Shown here piece by piece: positions 1 to 62,825 of a DNA stretch of 62,825 bases. Source of the DNA: Bacteroidales bacterium (lineage in GTDB: Bacteria; Bacteroidota; Bacteroidia; Bacteroidales; UBA12077); contig JANQHR010000003.1 in the NCBI GenBank assembly GCA_028282585.1, forward strand, positions 1 to 62,825, in the 5' to 3' direction. Below the pieces are notes generated by a model, which searched no databases, was not told the origin of the DNA, and saw nothing but the letters and a program-made list of their open reading frames with translations. Position numbers and translations under genes: made by a program. Numbering within the stretch: position 1 is the stretch's first letter; each line of letters starts with the position of its first letter.

Positions 1-930
1 ACCGCTTGAGTTGTCACTGTTGGAGATTCCGGGTCAGTTGTAAACGAAACCTGTGCTCCGTATGTTGTTCCTGCCGTATTCGTTGCGTAAGCTCTGACAT
101 AGTACATTGTATTCGGGTTTAACCCTGTAATACTTGAAGTGAATGCTCCGGTAGCTGATACTGCTCCATCCTCGGTTTTAGCATCTGCTGTTGTAGGAGT
201 TCCGGTTGTATTCCAGCACACACCGTGCTGTGTTGGGTTAGGTGCTCCAAGATCAGTAACGTTTCCATTTCCGGTAGCAGTAGTTTGCGTGATACTGCTT
301 ACTGCTTGAGTTATAACAGTGGCTGGCTCGGGGTTGGTTGTAAACGAAACCTCTGCTCCGTATGTTGTTTTTGCCGTATTGGTTACATATGCCCTTACAT
401 AATAAGTAGTATTCGGGTTTAACCCTGTAATACTTGAAGTGAATGCTCCCGTTGCTGATACTGCTCCATCTTCGGTTTTACTATTTCCAGTAGTTGGGGT
501 TCCACTAGTATTCCAGCACACACCGTGCTGTGTTGGATTCGGGTTGCCTAAACCGGTAACGTTTCCATTTCCGGTAGCAGTAGTTTGCGTAATACTGGTA
601 ACCGCTTGTGTCGTAACAGTGGCTGGTTCGGCAAGAGTTGTAAAATTGCTGGCTGTTCCGTAGGAAGTTCCTTCGGAGTTAATTGCATAAGCATTATAGT
701 AATAGGTTGTATTAGCACTTAATGATCCGATAGATTCTGAATATGATCCTGTACCTGAACCGTTTGCATCTTTTGTTGCCCCTTCTGCAATGGTAGGCGT
801 TGCATCCGAAGTAGAATATACTATACCTTTCTCAGTTACTGTTTCGCCGCCATCGGATGTTACATTACCACCCAGAGTTGCAGAGTTAATACCTATGCTA
901 CTGGCAGCTGATGTTGTTACCGTAGGAGCT
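1..930 (-). repeat. Intragenic ~300-bp tandem repeats (3 units plus the start of a 4th)
   Basis: aaccctgtaatacttgaagtgaatgctcc occurs at 121 and 421. Equivalent TVTTQAV codons occur at ~1, 301 and 601, with a more diverged unit starting at ~925. Confidence 0.9.
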
Positions 931-1514
931 GAAGCGGCAGCGCTATGTTGAAATGCATCAATAGCTAAGTATCGGAGACTGCTGGTCAATTCAAATTCTA
1001 ACTCATCTATACGAGTTGTATTGTACGATGATAAATCTACATAAGTAAAATAGTTATTGACCGCACCTGAAGTATTGATTGACCCGCTTGACAATGTATA
1101 AGTAAATTCTGTTGAACCGTCTAACTTACCACGAATAATTACGTCTCCAGAATTTGAAATGTGTGGGGTGGCATCTCCGGGAGCAACATATAAGTCATGC
1201 ACATAAAAGTCACTTCCCGAATTGGTAATCGAACCTACTACTCCGGCTGATCCCATAACATTATCAATATTGTCAACATACCAGTCGTCAGAAGCAGATC
1301 CGTTCCATCCGTAACCTGGGAAATTTTCAACCTTCAGGTAAGAACCTGATAAGGTATAAACTAAACTATTATCACTAAAGGTTATAGTTCCGTCTCCATC
1401 ATTTGTAAAATATTCAGTGCTCTGAGCTGAGACAGAAAAAGAGTAGATCAAGATTAAAAATAAAAGCAATTTTGTTTTTATTTTAAGCGATGCTAAAAGA
1501 ATATTGTTTTTCAT
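1..1514 (-). CDS. Large secreted surface protein with tandem ~100-aa FN3-like repeats (5' part only; runs off the window)
   Basis: Not in the ORF track. Hand translation from ATG 1514 gives MKNNILLASLKIKTKLLLFLILIYSFSVSAQ (Sec signal), an N-terminal domain, then repeats PATVTTQAVTSITQTTATGNGNV...HGVCW...GLNPNTTYYVRAY.TN..G..YG..VSFTT. The frame is open to base 1. Confidence 0.88.
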   Translation of the reverse strand, partial: MKNNILLASLKIKTKLLLFLILIYSFSVSAQSTEYFTNDGDGTITFSDNSLVYTLSGSYLKVENFPGYGWNGSASDDWYVDNIDNVMGSAGVVGSITNSGSDFYVHDLYVAPGDATPHISNSGDVIIRGKLDGSTEFTYTLSSGSINTSGAVNNYFTYVDLSSYNTTRIDELEFELTSSLRYLAIDAFQHSAAASAPTVTTSAASSIGINSATLGGNVTSDGGETVTEKGIVYSTSDATPTIAEGATKDANGSGTGSYSESIGSLSANTTYYYNAYAINSEGTSYGTASNFTTLAEPATVTTQAVTSITQTTATGNGNVTGLGNPNPTQHGVCWNTSGTPTTGNSKTEDGAVSATGAFTSSITGLNPNTTYYVRAYVTNTAKTTYGAEVSFTTNPEPATVITQAVSSITQTTATGNGNVTDLGAPNPTQHGVCWNTTGTPTTADAKTEDGAVSATGAFTSSITGLNPNTMYYVRAYATNTAGTTYGAQVSFTTDPESPTVTTQA

Positions 1515-1577
1515 AAATTAATGTTTTTTGTGATTATTTTTGTTTATTTATTTTTACATTAAAATTTATAATTTTCG

Positions 1578-2588
1578 ATGGATAATGAAATACTTGGCCA
1601 ACTCTTCAGGCAACTAACAGACACCGATAGTTCGGAGAAAGAAATTATTCAATTGTTACAAAAGGTAAAAACCATTTTACATAAAAATTCCGAATATGCA
1701 GGTAATTACACTTTCGATGATATTTCTTTAAATAAAGGTGTTGCAGTAAACTGTAAATTAGCTTCCGATTGTTTTGATGATTATTTGCGAACATATACTT
1801 TTATGTTGGCCACGTTTAGATGTATTGGCAATAAAACGAAACGAAATACAGAAAAAGTTAAGATCTTATATGCAGGTACCGGGCCATTTTTAACCATTAT
1901 ATTACCTTCAATTTTCCTATTTACTTCAGATCAGATTTCAATAGCTACATTAGAAATAAACGAAACTTCATATAATTATTCTAAAAGATTAATTACCAAT
2001 CTTGGTAAGACAGATTATTTTGAAGTAAACCTGCATCAAGATGCTTTGACTTTTGATACTGATCAGAAATTTGATATAATCGTTTCAGAAACCATGGATA
2101 AGGCTCTCACGAGAGAGCCACAAATTGCCATTTTCTCACATTTGGTTAAGTTCCTGAAGTCAGATGGAAATCTAATACCTCAAAATGTTAAAATTGATCT
2201 TATAGCTTCTTCAATAAAGCTTGAAAAAAACGTTGATTTCTACTGTTATACCGACAAATGTACCAGAGAATTAAACAATAAGCACCGTCAATTTATTAAA
2301 ACTGTTTTAGAAGCGAATAGGCAATTTTACGAAACAGCCAAATTAGTTGAATCGGAATCACTTTTCCTGACTACAATCTGCACATCTCAGGTGAAAACCA
2401 AGTTGAACGAGTTATTGCTGTTAACAGAGGTCCAATTATATGAGGACCTCATATTAAAAGAAGATGATTCATGGCTTACGAAAAAATATATTTGCCATTC
2501 ATTTTCACGAAAAACGAGAGGAAAAGATTTCAATATCTACTACAAAAATAATGAATCGCCTATTATTACATTTAAGCTAAAAGATTAA
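1578..2588 (+). CDS. Class I SAM-dependent methyltransferase, PRMT-like
   Basis: Motif I ILYAGTGP, acidic LEIN, and DIIVSETMDKALTREP...FLKSDGNLIP resembling the PRMT double-E loop. Confidence 0.75.
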   Translation: MDNEILGQLFRQLTDTDSSEKEIIQLLQKVKTILHKNSEYAGNYTFDDISLNKGVAVNCKLASDCFDDYLRTYTFMLATFRCIGNKTKRNTEKVKILYAGTGPFLTIILPSIFLFTSDQISIATLEINETSYNYSKRLITNLGKTDYFEVNLHQDALTFDTDQKFDIIVSETMDKALTREPQIAIFSHLVKFLKSDGNLIPQNVKIDLIASSIKLEKNVDFYCYTDKCTRELNNKHRQFIKTVLEANRQFYETAKLVESESLFLTTICTSQVKTKLNELLLLTEVQLYEDLILKEDDSWLTKKYICHSFSRKTRGKDFNIYYKNNESPIITFKLKD

Positions 2589-3754
2589 ACGCAGAGATAC
2601 GGATTTTGCCAACCTGTTACATTCTCGCGATGAATTTCATCAAACACTTCATTATTATATGCCAAAGAACGTCCCTGTTCTATAACTAATTTACGAACAG
2701 TATTGGGTAATAATTTTATTTTTTCTATACTTATGTCTGGTGTTGAATATTTCGAATCTATATAAAAACTTCTTTCTCCTCTTGGTGAATTTACAGTACT
2801 TGTTTTCAGGTGTGAAATGATTGCTCCCCAGTCTTTTTTCTGAAATTCGGGAATCATTGGGTAAAAAGACTGTCCCATTTCATAACCTAGTAAGGAGAAT
2901 ATGTTTGCCTTATTTCCGGTTTGATTCAAATATGATGATTTGAATTTATTGTTTAGTTCATCTTTGCTATTGTAATCCCACATGGATGCAGAATAGAGTT
3001 CCATACTAAGATTGCTAACCTGAGATAATATTTCTTCCGAAGCCATATGTGAACTTATCACCAAAGGAACACTTCCATTAAGCTTGGATTTATGAAATTC
3101 GGTTAAAAACTCCACGGCCTCAGTACCGCAAAAAAGAGCATGAATGTATGATGGCGGGTCTTTTAACCAATTATCGAACACATGTTCAATCTGTCCTTTT
3201 ACCTGAGATTTTCCTTCCAGATATTGTAATACAAGGTAGTCAATTAAATCAGAACCTGCTGAAATAGCTCCTTGCCTGAAAGCACTTTGCAAATGATAAC
3301 CGGAATCGTAAAGAGGCATAATAACAACTCCCTTGTCTCCGAATTTCTTATGAGCCCAATAGCCCAAAGCGTACTCAGATTGCCAAAGTTGAAAACTATT
3401 TAAGTATACCAGGTCACTTTTATGTTCCATATGTGGGATATGCTCTCCTAAATCAAAGAAAAAAGCCAACTTCTTACTTCGTTCAATAGTCGGAATAATG
3501 GAAGAAATTGTTTTAAAATTAACCATTCCGGATACAATATCAACATTACTAAATTGAATTAACTTTTGAGTTGTTTCAGCAACCAGTTTATCACCCCCTT
3601 GCTTAATGTATTCGGGAATAAACTGAAAAATAATTTGATATTGTTCTGGTATTGCACTGTAAAAACCATTAACAAATGACGGAATCAAGTAAGGATATAT
3701 AGAGGAATAAGGAGTTAATACTCCAATTTTAATATTGTTGTTATTAAATTGCAT
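2585..3754 (-). CDS. Type 1 periplasmic-binding-fold (LivJ-like) protein without signal peptide
   Basis: IKIGVLTPYS N-terminal strand, SLLGYEMG and SPRG near the C-terminus, ending GWQNPYLCV. Start moved to ATG 3754 because the GTG at 3799 lies in a hairpin. Confidence 0.75.
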   Translation of the reverse strand: MQFNNNNIKIGVLTPYSSIYPYLIPSFVNGFYSAIPEQYQIIFQFIPEYIKQGGDKLVAETTQKLIQFSNVDIVSGMVNFKTISSIIPTIERSKKLAFFFDLGEHIPHMEHKSDLVYLNSFQLWQSEYALGYWAHKKFGDKGVVIMPLYDSGYHLQSAFRQGAISAGSDLIDYLVLQYLEGKSQVKGQIEHVFDNWLKDPPSYIHALFCGTEAVEFLTEFHKSKLNGSVPLVISSHMASEEILSQVSNLSMELYSASMWDYNSKDELNNKFKSSYLNQTGNKANIFSLLGYEMGQSFYPMIPEFQKKDWGAIISHLKTSTVNSPRGERSFYIDSKYSTPDISIEKIKLLPNTVRKLVIEQGRSLAYNNEVFDEIHRENVTGWQNPYLCV

Positions 3755-3775
3755 TATACTAATAAGTTTTAATAA

Positions 3776-3799
3776 GTGTCGGAGTAAACACTCCGACAC
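3776..3799 (-). terminator. Perfect 10-bp hairpin after the second collar gene (terminator or mRNA stabiliser)
   Basis: gtgtcggagt-aaac-actccgacac. Confidence 0.6.
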
Positions 3800-3808
3800 A
3801 ATAAGATA

Positions 3809-4396
3809 TTAAGATCTTGAAGGGAAAATACCTTTCAAAGCGATGATGTAATTAACTACACTATATGGTTGTACATTATAATGCGATTGTCCTCCACCAG
3901 CATTTAGAACGGTCACTGCCCCTCCAAATGATGCATCCATATTCAAATCAACAGTTGGTTCTTCCGAGTTGTAAATATTACTTGCATCAGATCTTCCCTG
4001 ATCACTTGCTGCCAAGGTAGTTGCATTATTTGTACCTGGTACTTTTTCCGTACCGGCAACAGGGCTCGCCTTTAATGTTACCGCAGTTGGATCAAATTGA
4101 GTTGCGTGATTGTGAATTGGCATTTCAGCCATTGAAAGAGAAACAAATTCAGTGCCTCCCATTTTTCCTAAAACATAATAACTTGTTCCCGGAGATTGAC
4201 CTGCACCAACAGGTACTCTTCCTCTGAAATCAGGCAAACCCATTGATGTCCTACCGTCACCACCATAAGTGGCTCCAATTAAAGCAAATAACGACTGATT
4301 TTGAGAAATTTGTAATATTCCACCGGCACAAAAGGCCCAGTCTTTTGGAGCAAAATTTGGCCCCCACAAGCAAATTAACGAGATAAAAGGTTCCAT
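3809..4396 (-). CDS. Phage tail collar domain protein (MdpB / microcystin-dependent protein family)
   Basis: NFAPKDWAFCAG, QNQSLFALIGATYGGDG, LPDFRGRVPVGAG, C-terminal HYNVQPY..VNYIIALKGIFPSR. Confidence 0.92.
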   Translation of the reverse strand: MEPFISLICLWGPNFAPKDWAFCAGGILQISQNQSLFALIGATYGGDGRTSMGLPDFRGRVPVGAGQSPGTSYYVLGKMGGTEFVSLSMAEMPIHNHATQFDPTAVTLKASPVAGTEKVPGTNNATTLAASDQGRSDASNIYNSEEPTVDLNMDASFGGAVTVLNAGGGQSHYNVQPYSVVNYIIALKGIFPSRS

Positions 4397-4425
4397 ACTA
4401 ATTTTATTTAAAGGTTAATAATAAA

Positions 4426-4456
4426 AAGTTAACGTTTCAGTTTTGAAACTTAACTT
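4426..4456 (-). terminator. Hairpin plus U-tract overlapping the stop of the first collar gene
   Basis: aagttaa-c-gtttca-gttt-tgaaac-ttaactt, followed by a T-run on the minus strand. Confidence 0.45.
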
Positions 4457-5037
4457 CTTGAAGGATAAATACCTTCTAGTGCTATAATATAATTCACAGT
4501 TGTATAAGGCTGGATATTGTCATGCGCCTGGCTTGCCCCGGCATCGGAAACAATCACAGTGCCAGCAAATGATGCATCCATATTCAAATCAACAGTTGGT
4601 TCTTCCGAGTTGTAAATATTACTTGCATCAGATCTTCCCTGATCACTTGCCGCTAAAGTAGTTGCATTATTTGTACCTGGCACTTTTTCCGTACCGGCAA
4701 CAGGGCTGGCTTTTAGTGTTACCGAAGTTGGATTAAATGTAGCCGCATGTGTATGAACAGGTAATTGCGAAGAAGCTAAAGTTATATCTTCGTAACCTCC
4801 CATTTGCCCTAAAATATAATTGCTTGTAAGTGGCCCATGTCCAGCACCTACCGGAACTCTGCCACGAAAGTCCGGGATTCCGAAATTAGATACATCATTA
4901 CCACCATAATTAGTTCCTAGCAATGAATACAATGCTGTATTTTGATTTATATCCAACAATGCACCATTGCAAAGTGCCCAAAACTTAGGAGCCCAACTAA
5001 CGGGCCATAAACAAATTAATGATAAAAAAGTTTCCAT
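4450..5037 (-). CDS. Phage tail collar domain protein (MdpB family), paralogue
   Basis: WAPKFWALCNG, QNTALYSLLGTNYGG, PDFRGRVPVGAG, HDNIQPYTTVNYIIALEGIYPSRS. Same length (195 aa) as its neighbour. Confidence 0.92.
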   Translation of the reverse strand: METFLSLICLWPVSWAPKFWALCNGALLDINQNTALYSLLGTNYGGNDVSNFGIPDFRGRVPVGAGHGPLTSNYILGQMGGYEDITLASSQLPVHTHAATFNPTSVTLKASPVAGTEKVPGTNNATTLAASDQGRSDASNIYNSEEPTVDLNMDASFAGTVIVSDAGASQAHDNIQPYTTVNYIIALEGIYPSRS

Positions 5038-5436
5038 AATATTTAATTTAAAAGGTTAATAAATATTTTTAAGTGAATAATTATTCACATTAAAGTATTA
5101 TTATATACAATATACAACATTAATATTTTAAAACCAACATATTGTTATTAATTTAACAAGTTAACATTAAACAAATACTGCAATATTACTGAATAAAGCA
5201 TTCGACATTATATTCAAAAAAATGGAATTAAATGGCTTGATGGAAAGCAATTTAAGAGCTATGCTATGGGTAGAAGTGGTGGTCAGCTATACCAAAACAG
5301 ATGTTATTTAAGGCAACAAACTATAATTATTTGTATGGTTTGGAGCGTTTCTTCTTAGACAGGATTAAATTATGGTATAAAACATAATCCTGTTATAAAT
5401 TTAGTTTGAATAGGATTAATAGTTTTATTCCGAATA

Positions 5437-5940
5437 TTATTGTAAATCAACTTTTTTAGAATACATTTTTCTATATTTTCGGTAAAGGTCAAATATTTCG
5501 ATGGTGTAACCTTCGTGTGTTCCCCATGGGTCATCTTCCAGCATTCTGCCGAATTTATCAAAACATGCATGGTAATTTGATACACCGTCATTTTCCTTAA
5601 TCAAAACTGCTAGCTCCCATTCGCCATAAGTGTTTTTGATTAAACGCATCTTATAAATATTATCAGGATTTTTAACATCATAAAATGACTCCTCATAAAT
5701 ATCCGGTCCAAAATTGCGATCCACAACTGCAGTGTAAACATTGTAACCATTTAGAGTAAAAGAGTTTTCATGACTTTTTTCAAATTCTGCTCCGGCCTTT
5801 TTACGAATAAGACTTTCGATTTGATGAAGTTTAGAAAGATTTAATTCACCTGATTCGGTAGTATGCATTTTAGAATATTCGTTATTCCCGGGATTTCCAA
5901 GTGATAAAATAAAAGCTAGTTTTACCAATAAAATTTTCAT
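5437..5940 (-). CDS. Hypothetical protein, possibly exported
   Basis: 167-aa ORF with ATG and a short hydrophobic N-terminus; no motif recognised. Confidence 0.55.
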   Translation of the reverse strand: MKILLVKLAFILSLGNPGNNEYSKMHTTESGELNLSKLHQIESLIRKKAGAEFEKSHENSFTLNGYNVYTAVVDRNFGPDIYEESFYDVKNPDNIYKMRLIKNTYGEWELAVLIKENDGVSNYHACFDKFGRMLEDDPWGTHEGYTIEIFDLYRKYRKMYSKKVDLQ

Positions 5941-6186
5941 AATTTTTAAAAACGATCTATCTAAATATTATATTTCTTAATTAGAATTAACTAATGTGTA
6001 ATACGGACGGAATGATCTTTTTCCTTTTTATTTTGACCAATGTGGTAAAATTTTACACAAACGGAATATTAAAGTCCATGACAGAAACTTTTGGTAAAAA
6101 AATGTACTTGTAACAAAAAATCCCTGCCAATTCTTAATGTCTTAACAGGGTTTTCAATAATCAAAAATATAAAAGGATTTTAAAAT

Positions 6187-7983
6187 TTATTTCTGCATTC
6201 GCTTTCGTTCGTGTTCTTTCAATAAAATCTTTCTTAAACGAATTGATTTCGGTGTAACCTCAACATATTCATCAGCCTGTATATATTCTAAAGCTTCTTC
6301 TAGTGAGAATTTAATAGCAGGAGCCAATTTAGCTTTTTCGTCAGAACCGGAAGCGCGCACATTTGTTAGTTTTTTGGTTTTCGTAATATTTAATCCCAAA
6401 TCTCCTTCCTTGGTGTTTTCCCCAACAACCTGCCCTTCATAAATTTCTTCTTGTGGTTCTACAAAAAACCTTCCTCGATCTTGAAGTTTATCTAAAGCAT
6501 AAGCTATCGCTGTTCCTGTTTCTATTGCAATCAATGATCCAACCTGACGTTTTTCAAAGTCTCCTTTAAACGGTTCAAAATCTTTGAATCTATGCGCAAT
6601 TACAGCTTCTCCTGCAGTGGCAGTCATCAGGATATTTTTCAAACCAATAATACCTCTTGATGGAATATGAAATTCCAGTAAAACACGATCGTGTTTACGC
6701 TCCATATTCATCATTTCACCTTTGCGTTGTTGGATAATTTCAATGGCGCGGCCTGAAAAATCTTCCGGTACATCAACAGTTAAAAACTCGATTGGCTCAC
6801 ATTTTTCACCATCAATTTCTTTGATAATAACTCTTGGTTGCCCAACTTGCAATTCATAACCTTCACGACGCATGGTTTCTATTAAAACAGATAAGTGCAA
6901 AACGCCGCGACCATAAACTGTGTTAGCATCAGCAGAATCAGTTGGTTCTACTCGTAAAGCAAGATTTTTTTCAAGTTCTCTTTCTAGTCTTTCTTTTATG
7001 TGTCGTGAAGTAACAAATTTACCTTCTTTACCAAAAAATGGAGAGTTATTAATTGTAAATAACATACTCATGGTTGGCTCATCGATAGAAATTGGATCTA
7101 ATCCTTCAGGATTCTCAAAATCAGCAATAGTATCTCCTATTGAAAACCCTTCAATTCCAACCAACGCACAAATATCTCCCGAATGTACCTGATCGATTTT
7201 CTTTTTTCCCAAACCCTCATATGTAAGAAGTTCTTTAATCTTTGTTCTCTTTACGGATCGATCTCTGGTAACCAAAGAAACATTCATACTTTGCTTTAGA
7301 GTCCCTCTTAGCAATTTACCAATTGCAATTCGACCAACATATGGAGAATAATCCAAAGATGTTATTAGCATTTGCGGAGTACCCTCGAATGACTTTGAAT
7401 CCGGGATATTTTTAATAATACTATCCATTAAAGGAGAAATATCATTGGTCGGTTTTTGCCAATCATCCGACATCCAACCTTGTTTAGCGGATCCGTAAAT
7501 CGTAGGGAAATCAAGTTGCTCTTCAGTTGCATCGAGATTAAACATTAGTTCAAAAACTTGTTCTTGAACTTCTTCCGGGCGGCAATTTGGTTTATCAACC
7601 TTATTAATAACAACAATAGGTTTTAATCCAAGAGTTAAAGCTTTTTGAAGAACAAACCTGGTTTGAGGCATAGTGCCCTCAAACGCATCTACAAGTAACA
7701 AAACTCCATCAGCCATATTAAGCACCCGCTCAACTTCCCCGCCAAAATCCGCATGACCCGGAGTATCAATAATGTTGATTTTATAATCTTTATAGTTTAC
7801 CGAAACGTTTTTTGAAAGAATGGTAATCCCTCTTTCACGTTCCAGGTCGTTACTATCTAAAATTAAGTCACCAGGGTTTTCATTTTCACGAAATAATTTA
7901 CCCATCAATAGCATTTTATCAACCAAGGTTGTTTTACCATGATCAACGTGTGCTATAATTGCTATGTTTTTGATTTTTTGCAT
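6187..7983 (-). CDS. typA: Translational GTPase TypA/BipA
   Basis: NIAIIAHVDHGKTT, ERERGITILSKN, DTPGHADFGGEVER, GRGVLHL and the BipA C-terminus EYVEVTPKSIRLRK. Confidence 0.98.
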   Translation of the reverse strand: MQKIKNIAIIAHVDHGKTTLVDKMLLMGKLFRENENPGDLILDSNDLERERGITILSKNVSVNYKDYKINIIDTPGHADFGGEVERVLNMADGVLLLVDAFEGTMPQTRFVLQKALTLGLKPIVVINKVDKPNCRPEEVQEQVFELMFNLDATEEQLDFPTIYGSAKQGWMSDDWQKPTNDISPLMDSIIKNIPDSKSFEGTPQMLITSLDYSPYVGRIAIGKLLRGTLKQSMNVSLVTRDRSVKRTKIKELLTYEGLGKKKIDQVHSGDICALVGIEGFSIGDTIADFENPEGLDPISIDEPTMSMLFTINNSPFFGKEGKFVTSRHIKERLERELEKNLALRVEPTDSADANTVYGRGVLHLSVLIETMRREGYELQVGQPRVIIKEIDGEKCEPIEFLTVDVPEDFSGRAIEIIQQRKGEMMNMERKHDRVLLEFHIPSRGIIGLKNILMTATAGEAVIAHRFKDFEPFKGDFEKRQVGSLIAIETGTAIAYALDKLQDRGRFFVEPQEEIYEGQVVGENTKEGDLGLNITKTKKLTNVRASGSDEKAKLAPAIKFSLEEALEYIQADEYVEVTPKSIRLRKILLKEHERKRMQK

Positions 7984-8005
7984 TTCCCCCTAAAATTTAA
8001 GCCTG

Positions 8006-8013
8006 CAAAGGTA
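8006..8013 (-). promoter_or_regulatory. Bacteroidota -7 promoter element for typA
   Basis: Minus-strand TACCTTTG matches TAnnTTTG just upstream of the start. Confidence 0.55.
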
Positions 8014-8079
8014 TACGTTTTAATGGAATATGAAATAGAAACAGTAAAAATTAATATATGTTTTACATGAAACTTTAGC

Positions 8080-8324
8080 TCTTAACTTTGACAGGGTTCA
8101 AAACCCTAACAGGATTAGGCAGCTCTTTTATTTTAATTTCTTCTTTTTCCGTAATAAAATATGAAAATGATTAGGCATCATGCATAAATATCTTCGATTG
8201 GTAAAATAAACTTTTCATATAACCTAAGAAAATGCTCATAGTTAGCAGTTTCCTAAAAAAGATTACATGAATTAATTCCTCGATTGTAAACGTGGTAGTA
8301 TTTTCCAAATTCTAATAATTACAT
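8080..8324 (-). pseudogene. Decayed REP-associated tyrosine transposase (RAYT, Y1 HUH) N-terminal remnant
   Basis: Minus-strand translation M*LLEFGKYYHVYNRGINSCNLF*ETANYEHFLRLYEKFILPIEDIYA, then after a frameshift MPNHFHILLR (HUH motif). It has stops and frameshifts, and the catalytic-Tyr C-terminal half is missing. Confidence 0.85.
8084..8116. repeat. Degenerate REP-like palindrome within the RAYT remnant
   Basis: aactttgacagggttcaaaaccctaacaggatt, similar to the copy at 8336. Confidence 0.65.
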
Positions 8325-8335
8325 AATAAATAAAA

Positions 8336-8368
8336 AACTCTGTCAGGGTTTCAAATCCTGACAGAGTT
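8336..8368. repeat. REP-like palindrome, probably also the terminator of the DUF2723 gene
   Basis: aactctgtcagg-gtttcaaat-cctgacagagtt (12-bp stem), followed by a T-run on the minus strand. Confidence 0.75.
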
Positions 8369-8387
8369 AATGTTTAAAGTATATTAT

Positions 8388-11300
8388 TTATTGGTTTTGC
8401 TCGTAAATTGCAAATGCATTAGTAAGGGCATTTTCTATTCTTGTCGCTAACTCCTTGTCACCATGCCTTCTTGAGAAATCATTTAAACGTTGCAGGTAAT
8501 GAATTGATAATCTTAATTCATAATCTAAAGCTGCAAGAAACTTAGCTGGCATTGAAAAATAATAACTAACGTCTTCCATTGCAATTTCGGCAAATTCAGC
8601 TACAATTTCATTTGCCTTTTCAGTAGCATCCAGCGCATAATAGGTTTCTATTATATCAAGCATAAATAAATCATGTTTGAAGTTATACGTTGGCATAATT
8701 TCCATGCATTTATCCAATACTTTCTCTGCTGAATCTTTTTTACCTTCTTTAAGAAGCTCTTTTGCCAATCGGTTGAACTTATTTCTGATTTTAATAACTG
8801 AAGTTGTTCTATCGATGGTATGATCAATAAAAACATCAGGATCATTCATATTGCCCCATTTAAATTCTGCCATCAGTTTTTTATACATGATATCTGTATC
8901 TATACGTCCGGTTTCTAAATAACCCTTGGCAGGAGTTTTAATCGGGACTAACCTATATGCAAATCCTTCCTGTTGAAGATAATCATCAATTCCAATACTT
9001 CCATCACCAGCGGTTGAAACAAAATATATCGGACGTTCCCAATTATTATTTGCTAAAAGATCCAGAATCATCATTTCGTTTTTCATGATTCTACTTTTAT
9101 TTATTACAAATCTAATTTCATTTACAACCTTATCAGCATTTTCAGGCTTAACTGTACCATTAGCTATTACTTTTTCTTTATCTACCGGAATAATGAATTT
9201 ATTAGTTGGTAAATAATCAATAAACTCATTTTGACCAACTTGTAATTTTGTTCTTGGGTCATCCGATTTTGCAAAATCTATTGCCTGGTCAACTGAAACA
9301 TAATCGTTAATCCGATCATTGATATATAATACATCGCGCTTACCATCCAGATACTCTTCATGAGTCATTCCGAACGGCACCGGGTCAGAATCATATGCTT
9401 TAATTTTCATCTGATCTATATACCAGTGAGTATTAAGTAAAGATAGATTTACTACTCGAATATCTGTTCTGATTCCTTCTACTTCTTGCGCGTACCATAA
9501 AGGAAAAGTATCATTATCGCCATGTGTAAAAAGGATTGCATTAGGCGCACAGGAATTTAAATAGTTAGACGCAAAATCACGAGTGATATATCGGTTAGAT
9601 CTATCATGATCATCCCAGTTTTCTGTTGCCATGACGGTTGGAACTGCCAGCAGGCAAATAACAGTGGCCAAAGTTGCACTTACTTTTGCATTGATTTTTT
9701 TCTGGAAGAAATTATAAACACTTAAAACACCTAGCCCTATCCAAATTGCAAAAGCGTAAAATGAACCGGCGTACGCATAATCACGTTCACGCGGTTGCAA
9801 CGGACTTTGATTTAAATATACTACAATGGCAATTCCGGTAAGAACAAATAATAAAAGTACCACAACAAAATCGTTCATATGTCGACGCATATGAAAGAAA
9901 AATCCCATAAGCCCAAGAATAAAAGGGAGCATAAAATATGTATTCCTCGATTTTTGGCTTTTTATATGATCAGGCAAATTTTCTTGTGGACCTATTAGAC
10001 TGTTATCAATAAAGTTGATTCCAGTAATCCAGTTCCCGTTCATTAACTCTCCATGACTTTGAGTATCATTCTGTTTACCTGAGAAATTCCACATAAAATA
10101 TCTCCAATACATATGACCTAGCTGATACCCGAAAAAGAATTTAAGATTCTCACTAAAAGTTGGTATATATCTAATTTCCGGTTCGCCATCATATCCCGTA
10201 ATAGTAACTTTTTTCCCTTTTATATCAGCCCACTTTTTATATTCTTCCGCATGATTGGGGTTTGTCTGACTATACATTCTAGGAAAAATAGTTGTAAATC
10301 TTTCATCATATGTATAAATGGCATTTTGAGAATAGATTTTAACGTATTTACCATCTTTTTGACGATAAGTATATGGTTGTTCACTATCCACAATTGGGGC
10401 ATTAAAATACTGTCCTTTAAATAAAGGTCTATTACCATATTGTTCACGGTTAAGGTAGCTTAATAAATTAAATACCGTTTCGGGATTGTTTTCATCGATA
10501 GGAGTATTCGCCAATGAACGAATTACTATCATAGTAAAGCTGGAGTATCCTATCATTATTACCGTAAATGCAACAGCAATTGTGTTAAGTACAACTTTTT
10601 TCTTTTTATGTGTATAATGTATGCTCCAAAAAACGAATGCTATAAGTATAGCCATGTAAAATAATACGCCAGATTTAAATGGAAGGCCAAATCCATTAAC
10701 AAACAATAGCTCAAACCAGGTTGCTACTTTTACTATTCCAGGAATTATAATATACATGATGGCTCCTAAAATGGCTATAGCTGCAAGTAAAGCTTTAAAT
10801 ATTCCTTTTCTCGTAACAGGATATTTCTTGAAATAATAAACAAAAACAATTGCTGGAATCGCAAGTAAGTTTAAAAGGTGTACACCTATTGATAATCCCA
10901 TTAAGTAAGCAATAAGAATCAACCATCGGTTCGAATATTTTTCGTGGGCGATATTTTCCCATTTAAGAATTGCCCAAAAAACTATGGCTGTAAAAAGTGA
11001 TGATAGGGCATATACCTCGGCTTCAACGGCAGAAAACCAAAACGTGTCGGAGAATGTGTAAGCCAAAGCTCCAACCAAACCACTTCCTATAATAGCGATC
11101 AACTGACCTGTGGTTAATTCACCGTTGGAAGGGAACATTTTTTTTGCGAGGTGCGTAATCGACCAGAATAAAAATAAAATTGTAAAAGCACTTGCTAATC
11201 CTGACATTGCATTAACCATCATAGCCGCATTCTCAACATTACCGCCGAAAAGAGTAAATACTCTTGCAAGGATCATAAACAATGGAGCCCCAGGAGGATG

Positions 11301-11447
11301 ACCAACTTGTAGTTTATAAGCTGTAGCTATAAATTCACCACAGTCCCAAAAGCTTGTAGTAGGTTCAATTGTCATTAAATAAGTTATCGCTGCAATTAAA
11401 AATACAACCCAGCCTGTTATTCGGTTTACAATCTTAAATTTTTCCAT
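8388..11447 (-). CDS. DUF2723 / TMEM260-like GT-C glycosyltransferase (GT117, putative protein O-mannosyltransferase)
   Basis: SFWDCGEF, HPPGAP, SAVEAEVY, QPRERDY and GDNDTFPLWY motifs; many TM helices. Confidence 0.9.
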   Translation of the reverse strand: MEKFKIVNRITGWVVFLIAAITYLMTIEPTTSFWDCGEFIATAYKLQVGHPPGAPLFMILARVFTLFGGNVENAAMMVNAMSGLASAFTILFLFWSITHLAKKMFPSNGELTTGQLIAIIGSGLVGALAYTFSDTFWFSAVEAEVYALSSLFTAIVFWAILKWENIAHEKYSNRWLILIAYLMGLSIGVHLLNLLAIPAIVFVYYFKKYPVTRKGIFKALLAAIAILGAIMYIIIPGIVKVATWFELLFVNGFGLPFKSGVLFYMAILIAFVFWSIHYTHKKKKVVLNTIAVAFTVIMIGYSSFTMIVIRSLANTPIDENNPETVFNLLSYLNREQYGNRPLFKGQYFNAPIVDSEQPYTYRQKDGKYVKIYSQNAIYTYDERFTTIFPRMYSQTNPNHAEEYKKWADIKGKKVTITGYDGEPEIRYIPTFSENLKFFFGYQLGHMYWRYFMWNFSGKQNDTQSHGELMNGNWITGINFIDNSLIGPQENLPDHIKSQKSRNTYFMLPFILGLMGFFFHMRRHMNDFVVVLLLFVLTGIAIVVYLNQSPLQPRERDYAYAGSFYAFAIWIGLGVLSVYNFFQKKINAKVSATLATVICLLAVPTVMATENWDDHDRSNRYITRDFASNYLNSCAPNAILFTHGDNDTFPLWYAQEVEGIRTDIRVVNLSLLNTHWYIDQMKIKAYDSDPVPFGMTHEEYLDGKRDVLYINDRINDYVSVDQAIDFAKSDDPRTKLQVGQNEFIDYLPTNKFIIPVDKEKVIANGTVKPENADKVVNEIRFVINKSRIMKNEMMILDLLANNNWERPIYFVSTAGDGSIGIDDYLQQEGFAYRLVPIKTPAKGYLETGRIDTDIMYKKLMAEFKWGNMNDPDVFIDHTIDRTTSVIKIRNKFNRLAKELLKEGKKDSAEKVLDKCMEIMPTYNFKHDLFMLDIIETYYALDATEKANEIVAEFAEIAMEDVSYYFSMPAKFLAALDYELRLSIHYLQRLNDFSRRHGDKELATRIENALTNAFAIYEQNQ

Positions 11448-11628
11448 CTATCTAAATGATTTTGTAGTTGCCAAATCTAGTTCAAATTCTAATAAATAAT
11501 GTTTCCTTAGCCTATTTTATTGTGAGAAAACCAAAAAATATATGCTTCATAATCAAATTGCTCCGAAATTACGTAAATTAGCCAAATTCTAAAAATAAAT
11601 TTATTGCCTCAAAAATAAATATCTACAT

Positions 11629-11973
11629 ATGCCTAAGAAAAGTCGAAAAAACAGAATGGATATAGTTTATTCAACTAATCCGGATTTTGAGTATAGCTAT
11701 GATGAAGAAGAAGAACAAAAAACTCTGGAACCATCAAAACAGAATCTTAAAGTATATCTCGATACCAAAGCAAAGAAAAAAGGTAAGCAAGCGACTTTAG
11801 TAAATGGTTTTGTTGGAACTGAAGAAGATTTAAAGGATTTAGGGAAACTACTTAAAACCAAATGCGCTGTTGGCGGATCGGTTAAAGAAGGTGAGATAAT
11901 AATTCAGGGAGATTTTAGAGATAAAATTGTTCAAATCTTAACCTCTGAAGGTTATAAAGCCAGAAAATTGTAA
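11629..11973 (+). CDS. yciH: Translation initiation factor SUI1/YciH family
   Basis: LKTKCAVGGSVKEGEIIIQGDFR and the Bacteroidota-type VYSTNPDF N-terminus. Confidence 0.93.
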   Translation: MPKKSRKNRMDIVYSTNPDFEYSYDEEEEQKTLEPSKQNLKVYLDTKAKKKGKQATLVNGFVGTEEDLKDLGKLLKTKCAVGGSVKEGEIIIQGDFRDKIVQILTSEGYKARKL

Positions 11974-12059
11974 AAAAATTTATAAAGTTATTTGCTTTTA
12001 AAACATTTCTTTTTTTATTGAGTTAAGTAAATAATGATTCTGATTTAAAGTTGATGTTA

Positions 12060-14966
12060 ATGAAATTAATTGCAAGATATCTGTTCATTTCACTTATATT
12101 TTTAATTCATGAAAATAATTCTTTAGCACAATTCTATTCAACTGGTCAGGATCCGGCATCGGCAAAATGGAAACAAATTAAAACGGATAATTTTCAAATT
12201 ATTTTTCAAGATAATTTTGAGGATAAAGCCCAAGAAATAGCCAATATACTAGAGTATAATTATTTGAAAGCGGGCAAAACCTTAAAGCACAAACCAAAAA
12301 AAATATCAGTAATTGTTCATAATCAAACCATTCTTTCGAATGGGTATGTTGCATGGGCTCCAAAAAGAATGGAGCTTTATGTAACTCCGCCGCAAGATGG
12401 GTATCCTGATCCATGGCTGGAACATTTGTGTATTCATGAATTAAGACATGTTGTTCAGGTTGATAAACTGAATGAAGGAATTACAAAAATATTATCAATT
12501 GTATTCGGGCAGCAAGCAACTGGCCTGGTTGCAGGACAATTACCATTGTGGTATTTAGAAGGAGATGCTGTTTCAACAGAAACTGCATTGCAAAAATTTG
12601 GACGAGGAAGAATGCCTTATTTCGAAAGAGGAATAAAAACACATTTGTTGAGCGACGAGAAAAGATATTCATTTGATAAAATGGCCTTCGGCTCTTATAA
12701 AAACTATGTTCCGAATCATTATAAATTAGGTTATCAGTTAACAGCCTATACCAGGGCTAGCTATGGAACGTATATTTGGTCAAATGCGCAATCGCATGTA
12801 GCAAGAAATTCATATACTTTACTACCAACCCCTTTTGCATTTTATAAAGGATTAAAAAAGAATATCGGATTGTCTCAAGAAGAGCTATATAATGAAGCTT
12901 TTGACTATCTGGATAGTGCTTGGACGAAGCAGATGGTAGAAAAAGATTTTAATAATCCAAAGTATTTTCAATCCTATGAGATAAATGATTATGAAGATTA
13001 TATTAATCCAATAGTTGTTGATAAGAACACATTTATAGCTCTAAAAGATGGCTTATCTCACCTACCTCAATTTGTTTTAGTAAATAGCAAAAATGAAGAA
13101 ATTTTATATGAACCGGGTTATTTAGTTTCTAATGATTTTTCTTATTCTAACAATTTATTGATCTGGGCTGAGTATAAGCCGGATTTGCGATGGGAAAATA
13201 GAGAGTTTACTACAATCAAAATTTTAAATATTAAAACTAAAAATGAGCTTGAACTAGTTAAAAAATCAAGATATTTTAGTCCTGATCTATCAAAGGGATC
13301 AGATAAAATCGCAGTTGTAAAGGTTGATGAACAGAGTAAAAGCTCTTTGGTGATTTTAAATTCATTTACAGGTTCAGTTATTCAAGAGATCGAACCAAAT
13401 CAGGGTTTTATTCAAAGACCAAAATGGTCTGTTGATGGAAACTATATTTATGTTATTGAATTGGTCGATTCTTACAAGCAAATAAGTAAGTATGATTTAA
13501 AGAATAATAAGTGGGAAACTTTATTTGGGATTCCAAATGCGGATATTCAGAGAATTTTACCAAATGATAATTACGTTTTTTTCCATTCAACGTTAAATGG
13601 AACAGATAATGTTTATGTTTATGATGAGTATTCAAAGGAAATTTACCAGCTATCTGACTCTAAATTTGGCATTTCCGAATTCGATTTTATAGCGAATAAA
13701 AACGAATTAGTTACAAACGAATATACTTCGCAAGGCTTTCGATTAGCGACTATTCCGGTCGAAAGGGCTTTATGGAAAAAGGTTGATCAATATGAAGGAT
13801 ATAAATTTGAATTTGCGGAAAAACTAAAGCAACAAGAAGAGTTAGAATTTGATCAAGTAATTAGAAAAGATAAATTATATGATTCAAAGCCTTATCACAA
13901 GTATTTGAATTTATTTAATTTTCATAGCTGGATTCCTTTTTATGTTGATTACGATGAGATGGATTTAGGCAACGTATTTGCTGATCCTTCGGAAATTTAT
14001 AATAATATTCATCCTGGTGTTACTTTACTTTCTCAAAATAAATTAAGCACGGTTGAGGCAATAATAGGATATGCTTATAAGGATGGAAATCATTACGTTT
14101 CATCATCCCTAGAGTTAAGGGGACAATATCCTGTTTTCAAAATTACCGCAAACTATGGAGCAGATCAGTTAATAAGGACGACGAGCAGTGCTACATGGCA
14201 ACCACAACCCCAAATTGGTTACAGTTACGAAGCTAAAGTTTATGTTCCATTTAATTTTACCAAAGGAAAATTTATTAAAGGATTAAGACCCGAGGTTTCA
14301 GTTGAGTATTTCGATAACCTATACTATAATTATCAGAATAATTATTATATAGAAGGTTTGGAAATAATGCAGTACCGACTACTATTTTATTCATATAAAA
14401 GAAAAGCAGATCGGGACATCACACCTCGCTTAGGAGCTATTTTTGACTTTAACTTATTTAACACCCCATTCGAATCAGATCTTTACAATTATATATATAG
14501 TGCTGATGGATTATTTTATTTACCAGGAAGAGGAAATAGCAGTTTTAAGTTTAATTTGGGTTATCAATATCAATACCCTCTTTTATATTTGTTTGGGAGT
14601 AATTTTTCATTCCCTAGGGGTATTCAAAATAAACGAACGGAGAGAATGATAAAAATTTATGGAGATTATATTTTTCCAATTACTTATCCTGACCGGAATT
14701 TGGGATCGTTATTATACTTGAAAAGAATACGAGGAGATATTTTTGCCGATTATGCATATAATACTTACAGAACATTGAATGAAACCCAAACAGCAATTAT
14801 ATGGCCAGTAGACCATAATTTTAGTTTTGGTTTTGAACTAATAGCTGATTATCACTTATTACGGACAATTTTTCCATTAAACACAGGACTTAGAGTTGGA
14901 TACACACCAACTGAAAATGCATTGTTTTACGAAGTTCTTTTTGGAATTGACTTATATGGTTTTTAA
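12060..14966 (+). CDS. Outer-membrane protein: HExxH peptidase-like domain + TolB-like propeller + C-terminal beta-barrel
   Basis: Signal peptide, CIHELRHVVQ...LWYLEGDAV, SPDLS and RPKWS propeller repeats, amphipathic strands ending in a terminal Phe. Confidence 0.7.
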   Translation: MKLIARYLFISLIFLIHENNSLAQFYSTGQDPASAKWKQIKTDNFQIIFQDNFEDKAQEIANILEYNYLKAGKTLKHKPKKISVIVHNQTILSNGYVAWAPKRMELYVTPPQDGYPDPWLEHLCIHELRHVVQVDKLNEGITKILSIVFGQQATGLVAGQLPLWYLEGDAVSTETALQKFGRGRMPYFERGIKTHLLSDEKRYSFDKMAFGSYKNYVPNHYKLGYQLTAYTRASYGTYIWSNAQSHVARNSYTLLPTPFAFYKGLKKNIGLSQEELYNEAFDYLDSAWTKQMVEKDFNNPKYFQSYEINDYEDYINPIVVDKNTFIALKDGLSHLPQFVLVNSKNEEILYEPGYLVSNDFSYSNNLLIWAEYKPDLRWENREFTTIKILNIKTKNELELVKKSRYFSPDLSKGSDKIAVVKVDEQSKSSLVILNSFTGSVIQEIEPNQGFIQRPKWSVDGNYIYVIELVDSYKQISKYDLKNNKWETLFGIPNADIQRILPNDNYVFFHSTLNGTDNVYVYDEYSKEIYQLSDSKFGISEFDFIANKNELVTNEYTSQGFRLATIPVERALWKKVDQYEGYKFEFAEKLKQQEELEFDQVIRKDKLYDSKPYHKYLNLFNFHSWIPFYVDYDEMDLGNVFADPSEIYNNIHPGVTLLSQNKLSTVEAIIGYAYKDGNHYVSSSLELRGQYPVFKITANYGADQLIRTTSSATWQPQPQIGYSYEAKVYVPFNFTKGKFIKGLRPEVSVEYFDNLYYNYQNNYYIEGLEIMQYRLLFYSYKRKADRDITPRLGAIFDFNLFNTPFESDLYNYIYSADGLFYLPGRGNSSFKFNLGYQYQYPLLYLFGSNFSFPRGIQNKRTERMIKIYGDYIFPITYPDRNLGSLLYLKRIRGDIFADYAYNTYRTLNETQTAIIWPVDHNFSFGFELIADYHLLRTIFPLNTGLRVGYTPTENALFYEVLFGIDLYGF

Positions 14967-15124
14967 AAAAGAGTTAACAAACCACAATAAATTCGAAAAT
15001 GGAGGGTTTATCAGATTAATCAGTGTATATTTGATTTAAATAAGGCAATGGGTAGATATTTTTTTATATATATTTGCCCTGTAATAAAAAACGTTTATTT
15101 GTTTAATTTTTAATAATCAGAGTG

Positions 15125-15535
15125 ATGGCTAAGTATAACAACGAAACAGAAACAACAACTGCAATTAACTTGATAGGAGCGGGAACGGAGATCACAGGCG
15201 ACGTTAACTCAAATGGTGACATAAGGATTGATGGTGTATTAAAAGGAAATCTTAAAACTGCAGGAAAAGTTGTTATTGGCGAAACCGGAAAAGTTAAAGG
15301 CGAAATAAATTGTAAAAATTCGGATGTTTTAGGCGAAATAAATGGCAAGATAAAAGTTGGTGAGTTGCTTTCATTAAAAGCTACGGCAAAAATATTTGGA
15401 GATATCATAACTAAAAAGCTGGCTATTGAACCGGGTTCGCAATTTACCGGTAATTGTAATATGGGCGAAGAGTCTTTTAAGAATACCGGGGCAGGAGAAC
15501 CTAAGTTCGGATCGAAAGAACAAAAAAGCGCTTAG
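15125..15535 (+). CDS. Bactofilin (polymer-forming cytoskeletal protein)
   Basis: IGAGTEITGDV..GDIRIDG..VVIGETG.VKGEI..LAIEPG.F.GNC beta-helix repeats. Confidence 0.93.
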   Translation: MAKYNNETETTTAINLIGAGTEITGDVNSNGDIRIDGVLKGNLKTAGKVVIGETGKVKGEINCKNSDVLGEINGKIKVGELLSLKATAKIFGDIITKKLAIEPGSQFTGNCNMGEESFKNTGAGEPKFGSKEQKSA

Positions 15536-15721
15536 AGATTAAACCAAATGCTCGACATTAAGCTTTCAAATAATTGCTGGTGGGTGTTAGAGTATTAGTT
15601 AGGATGAAATTGGATTAAAGGATTATTAGAACTGAGTTTCCTTTCTTTACATGGTGCTTACATTAGCAATTGTTATTTCAGCCATTTACTTTCAATAAAG
15701 GATTTAATTAAGCAAAAATAA
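15483..15721 (+). pseudogene. Pseudogene of AtpZ/AtpI-family small membrane protein
   Basis: Fragments across frames: KNKKALRD*TKCSTLSFQII / VRMKLD*..TEFPFFT / VLTLAIVISAIYF / SIKDLIKQK*. These match the small gene normally found between bactofilin and atpI; two stops and three frameshifts are needed. Confidence 0.75.
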
Positions 15722-15723
15722 TA

Positions 15724-16104
15724 ATGCAAGCTTTAAAAAGATTCCTTATAAGTGAGTTGTTATTTACTCTTTTAATAGCAGTAATCGCTTATTTATTATT
15801 TAACACCATTTTAGTAGAGTATTATTTACCTGTATTTTGGGTATTGCTTGGTATTATAGCTCTATTAACCGGTGTATTCCATTATTCCGTTGTTCAAATC
15901 CAGGAAAATAAATCCTCAAAATTTAGCCAGAAATTTATGATGGTTACCGGAATAAAAATGATGATTTACCTCGTTTTTATTACTTCATATTCTTTTATGA
16001 ACCCTGAAAAAGCTACAAGTTTCTTAATTTCATTTTTTGTACTTTATCTTCTTTATACTGTTTTTGAGGTGTTCTTAATCGTTCGCTATTTAAAGAAAAA
16101 GTAG
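15724..16104 (+). CDS. AtpI-like four-TM membrane protein of the F-type atp operon
   Basis: Four hydrophobic helices, FM..TGIKM and F..LYLLYT.FE motifs, located in the bactofilin-atp gene order. Confidence 0.75.
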   Translation: MQALKRFLISELLFTLLIAVIAYLLFNTILVEYYLPVFWVLLGIIALLTGVFHYSVVQIQENKSSKFSQKFMMVTGIKMMIYLVFITSYSFMNPEKATSFLISFFVLYLLYTVFEVFLIVRYLKKK

Positions 16105-16188
16105 TCGTTTCAAAACATTATGTTGTTAAACAGATAACAGTGTTATAAAAATAACAACAATCTTCTTGGAGTTTAGTAATGACTAATT

Positions 16189-16347
16189 TACATTTGCCAG
16201 CAAAGAATGAAAAAGAACTGTTTATAAAAACAAATACACTTGATACAACAAAAAAGGCAGTTTAAGTGTATTAGAAATCAGTTTAGTAATTTAAACATCA
16301 GTTAATGAAAAATAATGGTGAATAATTGAGATAAGTTATTAGATTTG
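16189..16347 (+). promoter_or_regulatory. Candidate promoters of the V-type operon
   Basis: TACATTTG at 16189 (TTG about 20 nt upstream) and TAGATTTG at 16340. Confidence 0.45.
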
Positions 16348-16389
16348 TATCTCATTTTTTATTCTTAAACAATTAAGAACTTGATAAAT

Positions 16390-17007
16390 ATGGAAAACAA
16401 ACTTCAGGAACTAACTCAGAAGCTTTATAACGAAGGGGTTGAAAAAGCAAATGCAGAAGCTGAAAAGATCTTGGATAATGCAAAATCAGAAGCTGAGAAA
16501 ATTAAGCAGGAAGCTGAAAAAGAAGCAACGGAAATCATTGCAAATGCTGAACAAAAATCAGCTGAAATCAAAAAAAATGTGGATGCTGAACTAAATCTTG
16601 CGGCAAAGCAAACCGTAAGAACTACTAAACAAAAAATTACTGATATGATCGTAAGCAGGGTTATAGATGAACCCGTAAAAAAAGCTTTCGATGATGAGAA
16701 ATTTGTTAAAGAAGTAATAGAATCTGTTGTAAAAAACTGGAATCCACAGAAAAGCGAAACGATTGATCTTTCTGTATTATTGCCTGCTGATCTTGAAAAA
16801 GAGTTTTCGAAATACTTCACAGCTAAATCTGGCAAAGAATTAAATGCAAATCTTGAATTAAGTTTTAGCGATACAATAAAAGGTGGTTTCAAAGTAGGCC
16901 CTGCTGATGGTTCATACAAAATCAGCTTTAGTGAAGAAGATTTTGAAAACTTCTTCAAATCATACCTTCGCCCAAAAACTATTGAAATGTTATATCCGGG
17001 AGAATAG
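16390..17007 (+). CDS. ntpE: V/A-type ATP synthase subunit E
   Basis: MENKLQELTQKLYNEGVEKA coiled coil, GGFKVGP.DGSYKISF, YLRP; first gene of the V operon. Confidence 0.92.
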   Translation: MENKLQELTQKLYNEGVEKANAEAEKILDNAKSEAEKIKQEAEKEATEIIANAEQKSAEIKKNVDAELNLAAKQTVRTTKQKITDMIVSRVIDEPVKKAFDDEKFVKEVIESVVKNWNPQKSETIDLSVLLPADLEKEFSKYFTAKSGKELNANLELSFSDTIKGGFKVGPADGSYKISFSEEDFENFFKSYLRPKTIEMLYPGE

Positions 17008-17009
17008 TT

Positions 17010-17861
17010 ATGTTTCGTAATTATTATCACTATTTCATAGCAGGATTGCCAGACATTTTTCTGGACGATACTGAGGTTCAATTTCAAATGCTTGACTTCA
17101 AGCACGAACTGCAGGATCATCTTCGTCCTGAAGATTATAAATTAGTAGAACTGCTATTTCTACCTTATGATAACCAAAAACTACTTCAGTTCTTAGATGA
17201 GGATTTCGAAAATTACAATAAGTTAGGAAATTATTCATATGAAGATTTTGAAATTGAATTTTCAGATGAAAGAAAAGGAATGCTTCCACCTTACATGTAT
17301 GAATTTGTAGAGATTTTCAGAGATGAGGAGTTATCTAAGAATGTTACCAAGAGTTGGGAAGATCTTTTAACTGAAATGTATTATGCTTATGTTTTAGAAA
17401 CTAAAAATAAGTTTTTAAAACAGTGGTTTGAGTTTAATCTAAACCTAACAAACATCTTAATAGGATTAAATTGTAGAGCATATGATTTTGATGTTGAGAA
17501 ACAGATTATTGGCGATAACGAAGTCTCGAAAGCAATTGTTAACAGCAATGCTAAAGATTTTGGTTTAGGAGTTGATTTACCGTTTGTTTCAGACATTATT
17601 ATACAAGCTGAAAAAGAAAATCTAATGGCTCGCGAAAAAGGTTTGGACCAAATTAAATGGGATAAGATAGAAGAGATTACTCTATTCGATTATTTTACAA
17701 TTGAAGTTGTATTAGCATATACCGTTAAGCTCGATTTAGCTTATAGATGGTTAGAACTTGATGAGGAAAAAGGTCGTGAAATGTTTAGTAAAATCATCAA
17801 CGATTTAAAATCCGGATTTGAGTTTTCTAAAGAATTTGCAATAAATGGAAAAAACAAATAA
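17010..17861 (+). CDS. DUF2764 family protein (V-type subunit C position)
   Basis: YYHYFIAGLPD, FLKQWFEFN, RW..LD.E.G motifs; lies between subunits E and A. Confidence 0.85.
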   Translation: MFRNYYHYFIAGLPDIFLDDTEVQFQMLDFKHELQDHLRPEDYKLVELLFLPYDNQKLLQFLDEDFENYNKLGNYSYEDFEIEFSDERKGMLPPYMYEFVEIFRDEELSKNVTKSWEDLLTEMYYAYVLETKNKFLKQWFEFNLNLTNILIGLNCRAYDFDVEKQIIGDNEVSKAIVNSNAKDFGLGVDLPFVSDIIIQAEKENLMAREKGLDQIKWDKIEEITLFDYFTIEVVLAYTVKLDLAYRWLELDEEKGREMFSKIINDLKSGFEFSKEFAINGKNK

Positions 17862-17862
17862 A

Positions 17863-19617
17863 ATGACAAAAGGAAAAGTAGCAGGAATTATCGCAAACCT
17901 TGTATTTGTTGAGGTTGATGGACCTGTTCAACAAAACGAAATATGTTACATTAATCTGGGTGAAACCAGGTTAATGGCCGAAGTTATTAAGGTAATCGGT
18001 ACACAAGCATATGTTCAGGTATTTGAGAGTACTCGTGGCCTTAAAGTCGACGATACTGTTGATTTCACGGGTCATATGTTAGAAGTTACTCTTGGGCCCG
18101 GCATTCTTTCTAAGAATTTCGATGGTCTTCAAAACGATCTGGATAAAATGGAAGGTGTTTTTCTTAAACGTGGAGAACATACCAATCCATTAGAAGATGA
18201 TAAAAAATGGGAATTCAAACCAATTGCTAAACCAGGTGATGTTTTAGAAGCTGGTGGCTGGTTAGGCGAAGTTAAAGAAAACTGGATGCCCCATAAAATT
18301 ATGATTCCTTTCAAATTCGATGGTAAGTATACAATCAAAAGTATTGTTGATGAAGGAAATTATACTATAAAAGATACAATTGCAGTAGTTACCGATGAAA
18401 ACGGAAAAGATATTGATTTAACCATGGTTCAAAAATGGCCGGTTAAGTTAGCAGTAAAGGCATATAAAGAAAAACCGCGTCCATTTAAGTTATTGGAAAC
18501 GGGTGTTCGTGTGATAGATACATTAAATCCAATTGCTGAAGGAGGAACAGGTTTTATTCCGGGTCCTTTCGGAACAGGAAAAACAGTACTGCAACACGCT
18601 CTTTCAAAACAAGCTGAAGCAGATATGATTATCGTTGCTGCTTGTGGAGAACGTGCAAATGAGGTTGTAGAAATTTTTACGGAGTTCCCTGAACTGGATG
18701 ACCCGCGTACAGGTCGGAAATTAATGGAACGTACAACGATTATTGCAAATACATCAAACATGCCGGTTGCAGCTCGTGAAGCATCAGTTTATACAGCTAT
18801 GACACTTGCTGAATATTACCGAGCTATGGGATTAAAGATATTATTACTTGCGGACTCAACTTCTCGTTGGGCACAAGCACTTCGTGAGATGTCGAACAGA
18901 ATGGAAGAATTGCCGGGACAGGATGCATTCCCAATGGACTTGCCTGCAATTATTTCTAACTTCTATTCTCGTGCAGGATTTACATACTTAAATAACGGAT
19001 CGACAGGTTCAATTACATTTATTGGAACAGTATCACCTGCAGGTGGTAATTTAAAAGAGCCTGTAACCGAATCAACAAAGAAAGCTGCTCGTTGTTTTTA
19101 TGCACTTTCGCAGCAACGCGCAGATAGTAAAAGGTATCCGGCAATTGATCCATTAGAGTCTTACTCAAAATATGCGGAATATCCTGAATTAGAAGAATAT
19201 TTCAGAGATAGTATTGATCCTGAATGGCCGGAAAAAATTAGACTTGCAAGGGATATCTTAATTAGGAGTAGGGAAGTTGCTGAACAAATTAATATTCTTG
19301 GTGATGATGGTGTTCCAGTTGAATATCATGAAAGATTTTGGAAAGGCGAGGTAATGGATTTCATTATTTGCCAGCAAGATGCTTTCGATAAAGTGGACTG
19401 TTCTGCGCCATTAGAACGTCAAAAATATATGCTAAATTTAGTATTAGACATATATCATACTGATTTCACTTTTGAATCATTTGAAGAAGTATCAACTTAC
19501 TTTAAAAAAGTAATTAATACATTGAAGCAGATGAACTATTCGGTTTACGAATCTGAGAAATATTATGAAAGTGAAAAGGAATTTAATTCATTAATCGAAG
19601 AAAGAAAAACAGCATAA
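17863..19617 (+). CDS. ntpA: V/A-type ATP synthase subunit A
   Basis: P-loop GPFGTGKT, CGERANE, NTSNMPVAAREAS, DSTSRWAQALRE. Alternative start at 17845. Confidence 0.97.
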   Translation: MTKGKVAGIIANLVFVEVDGPVQQNEICYINLGETRLMAEVIKVIGTQAYVQVFESTRGLKVDDTVDFTGHMLEVTLGPGILSKNFDGLQNDLDKMEGVFLKRGEHTNPLEDDKKWEFKPIAKPGDVLEAGGWLGEVKENWMPHKIMIPFKFDGKYTIKSIVDEGNYTIKDTIAVVTDENGKDIDLTMVQKWPVKLAVKAYKEKPRPFKLLETGVRVIDTLNPIAEGGTGFIPGPFGTGKTVLQHALSKQAEADMIIVAACGERANEVVEIFTEFPELDDPRTGRKLMERTTIIANTSNMPVAAREASVYTAMTLAEYYRAMGLKILLLADSTSRWAQALREMSNRMEELPGQDAFPMDLPAIISNFYSRAGFTYLNNGSTGSITFIGTVSPAGGNLKEPVTESTKKAARCFYALSQQRADSKRYPAIDPLESYSKYAEYPELEEYFRDSIDPEWPEKIRLARDILIRSREVAEQINILGDDGVPVEYHERFWKGEVMDFIICQQDAFDKVDCSAPLERQKYMLNLVLDIYHTDFTFESFEEVSTYFKKVINTLKQMNYSVYESEKYYESEKEFNSLIEERKTA

Positions 19618-20942
19618 TGGAAACAAAAGCATTTCAAAAAATCTATACAAAGATCACCCAGATTACAAAGGCTACTTGTTCTCTTAAGGCAACTGGTGTT
19701 GGTTACGAGGAAATGGCAATTGTTAACGGCCGATTAGCTCAGGTTGTTAAAATTATGGGTGATGAGGTAACACTTCAGATTTTCTCTGGAACAGAAGGTG
19801 TTCCAACGAATGCTGAGGTAGTTTTCTTAGGTCGCCCTCCGGTTTTAAAAGTGAGCGACGAATTATCAGGACGTTTCTTTAATGCTTATGGTGAACCAAT
19901 CGATGGTGGACCAGAAATCGAAGGTGAAGAACGTCAGATTGGAGGTCCTTCTGTGAATCCGGTTCGAAGAAAACAACCATCAGAATTTATCCCAACGGGT
20001 ATTGCTGGTATCGACTTAAATAATGCTTTGGTAACGGGTCAGAAGATTCCTTTCTTTGCTGATCCCGACCAGCCTTTCAACCAAGTAATGGCTAATGTAG
20101 CACTTCGTGCTGATGCCGATAAGATTATTCTGGGAGGAATGGGATTAACAAACGATGATTATCTATATTATAAGAGTGTTTTTGACAACGCAGGTGCCTT
20201 AGATCGTATCATCAGTTTTGTAAATACTACAGAGAATCCTCCGGTAGAGCGTATTCTTGTACCAGATATGGCATTAACTGCTGCCGAATATTTCGCAGTT
20301 GATAAAAAGCAAAAAGTACTTGTACTTTTAACAGATATGACACTTTATGCTGATGCTTTAAGTATTGTGTCCAATCGTATGGATCAGATTCCATCGAAAG
20401 ATAGTATGCCAGGTTCTTTATATAGTGATTTAGCTAAAATTTATGAGAAGGCAGTACAATTTCCTGATGGAGGTTCAATTACTATTATTGCAGTAACAAC
20501 TTTATCCGGTGGAGATATTACGCATGCAATTCCGGATAATACAGGTTATATTACAGAGGGTCAGTTATTCTTACGTAAAGATACTGATATAGGAAAAGTA
20601 ATTGTTGATCCGTTCCGAAGTTTATCGCGTTTGAAGCAGTTAGTAATTGGCAAGAAAACGCGTGGAGACCATCCTCAAGTTATGAATGCGGCAGTCCGTT
20701 TATATGCCGATGCTGCTAACGCAAAAACAAAATTGGAAAATGGTTTCGACTTGACTGATTATGATGAACGTGCGTTACGATTCGCAAAAGACTATTCTGA
20801 CAAACTATTGGCTATTGACGTAAATATCAAAGTTGATCAGATGTTATCTACCAGTTGGAATTTATTTGCTGAGCATTTTGAACCAGCTGAGGTAGGTATT
20901 AAGCAGGAATTTGTGGATCAGTATTGGCCAAAGAACAATTAA
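19617..20942 (+). CDS. ntpB: V/A-type ATP synthase subunit B
   Basis: TGIAGID, GQKIPFF, PDNTGYITEGQ, SLSRL. Confidence 0.97.
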   Translation: METKAFQKIYTKITQITKATCSLKATGVGYEEMAIVNGRLAQVVKIMGDEVTLQIFSGTEGVPTNAEVVFLGRPPVLKVSDELSGRFFNAYGEPIDGGPEIEGEERQIGGPSVNPVRRKQPSEFIPTGIAGIDLNNALVTGQKIPFFADPDQPFNQVMANVALRADADKIILGGMGLTNDDYLYYKSVFDNAGALDRIISFVNTTENPPVERILVPDMALTAAEYFAVDKKQKVLVLLTDMTLYADALSIVSNRMDQIPSKDSMPGSLYSDLAKIYEKAVQFPDGGSITIIAVTTLSGGDITHAIPDNTGYITEGQLFLRKDTDIGKVIVDPFRSLSRLKQLVIGKKTRGDHPQVMNAAVRLYADAANAKTKLENGFDLTDYDERALRFAKDYSDKLLAIDVNIKVDQMLSTSWNLFAEHFEPAEVGIKQEFVDQYWPKNN

Positions 20943-20954
20943 TTTCAGGTTACG

Positions 20955-21008
20955 AATTCCAAATTCCAAAATTATGAACCTGGAATCTAAAATCTGAAAT
21001 CTGAAATT
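20955..21008 (+). repeat. Short heptamer tandem repeats in the B-D spacer
   Basis: attccaa-attccaa and aatctaa-aatctga-aatctga-aat. Confidence 0.55.
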
Positions 21009-21016
21009 TTAAAATT

Positions 21017-21616
21017 ATGGCAATAAAATTCCAATATAATAAAACAGCATTACAGCAATTAAACAAGCAGCTTAAGATTCGTTTAAGAGCTTTACCTACT
21101 CTTCAGAGTAAAGAAGCAGCCCTTAGAATGGAAGTTAAACGAGCTAAAGATCAATCGGATGAATTACTTCACAAGTTGGAAACTCGCATGAAAGAATATG
21201 AAGCAATGGTTCGATTATGGGGAGAGTTTGAGGAAGATTTAATTACTGTAAGCGACGTTAAAATGAGCGTTAAGAAGATTGCTGGTGTTAAAACTCCGGT
21301 TTTAGACGATGTAATTTTCAAAATCAAGGAATTTAGCCTTTTCAATAAACCAAGTTGGTTTTTAAGTGGAGTTCAAATTGTTGAATCTCTCGTAAAAATC
21401 TCTATTGAAAGCGAATTTTTCTTAAGAAAAATGGAATTATTGGATTTTGCGCGAAAGAAAACTACACAAAAAGTGAATCTTTACGAAAAGGTACAAATCC
21501 CGGGATACGAAGAAGCGATCTCAAAAGTAAAACGATTCTTGGAGGATGAAGAAAATCTTTCTAAATCATCTCAAAAAATCGTTAAGAAACGTCAACAAAA
21601 TAAGGAGGCTGCATAA
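21017..21616 (+). CDS. ntpD: V/A-type ATP synthase subunit D
   Basis: MAIKFQYNKT, LPTLQSKE, KTTQKVNLYEKVQIP. Confidence 0.95.
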   Translation: MAIKFQYNKTALQQLNKQLKIRLRALPTLQSKEAALRMEVKRAKDQSDELLHKLETRMKEYEAMVRLWGEFEEDLITVSDVKMSVKKIAGVKTPVLDDVIFKIKEFSLFNKPSWFLSGVQIVESLVKISIESEFFLRKMELLDFARKKTTQKVNLYEKVQIPGYEEAISKVKRFLEDEENLSKSSQKIVKKRQQNKEAA

Positions 21617-23601
21617 TGATAACTCCAATGATGAAATATTCTTTCTTGATCTATCATAAGGAGTATATTACTTTTCTTGAAAAACTTCAAGGACTGGGAG
21701 TGCTTCATATCATAGAAAAAAAGAAGGAAATAGATGAAAATATCAAATCCTCTTTGCATCAAATCAGTGAAATCAATAAGTCATTGAAATTTCTTAGTAA
21801 AAGAAATCAGGACGAAGTTCCTGCAAAAGCTGAAATGGATGGTTTGGAAATTGTAGAATCTATCAAAAACCTCACGGATGAAATAAATGTAATTGAACAA
21901 GAGCAACTTTCTTTGAATAAGGATATTCAAAAAGTTCAACCTTGGGGTGATTTTGATCCGGAATTAAAAGAAAAATTTGCAAAACAACATATTTACTTAA
22001 GATTCTTTGTTTGTAGCGAGAAAAAGTATAATCCAGAGTGGAAAACAAAATTTCCGATAGAGATTGTAAACATTCATGAAGGGCATGTTTATATTTTAGC
22101 AATTCAGCATGGCGCTAATCCAATTGATATTGATGCTGAAGAAGTAAAGCTACCCGAGGAAAGATTATCTGTGCTGCTAACAAAAGATCAAACAAATAAA
22201 GATCGTTTAGAGGAAATCGAAAAAACATTTGATGAGTATGCTATTAAATCTCAGGATATACTTAAAGAAACTCGTCAAAAGTTACAAGAAAAAACCGATT
22301 TTGATTTAGCAATTAACCATACAGAGAAGCAAGCAGAAGAGAAAGTAATGCTTTTAGAAGGTTGGATACCAACCGAACAAAAAAAAGAGCTTGAAAAAAT
22401 GCTTGATGAACGAAATGTATATTATGTTTCTTCGCAACCAAATAAAGAAGATAATGTTCCAATTAAGTTAAAGAATAATAAATATTCTAGATTATTCGAA
22501 CCAATCGGTGATTTATTTTCATTACCAGATTACAAAGAAATGGATTTAACTCCTTTTTTTGCTCCTTTCTTTATGTTATTCTTTGGTTTTTGTGTTGGAG
22601 ACGCAGGGTACGGCTTGATATTTTTGATAGGAGCTTCAATTTTTAAAAGAAAAGCTTCAAAGGATATGAAACAAATTCTATCCTTAGGACAATATTTAGG
22701 AATAGCAACTATAGTTCTGGGTGCTGTATCTGGAACATTTTTCGGAATTAATTTGATAGATACAGGGTATATATTAAACGAAGTGGCAATTGCTAATTTA
22801 TCGAGCGTTTTACCTTCAGAAGTATTAGCTAATATCCAAAACATTTCTGGAGAACATTTTGCTACGAAAGATGAATATGTTAAAGCATTAGTTTCTGCTG
22901 CTGGAGAAAGTAATTACACTTTATATAAAACCGACCTCCTTAAGAATGCAATTAGCGATTTTAATTTCCTTAATAAGTTTAGGTATCTTTTATTAGATGC
23001 TAATGCAATGTTTAATTTTGCGCTTGTTTTAGGTATTATACAAATTATTTTTGGAATATGTGTTAGAGCTGCTAATAAAATAAAACAATTTGGGTTTTTA
23101 CATGGATTATCAAGTATAGGTTGGGCCATGTTATTTATTACTTTAATTGTGTTTATGGGTGGTAATAGCATGGGTTATTTGAACCTTGAAGAACTAAAAT
23201 TGATTTTCTATATATTAATGGGATTAAGCCTTGTATTTATTATATTCTTTAATAATCCATCTGCAAGTATATTTGCGAGTTTTGGTGGTGGATTATATGA
23301 TATATATGGAACTGCTACGGGAGTATTTGGAGATTTACTATCTTATATTCGTTTATTTGCATTAGGAATTTCAAGTGCGATTTTAGGACTTGTATTTAAC
23401 CAAATTGCAGCTAATTTTTTAAGTATTAAATATATTGGTTGGTTACCATTTGTAATACTTTTATTGTTTGGGCATGGAATTAATATTTTCCTTGCTTCTT
23501 TAGGTGCATTTATTCACCCTATGCGTTTAACATTTGTAGAATTTTATAAAAATGCCGGTTTCGTAGGAGGCGGCAAAAGGTATAAACCTTTTTCAAAATA
23601 A
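21616..23601 (+). CDS. ntpI: V/A-type ATP synthase subunit I (a)
   Basis: LEGWIP, GDAGYG, DLLSYIRLFAL (essential Arg), HPMRLTFVEF. Confidence 0.96.
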   Translation: MITPMMKYSFLIYHKEYITFLEKLQGLGVLHIIEKKKEIDENIKSSLHQISEINKSLKFLSKRNQDEVPAKAEMDGLEIVESIKNLTDEINVIEQEQLSLNKDIQKVQPWGDFDPELKEKFAKQHIYLRFFVCSEKKYNPEWKTKFPIEIVNIHEGHVYILAIQHGANPIDIDAEEVKLPEERLSVLLTKDQTNKDRLEEIEKTFDEYAIKSQDILKETRQKLQEKTDFDLAINHTEKQAEEKVMLLEGWIPTEQKKELEKMLDERNVYYVSSQPNKEDNVPIKLKNNKYSRLFEPIGDLFSLPDYKEMDLTPFFAPFFMLFFGFCVGDAGYGLIFLIGASIFKRKASKDMKQILSLGQYLGIATIVLGAVSGTFFGINLIDTGYILNEVAIANLSSVLPSEVLANIQNISGEHFATKDEYVKALVSAAGESNYTLYKTDLLKNAISDFNFLNKFRYLLLDANAMFNFALVLGIIQIIFGICVRAANKIKQFGFLHGLSSIGWAMLFITLIVFMGGNSMGYLNLEELKLIFYILMGLSLVFIIFFNNPSASIFASFGGGLYDIYGTATGVFGDLLSYIRLFALGISSAILGLVFNQIAANFLSIKYIGWLPFVILLLFGHGINIFLASLGAFIHPMRLTFVEFYKNAGFVGGGKRYKPFSK

Positions 23602-23613
23602 AATAATTAATAA

Positions 23614-24090
<477 letters not shown>

Positions 24091-24116
24091 AAACAATAAA
24101 TAATTTATTTCGTAAC

Positions 24117-24152
24117 AAAGGACAGTGCAAATCGGATTGCACTGTCTTTTTT
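24117..24152 (+). terminator. Intrinsic terminator ending the V-type operon
   Basis: gacagtgcaa-atcgga-ttgcactgtc followed by tttttt. Confidence 0.85.
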
Positions 24153-24217
24153 ATATTTCAATGAACAATTTTGCTTTTTATTCCTTAAATTTGTTATAAT
24201 TACTCAAAGGCTTTATT

Positions 24218-25315
24218 ATGCAGAAACTCCTTTTATACATTTCAATTGCTTTACTGCTATTTATATTGTTTCAGGAAAAAGTAATTGCAAGCCCGGAGGA
24301 ACCATATCATAAAGAGGAGCATACCGATCATCACGAAGAAAAAGGATTTAATCCCGGTACATTTATTTTTGAACATATTCAGGATGGATATGGATGGCAT
24401 GTTTTTACGTACAAGGGTCATCATTATTCAGTTCCACTTCCGGTGATTTTATATAGTAGAAATCAAGGCTTGGTAACTTTCTGGTCAAGTAAACTTGGAC
24501 ATGGACATTCATATAAAAATTTTGAAATAGCGCACGATGGACAACATAAAAACAAGATTATTGAAGTTAATGATCAGGGAGAATTTCTTGAACGACCATT
24601 TGATATTTCAATTACAAAAAATGTTGTAGCTATTTGGTTCAGTTGTGCATTACTGATTTTAATATTTATTTCAGTTGCTAAGACATATAAAAGAAGAGAG
24701 GGTTTACCTCCAAAGGGGATTCAATCTTTATTAGAACCACTTATTTTATTTATTCGTGACGATATCGCCAAAAACAGTATCGGAGAACATAGTTACGAAA
24801 AGTATACACCGTTCTTATTAACCATTTTCTTTTTTATACTATTAAATAATTTATTAGGATTGGTACCTATTTTACCTGGAGGAGCTAACGTAACAGGCAA
24901 TATTACGGTGACCATGGCTCTTGCCTTAGCTACTTTTTTTACAACAAACTTAACCGGAAATAAAAACTATTGGAAACATATATTTAATTCACCGGGTGTT
25001 CCCTGGTGGTTAAAGCTACCCGTGCCGTTAATACCGTTTATTGAATTAATGGGTGTAATAATTAAGCCTTTTGTATTAATGATTCGTTTATTTGCAAATA
25101 TTTCCGCTGGTCATATCATTGTATTAGGCTTTTTTAGTTTAATTTTTATTTTCGGAAGTATGGATGCAAAGTTGGGCTATGCGGTATCACCGGTTTCAAT
25201 TGCATTTACAATTTTTATGACAATGCTTGAATTGTTGGTTGCATTTATACAAGCTTATGTGTTTACAATATTATCAGCCATTTATTTTGGAATGGCATCA
25301 GAATCAGATCATTAA
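24218..25315 (+). CDS. atpB: F0F1 ATP synthase subunit a
   Basis: KPFVLMIRLFANISAGH and LELLVAFIQAYVF; Bacteroidota-type signal peptide and His-rich extension. Confidence 0.97.
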   Translation: MQKLLLYISIALLLFILFQEKVIASPEEPYHKEEHTDHHEEKGFNPGTFIFEHIQDGYGWHVFTYKGHHYSVPLPVILYSRNQGLVTFWSSKLGHGHSYKNFEIAHDGQHKNKIIEVNDQGEFLERPFDISITKNVVAIWFSCALLILIFISVAKTYKRREGLPPKGIQSLLEPLILFIRDDIAKNSIGEHSYEKYTPFLLTIFFFILLNNLLGLVPILPGGANVTGNITVTMALALATFFTTNLTGNKNYWKHIFNSPGVPWWLKLPVPLIPFIELMGVIIKPFVLMIRLFANISAGHIIVLGFFSLIFIFGSMDAKLGYAVSPVSIAFTIFMTMLELLVAFIQAYVFTILSAIYFGMASESDH

Positions 25316-25346
25316 ATAACCATATATTCACTTTAAAATTAACACT

Positions 25347-25604
25347 ATGTTTACACTAGGTACAATTTTATTGGTAATTGAAAGCATAGCAATTTCACAT
25401 GCTGCTGCCGGATTTGGCGCTGCACTTGCTGCATTCGCTGCAGCAATGGGTATCGGTAAAATCGGTATATCAGCTATGGAATCTATTGCTCGCCAACCTG
25501 AAGCTGCAGGCGATATCAGATCAAACATGATCGTTGCTGCCGCACTGATTGAAGGTGTTGCTTTCTTTGCCATTGTGGTATGTTTCCTTATCTTATTTGT
25601 TTAG
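25347..25604 (+). CDS. atpE: F0F1 ATP synthase subunit c
   Basis: IARQPE loop and LIEGV. Confidence 0.97.
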   Translation: MFTLGTILLVIESIAISHAAAGFGAALAAFAAAMGIGKIGISAMESIARQPEAAGDIRSNMIVAAALIEGVAFFAIVVCFLILFV

Positions 25605-25611
25605 GGATTTT

Positions 25612-25650
25612 ACTTTACAGGACAGCGGTTGGCTGCCTGTAAAGTTTTAA
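25612..25650 (+). terminator. Hairpin after atpE (stabiliser or attenuator)
   Basis: actttacagg-a-cagc-ggttg-gctg-cctgtaaagt then ttt. Confidence 0.6.
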
Positions 25651-25666
25651 TTTAAAATTGTGTATT

Positions 25667-26161
25667 ATGGAAATTATAAAACCAGATCTTGGACTTTTAA
25701 TTTGGATGTTAATATCCTTTGGTGTTGTTCTTTACGTACTAATTAAATTTGCCTGGAGACCAATTTTAGCTGCATTAAAATATCGTGAAAGATCCATTCA
25801 AAAGAGTTTGGAAGCAGCACGACAGGCTAAAGAAGAAATGGCTAAAATCGAGTTTGGAAATGAAAAAATTACTCAATTAGCTAAGATTGAAAGAGAGAAT
25901 CTTTTAAAAGAAGCAAAAGAACTAAAGAATAATATTATTGAGGAGGCAAAAGAAACAGCTAAAAATGAAGCAAAGAAGATTATAGAAGAGGCAAGGCAAA
26001 GTGTAGAACACGAAAAGAACCTGGTAATAAACGAGATTAAAAATCAGATTGCAACGTTATCAGTTGATATTGCGGAAAGAATACTGAAACAGAATTTGGG
26101 AGATGAATCAACACAAAAGAAATTAATTGATGATCTTGTAAAAGAGATAGATTTGAATTAG
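25667..26161 (+). CDS. atpF: F0F1 ATP synthase subunit b
   Basis: PDLGLLIW, KFAWRPI..L..RE, long coiled coil. Confidence 0.96.
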   Translation: MEIIKPDLGLLIWMLISFGVVLYVLIKFAWRPILAALKYRERSIQKSLEAARQAKEEMAKIEFGNEKITQLAKIERENLLKEAKELKNNIIEEAKETAKNEAKKIIEEARQSVEHEKNLVINEIKNQIATLSVDIAERILKQNLGDESTQKKLIDDLVKEIDLN

Positions 26162-26168
26162 ATTAATT

Positions 26169-26732
26169 ATGCATCAGAGCCATATTAATATCAGGTATGC
26201 CAAATCGCTTTATCTTTTAGCTGAAGAAAAAAATCAACTCAATTTGATAAAGCGGGATATAGATACAATACTTCAGTGGCACGAAGAAAATGAAGATGTT
26301 AATGTTCTGTTAGAACACCCACTAATAAAAGCATCAAAAAAGGCTGAGATTTTAACCAAAATATTTAAAGATAAAGTAACGGAATATACTTTATCATTTT
26401 TAAGTATAATTGTTAAAAATAAGCGTGAAAACCACCTAAAAAATATATGCAGTAATTTCATTTCAATATATAAAAAAAGTAAAGGAATAAAAACTGCAGT
26501 TTTAACAACATCATTTGATTTGACAAGAACTCATAAGGAAAAAATTAAAAAATCTATAGAACAAACATTTAAATCTCCAGTTGAGTTAAACGCTAAAGTT
26601 GATGAATCAATTATAGGAGGCTTGATAATTCAGGTTGATGACAAACAATTGGATTTAAGTGTTTCAAGACAAATTCAGGAATTACGAAATCAATTTGTAA
26701 GTATTGATTTTAATAATAAAAAGAAAAAATAA
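26169..26732 (+). CDS. atpH: F0F1 ATP synthase subunit delta
   Basis: RYAKSL and [14 protein letters not shown]. Confidence 0.95.
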
Positions 26733-26734
26733 AA

Positions 26735-26769
26735 CCTGTCTGCTATACCGATAACTATCGGGAGGCAGG
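26735..26769. repeat. Palindromic element between atpH and atpA
   Basis: cctgtct...ccgata-ac-tatcgg...aggcagg nested inverted repeat. Confidence 0.5.
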
Positions 26770-26785
26770 CATTAAAATATTAACT

Positions 26786-28369
26786 ATGGCAGGAATTAAA
26801 CCCGGAGAAGTCTCATCAATATTAAAAAAAGAATTAGAAGGCTTTATTACGAATTCCGAACTCGAAGAAGTAGGTAGTGTTTTACAGGTAGGTGATGGTA
26901 TAGCCAGAATTTATGGCTTATCCAATGTTCAATCTAATGAGTTGATTGAATTTGAAAGTGGAATGAAAGGAATCGTTCTCAACCTTGAGGAGGATAATGT
27001 AGGTGCTGTTCTTTTAGGTTCTTCAGAAGAAGTTAAAGAAGGTGATCAGGTTAAAAGAACAAAAAGAATTGCTTCGATTAGAGTTGGGGAAGGTTTGTTA
27101 GGAAGAGTAATTAATACGATAGGTGAGCCTATAGACGGTAAAGGGCCAACTCAAGGTGAACTTTTTGAAATGCCTCTGGAACGAAAAGCTCCGGGAGTTA
27201 TTTATCGTCAGCCTGTAAATGAGCCAATTCAGACCGGATTGAAACCAATTGATGCTATGATTCCAATTGGGCGTGGACAGCGCGAGTTAATCATTGGTGA
27301 CCGCCAGACAGGAAAAACTGCTATAGCGATTGATACAATCATTAATCAAAAAGAATTTTTCGATAAGGGCGAACCTGTATATTGTATATACGTGGCAGTT
27401 GGACAGAAAGGATCTACTGTTGCAAATATTGCTGATACATTAGAAAAGCATGGAGCAATGGCTTATACAACTATTGTATCAGCAACAGCATCGGACCCTG
27501 CTGCATTACAATTTTTTGCTCCATTTGCTGGCGCTTGTATAGGCGAGTATTTTAGAGATACAGGACGCCCGGCATTAATTATTTATGACGATTTATCAAA
27601 ACAAGCAGTTGCATATAGAGAAGTTTCGCTATTATTACGCCGTCCTCCGGGACGCGAAGCTTATCCTGGCGATGTATTTTATTTGCATTCAAGATTATTA
27701 GAACGGGCCGCAAAAATTATTCAATCTGACGAAATTGCTGCCCAAATGAATGACTTACCGGAATCGCTTAAAGGAAAGGTAAAAGGAGGAGGCTCTTTAA
27801 CCGCTCTTCCAATAATTGAAACTCAAGCCGGTGATGTTTCTGCCTATATTCCAACCAATGTAATTTCAATTACTGATGGCCAGATATTTCTGGAATCAGA
27901 TTTATTTAATTCAGGTGTGAAACCGGCAATTAATGTTGGTATTTCGGTATCTCGCGTAGGAGGTAATGCACAGATTAAATCAATGAAAAAAGTTGCCGGA
28001 ACATTAAAACTGGACCAGGCACAGTATCGTGAGCTGGAAGCATTTGCTAAATTTGGCTCTGACTTAGATGCAGCTACAATGGCCGTTCTGGATAAAGGAG
28101 CAAAGAATGTTGAAATTCTTAAGCAAGGTCAGTATAAACCAATGCCTGTTGAAAGACAAATTGCAATTATATATTGTGGAACGAAAGGCTTATTAGGTGA
28201 TGTTCCTGTGGACAAAGTAAAAGAATTTGAAGAGGATTTTCTTACAATGTTGGAAACCCAGCACCAGAAAGTATTTGATGTTTTAAAATCAGGCCAATTA
28301 ACTGATGAGGTAACAAAAACTTTAGAAACAGTAGCAAAAGAAGTAGCACTAAAATATAAAGTCGAATAA
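26786..28369 (+). CDS. atpA: F0F1 ATP synthase subunit alpha
   Basis: [39 protein letters not shown]. Confidence 0.99.
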
Positions 28370-28372
28370 TAG

Positions 28373-29251
28373 ATGGCAAATTTAAAGGAAATACGCACTC
28401 GAATTGCTTCAGTTAAATCAACTAAGCAAATTACAAGTGCGATGAAGATGGTTTCTGCAGCTAAGTTAAAACGAACTCAAGATGCAGTAATTAATCTAAG
28501 ACCTTATGCCGGTAAATTACATCAGATTTTATTTAATATTAATAAAAATATAGAGGTAGAAGAAGAAAATATTTATTCAAGAAAGGGGATACATGAAAAG
28601 ATTTTAATAGTTTCCATAACATCGAATAAAGGTTTATGCGGAGCTTTTAATGCAAACGTAGTTAAACAGGTTACTAAACTTGTTGAGGAGGATTATATCG
28701 GGGAATATAAAGAGGGAAACGTTGCTATTTTTTCAATCGGTAAAAATGGATCAGAATCATATAAATCAAAAGGATTTGAACCTGTTTTTGTAAATAATGA
28801 CATTCTGGATAATCTTACTTTTAACAATGCTGTTCCTTTAATTGAGGATATTATGCAGAGCTATGCCGAAGGTAGTTACGATAAGGTATTACTGGTTTAT
28901 AATCGCTTTAAGAATGCAGCGGTTCAAATATTAACAACAGACCAATATTTGCCGATTGAATTACCTCAAGATGTAGAAACGGGCGATAAATTTGATTATA
29001 TTTTTGAACCTACAAAAGAATACATTGTAAAGGAATTAATACCAAAATCGTTAAAAATACAATTTTATGAAGCAATGCTTGAGTCTCTGGCAGCAGAGCA
29101 CGGCGCCCGAATGACAGCCATGCATAAAGCTACTGATAATGCTACGGGATTAATTAAGGAGCTTCAGTTACACTATAATAAGGCAAGGCAAGCTGCAATT
29201 ACCAACGAGATACTTGAAATTGTTAGTGGTGCCGAAGCTCTTAGTAAATAG
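28373..29251 (+). CDS. atpG: F0F1 ATP synthase subunit gamma
   Basis: ITSAMKMVSAAK, KGLCGAFN, NKARQAAITNEI. Confidence 0.99.
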   Translation: MANLKEIRTRIASVKSTKQITSAMKMVSAAKLKRTQDAVINLRPYAGKLHQILFNINKNIEVEEENIYSRKGIHEKILIVSITSNKGLCGAFNANVVKQVTKLVEEDYIGEYKEGNVAIFSIGKNGSESYKSKGFEPVFVNNDILDNLTFNNAVPLIEDIMQSYAEGSYDKVLLVYNRFKNAAVQILTTDQYLPIELPQDVETGDKFDYIFEPTKEYIVKELIPKSLKIQFYEAMLESLAAEHGARMTAMHKATDNATGLIKELQLHYNKARQAAITNEILEIVSGAEALSK

Positions 29252-29253
29252 GT

Positions 29254-30132
29254 TTATTTATTAACTTCATCAGCTGTTTGCACATAAAACTCTCCGGTTT
29301 CAACGGCAACTGCAGAGAAAAATCCTAGGGCATTAGGGATATTACTCTTTACATTTGCCAGTGGTCCCGATAATCCTAAGGGGTCTGGTTCTTCACTGGC
29401 AGAATTAACTTCCCGTAGGAAATTATAAAATTCCTCAGACACAGACATCAACCTAAAATTAAGGGTATGATGAACAAATTTTTTAGAATCTTCATAATAA
29501 AACAATGGAACAATATCCTGATCTTCGGTTCCCCATTCTAATGGATTCACTATAATTGATTTTGTAATGGTATCAGTTATTATACTATCATTTTTATAAA
29601 TTTCTCCTAAATAATAGTTTTCATTTGAATTTGGTTGTTGCCCATATAGATAGGTGATCATTTGGTAAGTGGAATCTTCTTCTGAAACAAAGTCAATTTG
29701 ATCGACATAAGAGATCGCATTTTCAAAAATAAATGGGTCTTTCATTATATCGCTTGCCTCGTAATGAGATATACCATTTATGGGTTTATCTAAATCTATT
29801 GTAAGAGTATAGATAGTTCCTGGCGTACCACTAAAAGCATCCATAGTTTCATACATCCCATCATTAATTGCACTTTCAATTAAATCATAAGAATTTGTTC
29901 CATCCGTAATGCTTAGGCTTGCCCCATTTACAGGGATTTTATCTACTTCTTCATATAAACCACTAGTTCTCGATAAATAAACAATATGATTTTTATTTTC
30001 ATTGCTTATTTGCCCTTCTACTACAAGCAAAACTTGCTCTTTTTTAACTTCCCATTCTACTTCTTCTTCGCAAGAAGTTAAAAAAAATGATAAACTGAAA
30101 CAAATTGATATAAATACTGATAAATATTTCAT
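29254..30132 (-). CDS. DUF4249 family lipoprotein
   Basis: Lipobox LTSC followed by acidic EEEVE, LVVEG.I, SNI.NALGFF; lies downstream of the TonB receptor. Confidence 0.85.
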   Translation of the reverse strand: MKYLSVFISICFSLSFFLTSCEEEVEWEVKKEQVLLVVEGQISNENKNHIVYLSRTSGLYEEVDKIPVNGASLSITDGTNSYDLIESAINDGMYETMDAFSGTPGTIYTLTIDLDKPINGISHYEASDIMKDPFIFENAISYVDQIDFVSEEDSTYQMITYLYGQQPNSNENYYLGEIYKNDSIITDTITKSIIVNPLEWGTEDQDIVPLFYYEDSKKFVHHTLNFRLMSVSEEFYNFLREVNSASEEPDPLGLSGPLANVKSNIPNALGFFSAVAVETGEFYVQTADEVNK

Positions 30133-30142
30133 GATATAGTTT

Positions 30143-32788
30143 TTAAAAGTTGAAATTATAGCTTATTGTTGGAATTATGGGTAAATAATACTTTTTAGCC
30201 AGCATTCTGGTCGGATCATCTTCATCCTCAACAAATACAATCGACATCATAGGATTTTTAGCTGAATAGGCATTATACACCGATAAATTAACGGTACTGT
30301 TAAATTTCCTCTCTGGGTTTGGTTTTGATTTTATTTGTACTCCTAAATCCAACCTGTGGTATGCTGGTAGCCTGTCTTCATTTTTACCGGAATAAAGGAG
30401 CAATTGCTTATTTCCAAAACGATATTTACCTGTTGGAGAAGTAAATGCTTGCCCTGAAGTGTAAACCCAATTAGCAGAAAGAGAGATTCTTTTTGTGACC
30501 TCATAATTCATAACAATTGATAAATTATGAGTCCTGTCATATGGAGAAAGATACCATTCGTCATTATTTAATGATTCTATTTTTCTTTCAGCTCGTGATA
30601 AAGTATAGCTGATCCAACCATTGAACTTTCCTGTTTCCTTTTTAATACTTACTTCCATTCCATAAGCACGAGCTTTACCAAATCTCATTTCTTTCTCGAT
30701 TTCTTCTGTCAGATATACTTCAGCGTGATCTTTAAAATCAATTTGGTTTTGCATGTCGCTATAATAAAACTCAATAGATGTTTTAATATCTTTAAATTTA
30801 AGATTACGAAAATAGCCGACCGAGTAGAGATCACCAATTTGAGGTTTAACGTTTGGATTAGATGGAATCCAAATATCTAAAGGTGTTCCGGAGGATGTAT
30901 TAGAAACCCGTTGTATATACTGCCTGGTTCTTGAGTAGCTTGCTTTTACCGAGTTATAATCATTAAAAACATAATTCATGCTAACGCGTGGTTCAAAACC
31001 TCCCTGAGTATTAAAAATTTCACCCATATCATAAACGGTAGTATCGGTATGTTCATATTGATCATTATAGGTATAAATAGTATTTTTCCCTACATTTTGG
31101 AATAGTGAGTAGTGCAAACCATATTGAATTGAAAATTTTGGTGTTATTTTTTGATTATTGCCTAGATATATACCAGACTCTAAAGACCTAATTCGTGGTA
31201 GTTTGAAATTACCTGATAAAGTATCGAATTTGGATTCTACCTTACCCGGGCTGAAATAATGAAATGTCGAATGAACTCCAAACTTTATAGTATTCTTAGG
31301 GTTAGGAAAATATGAAAAATCAATTTTAGTGGTGTAATCTTCTAACTGAGCATCCCATTTAAATCCATCTTCTTTGTATTTCATTTCGTTACTAAAATTG
31401 TAATTACTTACAATAAATGAAACATTTGAAAATAACTTACTTCCGTATAGATGATTCCAACGTAAAGTTCCAGTATAATTCCCCCATCTTAATGAATAGC
31501 TGGGTTCTTGATCTTTAACACCGAAATGATCTTTCCCAAAATACCCTGAAAGATATATACGATTGTTATTATTTATTTTATAGTTAGCTTTTAAGTTTAA
31601 GTCGTAAAAAAATACTTTGGTATTTTGCGTATCCTCATTCTTACTAAAAGCAGTAAACAAGTCAACATATGTTCTTCGTCCAGAAATAAGAAATGAGCCT
31701 TTATCTTTTACGATTGGAGCACTTATTGTAAGTTTACTTGCAATAAGGCCTATTCCGCCATCAATAGAAAGTTTTTTCATATCACCTTCTTTCATTCGGA
31801 TGTCAATTACCGATGATAATCTACCACTATATTCAGCTGGAATATTTCCTTTATAAAATTCAACATTATTTATTGCATCCGTATTGAAAACTGAGAAAAA
31901 TCCTAAAAAATGCGATGCGTTGTAAACTGTTGCTTCATCCAGAATAATTAGGTTTTGATCGTAATTTCCTCCTCTTACGCTTAATCCTGAACTTGTTTCA
32001 CCTGTAGATTGAACTCCTGGCAGAAATTTTAAAGTTTTTATTACATCAGATTCACCAAGAAGTACTGGCATTCTTTTAATTATGTTAGGTTGCAATTTCT
32101 CGTAACCCATTTTATGTGAAACGATATTTTCATTCTTTTTCTCACCTTTAATTACCACTTCTTCAAGCTTGGTTGTAGCTGTTTTAAGCTCAATACTTAA
32201 AGTTGTGTTTTTAGTTAAATCCACTTCAACAATTTGTTCTTCAAAACCAAGGTAAGAGTAAACAATTTTATGTTTCCCTCCAGGTAGTGTTAAAGAATAA
32301 AATCCGTAAACATTTGTGGTTGAACCCTGATATGATCCTTGTAAATATACATTTACCCCGATTAACGATTCACCGTTTTCGTTATCTTTAACATAACCAC
32401 TTAAAGAAAAAGTTGATTTGATTTTTTTAGGTATTTGTTTTTTCCGAATTATGATTTGTTTACTTGCGAACTTATAATCAATATCTGTTTGTTCTTCCAC
32501 TTCGGATAAAATTTGCTTTACAGTAAGGTTCTTTCCAGACAATTTAACCTTTTGATTTAAATCCAATTCATTTTCATTGAAACTAAGGAAAATATTCTTG
32601 TTTTTTTCTAACTCAGAGAATATTTCTTTCAGTGTATAATCTGTTTTATTTAAAGTCAAATTTTTATTTTCTATTGATTTGAAATTCTGTGAGTTTCCTG
32701 CAAAAGGTAGAAAATTTAGAATTAAAAAAATCAAAAAGCCTACCCTGAAAGAGTTTGAATGTCTCTTTATACTAATTTTCACTAACAT
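30143..32788 (-). CDS. TonB-dependent receptor/transducer (N-terminal signalling extension + CarboxypepD_reg + plug + barrel)
   Basis: LPGVQS..VRGG.DQNL.ILD plug, YHRLD, terminal YNFNF; N-terminal extension before SGYVKD. Confidence 0.92.
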   Translation of the reverse strand: MLVKISIKRHSNSFRVGFLIFLILNFLPFAGNSQNFKSIENKNLTLNKTDYTLKEIFSELEKNKNIFLSFNENELDLNQKVKLSGKNLTVKQILSEVEEQTDIDYKFASKQIIIRKKQIPKKIKSTFSLSGYVKDNENGESLIGVNVYLQGSYQGSTTNVYGFYSLTLPGGKHKIVYSYLGFEEQIVEVDLTKNTTLSIELKTATTKLEEVVIKGEKKNENIVSHKMGYEKLQPNIIKRMPVLLGESDVIKTLKFLPGVQSTGETSSGLSVRGGNYDQNLIILDEATVYNASHFLGFFSVFNTDAINNVEFYKGNIPAEYSGRLSSVIDIRMKEGDMKKLSIDGGIGLIASKLTISAPIVKDKGSFLISGRRTYVDLFTAFSKNEDTQNTKVFFYDLNLKANYKINNNNRIYLSGYFGKDHFGVKDQEPSYSLRWGNYTGTLRWNHLYGSKLFSNVSFIVSNYNFSNEMKYKEDGFKWDAQLEDYTTKIDFSYFPNPKNTIKFGVHSTFHYFSPGKVESKFDTLSGNFKLPRIRSLESGIYLGNNQKITPKFSIQYGLHYSLFQNVGKNTIYTYNDQYEHTDTTVYDMGEIFNTQGGFEPRVSMNYVFNDYNSVKASYSRTRQYIQRVSNTSSGTPLDIWIPSNPNVKPQIGDLYSVGYFRNLKFKDIKTSIEFYYSDMQNQIDFKDHAEVYLTEEIEKEMRFGKARAYGMEVSIKKETGKFNGWISYTLSRAERKIESLNNDEWYLSPYDRTHNLSIVMNYEVTKRISLSANWVYTSGQAFTSPTGKYRFGNKQLLLYSGKNEDRLPAYHRLDLGVQIKSKPNPERKFNSTVNLSVYNAYSAKNPMMSIVFVEDEDDPTRMLAKKYYLPIIPTISYNFNF

Positions 32789-32816
32789 TTTGATTGATTT
32801 TTAAATAGGTTGTTGG

Positions 32817-33797
32817 TTATAGTTGTTTTAAAATAATTGATGAGTCTTTAATTTCATATTTGGTATCAAGTGTAAGGTTTATTACATCCAAAACATCTTC
32901 TAAAGATTGTTCATGAAATGAAGCAGTAAGTTCTAAACCCTCCATATTTTTATTTTCAAGCAGTATTTCTTGATCATAATACTCTGATAAATAATTACAA
33001 ACTTTATTTAATGGAGTTTGATTAAATCTTAAAGTCTTAGTTTTCCATGCAAGAAAATTCATGTTTGGGTCAATCTTGTGTTTTATAAGATTACTGGCTG
33101 TTATAACTGCCTTTTCATTTTTTGTAAGAACCAAGTTACGATTAGTGTTTTTACTATCGCTAAAAGCAACTTTTCCGCTGATGACATTTATTTCAGTTTT
33201 ATTAGATTGATTTTTGGTACTGATGTTGAATGATGTTCCTAAAACTTGGGTAACAGAAAGTTCAGTATAAACTTTAAAAGGCTTTTCTTTATTATGTGCT
33301 ACTTCAAAAAAGGCTTCTCCATTAAGTTTAACTTCACGGTTTGTTTTATTAAATAATTCAGGATACGTAATTGAAGAATTTTTATTTAACCATATTTGAG
33401 TTCCATCAGACAAATCAATTTTTGTAATTTCTTCAATTGTATTTACCGTAATCCATGCTTGTTCTGGTATATTTTGATCTGAACGTAGATTAATTTTTAA
33501 AAACCATGCAATGGTAAATATTAATAAAAATCCTGCTGCTATTGCCGCGTAGGGATAAAATCTTTTGATAACAGATTTTTCCTTACCCTTCACCTTTATT
33601 GACGAATTGACACTTTCCCATGCCTTCTGGGTACTAGGATGAAAGACTTGGTTGGTCTTTTTAGAGGTCTCCCAAATTTGCTTTATTTCATCAAATTTTA
33701 ATTGATTTTTTGGGTTAGATTTCCAATCAATTATTTCATTGATTTCTTCTTCTGAAACTTCATCTTTTAAATACCTTATTATTTTAGAATAGTCCAT
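32817..33797 (-). CDS. FecR family anti-sigma factor
   Basis: One TM helix, LSDGTQIWLN, REVKLNGEAFFEV, VLGTSFN. Confidence 0.95.
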   Translation of the reverse strand: MDYSKIIRYLKDEVSEEEINEIIDWKSNPKNQLKFDEIKQIWETSKKTNQVFHPSTQKAWESVNSSIKVKGKEKSVIKRFYPYAAIAAGFLLIFTIAWFLKINLRSDQNIPEQAWITVNTIEEITKIDLSDGTQIWLNKNSSITYPELFNKTNREVKLNGEAFFEVAHNKEKPFKVYTELSVTQVLGTSFNISTKNQSNKTEINVISGKVAFSDSKNTNRNLVLTKNEKAVITASNLIKHKIDPNMNFLAWKTKTLRFNQTPLNKVCNYLSEYYDQEILLENKNMEGLELTASFHEQSLEDVLDVINLTLDTKYEIKDSSIILKQL

Positions 33798-33911
33798 AAA
33801 CAAATCTTATTAGTTCACAACCACTCATAAGGCGAAAAAAGAGCAGAATACCCCCAAAAGAAAATTAAAAATCTTTACTTTAGAATCAAATGGCTAATAA
33901 CAAATTAAAAG

Positions 33912-34451
33912 TTAACCATTTAAATTAATTTTTACTTGTTGTTTAATTCTTTTAATAGCAATACCTATTTGATTTTCTACTGTTTTTAATGAAAGATTAA
34001 GCTCTTCTGCTATTTCCTTATGTTTCATTTCTGAATAACGACTTAATCGAAATATTATCTGGCATTGCGATGGAAGTTGTTTTATGGCATCATCAACTAG
34101 TTTTATTAATTTTTCAGCATCAGAGTAATCAAAATTAGCTTCATCCGTTTCAATTTCTATATTCTCCAATGATTCGAAGGACGTTTTAGCTAATTTAGAT
34201 TTTAAATAATCTAAGCAGTCATTTCTAACCGATTTAAATAAGTAAGACTTTATATTGCTTTTTATATTAAGAAAGGTGCTTTTTTCCCAAAGTTCTTTGA
34301 AAAACGACTGAACTATGTCTTCAGCTAACATTTCATCATTTAGATATGTATATGCATATAGACATAAATCATGGTAATAATCAAAAAACAATTGTTCAAA
34401 AATTGCTTTATTGTTTACTGCTGAGGTCGGTATGGATTTATTATAAAACAC
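33912..34451 (-). CDS. ECF RNA polymerase sigma-70 factor
   Basis: AEDIVQ, SYLF.SVRN, LP.QC.IF.LSR, EIAEEL.LS.KTVENQI. Confidence 0.95.
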   Translation of the reverse strand: MFYNKSIPTSAVNNKAIFEQLFFDYYHDLCLYAYTYLNDEMLAEDIVQSFFKELWEKSTFLNIKSNIKSYLFKSVRNDCLDYLKSKLAKTSFESLENIEIETDEANFDYSDAEKLIKLVDDAIKQLPSQCQIIFRLSRYSEMKHKEIAEELNLSLKTVENQIGIAIKRIKQQVKINLNG

Positions 34452-34642
34452 AAAAATTTATAGATTTGATTACTTTACTCAATATTTATGCCACATAGGT
34501 GTTTAACAATTTGTAAAGAATATTAGTAATTATAGTCTAAAATAATATAAAAGAACAAGCTAATAAAATCTCTAATATACTTATCTAAGAATATTTTTTC
34601 TTATACTTTGCTTTTATATCTTCGCTAAAAATTGTTAGTTCA

Positions 34643-35284
34643 ATGAGTGCTTATATATATAATTTGATACGGCAGGGAGAAAATCAAGAGCTTGATTTTA
34701 AGCATTCTATTAATGATTCAAAAAAAATTGCCAGATCGCTTGCAGCTTTTGCAAATACAGATGGAGGAAAACTTTTAGTAGGAGTTCGCGATAATGGAAG
34801 TATTGCTGGTGTACGAAGCGATGAAGAGTTCTATATGGTGCAAGCTGCTGCAGATTTATACTGTAAACCTGCATTACAATTTGAAACAAAAGTATGGGAG
34901 ATTGAAGGGAAAACGATTCTTGAAATAACTATCCCGAAAATTTCTGCCGAAAAGCTTACTACGGCACCGGACAAAAATGGGAAAGAAAAAGTCTTTATCA
35001 GGGTAAATGATGAAAATATAATCGTAAATAATATATATCTGAAAGCCTGGAATCAAAAAAAATTTGGGAAAGGTGTTTTAATAAGATATAATAAGCCTGA
35101 AAAAATACTATTTGAGTATCTGGAGGAAAACGAAAGTATTTCATTCTCTGGTTTTAAAAAGCTAATTAAACTTAACCGATATAAAGCAGAGAAAATTCTG
35201 GTCAATTTGTTGGTATTAGATTTGATCCAAATAGATTTTAATGATGACCAAATAAAGTATAAACTTTTAAAAAAAGAAGAATAA
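34643..35284 (+). CDS. AlbA_2 (Schlafen-like) domain protein with C-terminal winged helix
   Basis: GENQELDFK and AFANTDGGKLLVGV.D.G. Confidence 0.88.
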   Translation: MSAYIYNLIRQGENQELDFKHSINDSKKIARSLAAFANTDGGKLLVGVRDNGSIAGVRSDEEFYMVQAAADLYCKPALQFETKVWEIEGKTILEITIPKISAEKLTTAPDKNGKEKVFIRVNDENIIVNNIYLKAWNQKKFGKGVLIRYNKPEKILFEYLEENESISFSGFKKLIKLNRYKAEKILVNLLVLDLIQIDFNDDQIKYKLLKKEE

Positions 35285-35440
35285 TTGCGTGCTTAGAACC
35301 TTATTTGTAACACTTTGTTATTAATTTATATATCTAAATTAAATTTTAAAATAATTTTATTATTTAGTACGTTTTTATATTTTAGAGCCGGAAAGAAGAA
35401 AGAGTAATTAATTTAATCCTATAACTAAAAATTTAATACC

Positions 35441-36418
35441 ATGAAATTCAAAATTATGAGTAGATTAACTGCAATGATTGTATTATTGGGTTTTGCAGTA
35501 ACATTAAATGCGCAATCAGAGGCAGAAGCTGTTGAGGCATTAAAGGACGGAGTAGCTAAATCGCAAGCAAAAGATTATTTAGGAGCGATTGAATCATTTA
35601 AGAATTGTGTAAACATTTATGATGAGCTTGATTTATCAAATAGTGAAAACAGAGCTACTGCTGCAGCGCAAATTCCAAATATGCAGCATAAATATGCGAT
35701 GAGTCTTTATAGAGAAAAAAAATACGATGAATGTATTGCTGCTTTTAATAAAGTTATTGAGTATTCTGATACTTACGAAGATGCTAGTATGAAGAAAAAA
35801 GCAGAAAAAACAATTCCTAAGATTTATTATGCAAAAGGTGCTGGTTTATTAAAATCGAAGGATTTCGAAGGAGCAATTGCCGCTTTGGATAAATCAATTG
35901 AGTTAGATCCAAAATATCCAATGTCTTATGTAAGGAAAGCTCAGGTGTATAGGGAACAAGATGATGAAGCAAACTTTAAGCAAGCAATTGATGGTGCTTT
36001 AAGTGCTGCAGCTGCTAAGAATGACACAAAATCTGAAGGCACGGCTAAAAAGTTAGCAAGTAATTATTATTTAGTTTCCGGGGCAAATGCGGTTAAAACA
36101 CAAAAGTGGACAGATGCAGAAAAATACTTCAATACTTTAATGGAATATAAAGAAGCTGACGAAGACGTTTACTATCAATTAGCAGTTATTTATAATAAGC
36201 AATCCAAATGGGATGCTGCCATTGGAGCTGCTAACAAAGCATTAGAAGTAATGGGCGAAGTTGATACTAAAGATGCAAAGGTTCATTTCGAAATGGGTAA
36301 TTCTTATTATGGTAAAGGAGATAATTCAGCTGCATGCGAAGCCTATGGAAAAGCAAATAAGGGAGATTATGCAGAAGCTGCCAAGTACCAAATGGAGCAT
36401 GTTGTTAAATGTAACTAA
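35441..36418 (+). CDS. Secreted tetratricopeptide repeat protein
   Basis: Signal peptide and TPR units such as AIAALDKSIELDPKY and ACEAYGKA. Confidence 0.88.
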   Translation: MKFKIMSRLTAMIVLLGFAVTLNAQSEAEAVEALKDGVAKSQAKDYLGAIESFKNCVNIYDELDLSNSENRATAAAQIPNMQHKYAMSLYREKKYDECIAAFNKVIEYSDTYEDASMKKKAEKTIPKIYYAKGAGLLKSKDFEGAIAALDKSIELDPKYPMSYVRKAQVYREQDDEANFKQAIDGALSAAAAKNDTKSEGTAKKLASNYYLVSGANAVKTQKWTDAEKYFNTLMEYKEADEDVYYQLAVIYNKQSKWDAAIGAANKALEVMGEVDTKDAKVHFEMGNSYYGKGDNSAACEAYGKANKGDYAEAAKYQMEHVVKCN

Positions 36419-36435
36419 TATATACGATTTATAAA

Positions 36436-36478
36436 GAAAAGTGCGATCGTTCTAAATTATGGGGAGATCGCCTTTTTT
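36436..36478. terminator. Imperfect, possibly bidirectional terminator between convergent genes
   Basis: aaaag-t-gcgatc...gatcgc-cttttt. Confidence 0.45.
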
Positions 36479-36481
36479 ATC

Positions 36482-37873
36482 TTACATCATTTCCCTTATT
36501 TTTTGAATCATATGTAAAACAGCTTCGGTATCCTGAATAATTTCCTGTTTTTGCTTGCTAATTTCTTCTGTTCTTGAATTTAATTCTTCATGCAGGTAAT
36601 GATGGCAATTTTCTATTTTGTTTAAATTGTTAAAAATTGCAGTAGCCATTAATTCACAAGAATCATAGCCGCAACTTGCACAATTTTTAATATCCGAATC
36701 CTCATGCTTATCCATTAATAAATAGATTTCTTGTAATTGCTTTTCACTTGGAATTTTAATTTCGGAAGTATTAGAGGATAGATCGTTATAACTTCTATCA
36801 TATAAATTTTTCTTCCAATATTTATTTACCGTGTTTTCAAACTTAGATACATAAGAAATATTATTTTCTTGGGTTTTATGAGTTTCCAGAGCTTCTGTTC
36901 TTCTTTGATATATATAAAACTCTAATTCATCGGGAGATTTTTCGTGGTTAGTTGTTCCGGTTCCCCCATTACATCCTAATTCACAATTCAAGCAATCTAT
37001 AAGTAAAGGAGACATTCCCTTTTTTAGTTGTTCAGGTAAGCGGTCAAGGTATTTATAAATTGTTTGAGGGCCTTCGATTTTTCGACTTAAATATCGAATA
37101 CTTGGAATTTTTCTTTCAGCAGTTTCTAATAAGCCTCCCGGAGTAGAGAACAGAACAGCTCTTTCAGCCGGATCATTGTCAAATTCAACTTCAGGAAAAT
37201 CATTTAAGTCAATTTTTTTATCTGAAAGATAATTTTGAATTTTAGTGATAGTTACATTATAATCTCCAATTCCTGTTTCTTCAAACTCAACTTTTTTGGC
37301 TAAACAGGGAGATACTACGAACATTTTATGGTTTTTAAACTCGGGGTAAAAATCTTTTACCATTTTCATGCTATGAACCATTGGACTATCGGCAGGAGCA
37401 AGATGCGGTATAAGTTCTGGTTTATAAATTTGAATATACCTTACTATTGCGGGGCAGGGCTGGGCAATAACCAATTTAGGCTTATTATTCTGAATGTGTT
37501 CAACATAAGATTTTACCGTAAGTTCTGCGCCAAAACTAACATCAAAGATTGCATCTATACCTAATGATTTTAACCAACCATTTAATTTTAAATACTGCTT
37601 AGGAAAGTTTGATGCAACAGCAGGAGCGACAATGGCAATAACTTTTTCCTTTTTTTCAAGGGCTTTCATTGCAATTTCAAAATCATCGACAGGAATTCTA
37701 GCATCGTGAGAGCATGCTTTTATACATTCTCCACATCCAATACATAAATTATTGTCTACCTCAATTGTGTCGTTAACACCATTATTGGAATACTTCGCTG
37801 TGCAAACAGCGATACACTGATGACAGTTAACGCATTTCTCTTTGTCAACTGCAAAAAAGGTAGTTTCAGTCAT
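36482..37873 (-). CDS. Putative sensory (group C-like) [FeFe]-hydrogenase-domain protein: 2[4Fe-4S] + H-domain + FeS domain + short coiled coil
   Basis: CVNCHQCIAVC and CIGCGECIKAC; variant H-cluster motifs AQPCP, SPCLAKKVE, DCLNCELGCNGG; C-terminal NCASCGYDSC...C. Confidence 0.85.
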   Translation of the reverse strand: MTETTFFAVDKEKCVNCHQCIAVCTAKYSNNGVNDTIEVDNNLCIGCGECIKACSHDARIPVDDFEIAMKALEKKEKVIAIVAPAVASNFPKQYLKLNGWLKSLGIDAIFDVSFGAELTVKSYVEHIQNNKPKLVIAQPCPAIVRYIQIYKPELIPHLAPADSPMVHSMKMVKDFYPEFKNHKMFVVSPCLAKKVEFEETGIGDYNVTITKIQNYLSDKKIDLNDFPEVEFDNDPAERAVLFSTPGGLLETAERKIPSIRYLSRKIEGPQTIYKYLDRLPEQLKKGMSPLLIDCLNCELGCNGGTGTTNHEKSPDELEFYIYQRRTEALETHKTQENNISYVSKFENTVNKYWKKNLYDRSYNDLSSNTSEIKIPSEKQLQEIYLLMDKHEDSDIKNCASCGYDSCELMATAIFNNLNKIENCHHYLHEELNSRTEEISKQKQEIIQDTEAVLHMIQKIREMM

Positions 37874-37884
37874 TAATGAATTTC

Positions 37885-39918
37885 TTAAGATTTGGTTTTA
37901 TACTTCTCTATTGTTTGTTTTAAATTTTCTTCTTGTACTTGCATTTCGTTGATCACATTTTTCAAATGATCTTCTTTTCGCCTCATTTCTTCCTGGGTAG
38001 CTTGAAGCTCTTCCATATTCTGGCGCATTTCCTCATCTTGAGCTGCCATTTCTTCGGCTTGTTGTTGCGACCGTTCTAATAATTCATTCGTCCGAATGCT
38101 AATTCTCACTGAAGAAAGGGTTGAGCCAATACTTTCAGCTAGTTTTTCAACGAATTCAATTTCATGCTTATCAAATGCGTTAAATGAAGCTATTTCTAAT
38201 ACCCCTAATACCTCATCTTCAAGCTTTAAAGGTACAATTAATAGACTGCCCGGGCTAGCACCTCCCAGACCAGACGTGATTTCCATATAATCTTGTGGAA
38301 GATCAGTCATGTAAACGGTTTTCTTCTCAATTGCGCATGTACCAATTAAACCTTCACCAATTTTGATATGTTTTTGCATATATTTTCTTCTGTTGTATGC
38401 AAATGCGGATAATAAATTGAAATGAATATTTTCTTTATTTTCATCATTTAAGATAAACACGCCTCCTTGATTGGCATTTAAATAATTGACAAGGTTCATT
38501 ATTATTTCAGTTGATAACATTTCAAGATTGTCGTTATTTTGTCTTAAAATATCTGCAAATTTTGTTAATCCTTCATTTGCCCATCTGCGTTTTTCGTCTT
38601 CATCTTTACGTTTGTTATCATCTTCTTCCGCTTTTACCAGGTTTGCTCTCATATCAAGCAATGACTTCCCAAGCACATCTTCATCACTTAACAAATCGAA
38701 CTTTTCATCTAAGTTACCCTGACCAATTGAATTTGCAAATTCAGCTTTTTGGTTTAATCCTTCCACTGACTGATTTAAAGCTTTAGCCATTTCTTCGATT
38801 TCGTCGCCGGATTCAATTTTTATTTTCATCTCTTCACCAATATGGCCTTTTGCAATCTTGTTAAGCAAATCAGTGATTTTGGTAATCGGATTAGTAATAT
38901 TTTTACCAATTAATGCAATTACAAGTGCCATTAATAATATTCCAATTACTCCAACAAATAATGATACTCTAAAATTTCGGATCGCCTCAGCCATTATAGT
39001 TCTTTCCGGCACTGATAAAGCAATTGACCACGGAGTATTATTTTCACCAACAAGTATTGGGGCATAAGTAACATAATTTTTAACTCCATTTTCGTCCTTA
39101 CTGGTATAACTAAATACTTCTCCTTTTTCAATATTACGGGCTATATTATATACCTTACTATCTTCAGGTAAGATATCTACAATGTTTTTGTTTAAAAGAT
39201 CTTTATCAGGATGTCCAACTATTAATCCTTTATTGGAAATTATGTAAGCATAACTTCCTTCAAAAGGTTTTATTTGTTCAACTAATTCCTGGAATTGAGT
39301 TAATGTGATATCAAAAGCAATAACAGCAACAAATTTTCCTTTATCAATTACAGGAGCTTTTAAACTAACCATAAGTAAAGATTCTCTGGTACCATCAGTT
39401 ACAACATCAAAATACGGTTCGTCAATCGATGGAACTAAGGTTGCTTTGGTTTTTGCATATAGAGGGGAATCACCATCAAGACTTCTCAGCTCAGTTTGAT
39501 CTTTTACAATTCCATTTTCTCTCCAAAAAGTGTGCGATACACGTCCGGTAGGTCTATCCCAATCAGGATCAATCATATTAAGTTCCCAACTTGACCATAG
39601 TGCATAAACATTTTCATTTTCTGCAAAAACATTATAATACATTTTATGCACTTTTTCTTGCCATTCATCTTTAGAGTAATCCTTATAAATTTTAAAAGCA
39701 TCAGCTAAAGATGATAATCCAGCTAATTCTAGATTTAGATTTGTTTTAATATCTTTTGCAGCTTCACTTACAAGATGATCAGTAACTTCAATTGCATCAT
39801 TATAAGCCATTTTACGGGCATTAAAGCTAATATATCCAATTGCAGCTACAAAAATAATAATTGAAGCAGAAATGATGAATAATTGTATTTTTTGTTGAAT
39901 TTTAAGCTTAAGTTTCAT
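37885..39918 (-). CDS. Membrane sensor dCache-HAMP-GAF-coiled coil (no PAS, no output domain)
   Basis: Two TM helices flanking a Cache domain (EPYFD, GHPD, PWSI), HAMP (GDEIEEM), GAF (GEGLIG..LIVPLK..GVLEIAS), then EEMRQNMEELQATQEE. Confidence 0.88.
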   Translation of the reverse strand: MKLKLKIQQKIQLFIISASIIIFVAAIGYISFNARKMAYNDAIEVTDHLVSEAAKDIKTNLNLELAGLSSLADAFKIYKDYSKDEWQEKVHKMYYNVFAENENVYALWSSWELNMIDPDWDRPTGRVSHTFWRENGIVKDQTELRSLDGDSPLYAKTKATLVPSIDEPYFDVVTDGTRESLLMVSLKAPVIDKGKFVAVIAFDITLTQFQELVEQIKPFEGSYAYIISNKGLIVGHPDKDLLNKNIVDILPEDSKVYNIARNIEKGEVFSYTSKDENGVKNYVTYAPILVGENNTPWSIALSVPERTIMAEAIRNFRVSLFVGVIGILLMALVIALIGKNITNPITKITDLLNKIAKGHIGEEMKIKIESGDEIEEMAKALNQSVEGLNQKAEFANSIGQGNLDEKFDLLSDEDVLGKSLLDMRANLVKAEEDDNKRKDEDEKRRWANEGLTKFADILRQNNDNLEMLSTEIIMNLVNYLNANQGGVFILNDENKENIHFNLLSAFAYNRRKYMQKHIKIGEGLIGTCAIEKKTVYMTDLPQDYMEITSGLGGASPGSLLIVPLKLEDEVLGVLEIASFNAFDKHEIEFVEKLAESIGSTLSSVRISIRTNELLERSQQQAEEMAAQDEEMRQNMEELQATQEEMRRKEDHLKNVINEMQVQEENLKQTIEKYKTKS

Positions 39919-39942
39919 AATTCATAAAAATTAAGTAATAAT

Positions 39943-42249
39943 CTAAGTACGGTAATCAGTAATATTAGTCGAAATTTTAAGTATTTTATAAACATTACCT
40001 TCCTCATTCCTTATGGGGGTGTAAGTCTCTGCAAATACTAATTCCTTACCGTTGACTTTCACTTTTGTAGTTTCTTTTTGAATTTTTCCAGCTCTTAACT
40101 CTTTCCAAAAGTTGTCATAAGCATCTTTTTGTTGAGCTGTAAACTCCATATTTAGTGAGTGATGAGTACCAACAATTTCTTCTCTTGATAAACCTACTAA
40201 ATTTAGATAGTAATCATTAACGCTTTGTATGTATCCATCCAGATCATATTCAATAACAAAACTTGAAGTATTAAGAGCTTCAACCAGGCCTTCCATTTCA
40301 GTACTTTTTCGCAATGATTCTTCTTGCGTAGCCTGCAGTTCTTCCATATTTTGACGCATTTCTTCTTCTTGAGACGCCATTTCTTCTGCCTGTTGCTGTG
40401 ATCTTTTTAATAATTCATTTGTACGAATATTTATTCTTACAGATGATAATGTTGAGCCAATGCTTTCTGCTAGTTTCTCAACAAATTCTATTTCATGTTT
40501 TTCAAATAAATTAAACGAAGCAATTTCCAATACACCTAATACTTCTTCTTCAAGTTTTAATGGAACTATTAATAAACTACCAGGATTTGAACCTCCTAAT
40601 CCTGAAGTAATTTCCATATAATCTTGAGGAATATCTGTCATGTAAATGGTTTTCTTTTCTATAGCACAATTTCCTACTAAACCTTCTCCTAATTCAATCT
40701 GTTTTTGCATAAACTTTCTTCTATCATATGCATAAGCTGAAAGAAGTTCAAAATATATATTTTCTTTATCATCGTCATTTAAAATAAATACTCCTCCCTG
40801 ATTTGCTTTTAAATAGTCAATAAGGTTCATAATTATTTCTGTGGCAAGCTTTTCTAAATTATCATTGTTTTGCCTTAATATGTCTCCGAATTTTGCTAAT
40901 CCTTCATTGGTCCATGTTCTTTTCTCATCTTCAATCTTACGTTTTTTATTTTCTTCTTCAGCATTTACAAGGCTTGCCCTCATTTCAAGTAAAGATTTTC
41001 CTAAAATATCATCGTTACTAAGTAATTCAAATTCTTCGTTTAAAATTCCTTTTCCAATAGAATTAGCAAATTCAGCTTTTTTATTCAGTCCTTCTACTGA
41101 TTGGTTCAATGCATAAGCCATTTCTTCAATTTCATCTCCTGATTTGATTTTAATTTTCATTTTTTCGTCTATATGCCCTTTTGCAACTTTCTTAAGCAGA
41201 TCAGTAATTTTTGTTATTGGATTTGTAATGTTTTTACCAATTATAGCAATAACTATTACAATTAAAAGAATTCCAATTATTCCAACAATCAAGGAGATTC
41301 TGAAATTTCTTATTGCATCTGCCATAATGGTATTAACCGGCACCGAAATTGCTATAGACCAGGGAGTATTTGTTTTACCAATAAAAATAGGCGCATAAGA
41401 AATATAATTTTCTACTCCATTTTCATCCTTACTTATATAACTTAACGGTTTTCCTTCCTTAATATTTTTTTCAATAGAATATTCGCTATTATCGGTAGGA
41501 AACAATACACTAATTTCTTTACTCAGTAGTTCTTTATCAGGATGTCCTGCAATAAGCCCTCCATTTGACAATAAAAACGCATAGCTTCCTTTAAAAGGTT
41601 TGATTTCTTCGACAAGTTCCTGAAAACGGTCCAGAGTAATATCAATGGCAACAATACCAATATATTTCCCATTTTCCATTATAGGCGCATTTAGACTTGT
41701 CATTAAAAACTTATCGGCTTTATCTTCAGTAAAAACATCTTCATATGGTTCCCATATGGATGGTATTTTTCGAGTTTTAATTTGACTATACAATGCTGGG
41801 TCGCCATCTAAACTTCTATATTCAAAATTATTTTTAATCACTCCGTTCTCTCTCCAGTAAATCATAGCGTACCTTCCAGTTGGTTTATTCCACTCTGGAT
41901 CAATAGCATTTAGTTCCCAACTGTCCCATAAACTATAAATGTGCGGACTATTTTTAAATACTTTATAATACATATTTGAGAACAATTCCTGCCATTGCTC
42001 ATTTGGCATTGTTTTATAGACATGAAAAGCATCAGCAAGTGTTTTAACTAATGCAAGGTCAGCATCCAATTTAGCTTTTATCTCGTTTGCAGCTTCATGC
42101 ACATAACGGTCTGTTATTTCCGTAGCATCGTTATATGCCATTGTTCGTGCTTTAAAGCTAATATATCCTACTGCAGCAATATAAATAATAATTGATGCAG
42201 AAATAATAAAAATCTGTATCTTTTGCTGTATCTTAAGTTTTATCTTCAT
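39943..42249 (-). CDS. Membrane sensor dCache-HAMP-GAF-coiled coil-PAS
   Basis: Same architecture plus a terminal PAS (IEYDLDG..VN..EIVG.HH..FW..ETYTPI). Confidence 0.9.
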   Translation of the reverse strand: MKIKLKIQQKIQIFIISASIIIYIAAVGYISFKARTMAYNDATEITDRYVHEAANEIKAKLDADLALVKTLADAFHVYKTMPNEQWQELFSNMYYKVFKNSPHIYSLWDSWELNAIDPEWNKPTGRYAMIYWRENGVIKNNFEYRSLDGDPALYSQIKTRKIPSIWEPYEDVFTEDKADKFLMTSLNAPIMENGKYIGIVAIDITLDRFQELVEEIKPFKGSYAFLLSNGGLIAGHPDKELLSKEISVLFPTDNSEYSIEKNIKEGKPLSYISKDENGVENYISYAPIFIGKTNTPWSIAISVPVNTIMADAIRNFRISLIVGIIGILLIVIVIAIIGKNITNPITKITDLLKKVAKGHIDEKMKIKIKSGDEIEEMAYALNQSVEGLNKKAEFANSIGKGILNEEFELLSNDDILGKSLLEMRASLVNAEEENKKRKIEDEKRTWTNEGLAKFGDILRQNNDNLEKLATEIIMNLIDYLKANQGGVFILNDDDKENIYFELLSAYAYDRRKFMQKQIELGEGLVGNCAIEKKTIYMTDIPQDYMEITSGLGGSNPGSLLIVPLKLEEEVLGVLEIASFNLFEKHEIEFVEKLAESIGSTLSSVRINIRTNELLKRSQQQAEEMASQEEEMRQNMEELQATQEESLRKSTEMEGLVEALNTSSFVIEYDLDGYIQSVNDYYLNLVGLSREEIVGTHHSLNMEFTAQQKDAYDNFWKELRAGKIQKETTKVKVNGKELVFAETYTPIRNEEGNVYKILKISTNITDYRT

Positions 42250-42257
42250 AGTTTATT

Positions 42258-44567
42258 TCATTCATTGAATTCCTTTATTGAATTCGAGATTTTTAGTATT
42301 CTTAAAATAGATCCATTTTCATCGAGAATTGGGGTGTATACTTCAATAAATTCAGTTCTTTTACCATCAACTGAATACGTTGCTTTTTCTTTTCTTGTTT
42401 TACCAGATGACAAATCATTCCAAAATTTATCATATTCGGCTTTTTGCTTGGTAGTGAACTCCATTTTATCGGAATGATGAGCACCAAGTACCTCATCTCT
42501 TCTTAAATTAAGAAGATTAAGATAGTTTTCATTTACTTTGGTAATAAATCCATCGGAACTATATTCAATAATGCAACTTGATTCTTCCAATGCATGAAAG
42601 AAACTTTCCATTTCGGAATTTTTTCTACCGGCTTCTTCCTGTGTAGCCTGAAGTTCCTCCATGTTTTGGCGCATTTCTTCTTCTTGAGCAGCCATTTCTT
42701 CAGATTGCTGCTGGAATTTTTCTAAAAGCTCATTGGTTTGTATATTTATTTTTACAGATGATAATGTAGCAGCTATATTTTCTGCAACTTTTTCAATAAA
42801 TTCAATTTGATATTTTTCGAGTTTTTTGAATGACGCAATCTCAATTACTCCATACACTTTTTCTTCCATTTTAAGAGGAACCACTACTAATGAACGAGGA
42901 TTTGAATCGCCTAATCCGGATGTAATTGAAATATATTCTTCAGGTAAATCTTCTATATAGGTAGTTAATTTCTCCAGAGCTACAGCACCTACAATTCCAT
43001 CACCAATTTCAATTCGTTTTTCTAAATGTTTTTTTCTATCAAAAGCAAATGCAGCAACTAAGTCAAGGAAAACATTACTTTTATCTTCATCATTAATAAG
43101 AAATAATCCACCTTGATTAGCTTCTAAATAATGAACCAGGTTCTTTATGATTTGATATGAAAGCTCATCTAAATCATCATTATTTTGACGTAAAATATCA
43201 GCAAATTTGGCTAATCCTTCATTGCTCCAGGTTCTTTTTTTGTCTTCAATTTTTCTATTTTCCTCATCAACTCTTGCTTTCTTTAGACTATCTCGCATTT
43301 CCACTAATGCTTTACCAAGCATATCATCATCACTTAATAATTTAAATTCGTGATCTAAATCTCCTGATTCAATCCTATTTGCAAAGTCAGTCTTCTTAAT
43401 TAACCCATCAACTGACGTTTTTAAAGCATAAGTCATTTCTTCTATTTCATCGCCTGATTTTACATTTAAATCTAACTGTTGGTCAGTTTTTCCTTTAGCA
43501 AGTTCTTTAAGGAAATCAGTAATATTTTGAATAGGGTCAGAAATGTTTTTAGTTATTACATAAATTGCAAAGCTTATAATCAGAATTCCAATGAAACCAA
43601 CAATCAAAGAAATCATAAAATTCCTGTCCGCTTGTGCCATAATCGAATTAACAGGAACAGAAATACCCAAGAACCATGGTGTATTGGTTCTTCCAATAAT
43701 AATTGGAGAAAAAGCAATATAATGCGTTTTACCAAGTTCATCAAGTACCTCTAAATTAAAACTTTCTCCATTCTCAATGATTTCTTGAATATTAAACTCC
43801 TCGCTTGATTTTAAGTTAAATTCGGCTAATTGATTTAAAAAATGAGTTTCCGGGTGACCAGCGTATTTACCTTCTTCTGTAATTAAGAAAGCATAGCTGC
43901 CTTCAAACTGCGAAAGATTTATTTTTTCAACCATTTTTTGGAATCGTGCCAGAATAATGTCTATCCCAACCATTCCATGATATTCATTATTAACAATAAT
44001 TGGGGTTACTAAACTGGTCATTAATTTTGAGGTTTCACCTTCATCCGTAAATACGTCAAAATATATTGGTAATGTCATTTCTCTGGCCTGAGTTTTAATG
44101 TTAGCGTAGGTTGGATTATCCCCATCCAAACTTCTGATGTCTTGTTTTTGTTGAACACGGCCATTTATGCGAGAAAATACATTAGCAATTCGTCCGGTAG
44201 GTCTATCCCAATTTTCATCTATCATACTTAGCTCCCAACTATCCCATAATTTGTAAAAAGCTGGATTATCACGATAAATATTATCGTACATTTTAATAAA
44301 TAAAGGATCCCATTCTTCTCTGGGCATGTCTTTATACACCCTAAAAGCATTGGCTAAGGTTCTAACAACTGCCATATATTCGTTTAAATCCGATTGCATT
44401 TTGTATGCAAACTTTTCGGCATTTGTGTTTACTAATTCAACAGAATCTTTATAACTTGTTTTTTTAGTATTAAAACTTATATATCCTATCGCAGTTGCAT
44501 AAATTACAACTGATAAAGAAATAAGATAAAGTTGCATTTTGTTTTTTAAACCAAGCTTTAATTTCAT
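42258..44567 (-). CDS. Membrane sensor dCache-HAMP-GAF-coiled coil-PAS
   Basis: Paralogue of its neighbours; terminal PAS (IEYSSDG..EVYTPI). Confidence 0.9.
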   Translation of the reverse strand: MKLKLGLKNKMQLYLISLSVVIYATAIGYISFNTKKTSYKDSVELVNTNAEKFAYKMQSDLNEYMAVVRTLANAFRVYKDMPREEWDPLFIKMYDNIYRDNPAFYKLWDSWELSMIDENWDRPTGRIANVFSRINGRVQQKQDIRSLDGDNPTYANIKTQAREMTLPIYFDVFTDEGETSKLMTSLVTPIIVNNEYHGMVGIDIILARFQKMVEKINLSQFEGSYAFLITEEGKYAGHPETHFLNQLAEFNLKSSEEFNIQEIIENGESFNLEVLDELGKTHYIAFSPIIIGRTNTPWFLGISVPVNSIMAQADRNFMISLIVGFIGILIISFAIYVITKNISDPIQNITDFLKELAKGKTDQQLDLNVKSGDEIEEMTYALKTSVDGLIKKTDFANRIESGDLDHEFKLLSDDDMLGKALVEMRDSLKKARVDEENRKIEDKKRTWSNEGLAKFADILRQNNDDLDELSYQIIKNLVHYLEANQGGLFLINDEDKSNVFLDLVAAFAFDRKKHLEKRIEIGDGIVGAVALEKLTTYIEDLPEEYISITSGLGDSNPRSLVVVPLKMEEKVYGVIEIASFKKLEKYQIEFIEKVAENIAATLSSVKINIQTNELLEKFQQQSEEMAAQEEEMRQNMEELQATQEEAGRKNSEMESFFHALEESSCIIEYSSDGFITKVNENYLNLLNLRRDEVLGAHHSDKMEFTTKQKAEYDKFWNDLSSGKTRKEKATYSVDGKRTEFIEVYTPILDENGSILRILKISNSIKEFNE

Positions 44568-44582
44568 ACCAGACTTATTTTA

Positions 44583-46877
44583 TCATTGATAATCACTAAT
44601 GTCTATTGCTAAAAATAGAATTTTCTCAAAACTTTCATTGATTAATACAGGAGTGAACGAAGTTACTAATTTTAATTCGTTACCGGCTTTATCCTTTAAA
44701 AAAGTAATTTCTTGATGAGAGTTTCCGTTCATAACTGTATTTAGTATTTTTTGAAACTTTGCAACATCTTTTTCAGCTACAAACTCTTCAATTTCTTTTC
44801 CCATTATTTCATTTGAAGTATAACCAAATTTAGTTATAAATAGCTCGTTAGCTAAAATAAGTGAAGCATTTAAGTCAAATTCAGCTTTTAATAAAAACTT
44901 ATTAATTCCATTTAAAATTCCGGTAATTTCATCACTTCTTCTTGTAGATTCTTCCTGTGTAGCCTGCAGTTCTTCCATATTCTGCCGCATTTCTTCTTCT
45001 TGCGCAGCCATTTCTTCTGCTTGTTGCTGCGATTGTTCAAGCAAATATGAGGTTTTAGAATTGATTTTAACAGATTTTAATGCAGAAGCAATACTTTCTG
45101 CAACTTGCTCAGCAAAATCAATTTCGTACTTTTTTATTTTATTGAAAGATGCTAACTCAATTACACCAAGAATTTCATTCTCTGTTTTTAAAGGAATAAT
45201 TAATAAACTATTAGGACTTGATTCACCTAAACCAGATGTAATCTCTATATAATCTTCGGGAATTTCGGTTAAATATATTGTACTTTTTTCTGCGGCACAA
45301 GTTCCTATTAATCCTTCACCAAGCTCGATTCTTTTTTTATGGTGCTTTTCGCGATCATAGGCAAATGCAGAAATAAGGTCAAATACAACAGTAGATTTTT
45401 CCTCATCATTTAAAAGAAACAAACCTCCCTGGTTAGCATTCATGTAATAAACCAGGTTTTTAATGATATCATTTGCCAGTGAATCAATATTGTCATTGTT
45501 CCTGCGAAGTATATCAGCGAATTTCGCTAATCCTTCATTAGCCCATCGGCGTTTATGATCCTCCTGCTCCCTTTTTTTTTCATCAGATTTAGCCTTTAAT
45601 AAACTATTTCGCATGCCAACAAGAGATTGGCCAAGTTTATCGTCATCACTTAACAATTCTAATTCTTCTGTTATATTTCCGGAACCTATGTGGTTAGCAA
45701 AATCAGCTTTTCGATTTAAACCATCAATTGAAGTGTTTAAAGCTAAAGCCATTTCACCAGCTTCATCCTTAGATCTAATAGTTACTTTTAAGGATTCGTC
45801 AATTTTACCTTTTGCAATATCCTTAAGCGTATTTGTAACTTTTACTATGGGTTGAGTAATGTTTCGGGCAATAATCCAAATTACAATAGTTAAAAGGATT
45901 AATCCAATAAAACTAACAAGAAGAGCTTTAATCAGAATAGATTTTGCTTTTAAAGTAATGACATTATAAGGTACAACAATAGCTAACGCCCATGGTGTAT
46001 CTATTCCATCAATTACTAAAGGGGCAAATACATAAAAATCCTTTTGACCATATTCATTTTTATAATTGAAAGAAAAATTTAATCCATCTTTTATATTTTC
46101 TATAATATGAGATTGCTGGGTAAGTTCAGGGAATTCTGTACCAATTAATTTTCCCATTAATTCTTTATTTGGATGAGCTACAAATGTTCCATCATTCGAA
46201 AGGAGAAATGCATAACTCATTTGAAACGGATTTATTTTTACAATGATATTTTGAAATCGTTGTAAATCAACGTCAACACCTGCTAATCCAATAAAAGTAT
46301 TTCCAAGTTTTATCGGGACTGATATATTTGCATTTATATAGGCATCTTCAGCTTTTCCTGTTGGTGACCATAATTTAGGATCAACAATCATCGGATTTCC
46401 GGAGACTTTCATTTTATAATAATTACTTGTCAATTCATCTCCTTCCGTATTAAGTTTTGTTTCGATACGAGATATGACTCCATTTTGATCTTTTACCCAT
46501 CCGTTTAAATAACGACCAAAAGGTTTATTCCATTCCGGATCTATGTGATTAAGCTCCCAACTTGTTGCTACTGCCAGGTAATGAGGATTTTCTGTTATAA
46601 TGTGCAATTGTTGCTCAAGAAAAATGTTATTCCAGCTTTCCCAATCGATTTTTTGATATGCTTGTCCTGATTCTGCCAGAGTTTTTACAATTTTGAAATC
46701 GGCTGCTAATTCCGATTTAATTAAATTTGCATATTCATGCGCATTTTTATTCGCAATCTCTTTAGCTTCTTCTAATACTAATTGCCTTGATTTAGTGGTA
46801 ATATAACCAACAGATGCTATAAAAATTAACATCGAAGTTGAGAGTATATATACCAGCATTTTTATATTGATCTTCAT
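44583..46877 (-). CDS. Membrane sensor dCache-HAMP-GAF-coiled coil-PAS (most divergent paralogue)
   Basis: Same core; PAS with AEFDL..AN..FGY..EIMG. Confidence 0.9.
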   Translation of the reverse strand: MKINIKMLVYILSTSMLIFIASVGYITTKSRQLVLEEAKEIANKNAHEYANLIKSELAADFKIVKTLAESGQAYQKIDWESWNNIFLEQQLHIITENPHYLAVATSWELNHIDPEWNKPFGRYLNGWVKDQNGVISRIETKLNTEGDELTSNYYKMKVSGNPMIVDPKLWSPTGKAEDAYINANISVPIKLGNTFIGLAGVDVDLQRFQNIIVKINPFQMSYAFLLSNDGTFVAHPNKELMGKLIGTEFPELTQQSHIIENIKDGLNFSFNYKNEYGQKDFYVFAPLVIDGIDTPWALAIVVPYNVITLKAKSILIKALLVSFIGLILLTIVIWIIARNITQPIVKVTNTLKDIAKGKIDESLKVTIRSKDEAGEMALALNTSIDGLNRKADFANHIGSGNITEELELLSDDDKLGQSLVGMRNSLLKAKSDEKKREQEDHKRRWANEGLAKFADILRRNNDNIDSLANDIIKNLVYYMNANQGGLFLLNDEEKSTVVFDLISAFAYDREKHHKKRIELGEGLIGTCAAEKSTIYLTEIPEDYIEITSGLGESSPNSLLIIPLKTENEILGVIELASFNKIKKYEIDFAEQVAESIASALKSVKINSKTSYLLEQSQQQAEEMAAQEEEMRQNMEELQATQEESTRRSDEITGILNGINKFLLKAEFDLNASLILANELFITKFGYTSNEIMGKEIEEFVAEKDVAKFQKILNTVMNGNSHQEITFLKDKAGNELKLVTSFTPVLINESFEKILFLAIDISDYQ

Positions 46878-46967
46878 GTAAGAGGTCTATTAGAAAACAA
46901 CGTTTAAACTTACATTATTTTAAGAAAAAATCAAATTAATGCTAAGTAATTATTAGGGATTTAGCTC

Positions 46968-47687
46968 CTAATAAATTTGTATGGAGAATTTTTTTAGTTC
47001 TTTGGATAAACTTTTAGCATTTCCTAAGATCGAATCCATTAATTTCCAGAACTTTTTTCCATGATTCTTTTCTACAGTATGACAAAGTTCGTGTATTATT
47101 ACATAATCAATTAAATGACTAGATAACCGCATTAGGTGTAAGTTTAGGTTTATGTTATTTTGTGCACTACAACTTCCCCAAAGAGTTTTAGCATTTTTTA
47201 TGAATGTTTTATTGAACTTGAAGTTTAATTGTTGAGCTAGAAATTCCACTCTGCCAGGTAGATACGCTTTTGCTTCAATTCTTAGAGCTTTGGTTATAAC
47301 AGTGCGAATTATTTCTTGTATACGTTCATCTTTCACAGGTATATGTTCCGGATATTTAATAATTATTTTTTCTGATGTAATTAATGATTTAACTCTGTCT
47401 GTTTTTTCCGATGAAATGTTTAACTTCCTATATTTTGTAGAAAAATCTGTTGATGGTGTAAAAACAGTTTGTTTGTTTTCGATTTTTTCAATTTTTGGAA
47501 TATGATTCAATATCCAATCACGTTTTTTTTCAACAACGTCCTTTGCAAAATTATAACTGACATAATGTGGTAGATTTACTACTACTCCTTTCAAAGGGCG
47601 AATAGTTATACTTACATTTTTTGATCGTTTATTTTTTTGGAACGTAACATTTCCAATACGATCAACATGGATGATTTTATTGGGCAT
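46968..47687 (-). CDS. YgjP/DUF45 (M48/SprT-like) metal-dependent hydrolase
   Basis: WGSCS and DYVIIHELCH...NHGK.FW. Confidence 0.92.
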   Translation of the reverse strand: MPNKIIHVDRIGNVTFQKNKRSKNVSITIRPLKGVVVNLPHYVSYNFAKDVVEKKRDWILNHIPKIEKIENKQTVFTPSTDFSTKYRKLNISSEKTDRVKSLITSEKIIIKYPEHIPVKDERIQEIIRTVITKALRIEAKAYLPGRVEFLAQQLNFKFNKTFIKNAKTLWGSCSAQNNINLNLHLMRLSSHLIDYVIIHELCHTVEKNHGKKFWKLMDSILGNAKSLSKELKKFSIQIY

Positions 47688-47711
47688 TTTGTAATTGTAC
47701 TGAATTACAAA

Positions 47712-50534
47712 TTAACTTAAAAACTTTGAAATTTTTTGCAAAAGAGCTTGGAAAGTTATTGGTTTTAGAATATAATCACTATACCCTATTTCTTGCATTT
47801 CAAACCTTTGATCATCCGAGGCATATGCTGTTTGCGCTATAACAGGAACCTTACAACCACTTGCTTTTAATTTTTCCACTGCTTCATGACCAGTCATGAT
47901 TGGCATATTAATATCCATTAAAATTAAATCATAATTAGGTTCTTCTTTAACCATTTTCAAAACTTCTTTACCATCTTTTGCCCAGAAAATATTAGCTTTT
48001 GTTCTTTCAAGAAAAGTACGTAAAAGTTTATAGTTTGCTTCAACATCTTCGGCAATTAAGATTTTTTTTGAACTCCAGTCAACATTATCGTCAAAAGCTA
48101 CATTTGGTTTATTATTTTTCTCGGCTTTGATTAGATCAAAAGGAATTGTAAAACTAAATTTAGAACCTTCATCTTTATTAGATTCTACCCATAGCTTTCC
48201 TCCTAATAATTCTACCAATCGTTTACAAAGAGCTAAGCCTACTCCTGTTCCTCCATATTTGCGAGTTGTAGATTCATCAGCTTGTCTAAACTGATCGAAA
48301 ATAAATTCTTGATCTTTTTCTCCAATTCCTATCCCTGTATCTTTTACATAACAAACTAAATTTTCATTTTGTATATAATATCCAAATTCAATTAAGCCCT
48401 TTTCTGTAAATTTAAAAGCATTGTCCAAAAGGTTTGAAAATATTTGTTTTAATCTTTTTAAATCGGTAACAATTGAAAGCTCTTTTTCGCTTATTTCTTT
48501 TTTTAAGCTAAGTTCAATATTGGTTAGCTTCATACTATTTTTTAATTCCGTGAACTCAATCAACAATTCATCTAGCATTGTATTAAAATTGCTTTTTGTC
48601 TTGGTTATGATAAGTGTAGATGATTCAATTTTAGAAATATCAATTATATTATCTATAATATCAAGAAGTAATTTACCACTATTTGCCATTAACCTTAGAT
48701 ACTCTTTTTGATCAACCTTTGGAAATTCTTTTGAATTTAATAAGGTTGAAAAACCGATAATTGCATTTAAGGGAGTTCTGATCTCGTGAGAAAGATTTGT
48801 TAAAAAAGAAGTTTTTAAGCGGTCCGATTCTTCCGCTTTAATCTTTGAGGTATATAATTGTTGTTCAAATTCCTTTTGATCTGTTATGTTTCGGTAAATA
48901 ATATAATAACCAATTGGTTTGTCGTTTAATTTAACCGGTAATCCAATTATCGAAACATAAACTTTTTTTTTGTCTTTTGTAGCACGAATTGCTTCAATTT
49001 GACTTGTAGAACCTTCAAGAAAAGTTCTATTAAGTAACGTAGCCTCTTTAATTAACTCCGGAGGAACAATTAGGTCATCTAATCTTTTATTAGCAGTTTC
49101 TATATTTGTATAACCAAATAGTTCGGTAAAAGAAGCATTCATTTTTTGTATATAACCATCTTTATTAAGATATACAATTGCTTCAGGCGATTTTTCGAAT
49201 AATTTTTCGTAGTGAGCTTTTCGTTCTTCCGATAATTTTATTTCAGATATCATTTTATTAGCGGAACTAGCAAGAGCTTTAAATTCTGTTAAGTTTATAC
49301 CCGATTCATCTATTAGTATATTTTCAGATGAAGCCAGGTTAAAAAATCGAATAAATGATTGAATAATGTTTTGTGCTTTTTTGGAAAGGTAAAAAGCAAA
49401 TGTATATATCATTACAAAGAATATACTTAACCAAATAACAAAGAATATGATATTTTTAAAAATATTTCTTTTTAATTCTGCCTTTTTTGCTTCTAATACC
49501 TGATTTATTTCTTCGATATAAACTCCTGCACCAACCATCCACTGCCATTGAGGAATACCTTTTACAAAAGACATTTTTTGCCCGATTTCATCAGTTGTAA
49601 GTTTTCTCCAGGAATAGTATATAAAATCTCCATCCGGATTTTTAACGGCTTTTCGCTCTTCCTGAATCACCTTTATTCCATTTGGATCCTCCAGGTTCCA
49701 CACATTTTTTTTCTCTAAAATAATTTCTCCATCCATTAATAGTGCGTCACCTTCATAAGTATTCACAAAAATGTATCCTTCATTGCCAAATCTGTAATTT
49801 GACAGCCATTGTAAAACCTCTTGTTTAATAATACTATTGAAATCATCATAAAATTCACTTGCTCCAATATACCAATTAAGAGGTTCGACAAGTTTTACAT
49901 ACGTCAGTCTTTCTGATCCAATTACCGTATCACCATCTGATTTTTTCCAGTAGTTGGAAATAAATCCTCCATGGTCCGATCGAATAATATTTATTATATC
50001 CTGAATGAAATAATTACCCATTTCATCTCGCTGATAATATAAATTCTGTCCTTCATATTCAGCCATTTCAGGTAAAAGATATATATTACCTACTAAATCT
50101 CCTATTAAATAACGACCACCTGTAATTTCAATAGGACTAAGGGCATCAATTATTAGATTTTTGATTTCCGTTGGAGATTTGGTATCTTTATTTTCATTAT
50201 AAATATTAAGCGCAATATCCGCAGCAATATCGACACTCTTTTTTAAAGATAATCTTATATTAGTTTCAGTTTGTTGTACATTAAAGTTTATATAACTAAC
50301 TGCTCTTTCTGTTTCTTTCTTTATATTATCTTTTTGTGATTCAATATAATTTCTTTGTATATCAGAAATTTCAGATCTTAAATTGCTGTATTCTCTTTTA
50401 ATCCAAAAATAAAGAACTACAACAAACATGATAAAAACTAATATAATTACCTGAGTGAGAAAAACGCTTACAAGTTGAACCTCTTTATTGGGTGATTTTT
50501 TAAAAAAATTTATAAAATTCTTGAAACTAATCAT
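47712..50534 (-). CDS. Hybrid sensor histidine kinase (Cache-PAS-HisKA-HATPase-REC)
   Basis: SHEIRTPLNAI H-box, NLLDNAFKFT, DTGIGI, GGTGVGL, REC DLILMDINMP; periplasmic Cache_2-type repeats. Confidence 0.95.
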   Translation of the reverse strand: MISFKNFINFFKKSPNKEVQLVSVFLTQVIILVFIMFVVVLYFWIKREYSNLRSEISDIQRNYIESQKDNIKKETERAVSYINFNVQQTETNIRLSLKKSVDIAADIALNIYNENKDTKSPTEIKNLIIDALSPIEITGGRYLIGDLVGNIYLLPEMAEYEGQNLYYQRDEMGNYFIQDIINIIRSDHGGFISNYWKKSDGDTVIGSERLTYVKLVEPLNWYIGASEFYDDFNSIIKQEVLQWLSNYRFGNEGYIFVNTYEGDALLMDGEIILEKKNVWNLEDPNGIKVIQEERKAVKNPDGDFIYYSWRKLTTDEIGQKMSFVKGIPQWQWMVGAGVYIEEINQVLEAKKAELKRNIFKNIIFFVIWLSIFFVMIYTFAFYLSKKAQNIIQSFIRFFNLASSENILIDESGINLTEFKALASSANKMISEIKLSEERKAHYEKLFEKSPEAIVYLNKDGYIQKMNASFTELFGYTNIETANKRLDDLIVPPELIKEATLLNRTFLEGSTSQIEAIRATKDKKKVYVSIIGLPVKLNDKPIGYYIIYRNITDQKEFEQQLYTSKIKAEESDRLKTSFLTNLSHEIRTPLNAIIGFSTLLNSKEFPKVDQKEYLRLMANSGKLLLDIIDNIIDISKIESSTLIITKTKSNFNTMLDELLIEFTELKNSMKLTNIELSLKKEISEKELSIVTDLKRLKQIFSNLLDNAFKFTEKGLIEFGYYIQNENLVCYVKDTGIGIGEKDQEFIFDQFRQADESTTRKYGGTGVGLALCKRLVELLGGKLWVESNKDEGSKFSFTIPFDLIKAEKNNKPNVAFDDNVDWSSKKILIAEDVEANYKLLRTFLERTKANIFWAKDGKEVLKMVKEEPNYDLILMDINMPIMTGHEAVEKLKASGCKVPVIAQTAYASDDQRFEMQEIGYSDYILKPITFQALLQKISKFLS

Positions 50535-50700
50535 TTTTTGGGCTTAGAAAGGTTTCTGAACGTCTAAGTTATAAAATTATTATGTCATAAAAAAGACGGT
50601 TTATAATGTTTTAATAATGATATGTTTTCATAAATTTGATATTTTATTTAACACGGTTATTAGTTAATTGTTTTTATTTACTACTTAATATAAAATTTAA

Positions 50701-52014
50701 ATGAAAAGTAAGAATTTACTTAAAATATTGTTAATAGCTGCAGTTGTTCTCATTGTAATTGCAGTTATAGGTAAAAAAGCGGGTTGGTTTGGAGGTGCTC
50801 CAGGTATAAAAGTTAGTGTGGAAAATCCTGAATTTAGAACTGTTACTGAAATTGTTACAGCGAGCGGAAAGATTCAGCCTGAAACAGAAGTTAAAATATC
50901 TCCGGATGTATCCGGAGAAATAGTTGAACTCCATATAAATGAAGGAGATTTTGTTAACAAAGGTGATTTATTATTGAAGATTAAACCTGATATTTATCTT
51001 TCTGCAGTTGATAGAACAAGGGCCGCGGTAAATTCGGCAAAAGCTAATCAAGCAAATAATGAAGCGTATTTAGAACAGATTAAAGCAAAATATAAGCAGG
51101 CTAAAAATGCATTTGACAGAAATAAAGTACTCTGGGAGCAAGAAACTATTTCTGATGCAGAATACGAAAATGCGCTTTCATCTTTCCAAATGGCAAAAGC
51201 CGAATTAGAAGCTGCAAAAAAATCAATAGAAAGTGCTAAATATTCGGTTCAGAGTGCAGAAGCGTCACTCTCCGAGGCAGAAGAAAACCTTCGGAAAACA
51301 ACGATATATGCACCTATGAGTGGGACTATATCTATGTTGAATGTAGAAATAGGGGAACGTGTGGTTGGAACAATGCAAATGGCAGGTACAGAAATGCTAC
51401 GTATTGCCGATCTTAATCGTATGGAAGTAAAGGTAGATGTAAATGAAAACGATATAGTAAAAGTAAAGTTAAAGGATACAGCATTAGTTGAAATTGATGC
51501 CTATCTGGGAGAAACATTTAAAGGAGTTGTAACTGAGATAGCTAATTCTGCAAATGTATCCGGAATGAGTACTGATCAGGTTACAAGCTTTGATGTAAAA
51601 GTGTTGTTATTAAAAGATTCATACCGTCATTTAATTTCAAGAGACAATCCAAACCCGTTTCGACCTGGTATGTCGGCATCTGTTGATGTTCAAACAAACA
51701 CCAAAAGAAATATTCTTACCATACCAATTCAATGTGTTACAACAAGAGCCGATTCTACCGAAAAGCTAAGTGAGGAATTTGCTGAAATGGAAGAGGAGCT
51801 AAAGGAAGTTGTATTTGTAGTTTCAAACGATTCCGCAAAACTAACTTTAGTAAAAACTGGTATTCAGGATAATAAATATATTGAAATTACAAGTGGACTT
51901 GATAAAGAAAATGTTATAATTACATCTCCATATAGTGCTATTTCCAGAAGGTTAAAGGATGGCTCAATTGTAAAGATTGTGGATAAAAAAGAATTGTTCA
52001 ACGAAAAAGATTAA
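50701..52014 (+). CDS. Efflux periplasmic adaptor subunit (MacA/HlyD-like)
   Basis: ASGKIQP, V.KGDLL, TIYAPMSG, FRPGMSA. Confidence 0.92.
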   Translation: MKSKNLLKILLIAAVVLIVIAVIGKKAGWFGGAPGIKVSVENPEFRTVTEIVTASGKIQPETEVKISPDVSGEIVELHINEGDFVNKGDLLLKIKPDIYLSAVDRTRAAVNSAKANQANNEAYLEQIKAKYKQAKNAFDRNKVLWEQETISDAEYENALSSFQMAKAELEAAKKSIESAKYSVQSAEASLSEAEENLRKTTIYAPMSGTISMLNVEIGERVVGTMQMAGTEMLRIADLNRMEVKVDVNENDIVKVKLKDTALVEIDAYLGETFKGVVTEIANSANVSGMSTDQVTSFDVKVLLLKDSYRHLISRDNPNPFRPGMSASVDVQTNTKRNILTIPIQCVTTRADSTEKLSEEFAEMEEELKEVVFVVSNDSAKLTLVKTGIQDNKYIEITSGLDKENVIITSPYSAISRRLKDGSIVKIVDKKELFNEKD

Positions 52015-52040
52015 TTTCGGCCATTTAAACAGAATGATAT

Positions 52041-52757
52041 ATGGGTTTGATATTAAGTATTGAAACTTCAACAATGGTTTGCTCAGTCTGTATCTCAAGA
52101 AACGGTGAGCTCATTGGAATAAAAGAAAGCGAGGAAGAAAAATCACATGCTAAAAACCTTACAGTTTTTGTAGATGAATTAATGAAAGAGAATGGGTTTA
52201 GTTATAGTGATTTGGATGCTGTTTCCATTAGTAAAGGACCGGGTTCTTATACAGGTTTGCGAATTGGCGTATCTACGGCAAAGGGATTGTGTTACGCCAA
52301 GAATATTCCTTTAATTGCTATAAATACTTTACAAGCTATGGCTAATGGAATGATTACAAAGGTTGAATCAAACGAGATTATAATTGACCATTTTGAAAAT
52401 TCTGTATTAGTTCCAATGATTGACGCCAGGAGGATGGAGGTATATTCAGCATTTTTTAATTCAAAAGGTGAGACAGTTCGTGATGTAAAAGCAGAAATTT
52501 TAGATGAGAGGTCTTACAATGAAATATTAGAAAAACAAAAAATGATATTTTTTGGCGACGGTTCTGAAAAGGTTCATAATGTAATAAAGCATAATAACGC
52601 AATGTTTATTAAAAACATAAATCCATCGGCAAAGGATATGATTGAATTATCTGAGCAACTATTTAAAATGAAAAAGTTTGAAGATGTAGCTTATTTTGAA
52701 CCATTTTATTTAAAAGATTTTATTGCTACAATACCTAAGAAAAATATTTTTAAATAA
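52041..52757 (+). CDS. tsaB: tRNA t6A37 modification protein TsaB
   Basis: ILSIETS, GPGSYTGLRIG, IDARRMEVY, EPFYLK. Confidence 0.97.
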   Translation: MGLILSIETSTMVCSVCISRNGELIGIKESEEEKSHAKNLTVFVDELMKENGFSYSDLDAVSISKGPGSYTGLRIGVSTAKGLCYAKNIPLIAINTLQAMANGMITKVESNEIIIDHFENSVLVPMIDARRMEVYSAFFNSKGETVRDVKAEILDERSYNEILEKQKMIFFGDGSEKVHNVIKHNNAMFIKNINPSAKDMIELSEQLFKMKKFEDVAYFEPFYLKDFIATIPKKNIFK

Positions 52758-52796
52758 TTGCATGGAATTTGTTTTGGTACCTAAAAACTGAAACCT

Positions 52797-53573
52797 ATGA
52801 AAACAGGATACCTGAAAATTGTTATTACTATTCTAGTATTCTTTATTAGTAATGAGTTTAAAGCTATTGCGCCAAGTGATATTAAACCATATATTTCAGG
52901 GGAAAGATTGGTATACATAGCATATTTCGGTTGGTTAAATGCAGGCGAGGCAATATTTACGGTAAATAAAACCGAATTTGAAGATATTAATTTGTATCAT
53001 GCAGTTGCAGAGGCAAACACCATTGGTTTAGCTGATAAAATATTTAAGGTACGCGATATTTACGAAAGTTATTTCAAACCTGAAAATAATCAGACCTACC
53101 TGGCAATTAGAAATATAAGCGAGGGTAAATACAGATATTACAATGAAGTTCGATATTATTATGACGAGAATAAGGTTGTAAGTCAAAAATCTGGAGAGCA
53201 CGAGGTCCCGGATAATATCCTGGACATGCTTGGAGCGTTTTATTATTTCCGTGCGTCAATGGTAAGTAGTATAAAAGAAGTTGGTGATGAACTAATTATG
53301 GATACGTATTTTGCAGACGAGATTTTTCCTTTAAAAATGAGATATGTAGGCGATGAAAAAATAAAAACGAAATTAGGTAAGTTTGATACAATGAAGTTTT
53401 CTCCTGTTGTTGAACCTGGAAGGATCTTTGACTCGGAAGATGATGTTACTATTTGGATATCAAAAGATAAAAACTATATTCCAGTTCAAATTCGAATAGA
53501 TTTAATTATAGGTTCTATTAAATGTGATTTGATAGAATATTCCGGACTTCAACATAAATTGGAATATAAATGA
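52797..53573 (+). CDS. DUF3108 domain protein
   Basis: GERLVY..YFGW.NAG, FKVRDIYESY, IWISKD.N.IPV. Confidence 0.85.
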   Translation: MKTGYLKIVITILVFFISNEFKAIAPSDIKPYISGERLVYIAYFGWLNAGEAIFTVNKTEFEDINLYHAVAEANTIGLADKIFKVRDIYESYFKPENNQTYLAIRNISEGKYRYYNEVRYYYDENKVVSQKSGEHEVPDNILDMLGAFYYFRASMVSSIKEVGDELIMDTYFADEIFPLKMRYVGDEKIKTKLGKFDTMKFSPVVEPGRIFDSEDDVTIWISKDKNYIPVQIRIDLIIGSIKCDLIEYSGLQHKLEYK

Positions 53574-53657
53574 TAAGACAATCTCTACTTTTATTGATTT
53601 AGAAAATTAAATGATTTACACTATTTTTGCACACTAAATAGTTTAAACACATAGATT

Positions 53658-54227
53658 ATGGCAAGTACAGCAGATTTTAAAAACGGTTTATGTATTGAAT
53701 ATAACGGTGACTTGTATACAATTGTACAGTTTCAACATGTAAAACCTGGAAAAGGTGCCGCTTTTGTTCGCACCAAATTAAAGAATTTAAAAACAGGCAA
53801 AGTAATTGATAATACTTTTAATGCAGGTGTTAAAGTAAATGTGCAAAGAATAGAGCGACGTCCTTATCAATATCTTTACAAAGATGATATAGGGTATCAT
53901 TTCATGCATAGTGAAACATTCGAGCAAGTATCATTTCAAGAGGAATTAATTAATGCTCCTGATTTGTTGAAAGAAGGACAAGGAATTGAAGCAGTTTATC
54001 ATGCCGATACAGAAACTCCTTTGTATGCGGAACTCCCGGCTTATGTTGTGCTGGAGGTTACTTATACCGAACCGGGATTAAAAGGCGATACCTCTTCAAG
54101 TACAGCTCTTAAACCTGCAACGCTCGAAACAGGTGCTGAAATTATGGTTCCTCTGTTTGTTGATACCGGCGATAAAATAAAGGTAGACACAAGAGATCAT
54201 TCTTACGGTGAGCGAGTTAAAGAATAA
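53658..54227 (+). CDS. efp: Elongation factor P
   Basis: [28 protein letters not shown]; TATTTTTG element just upstream. Confidence 0.99.
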
Positions 54228-54284
54228 GACTTTCTTTTTGTACTTAAATTTTGTACATTTATTCAGATTTGAAAATCAGAACAA

Positions 54285-55523
54285 ATGGATCTTGCCGGCA
54301 AAGCATCAATTAACAGGTTAAAGCTTTCTACATTTAAGCTGAATACCTTGCTTACAATTACCAAAGCAATTAATGAGAATCTTTCTACAGAAGAACTGTT
54401 AAAACGTTATGAAAAGATCCTTCGTGAGGATTTAAATATTGGCAAGATACTGATATTTAAATATGACAAAGATTGGGATCTAATTCTTAGCTCTGGTTGC
54501 TCAAAAGAAATAATTAAACGAATTGATGTAGAAAAAGATCTTTTGGGACATGAAGAGATATCTTTTATTACTGCATCTCCAAATCCTACATTAAGGGTTT
54601 TTGATAATATTATTCCGGTAATAAATAATAATATTCCGATTGCATTTGTTTTAATTGGTGATATTGATGAAGAAAAAGAAGGTGTAAGTCCTACCATTAA
54701 GCACTTGCATTTTATTCAAACACTTTCGAATATTATTATTGTTGCTATTGAAAACATTCGATTGTATAAAGAATCACTAGAGCAGGAGGCTTTTAAGAAA
54801 GAGTTAGAATTAGCTTCTAAAATGCAGTCTATGTTAATTCCGGATCGCTCAATACTTCCTCATAATGAAAAAATATTGGTTTCAACATTCTATCATCCGC
54901 ACCTTGAGGTTGGTGGTGATTATTATGATTTTATTCAGTTGAGTGATGATGAAGTAGGTTTTTGTATAGCTGATGTTTCAGGTAAAGGAATATCGGCTGC
55001 TTTATTAATGTCTAATTTTCAGGCTAATATACGAGCATTGTTTACAACGGAAAAACCTTTATTAGAGATAATAAAAACGCTTAATGAACGTGTTATGGCA
55101 AGCGCAAAGGGCGAAAAATTTATTACTCTGTTTATCGGAAAATACAGTTATAAAACTCATATATTAGAATACGTAAATGCAGGGCATAATCCTCCAATTT
55201 TTTACGATCTGAAACAAAAGGATCTTACCTATTTAAAAGATGGGTGTGTAGGTATGGGAATGCTTGATGAAATTCCAACCTTGAAATCAGGATCAGTTCA
55301 TGTAAAAAATAAATCAAAACTGTTTTGTTATACTGATGGTTTGGTAGAATTAGTAGATGATGACGGAATAACTCTAGGAACTGATCAAATCGAGAAACAT
55401 ATTGCCAATAACAAGGATATCGATGAAAATATAAGCACAATTGTAAAACAGCAAAAGGTTCTTGAGGATAATGCAGCTATTTTTGATGATATTTCAATTA
55501 TTGGGATTGAGTTTTACAATTAA
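54285..55523 (+). CDS. PP2C/SpoIIE (RsbU-like) phosphatase with N-terminal GAF-like region
   Basis: VGGDYYD, IADVSGKG, NAGH, YTDGL, DDISI. Confidence 0.93.
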   Translation: MDLAGKASINRLKLSTFKLNTLLTITKAINENLSTEELLKRYEKILREDLNIGKILIFKYDKDWDLILSSGCSKEIIKRIDVEKDLLGHEEISFITASPNPTLRVFDNIIPVINNNIPIAFVLIGDIDEEKEGVSPTIKHLHFIQTLSNIIIVAIENIRLYKESLEQEAFKKELELASKMQSMLIPDRSILPHNEKILVSTFYHPHLEVGGDYYDFIQLSDDEVGFCIADVSGKGISAALLMSNFQANIRALFTTEKPLLEIIKTLNERVMASAKGEKFITLFIGKYSYKTHILEYVNAGHNPPIFYDLKQKDLTYLKDGCVGMGMLDEIPTLKSGSVHVKNKSKLFCYTDGLVELVDDDGITLGTDQIEKHIANNKDIDENISTIVKQQKVLEDNAAIFDDISIIGIEFYN

Positions 55524-55537
55524 AAATATCCTTCATT

Positions 55538-56116
55538 TTGAGCGCTTTCAGAAAATATATTGAAAAATATTCTAAAGTTTCTGAAGAGGATTGGCAAATT
55601 TTCCTGCAAGTTTTTGAACAAAAGGTAATTGAAAAGAATGACCTTCTTGTAGAAGAGGGTAAAATATGCAAGTATTTTTATTTTCTGGAGCAAGGTTTAG
55701 TACGTTTTTTTACTATAAAAGATGGTAATGATATTACCAAAATGTTTACGATTGCACCTGATTGTTTTACTTCAAAGTTAAGTTTTAGGAAACAAAAGTT
55801 AGCGCAGGAAGGTATCCAAGCATTAGAAAAGTCTACCGTTTGGCAGGTGGAGTACAAAGATCTAAAAATCTTGTCGAAATTAGACTCCTGGAATACATTT
55901 ATCCGTCAGTTTGTTTACGAGGTGGATGAATTTACAGAAAAATTTTTAATGGAAATACAAACAGAAACTGCGGAAGAAAGATATCAAAAGTTAAATGAAA
56001 GATACCCTAGAATAATAAATAAAATCCCATTAAAACACTTATCTGCTTTTTTAGGGATTGCACCTCAATCTTTAAGCAGAATTCGAAAAAAACTTCACGA
56101 AAATCGCAAAAGTTAA
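55538..56116 (+). CDS. Crp/Fnr family transcriptional regulator
   Basis: cNMP-binding fold and the HTH IPLKHLSAFLGIAPQSLSRIR; TTG start. Confidence 0.92.
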   Translation: MSAFRKYIEKYSKVSEEDWQIFLQVFEQKVIEKNDLLVEEGKICKYFYFLEQGLVRFFTIKDGNDITKMFTIAPDCFTSKLSFRKQKLAQEGIQALEKSTVWQVEYKDLKILSKLDSWNTFIRQFVYEVDEFTEKFLMEIQTETAEERYQKLNERYPRIINKIPLKHLSAFLGIAPQSLSRIRKKLHENRKS

Positions 56117-56126
56117 CATAGGTGAA
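56113..56126 (+). promoter_or_regulatory. Candidate Crp/Fnr operator
   Basis: TTAAC-atag-GTGAA, an imperfect 5-N4-5 palindrome overlapping the regulator stop and upstream of the hydrolase. Confidence 0.5.
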
Positions 56127-56181
56127 GTAATCTTTGGTGTTTATTCTTGACTTTTGTGTCCAAATTTAATTGATTTGGATT

Positions 56182-57105
56182 ATGGTAAGTTTTAAGTGTA
56201 AGGTAGTTAACTTTTTAATTAGAAACAGGCATTTTTTTGAAGGAAAATTAAAAAGGGAAGTTTTTGATTTGAATACATCTATGAAGGAATTTCGAGAACT
56301 TTGCGAAAAAGGAGCAGCAAAACGAACAAGAATACCGGATGAGATTAAGATAAAAGAAGAATCCATTGAGGATATTAAATCTGAATGGATTATTCCGGAA
56401 GGAGCTAATTCAGAAAAACTAATCTTTTATGTTCATGGTGGAGGTTATGTATCAGGATCATGCAATGACCACAGGTATGTTGTTTCAAAGCTGGCTTTTG
56501 ATACGGGAATTACCTGTTTGCAATATGAGTACAGGTTAGCTCCGGAACATCCATTTCCTGCAGCCTTAGAAGATTCTTTAGCAGTTTATTCTCAGGTATT
56601 AAAAAAAGGATATAAACCGGAAAATATAATTATAATGGGAGAATCAGCGGGAGGTGGTTTAACCCTTGCCATACTTTTAGCTTTAAAACAAAATAAGATT
56701 CCTTTTCCAAAAGCCACAGTTGCAATTTCTCCATGGGCCGATTTAACTTGTTCGAGCGAATCTTATATTACAAAGAATAAAGCTTCGGTTGCTCCAAAAA
56801 ACTCCTGGACAGTTTTTAGCCATCATTATGTAGGTACTTGCAATGCTAAGAACCCCTTAATTTCTCCTTTGTTTGGCGATTTAAAAGGGTTACCACCGAT
56901 TTTTATCAATTCGGGTGAAGCGGATGAATTATTTGATGATGGAAGAAAATTTTATGAAAAAGCTAAAAAAGCGGATGTTAACGTAACATTTAAAGCCGGT
57001 AAAGGAATGATTCATTGTTATCCAATATTAGCTCCCATGTTTAAGGAGGCGACGGAAGCAATGAATGAGATTTTAGATTTTATCAGGAGACAACTGAACT
57101 ACTAA
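56182..57105 (+). CDS. Alpha/beta hydrolase (HSL/GDXG esterase family)
   Basis: HGGG, YRLAPEHPFPA, GESAGG, GMIH. Confidence 0.95.
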   Translation: MVSFKCKVVNFLIRNRHFFEGKLKREVFDLNTSMKEFRELCEKGAAKRTRIPDEIKIKEESIEDIKSEWIIPEGANSEKLIFYVHGGGYVSGSCNDHRYVVSKLAFDTGITCLQYEYRLAPEHPFPAALEDSLAVYSQVLKKGYKPENIIIMGESAGGGLTLAILLALKQNKIPFPKATVAISPWADLTCSSESYITKNKASVAPKNSWTVFSHHYVGTCNAKNPLISPLFGDLKGLPPIFINSGEADELFDDGRKFYEKAKKADVNVTFKAGKGMIHCYPILAPMFKEATEAMNEILDFIRRQLNY

Positions 57106-57434
57106 CTCCAGACTCTTTTTTTGTTTACTTCTTCCTTTTTTCTAAAAGCAGTTTCCAAATCAATTTTATATCTATTGGCAATAGAGCATATGTAAATTAA
57201 AATATCTGCTAACTCTTCTTCAACAGTAGTTAACTTAGAGTTTTGTTTATCAATGCTTATTAACTCTGCTTTTCTAACAGCTTTAAATAATTCACCTATT
57301 TCTTCGCCTAATAAAAGGCATTTTTGAACAACACTTTGATCAATGAAACCACGTTCAATTTCTAAATCATGAACATATTCCTGAAAATCTTTAATAGTTG
57401 GATTTTCTTTTAAAATCAGTTTACTATTAGGCAT
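57102..57434 (-). CDS. MazG-like nucleotide pyrophosphohydrolase
   Basis: EEIGEL..EELAD..Y..IDLE.AF; start moved to ATG 57434. Confidence 0.9.
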   Translation of the reverse strand: MPNSKLILKENPTIKDFQEYVHDLEIERGFIDQSVVQKCLLLGEEIGELFKAVRKAELISIDKQNSKLTTVEEELADILIYICSIANRYKIDLETAFRKKEEVNKKRVWS

Positions 57435-57486
57435 TTTCTTTATTATTAATGATTTTTTGAAAATAACAAATACCAACTAATAAACA

Positions 57487-57521
57487 AAACCCTGCGAGAG
57501 TTTTAAATTTTTACGGGGTTG
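57487..57521. repeat. Degenerate REP-like palindrome / terminator
   Basis: aaccctgcgagag-ttttaaa-tttttacggggtt, same layout as 8336-8368. Confidence 0.5.
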
Positions 57522-57538
57522 CTATTTTATATAGGTTC

Positions 57539-58513
57539 TTACCAGTTTAACAACCACGCAAAAATTAATGGCGCCACTATTGTTGCATCTGATTCTACGA
57601 TAAACTTTGGTGTGTCAATATCAAGTTTTCCCCAGGTAATTTTTTCGTTTGGAACGGCGCCTGAATATGAACCGTAACTAGTTGTTGAATCGGATATTTG
57701 GCAAAAATAACTCCAAAATGGAATATTTTCCATTTCTAAGTCTTGATAAAGCATAGGAACTACACATATGGGAAAATCGCCGGCAATTCCACCTCCAATT
57801 TGGAAAAAACCGATTCCTTTTCCTTCGGAATTTTTAACATACCAATCGGCTAACCATGTCATGTACTCAATACCGGATTTGGTAGTGGTTGGTTGTAATT
57901 CTTTTTTTATACAGTAAGATGCAAAGATATTACCCATTGTACTGTCTTCCCATCCGGGAACAACTATGGGTAAATTCTTTTTTGCTGCAGCAACCATCCA
58001 CGAATCTTTTGGGTCGATTTCATAGTATTGCTCCAATACTCCCGAATTGATCATTTTATACATATATTCATGCGGAAAATAACGCTCTCCACTACCTTCT
58101 GCTTCTTTCCATGTTTCAAATATATGCTGTTGTAAACGCCTGAATGCTTCTTCTTCCGGAATACAAGTGTCGGTGACACGGTTTAATCCTTTTTCCAGCA
58201 GATCCCATTCTTCTTTTGGAGTTAAATCGCGATAGTTAGGAACGCGCTTGTAATGAGAGTGAGCTACCAGGTTCATCAGATCTTCTTCGAGGTTTGCTCC
58301 TGTACAAGAAATGATTTGTACCTTATCCTGACGGATCATTTCAGCAAGACTTTTACCTAATTCTCCGGTACTCATTGCACCAGCAAGCGTGATCATCATT
58401 TTTCCACCTTCATTTAAATGCTTTTCGTAGCCTATTGCTGCATCTTTAAGAGCTGCCGCATTAAAGTGTAAAAAATGATCCTCGATAAATTTTGATATGG
58501 TATTTCTAATCAT
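57539..58513 (-). CDS. Deoxyhypusine synthase-like protein (homospermidine pathway)
   Basis: TGANLEED, IGGG, GSYSGA.PNEKITWGK, DATIVAP. Confidence 0.93.
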   Translation of the reverse strand: MIRNTISKFIEDHFLHFNAAALKDAAIGYEKHLNEGGKMMITLAGAMSTGELGKSLAEMIRQDKVQIISCTGANLEEDLMNLVAHSHYKRVPNYRDLTPKEEWDLLEKGLNRVTDTCIPEEEAFRRLQQHIFETWKEAEGSGERYFPHEYMYKMINSGVLEQYYEIDPKDSWMVAAAKKNLPIVVPGWEDSTMGNIFASYCIKKELQPTTTKSGIEYMTWLADWYVKNSEGKGIGFFQIGGGIAGDFPICVVPMLYQDLEMENIPFWSYFCQISDSTTSYGSYSGAVPNEKITWGKLDIDTPKFIVESDATIVAPLIFAWLLNW

Positions 58514-58532
58514 AATGATTTAATTTTTAGAA

Positions 58533-59606
58533 TTATACTTTAATGGGTTCAATGTCAATAAGGTGACAATTTGTACAAAACTTTGGTGATTTATTTTCAA
58601 ACCATAGCTCACGAAACTCTCTATAATCGGAGCTATTTAATACATCCATTACTGAGTATTTAAATACGTTCCCAAAATTCAATTCCCTGGGGAATGGTTT
58701 TGCACAACAAGGAGGCATAAACCCATCCCAGCAAATATAGAAATGAGTCCATGGAAACAGGCATTTTTGGAAACTATTATCTGTTTTAAAATTTCGGTTG
58801 GTTACGGTAACTGACTTGTGTTTTACGATTTTATTTTCAAGCTCTGATAAGGTATCCAAAAATTCGTCCGATTTATAGAAATCATAGTATGATCTGTCTT
58901 CGTTTGTTAATGAAGCTAAATTTAAAAGCGTAAAATCTAAGTACTCTACCTCAATTTTGTCAGTATATTCAACTAATAAAGGAATGTGCTTATAATTCTC
59001 TTTGGTAACAACCATATTTAACATTAAGGTTGTTTCTGATCCTTTAGATAATTCTGATAGTTGTGTTAAATTTTGATCTAAAAGTTCAAAATTGGCATTT
59101 TTACGTATTGATTCATAAATATGGTCTAATCCATCGATAGAAATCTGAATTGTATCAATTTTATTGATCAATCCTGAAACTTTCTCAATGAACTTTGGAA
59201 TAACGGCATTGGTTGATACAGAAATAATAATCCCTTTATTTTTTGATTTTATATAATCAACAATCTCCTCAATTTCTTTAAAGAGAAATGTTTCACCCAT
59301 ACCGGTTAATCCTACCGAATCAAGGTAGGGCCAAAGTTCATCTATAATTTTTTTTGCCTGATCTAAATCAATAGACCCTTTATCCATATGTTTGCCATAT
59401 TCATATTCACGAGGGCAGGTAGTACAGGCTAAATTACAGTGATTGGTTAATTCTAGCATTATGGTTGATGGATAAGCAACTTTGGTAGATTTAATAAGTT
59501 TGAGCCATAATGCACGAAACTTATTAATTACATACAACAGCAAATATTTATTTTTTGGTAAATACTTTATTCGCTTTAAGGCTTTTTTTAGTTGGCGCTT
59601 ATTCAT
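58533..59606 (-). CDS. Radical SAM protein with SPASM/twitch domain
   Basis: CNLACTTC, GMGE, ISIDG, C-terminal CLFPW...GFMPPCC...CTNC; ATG 59606 directly follows the speB stop. Confidence 0.92.
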   Translation of the reverse strand: MNKRQLKKALKRIKYLPKNKYLLLYVINKFRALWLKLIKSTKVAYPSTIMLELTNHCNLACTTCPREYEYGKHMDKGSIDLDQAKKIIDELWPYLDSVGLTGMGETFLFKEIEEIVDYIKSKNKGIIISVSTNAVIPKFIEKVSGLINKIDTIQISIDGLDHIYESIRKNANFELLDQNLTQLSELSKGSETTLMLNMVVTKENYKHIPLLVEYTDKIEVEYLDFTLLNLASLTNEDRSYYDFYKSDEFLDTLSELENKIVKHKSVTVTNRNFKTDNSFQKCLFPWTHFYICWDGFMPPCCAKPFPRELNFGNVFKYSVMDVLNSSDYREFRELWFENKSPKFCTNCHLIDIEPIKV

Positions 59607-59607
59607 T

Positions 59608-60453
59608 TTATTTGGCAAAAACGTAACTTAAAATCTTATAATAAAGTTTTGCAGCTAAAAAATCCGGGGCTTTGTTATGGCTACTTGGGCAAAGTTCCAT
59701 GATATCAAATCCAACTACTTTTTTATTATTAACAACTAATTTTAAAAAATCGATAACCTGTCCCCAAAATAACCCGCCCGGTTCAGGAGTTCCTGTTGAT
59801 GGCATAATGGATGAATCAAAGACATCCAGATCAATGGTAATAAAAACGTTACCATCGATCCTCTTAAGTGCCTCATTCATCCAGTTAGGATTTGCATGAA
59901 TATCATGAGCAAAAAAGCAATTCTCCGGCTTAAGGAATGGTTTTTCAACAGTATCCATACTTCTGACTCCAACTTGAATCAAATTGGTTGTTTTCTGGGC
60001 TTCATATACTGCACATGCGTGATTGTATTTTGAACCTTCGTACTCGGGACGTAAATCTGCATGAGCATCAAATTGCAAAACAGTTAAACGATCAAAATTT
60101 TCCCGGAAAGCCCTTATAGATCCTATACTTACCGAATGTTCGCCACCAAATAAAGTTACAAATTTTCCCTGTTTAATATAGTCCGATGCAGTTTTATGTA
60201 CTGAATCTACCATTTCTTCGGGAGAGTTATTTTCAGTTACAGGATCTGCTAAAAATATACCATGCTTATATACTTCAGTGTCGGTTTCGATATCATAAAT
60301 TTCCATATTTTCAGAAGCTTCTAAAAATGCTTCCGGCCCATTATTGGCACCTTTTAGCCATGTGCTGGTTCCATCATAGGGTACCGGTATCAAAACAATT
60401 TTCGATGATTCCAATTTAGCGTATTCTTCAGGTATTCCTGCATAAGTTTTCAT
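59608..60453 (-). CDS. speB: Agmatinase (ureohydrolase)
   Basis: GGEHS, DAHAD, DLDVFD, TGTPEPGG. Confidence 0.96.
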   Translation of the reverse strand: MKTYAGIPEEYAKLESSKIVLIPVPYDGTSTWLKGANNGPEAFLEASENMEIYDIETDTEVYKHGIFLADPVTENNSPEEMVDSVHKTASDYIKQGKFVTLFGGEHSVSIGSIRAFRENFDRLTVLQFDAHADLRPEYEGSKYNHACAVYEAQKTTNLIQVGVRSMDTVEKPFLKPENCFFAHDIHANPNWMNEALKRIDGNVFITIDLDVFDSSIMPSTGTPEPGGLFWGQVIDFLKLVVNNKKVVGFDIMELCPSSHNKAPDFLAAKLYYKILSYVFAK

Positions 60454-60473
60454 AACTGTTAGTTTAAACGAAG

Positions 60474-61868
60474 TTATTTATAACCAAGGATTCTTAACAT
60501 ATCCTGAGGTTTTTGTTCCTTAGTAAAAACCTGGGTTATGAAGTTTCCTTCCTGATCTTTATCAATAATAATATGCTTAGGGCCTGGAATCAAACAATGT
60601 TTTAAACCACCGTATCCACCGAGGGTGTCCTGGTATGCTCCTGTATTGAAAAAACCAATATACAGTGTGTCGGAAAGAGAGAATTTGGGTAAATAAATCG
60701 CATTACTATGTTGTTCAGAATTATAGTAATCGTCGCTATCACAAGTTAAACCACCTAGAAATACGCGTTCATATGTACTATTCCAACGGTTAATCGGGAG
60801 CATGATGAAACGTTTATTAATGGCCCAACTATCAGGTAAAGTTGTCATAAAAGAGCTGTCAATTATATTCCAGGCTTCACGATCATTTTGTTTTTTCTGC
60901 CCTAATACCGAGTAGATTATTCCACCGCTTTCACCAACCGTATAGGAACCAAATTCTGTAAAAATATGAGGTTCTTTTAAATTGTTTGCTTCGCAAAATA
61001 GTTTTATCTGAGAAATAATCTCATCTGCCATATATTTGTAATCATAATCAAACGAAAGTGTATTTTTAACAGGGAATCCACCACCAATATTAAGTGTATC
61101 AAGTTCCTGACATACCTTTTTTAACTCGCCGTAAACGTTCAAACATTTTACCAACTCACTCCAGTAATATGCATTATCTTTTATACCTGTATTGATAAAA
61201 AAATGCAGCATTTTTAGTTTAATGTTTGGATTGTCTTTTATCTGTTTAAGGTAAAAGTTTACAATATTTTTATATCCAATTCCTAAACGAGAGGTATAAA
61301 ACGCGAATTTAGGTTCTTCTTCCGAAGCAATTCTAATTCCAACTTCAAAAGGTACTTCAATTAATTCTTCCAGTTTATCAAGCTCTCTATAATTATCAAT
61401 AACTGGAATGGTATTTATAAATCCGTTATTTATTAAACGAGCTATATTTTCAATATAAGCATCGCGTTTAAAACCATTACAAATAATGTAGGTAGATTTT
61501 GAGATTTTCTTTTCTTTAAATAACTCTTCAACAATGTTAATATCAAATGCAGAAGAGGTTTCAATATGAATATCATTTTTAAGAGCTTCGTGTAAAACGT
61601 TCTTAAAATGTGAGCTTTTAGTGCAATAACAGTAGTAATATTTACTTTTATAATTTACTTTTTTCATGGCGTTTAGAAACCATGTTTTTGCACGTTGTAT
61701 TTGATTTGATATTTGAGGAAGATATGTAAATTTAAGAGGTGTTCCATATTCCTCTATAATATTCATTAATGGAATTTCGTGAAACAATAGGTTATTACCA
61801 TCCAGTTCAAATTCTTTCTGAGGAAAATCAAAAGTTTGCTCAATTAGATCTAGATACTTTATTTTCAT
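60474..61868 (-). CDS. speA: Arginine decarboxylase (Bacteroidota short form)
   Basis: YCTKS (PLP Lys), CNGFK, IGGG, TEFG, LTCDSD, GAYQ; first gene of the speA-speB-DHS cluster. Confidence 0.93.
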   Translation of the reverse strand: MKIKYLDLIEQTFDFPQKEFELDGNNLLFHEIPLMNIIEEYGTPLKFTYLPQISNQIQRAKTWFLNAMKKVNYKSKYYYCYCTKSSHFKNVLHEALKNDIHIETSSAFDINIVEELFKEKKISKSTYIICNGFKRDAYIENIARLINNGFINTIPVIDNYRELDKLEELIEVPFEVGIRIASEEEPKFAFYTSRLGIGYKNIVNFYLKQIKDNPNIKLKMLHFFINTGIKDNAYYWSELVKCLNVYGELKKVCQELDTLNIGGGFPVKNTLSFDYDYKYMADEIISQIKLFCEANNLKEPHIFTEFGSYTVGESGGIIYSVLGQKKQNDREAWNIIDSSFMTTLPDSWAINKRFIMLPINRWNSTYERVFLGGLTCDSDDYYNSEQHSNAIYLPKFSLSDTLYIGFFNTGAYQDTLGGYGGLKHCLIPGPKHIIIDKDQEGNFITQVFTKEQKPQDMLRILGYK

Positions 61869-61973
61869 TCATAAAAAAGATAAATTGGTTTTGAGAAATG
61901 CAAATTAAATAAATTTTGAATACCAAATTGTCTTTTTGTATATAAGTAGAATCATTTTTTTACATATTAACAA

Positions 61974-61998
61974 AAAAGCTACATTTAATGCAGCTTTT
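61974..61998 (-). terminator. Terminator of the SPOR gene
   Basis: aaaagct-acat-tta-atgc-agctttt, with a T-run on the minus strand. Confidence 0.55.
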
Positions 61999-62023
61999 AA
62001 TATATTATGTAATTATAAAATAT

Positions 62024-62825
62024 TTAATAGTATAATATCCAAGCTTCTAAACCTTTTTCTTGCGATAAAAATTTGTATTCAGCAATTGCTTTTCTTTTGT
62101 CTGTAAAAGAATTATAACTTACTGCATGCATACCATTTCTTTCCGCTAATTTTTCTGCATTATAGCCTTCTGCTTTTAGTTTATTCATGTAATCAATTGC
62201 ATATTTTTCGTTTTTGAAGCTACCTGCAATAATGTAATATTTCTGTTGAGGAGGAGCAGGTTTATGGGTTTCTTGCTTTTCAGGTTCTGTTTTAGCCGTT
62301 ATTTCCTTTTTTTCATCCTTAACAGGAGTTTCTTTTTTAGTTTGGTCTTCTTTTTTATCAACAACCGGTTTCTTTTCTGTTACTTTTTCTGTTTTAGTAT
62401 TTTCTTTATTAAAAACTTTTTTGATAGTATTGAAATTCAGTAGGGCCCAAATAAATACAGCAGCCACAGGGACACTAATTGCAATAGACCAAATTAAACC
62501 TTTATTAACAGGTTTTTTTTGTTTTTTATAGCTATATATGGGTTTTGTTTGAGTTTGCTTTACAGGTTCTTTTTTGGTTGTAACCGGGGGTGTTTTTCCG
62601 CTTACCGGAACAGCCTTTTCGGCAGACAGGCCGGCAGGTTTCTTTTCTTCTTTAAACTCTTCTAATACAATTTCCTTTTTCGCTTCAGTAGTTTTTACAG
62701 GTTCTTTTTTAGTTTCTTCAACTTTTGGTTTTTCCTCCGGTTTATTTGCAGGTTTTTCTGTTTTTTTCTCTTCAGTCTTTGTTTCAGTTGCTTTTGTTGT
62801 GGCAGTTTTTTTCGTTGTAGTAGTT
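62024..62825 (-). CDS. SPOR domain membrane protein (3' part; start outside the window)
   Basis: Frame open to the window end: K/E/T/P-rich linker, TM helix GLIWSIAISVPVAAVFIWALL, SPOR domain YYIIAGSF..AWIL. Confidence 0.9.
   Translation of the reverse strand, partial: TTTTKKTATTKATETKTEEKKTEKPANKPEEKPKVEETKKEPVKTTEAKKEIVLEEFKEEKKPAGLSAEKAVPVSGKTPPVTTKKEPVKQTQTKPIYSYKKQKKPVNKGLIWSIAISVPVAAVFIWALLNFNTIKKVFNKENTKTEKVTEKKPVVDKKEDQTKKETPVKDEKKEITAKTEPEKQETHKPAPPQQKYYIIAGSFKNEKYAIDYMNKLKAEGYNAEKLAERNGMHAVSYNSFTDKRKAIAEYKFLSQEKGLEAWILYY

What the first reader, a model, noticed from the sequence alone, without database searches (positions are those of the whole stretch)
36482..46877. Array of four output-less Cache-HAMP-GAF(-PAS) receptors ending in a hydrogenase-like sensor
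Seen: five co-oriented genes with 8-24 bp gaps. The four receptors have diverged periplasmic Cache domains but a strongly conserved cytoplasmic core (RW.NEGLAKF.DILR, GAF, EEMRQNMEELQATQEE). None has a kinase, MCP hairpin, cyclase or phosphatase domain. Three end in PAS; the fourth stops after the coiled coil and is followed directly by an FeS/H-domain protein that also ends in a coiled coil. Inference: an uncharacterised chemoreceptor-like signalling system in which inputs (periplasmic ligands plus H2/redox) are pooled through coiled-coil hetero-oligomers and passed to a trans-acting partner.
Basis: partly seen in the sequence, partly recalled or inferred. Interest (0 to 1): 0.85.

Follow-up and report, generated by a model that had tools for sequence, protein, structure and literature searches.

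The report
Output-less sensor array with hydrogenase-like partner
Four membrane sensors with no enzymatic output and a hydrogen-sensor-like iron-sulfur protein sit in one gene cluster, and they belong to a very large unstudied sensor family that is repeatedly encoded beside the methylation enzymes bacteria normally use to tune chemotaxis receptors.

Summary
Five minus-strand genes, 8-24 bp apart, encode three dCache-HAMP-GAF-helix-PAS receptors, one receptor ending in a short helical tail, and a PAS-less sensory-type [FeFe]-hydrogenase-like protein. None has an output domain.

The receptors belong to a large unnamed family (4334 representatives at E<=1e-30; 0 of 46 sampled carry an output domain). 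It is built on a HAMP-like/GAF/signalling-helix module. That module is homologous to the part of RsbK-type kinases that a CheR-like enzyme methylates.

In 301 Bacteroidia genomes, 32 of 39 module-bearing genomes have CheB. In 18 of those 32 a module gene lies within 10 kb of CheB (0.58 expected), mostly in genomes without chemoreceptors. The usual cluster is CheR-CheB-small GAF-SiaA-like phosphatase-SiaB-SiaC. This genome has such a cluster, plus a second member directly behind cheB.

Stand-alone hydrogenase-like genes always follow a short-tailed family member (11 of 11 loci; 0 of 71 fused forms), although this is one clade.

Best reading: methyl-accepting, kinase-free input subunits that signal in trans, with the hydrogenase-like sensor docking on the short receptor. 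Methylation, docking and the output partner are inferred. The complex prediction could not be run.

The parts
44583..46877 (-). Receptor 1 (P0004, 764 aa): TM, dCache_1, TM, HAMP, HAMP-like, GAF, signalling helix, PAS. No output domain.
42258..44567 (-). Receptor 2 (P0003, 769 aa), same architecture.
39943..42249 (-). Receptor 3 (P0002, 768 aa), same architecture.
37885..39918 (-). Short-tailed receptor (P0001, 677 aa): same module up to the signalling helix, then a 33-aa helical tail in place of PAS.
36482..37873 (-). Stand-alone sensory-type [FeFe]-hydrogenase-like protein (P0005, 463 aa): 2x[4Fe-4S] motifs, H-domain, C-terminal Cx2Cx4Cx16C, 37-aa helical tail. No PAS and no transmitter.
40318..40365 (-). 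Invariant helix motif EEMRQNMEELQATQEE in receptor 3. The same motif lies at 37987-38034, 42633-42680 and 44949-44996 in the other three genes. Proposed Glu methylation and recognition site.
   Evidence: Coordinates computed from the residue numbers.
37888..37986 (-). C-terminal tail of the short receptor (residues 645-677), conserved in all HydS-linked short receptors.
36485..36595 (-). C-terminal tail of the hydrogenase-like protein (residues 427-463). It starts where homology to MCP-fused relatives ends.
36605..36682 (-). Cx2Cx4Cx16C motif (C398, C401, C406, C423), the extra C-terminal [4Fe-4S] site of putative sensory hydrogenases, directly before the tail.
   Evidence: Motif as described in PMC8163306 (passage).
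46968..47687 (-). YgjP-like metallopeptidase gene, 90 bp upstream of receptor 1 on the same strand. Syntenic with receptor arrays in 9 of 79 family loci.
47712..50534 (-). Hybrid histidine kinase (dCache_2, PAS, HisKA, HATPase_c, REC), the first gene of the co-directional cluster. Syntenic in 6 of 79 family loci. Lacks the family module.

Best explanation
The four receptors belong to a very large, unnamed family of sensor proteins. The family shares a cytoplasmic module of a HAMP-like helix pair, a GAF domain and a signalling helix with invariant Glu pairs. It ends in a family-specific PAS domain or a short helical tail, never in an enzyme.

Proposed mechanism (inferred unless marked otherwise):
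1. Ligand binding to each diverged periplasmic dCache domain is passed through HAMP and GAF to the signalling helix.
2. Dedicated CheR and CheB enzymes methylate and demethylate that helix, as RsbM does on the homologous helix of RsbK. This gives adaptation.
3. The signal leaves through protein contacts of the PAS domain or tail to a partner acting in trans.
4. The best partner candidate is the SiaA-like PP2C phosphatase of this genome. It carries the same module and heads a SiaB/SiaC-type partner switch encoded next to CheR-CheR-CheB.
5. The fifth gene is a PAS-less sensory-type [FeFe]-hydrogenase that has lost its own transmitter. It most likely docks by its C-terminal helix on the tail of the short receptor, so that H2 or redox state enters the same pathway.

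Shown here: the architecture, the family-wide lack of output domains, module homology to RsbK-like kinases, gene linkage to CheR/CheB, and the strict receptor-hydrogenase gene pairing.

Inferred only: methylation, tail docking, and the identity of the output.
For: Architecture and lack of output:
- Domain calls.
- 0 of 46 sampled representatives carry an output domain; 38 of 46 have PAS.
- Long relatives are mostly sensor plus GAF plus many PAS.

Module homology:
- The module aligns over its whole length with HAMP-GAF-helix-HisKA hybrid kinases at 31-33% identity.
- RsbK (CHASE3-HAMP-GAF-S-helix-HK-REC) is methylated on its S-helix by the methyltransferase RsbM (PMC4574943, passages).

Own genome:
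- P0245 (module, 2 PAS, SpoIIE) lies in the cluster CheR-CheR-CheB(no REC)-small GAF-P0245-SiaB family kinase-SiaC family protein.
- P0366 (module, 3 PAS, no output) lies directly after REC-CheB at the end of the che operon.

Survey of 301 Bacteroidia genomes:
- Module found in 39, CheB in 100, MCPsignal over cut-off in 11.
- 32 of 39 module genomes have CheB.
- All 12 genomes with a module match at E<=1e-44 have CheB, and 8 of these 12 have no MCP.
- In 18 of 32 genomes a module gene is within 10 kb of CheB, against 0.58 expected at random.
- Of 12 fetched regions, 9 hold the CheR-CheB-small GAF-PP2C cluster. In 5 an output-less member lies beside or within about 700 bp of CheR.

Hydrogenase-like protein:
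- All FeS and H-cluster cysteines are invariant in 43 stand-alone homologues.
- The C299 equivalent is lost and the Cx2Cx4Cx16C motif is present.
- HydE, HydF and HydG are present in the genome.
- 8 of 8 complete stand-alone forms have a short-tailed member immediately upstream, against 0 of 71 fused forms. With the window, L020 and L024 this makes 11 of 11 loci.
Against: - No CheR or CheB gene lies in the window.
- Only 5 of 79 family loci have a CheR and 3 of 79 a CheB within 10 kb, so most members would have to be modified in trans.
- The helix does not fit the full 10-residue MCP methylation consensus (recalled from memory). This genome's own 7 MCPs each show that consensus 2-4 times. Only the half-site EExxAT is present in the family helix.
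- The invariant helix could be conserved for partner binding or dimerisation alone.
- The receptor-hydrogenase pairing is compatible with a single evolutionary origin. All 11 stand-alone forms fall in one supported set of 13 rows, so it is one conserved association, not 11 independent ones.
- Related genomes are not independent, which inflates the adjacency statistic.
- The PAS domains of the receptors resemble only other family members, not P0245 or the neighbouring kinase, so nothing points to a specific PAS partner.
- There are no expression data and no structural or complex model.
Confidence: 0.55

Rival explanations
1. The receptors and the hydrogenase-like protein feed the hybrid histidine kinase encoded at the head of the same co-directional cluster (47712-50534). 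They would act as accessory sensors that modulate it through direct contacts.
For: Same strand, with 24 bp and 90 bp gaps to YgjP and the first receptor. The order kinase-YgjP-array recurs in related genomes: YgjP in 9 and the kinase in 6 of 79 family loci, in arrays whose kinase orthologues are only 45-69% identical.
Against: 52 of 79 family loci hold a single member with no such kinase. No neighbour is shared by more than 9 of 79 loci. The kinase lacks the family module, and its PAS is not similar to the receptors' PAS. One array (L045) has YgjP but no kinase. The recurrence may be plain synteny within one lineage.
Confidence: 0.15
2. The family is not methylated. The invariant helix is a dimerisation or partner-binding surface, and linkage to CheR/CheB reflects a shared regulon or another substrate in those clusters, such as the PP2C protein or the small GAF protein only.
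For: The helix misses the N-terminal half of the MCP methylation consensus that this genome's own MCPs show. Most family genes are not next to CheR/CheB.
Against: CheR/CheB-linked genes carry the same module whatever their output: none, PP2C or kinase (L208 has CheR-CheB followed by a module-bearing kinase). 8 of the 12 genomes with a strong module match have CheB but no MCP. The homologous helix of RsbK is methylated (PMC4574943, passages). Glu pairs on the helix are invariant in 46 representatives that are only 31-44% identical overall.
Confidence: 0.2
3. The genes are decayed or truncated sensor kinases or chemoreceptors with no present function.
For: Relatives with HisKA/HATPase/REC or SpoIIE after the same module exist (P0192-P0198 and P0188).
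Against: All five frames are intact. Each of the four receptors has its own orthologue at 72-91% identity in the same order in two other genomes. The output-less form is the rule in a family of thousands. The C-terminal PAS is family-specific and conserved.
Confidence: 0.02
4. The GAF domain binds a small molecule such as a cyclic nucleotide, and the proteins act as membrane-bound second-messenger receptors or buffers rather than as transducers of periplasmic signals.
For: GAF is present in 46 of 46 representatives and is the best-conserved globular part.
Against: Not tested here. It does not explain the diverse N-terminal sensor domains (dCache_1, Cache_3-Cache_2, dCache_3, hemerythrin), the HAMP domains, or the CheR/CheB and hydrogenase links.
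Confidence: 0.05

Closest known systems
RsbK/RsbM of Bacillus cereus: a hybrid sensor kinase with a methylatable signalling helix and its CheR-type methyltransferase
   Same: Both have the order sensor domain, HAMP, GAF, signalling helix. RsbK-like hybrid kinases of the protein databases align with the family module over its whole length at 31-33% identity. Family genes are linked to CheR-type genes. RsbK is methylated on the helix (PMC4574943, passages).
   Different: The family has no HisKA, HATPase or REC after the helix. CheR comes together with a REC-less CheB here, whereas RsbM is described as an orphan methyltransferase (same paper, passage). B. cereus RsbK itself was not available for alignment. 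The original 2012 paper on the methylation was not seen.
Methyl-accepting chemotaxis proteins (MCPs)
   Same: Both have a transmembrane dCache-HAMP input and paralogue arrays with diverged ligand domains. Glu-rich helices are linked by gene neighbourhood to CheR/CheB. One family member sits at the end of this genome's che operon.
   Different: There is no MCPsignal hairpin, so no CheA/CheW docking site. The helix fits only half of the methylation consensus. Most genomes with the family have no MCP at all.
Putative sensory [FeFe] hydrogenases: group C (TmHydS, M2f; HydDB C1-C3) and group D (TamHydS, M2e)
   Same: Shared features are two N-terminal [4Fe-4S] motifs, an H-domain with the cluster cysteines, loss of the proton-relay Cys299, and a C-terminal Cx2Cx4Cx16C motif. 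Ser and Leu stand at the positions of Met353 and Met497, as described for TamHydS (PMC8163306, passage). That last alignment was made by eye from the motifs.
   Different: The architecture has no PAS, like group D. But the nearest sequence relatives (55-61% identity) are fused to MCP, PAS-kinase or PAS-PP2C modules, like HydDB group C (PMC5037454, table passage). The 37-aa tail and the obligate short-tailed receptor gene upstream are not described in the passages I read.
SiaABCD partner switch of Pseudomonas aeruginosa (PP2C SiaA, kinase SiaB, SiaC, cyclase SiaD)
   Same: The candidate output cluster in this genome has a SiaA-like PP2C (165 bits against NF038263, below its equivalog cut-off), a SiaB family kinase (178 bits, over the cut-off of 85) and a SiaC family protein. 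The pathway is as summarised in PMC9239204 (passage).
   Different: This cluster lies outside the window. It is preceded by CheR-CheR-CheB and a small GAF protein. It is followed by a TerB-ABC transporter protein rather than a diguanylate cyclase. Its link to the window's receptors is inferred only.

Membership tests
Methyl-accepting chemotaxis protein | MCP signalling (kinase-control) domain PF00015 | tested here: not met
   Absent from all four receptors. The same model finds this genome's own MCP genes (8 matches in 7 open frames).
Methyl-accepting chemotaxis protein | Methylation sites fitting [ASTG][ASTG]xx[EQ][EQ]xx[ASTG][ASTG] (consensus recalled from memory) | tested here: not met
   0 full sites in 9 family proteins, against 2-4 in each of 7 own MCPs. 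Only the half-site EExxAT is present.
Methyl-accepting chemotaxis protein | Genes linked to CheR and CheB | tested here: inconclusive
   Not met in the window. Met at family level: 18 of 32 genomes have a module gene within 10 kb of CheB, and two own-genome members sit next to CheB/CheR.
RsbK-type methylatable sensor kinase | Sensor, HAMP, GAF, signalling helix in this order, with homologous sequence | tested here: met
   (31-33% identity to RsbK-like hybrid kinases P0211, P0217, P0220; B. cereus RsbK itself not aligned)
RsbK-type methylatable sensor kinase | HisKA, HATPase_c and receiver domains after the helix | tested here: not met
RsbK-type methylatable sensor kinase | Glutamate methylation of the helix by a CheR-type enzyme | not testable with these tools
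   Needs a SAM-labelling assay or mass spectrometry.
Putative sensory [FeFe] hydrogenase (HydS, groups C/D) | H-cluster cysteine ligands and two N-terminal [4Fe-4S] motifs | tested here: met
   C140, C190, C297, C301 and eight N-terminal Cys are invariant in 43 homologues. Fe_hyd_lg_C E=2e-34. Best solved relatives are CpI-type hydrogenases.
Putative sensory [FeFe] hydrogenase (HydS, groups C/D) | Loss of the proton-relay Cys299, and a C-terminal Cx2Cx4Cx16C motif | tested here: met
   QPCP stands in place of the double-Cys motif. C398-x2-C401-x4-C406-x16-C423 is present. Criteria taken from PMC8163306 (passage).
Putative sensory [FeFe] hydrogenase (HydS, groups C/D) | PAS domain after the C-terminal cluster (group C / M2f only) | tested here: not met
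   No PAS. The architecture is M2e-like.
Putative sensory [FeFe] hydrogenase (HydS, groups C/D) | Maturases HydE, HydF and HydG in the genome | tested here: met
   All three are over their curated cut-offs.
Putative sensory [FeFe] hydrogenase (HydS, groups C/D) | H2 binding with low turnover, and signalling | not testable with these tools
   Needs spectroscopy and genetics.
SiaABC-type partner switch (proposed downstream pathway) | PP2C phosphatase, SiaB family kinase and SiaC family protein encoded together | tested here: met
   Met in own-genome contig C6, not in the window. The same set occurs in 9 of 12 fetched CheB regions.

The most novel reading that the evidence does not exclude
Bacteroidia, most of which lack chemoreceptors, may run a kinase-free, CheR/CheB-adapted sensory pathway. 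In it, thousands of output-less HAMP-GAF-helix receptors would serve as methyl-accepting input subunits for a PP2C/SiaB/SiaC partner switch. PAS-less sensory [FeFe] hydrogenases would signal by docking on a dedicated short-tailed receptor of this family. That would give the first concrete transducer for this class of H2 sensor and a non-MCP substrate class for CheR/CheB.
Probability: 0.3. Interest if true: 0.85.

Novelty: new variant of a known kind. Interest (0 to 1): 0.7.

Why it matters
Three open points would become testable.

1. What CheR and CheB do in bacteria without chemoreceptors. Here CheB was found in 100 of 301 Bacteroidia genomes, but MCPs in only 11.
2. How output-less sensor proteins, a large and ignored class, pass on their signal.
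3. How putative sensory [FeFe] hydrogenases without a PAS domain transmit. A paper on TamHydS calls this unresolved (PMC8163306, passage read).

The window offers a compact natural test case: four ligand sensors and one H2/redox sensor on a shared, near-identical cytoplasmic module.

Tried and rejected
- Truncated-kinase reading: rejected.
- Cryptic catalytic domain: none by Pfam or NCBIfam, and no unassigned stretch of useful length.
- A universal neighbour of family genes: none. All-against-all clustering of 921 ORFs from 79 loci gave no neighbour in more than 9 loci.
- SiaC as a profile marker: not discriminating. It occurs in 168 of 301 genomes and has 14 matches in this genome.
- PAS similarity to the neighbouring kinase or to P0245: none. 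Only family members hit.
- Tail of the hydrogenase-like protein as a remnant of an MCP helix: no significant similarity.
- Sigma-70 promoter and terminator scans: at chance level (78 found against 75.9 expected; 5 against 6.7), and of little meaning in this phylum.
- Expression: no RNA holder listed. The only run holding the stretch is a DNA run that is probably its source.
- Solved structures: nothing covers the GAF-helix module. Only the PAS, Cache and PP2C parts match.
- Literature: five full-text searches found no paper on this family, on CheR/CheB-linked GAF or PP2C clusters, or on the receptor-hydrogenase pair. Subscription journals and supplements were not visible.
- Complex prediction of the short receptor (residues 455-677) with the hydrogenase-like protein: no verdict, because the job failed.

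Full report
**Observation.** In transcription order the gaps are 15, 8, 24 and 11 bp.

- Pfam gives dCache_1, HAMP and GAF in all four receptors. Three also have a C-terminal PAS; the 677-aa one does not.
- The 463-aa protein has two ferredoxin-type motifs, the [FeFe]-hydrogenase H-domain (E=2e-34) and the PF04060 FeS motif.
- No kinase, MCP, cyclase or phosphatase family appears in any of the five. NCBIfam adds only far-sub-threshold hits for the receptors.
- The paralogues are 45-67% identical overall. By segment: periplasmic part 29-56%, HAMP-like linker 64-73%, GAF 54-83%, helix 73-84%.
- The assigned segments leave no gap long enough for a hidden catalytic domain.

The cluster continues upstream with a YgjP-like peptidase gene (90 bp gap) and a hybrid histidine kinase (24 bp gap). 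It is bounded by a divergent HlyD-like gene and a convergent TPR gene.

**The family.** Close homologues are abundant in Bacteroidales and Marinilabiliales assemblies. The short 676-703-aa form is conserved as its own type.

- A search of 1.84 billion representatives with the 257-aa core found 15092 proteins at E<=0.001 and 4334 at E<=1e-30.
- I took every third of the 137 newly listed proteins among the best 150, giving 46 proteins. All 46 have GAF, 38 have PAS, 24 HAMP, 18 dCache_1 and 2 hemerythrin. None has an output domain.
- Relatives of 1345-2650 aa are mostly sensor plus GAF plus many PAS. A few carry HisKA/HATPase/REC (P0192-P0198) or SpoIIE (P0188).

So the lack of an output is a family trait. 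The window's genome holds at least eleven module proteins:

- The four in the window.
- Five scattered output-less ones. Four were analysed (C49, C79, C92, C106); one on C111 was only seen as a match.
- P0245 and P0366, described below.

**Relation to a known methylatable module.** The stretch from the HAMP-like pair through GAF to the helix aligns along its whole length with HAMP-GAF-helix-HisKA hybrid kinases at 31-33% identity. In Bacillus cereus, RsbK has the order CHASE3-HAMP-GAF-S-helix-kinase-receiver. The methyltransferase RsbM methylates it on the S-helix (PMC4574943, passages read; the original 2012 paper was not seen).

**Link to CheR and CheB.** The genome has a full che operon on contig C108 and a second CheR-CheR-CheB set on contig C6.

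- The C6 set continues with a small membrane GAF protein and then P0245. P0245 has the family module (helix EEQLRQNAEEMRATQEEL), two PAS and SpoIIE. After it come a SiaB family kinase (over the NCBIfam cut-off), a SiaC family protein and a TerB-ABC transporter protein.
- On C108, the output-less member P0366 follows directly after REC-CheB.

I then surveyed 301 Bacteroidia genomes of at least 90% completeness:

- The module (E<=1e-30) was found in 39, CheB in 100, and MCPsignal over its cut-off in 11.
- 32 of the 39 module genomes have CheB.
- All 12 genomes with a module match at E<=1e-44 have CheB. In 8 of these 12, no MCP was found.
- A module match lies within 10 kb of a CheB match in 18 of 32 genomes, against 0.58 expected from random placement. 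That holds for 22 of 74 module matches. Related genomes are not independent, so the statistic overstates.

Twelve such regions were fetched:

- Nine show CheR-CheB(no REC)-small GAF-module-PAS-SpoIIE followed by a SiaB-like gene, mostly also a SiaC-like one.
- In five (L201, L204, L207, L211, L212) an output-less member lies beside or within about 700 bp of CheR. Four of these carry the helix EEEMRQNMEEM[QT]ATQE or a near variant.
- In L208, CheR-CheB precede a module-bearing kinase.

The module therefore travels with CheR/CheB whatever follows it.

**Evidence against methylation.**

- The helix does not fit the ten-residue MCP methylation consensus (recalled from memory). The genome's seven MCPs show that consensus 2-4 times each. 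Only the half-site EExxAT is present in the family helix.
- Among 79 family loci from public genomes, only 5 have a CheR and 3 a CheB within 10 kb. 52 loci hold a single family gene.
- No neighbour recurs in more than 9 loci.
- There is no CheR or CheB in the window.

**The hydrogenase-like protein.**

- All eight N-terminal cysteines, the H-cluster cysteines (C140, C190, C297, C301) and the C-terminal C398/C401/C406/C423 are invariant in 43 stand-alone homologues.
- The proton-relay cysteine is replaced (QPCP), and the Cx2Cx4Cx16C motif is exact. Both are hallmarks of putative sensory hydrogenases (PMC8163306, passage; PMC13104023, passages).
- HydE, HydF and HydG are present in the genome.
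- Relatives at 46-63% identity in the same order mostly sit in much longer frames. Of seven fused ones scanned, three carry PAS plus SpoIIE, three MCPsignal and one PAS plus HATPase_c. These match the linkage types of HydDB group C (PMC5037454, table passage).
- The stand-alone 459-495-aa form is a populated Bacteroidales type. Its next relatives (55-61%) are MCP fusions.

I examined 80 loci:

- 8 are complete stand-alone genes. All 8 have a short-tailed family member immediately upstream on the same strand.
- 71 are fused forms. None has a family member within 6 kb.
- One is cut by a contig end.

With the window, L020 and L024 this gives 11 of 11 loci, with gaps of 2-84 bp. The upstream partners range from 360 to 679 aa and have different N-terminal parts.

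Homology to MCP-fused relatives stops at residue 426, and the 37-aa tail is unique. A quick tree places all 11 stand-alone forms in one supported set of 13 rows (SH-aLRT 95). The pairing is therefore one conserved association, not repeated invention. One array (L055) ends in a 678-aa member with no hydrogenase-like gene after it; I did not inspect its tail.

**Locus history.**

- Two related genomes keep the same 4+1 order, with each receptor 72-91% identical to its counterpart.
- Other relatives have 3-5 PAS-type receptors after kinase-YgjP, with or without the short receptor-hydrogenase pair.

**Mechanism.**

- Shown: the architecture, the family-wide lack of output, the module homology, the gene linkage to CheR/CheB and to the PP2C switch, and the receptor-hydrogenase gene pairing.
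- Inferred: the invariant Glu pairs are methylated; the PAS or tail contacts a trans partner; P0245 is that partner; the two tails bind each other.

**Novelty.** Five full-text searches found nothing on this family or on these clusters. The parts are all known kinds. The combination appears undescribed within what I could search: output-less receptors, CheR/CheB, a PP2C partner switch, and a transmitter-less H2 sensor paired with a receptor. The tallies include unpublished genomes (G313; G236). No conclusion depends on them.

Noticed in passing
own genome contig C108:33534-34442 (L041:5535-6443, minus strand): A 302-aa soluble histidine-kinase-like protein (P0367) lies between cheR and cheD in the che operon. 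Its H-box reads T-N-E where the phospho-accepting His is expected, which suggests a pseudokinase. An orthologue at 55% identity sits at the same place in G029 (L212).
   Followed up: partly
own genome contig C6:60446-63541 (L040:447-3542, minus strand): The CheR-CheB-PP2C-SiaB-SiaC cluster ends in a 1031-aa TerB plus ABC_tran plus ABC2_membrane protein. ORFs of about 1000 aa follow the SiaC-like gene in L202, L203 and L212, a 1254-aa one in L209, and end-cut long ones in L204, L205 and L210. This may be the regulated target in place of a diguanylate cyclase.
   Followed up: partly
301 Bacteroidia genomes: CheB methylesterase was found in 100 of 301 genomes, but the MCP signalling domain over its cut-off in only 11. 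Many CheB matches lie in frames of about 190-210 aa without a receiver domain, or in frames longer than 900 aa.
   Followed up: partly
own genome: There are 14 matches to the SiaC family in this one genome, and 168 of 301 Bacteroidia genomes have at least one. SiaB/SiaC-type partner switches seem heavily expanded in this class.
   Followed up: no
family representatives: 2 of 46 sampled family members carry a hemerythrin domain and 1 a Tll0287-like domain. The module therefore also serves cytoplasmic O2/iron-type sensors, in parallel with the hydrogenase-like partner.
   Followed up: no
window 30143-34451, minus strand: An ECF sigma factor (33912-34451), a FecR-like anti-sigma (32817-33803) and an STN/Plug TonB-dependent receptor (30143-32788) form a classic trans-envelope signalling trio just beside the cluster.
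   Followed up: no
window 34643-35284, plus strand: A 213-aa protein with a Schlafen AlbA_2 domain lies between the ECF trio and the TPR gene.
   Followed up: no
window about 36430-36478, minus strand: Directly after the stop of the hydrogenase-like gene there is an inverted repeat (GCGATC ... GATCGC) followed by a T-rich run. It may be the terminator of the cluster. Its loop is too long for the scan to list it.
   Followed up: no
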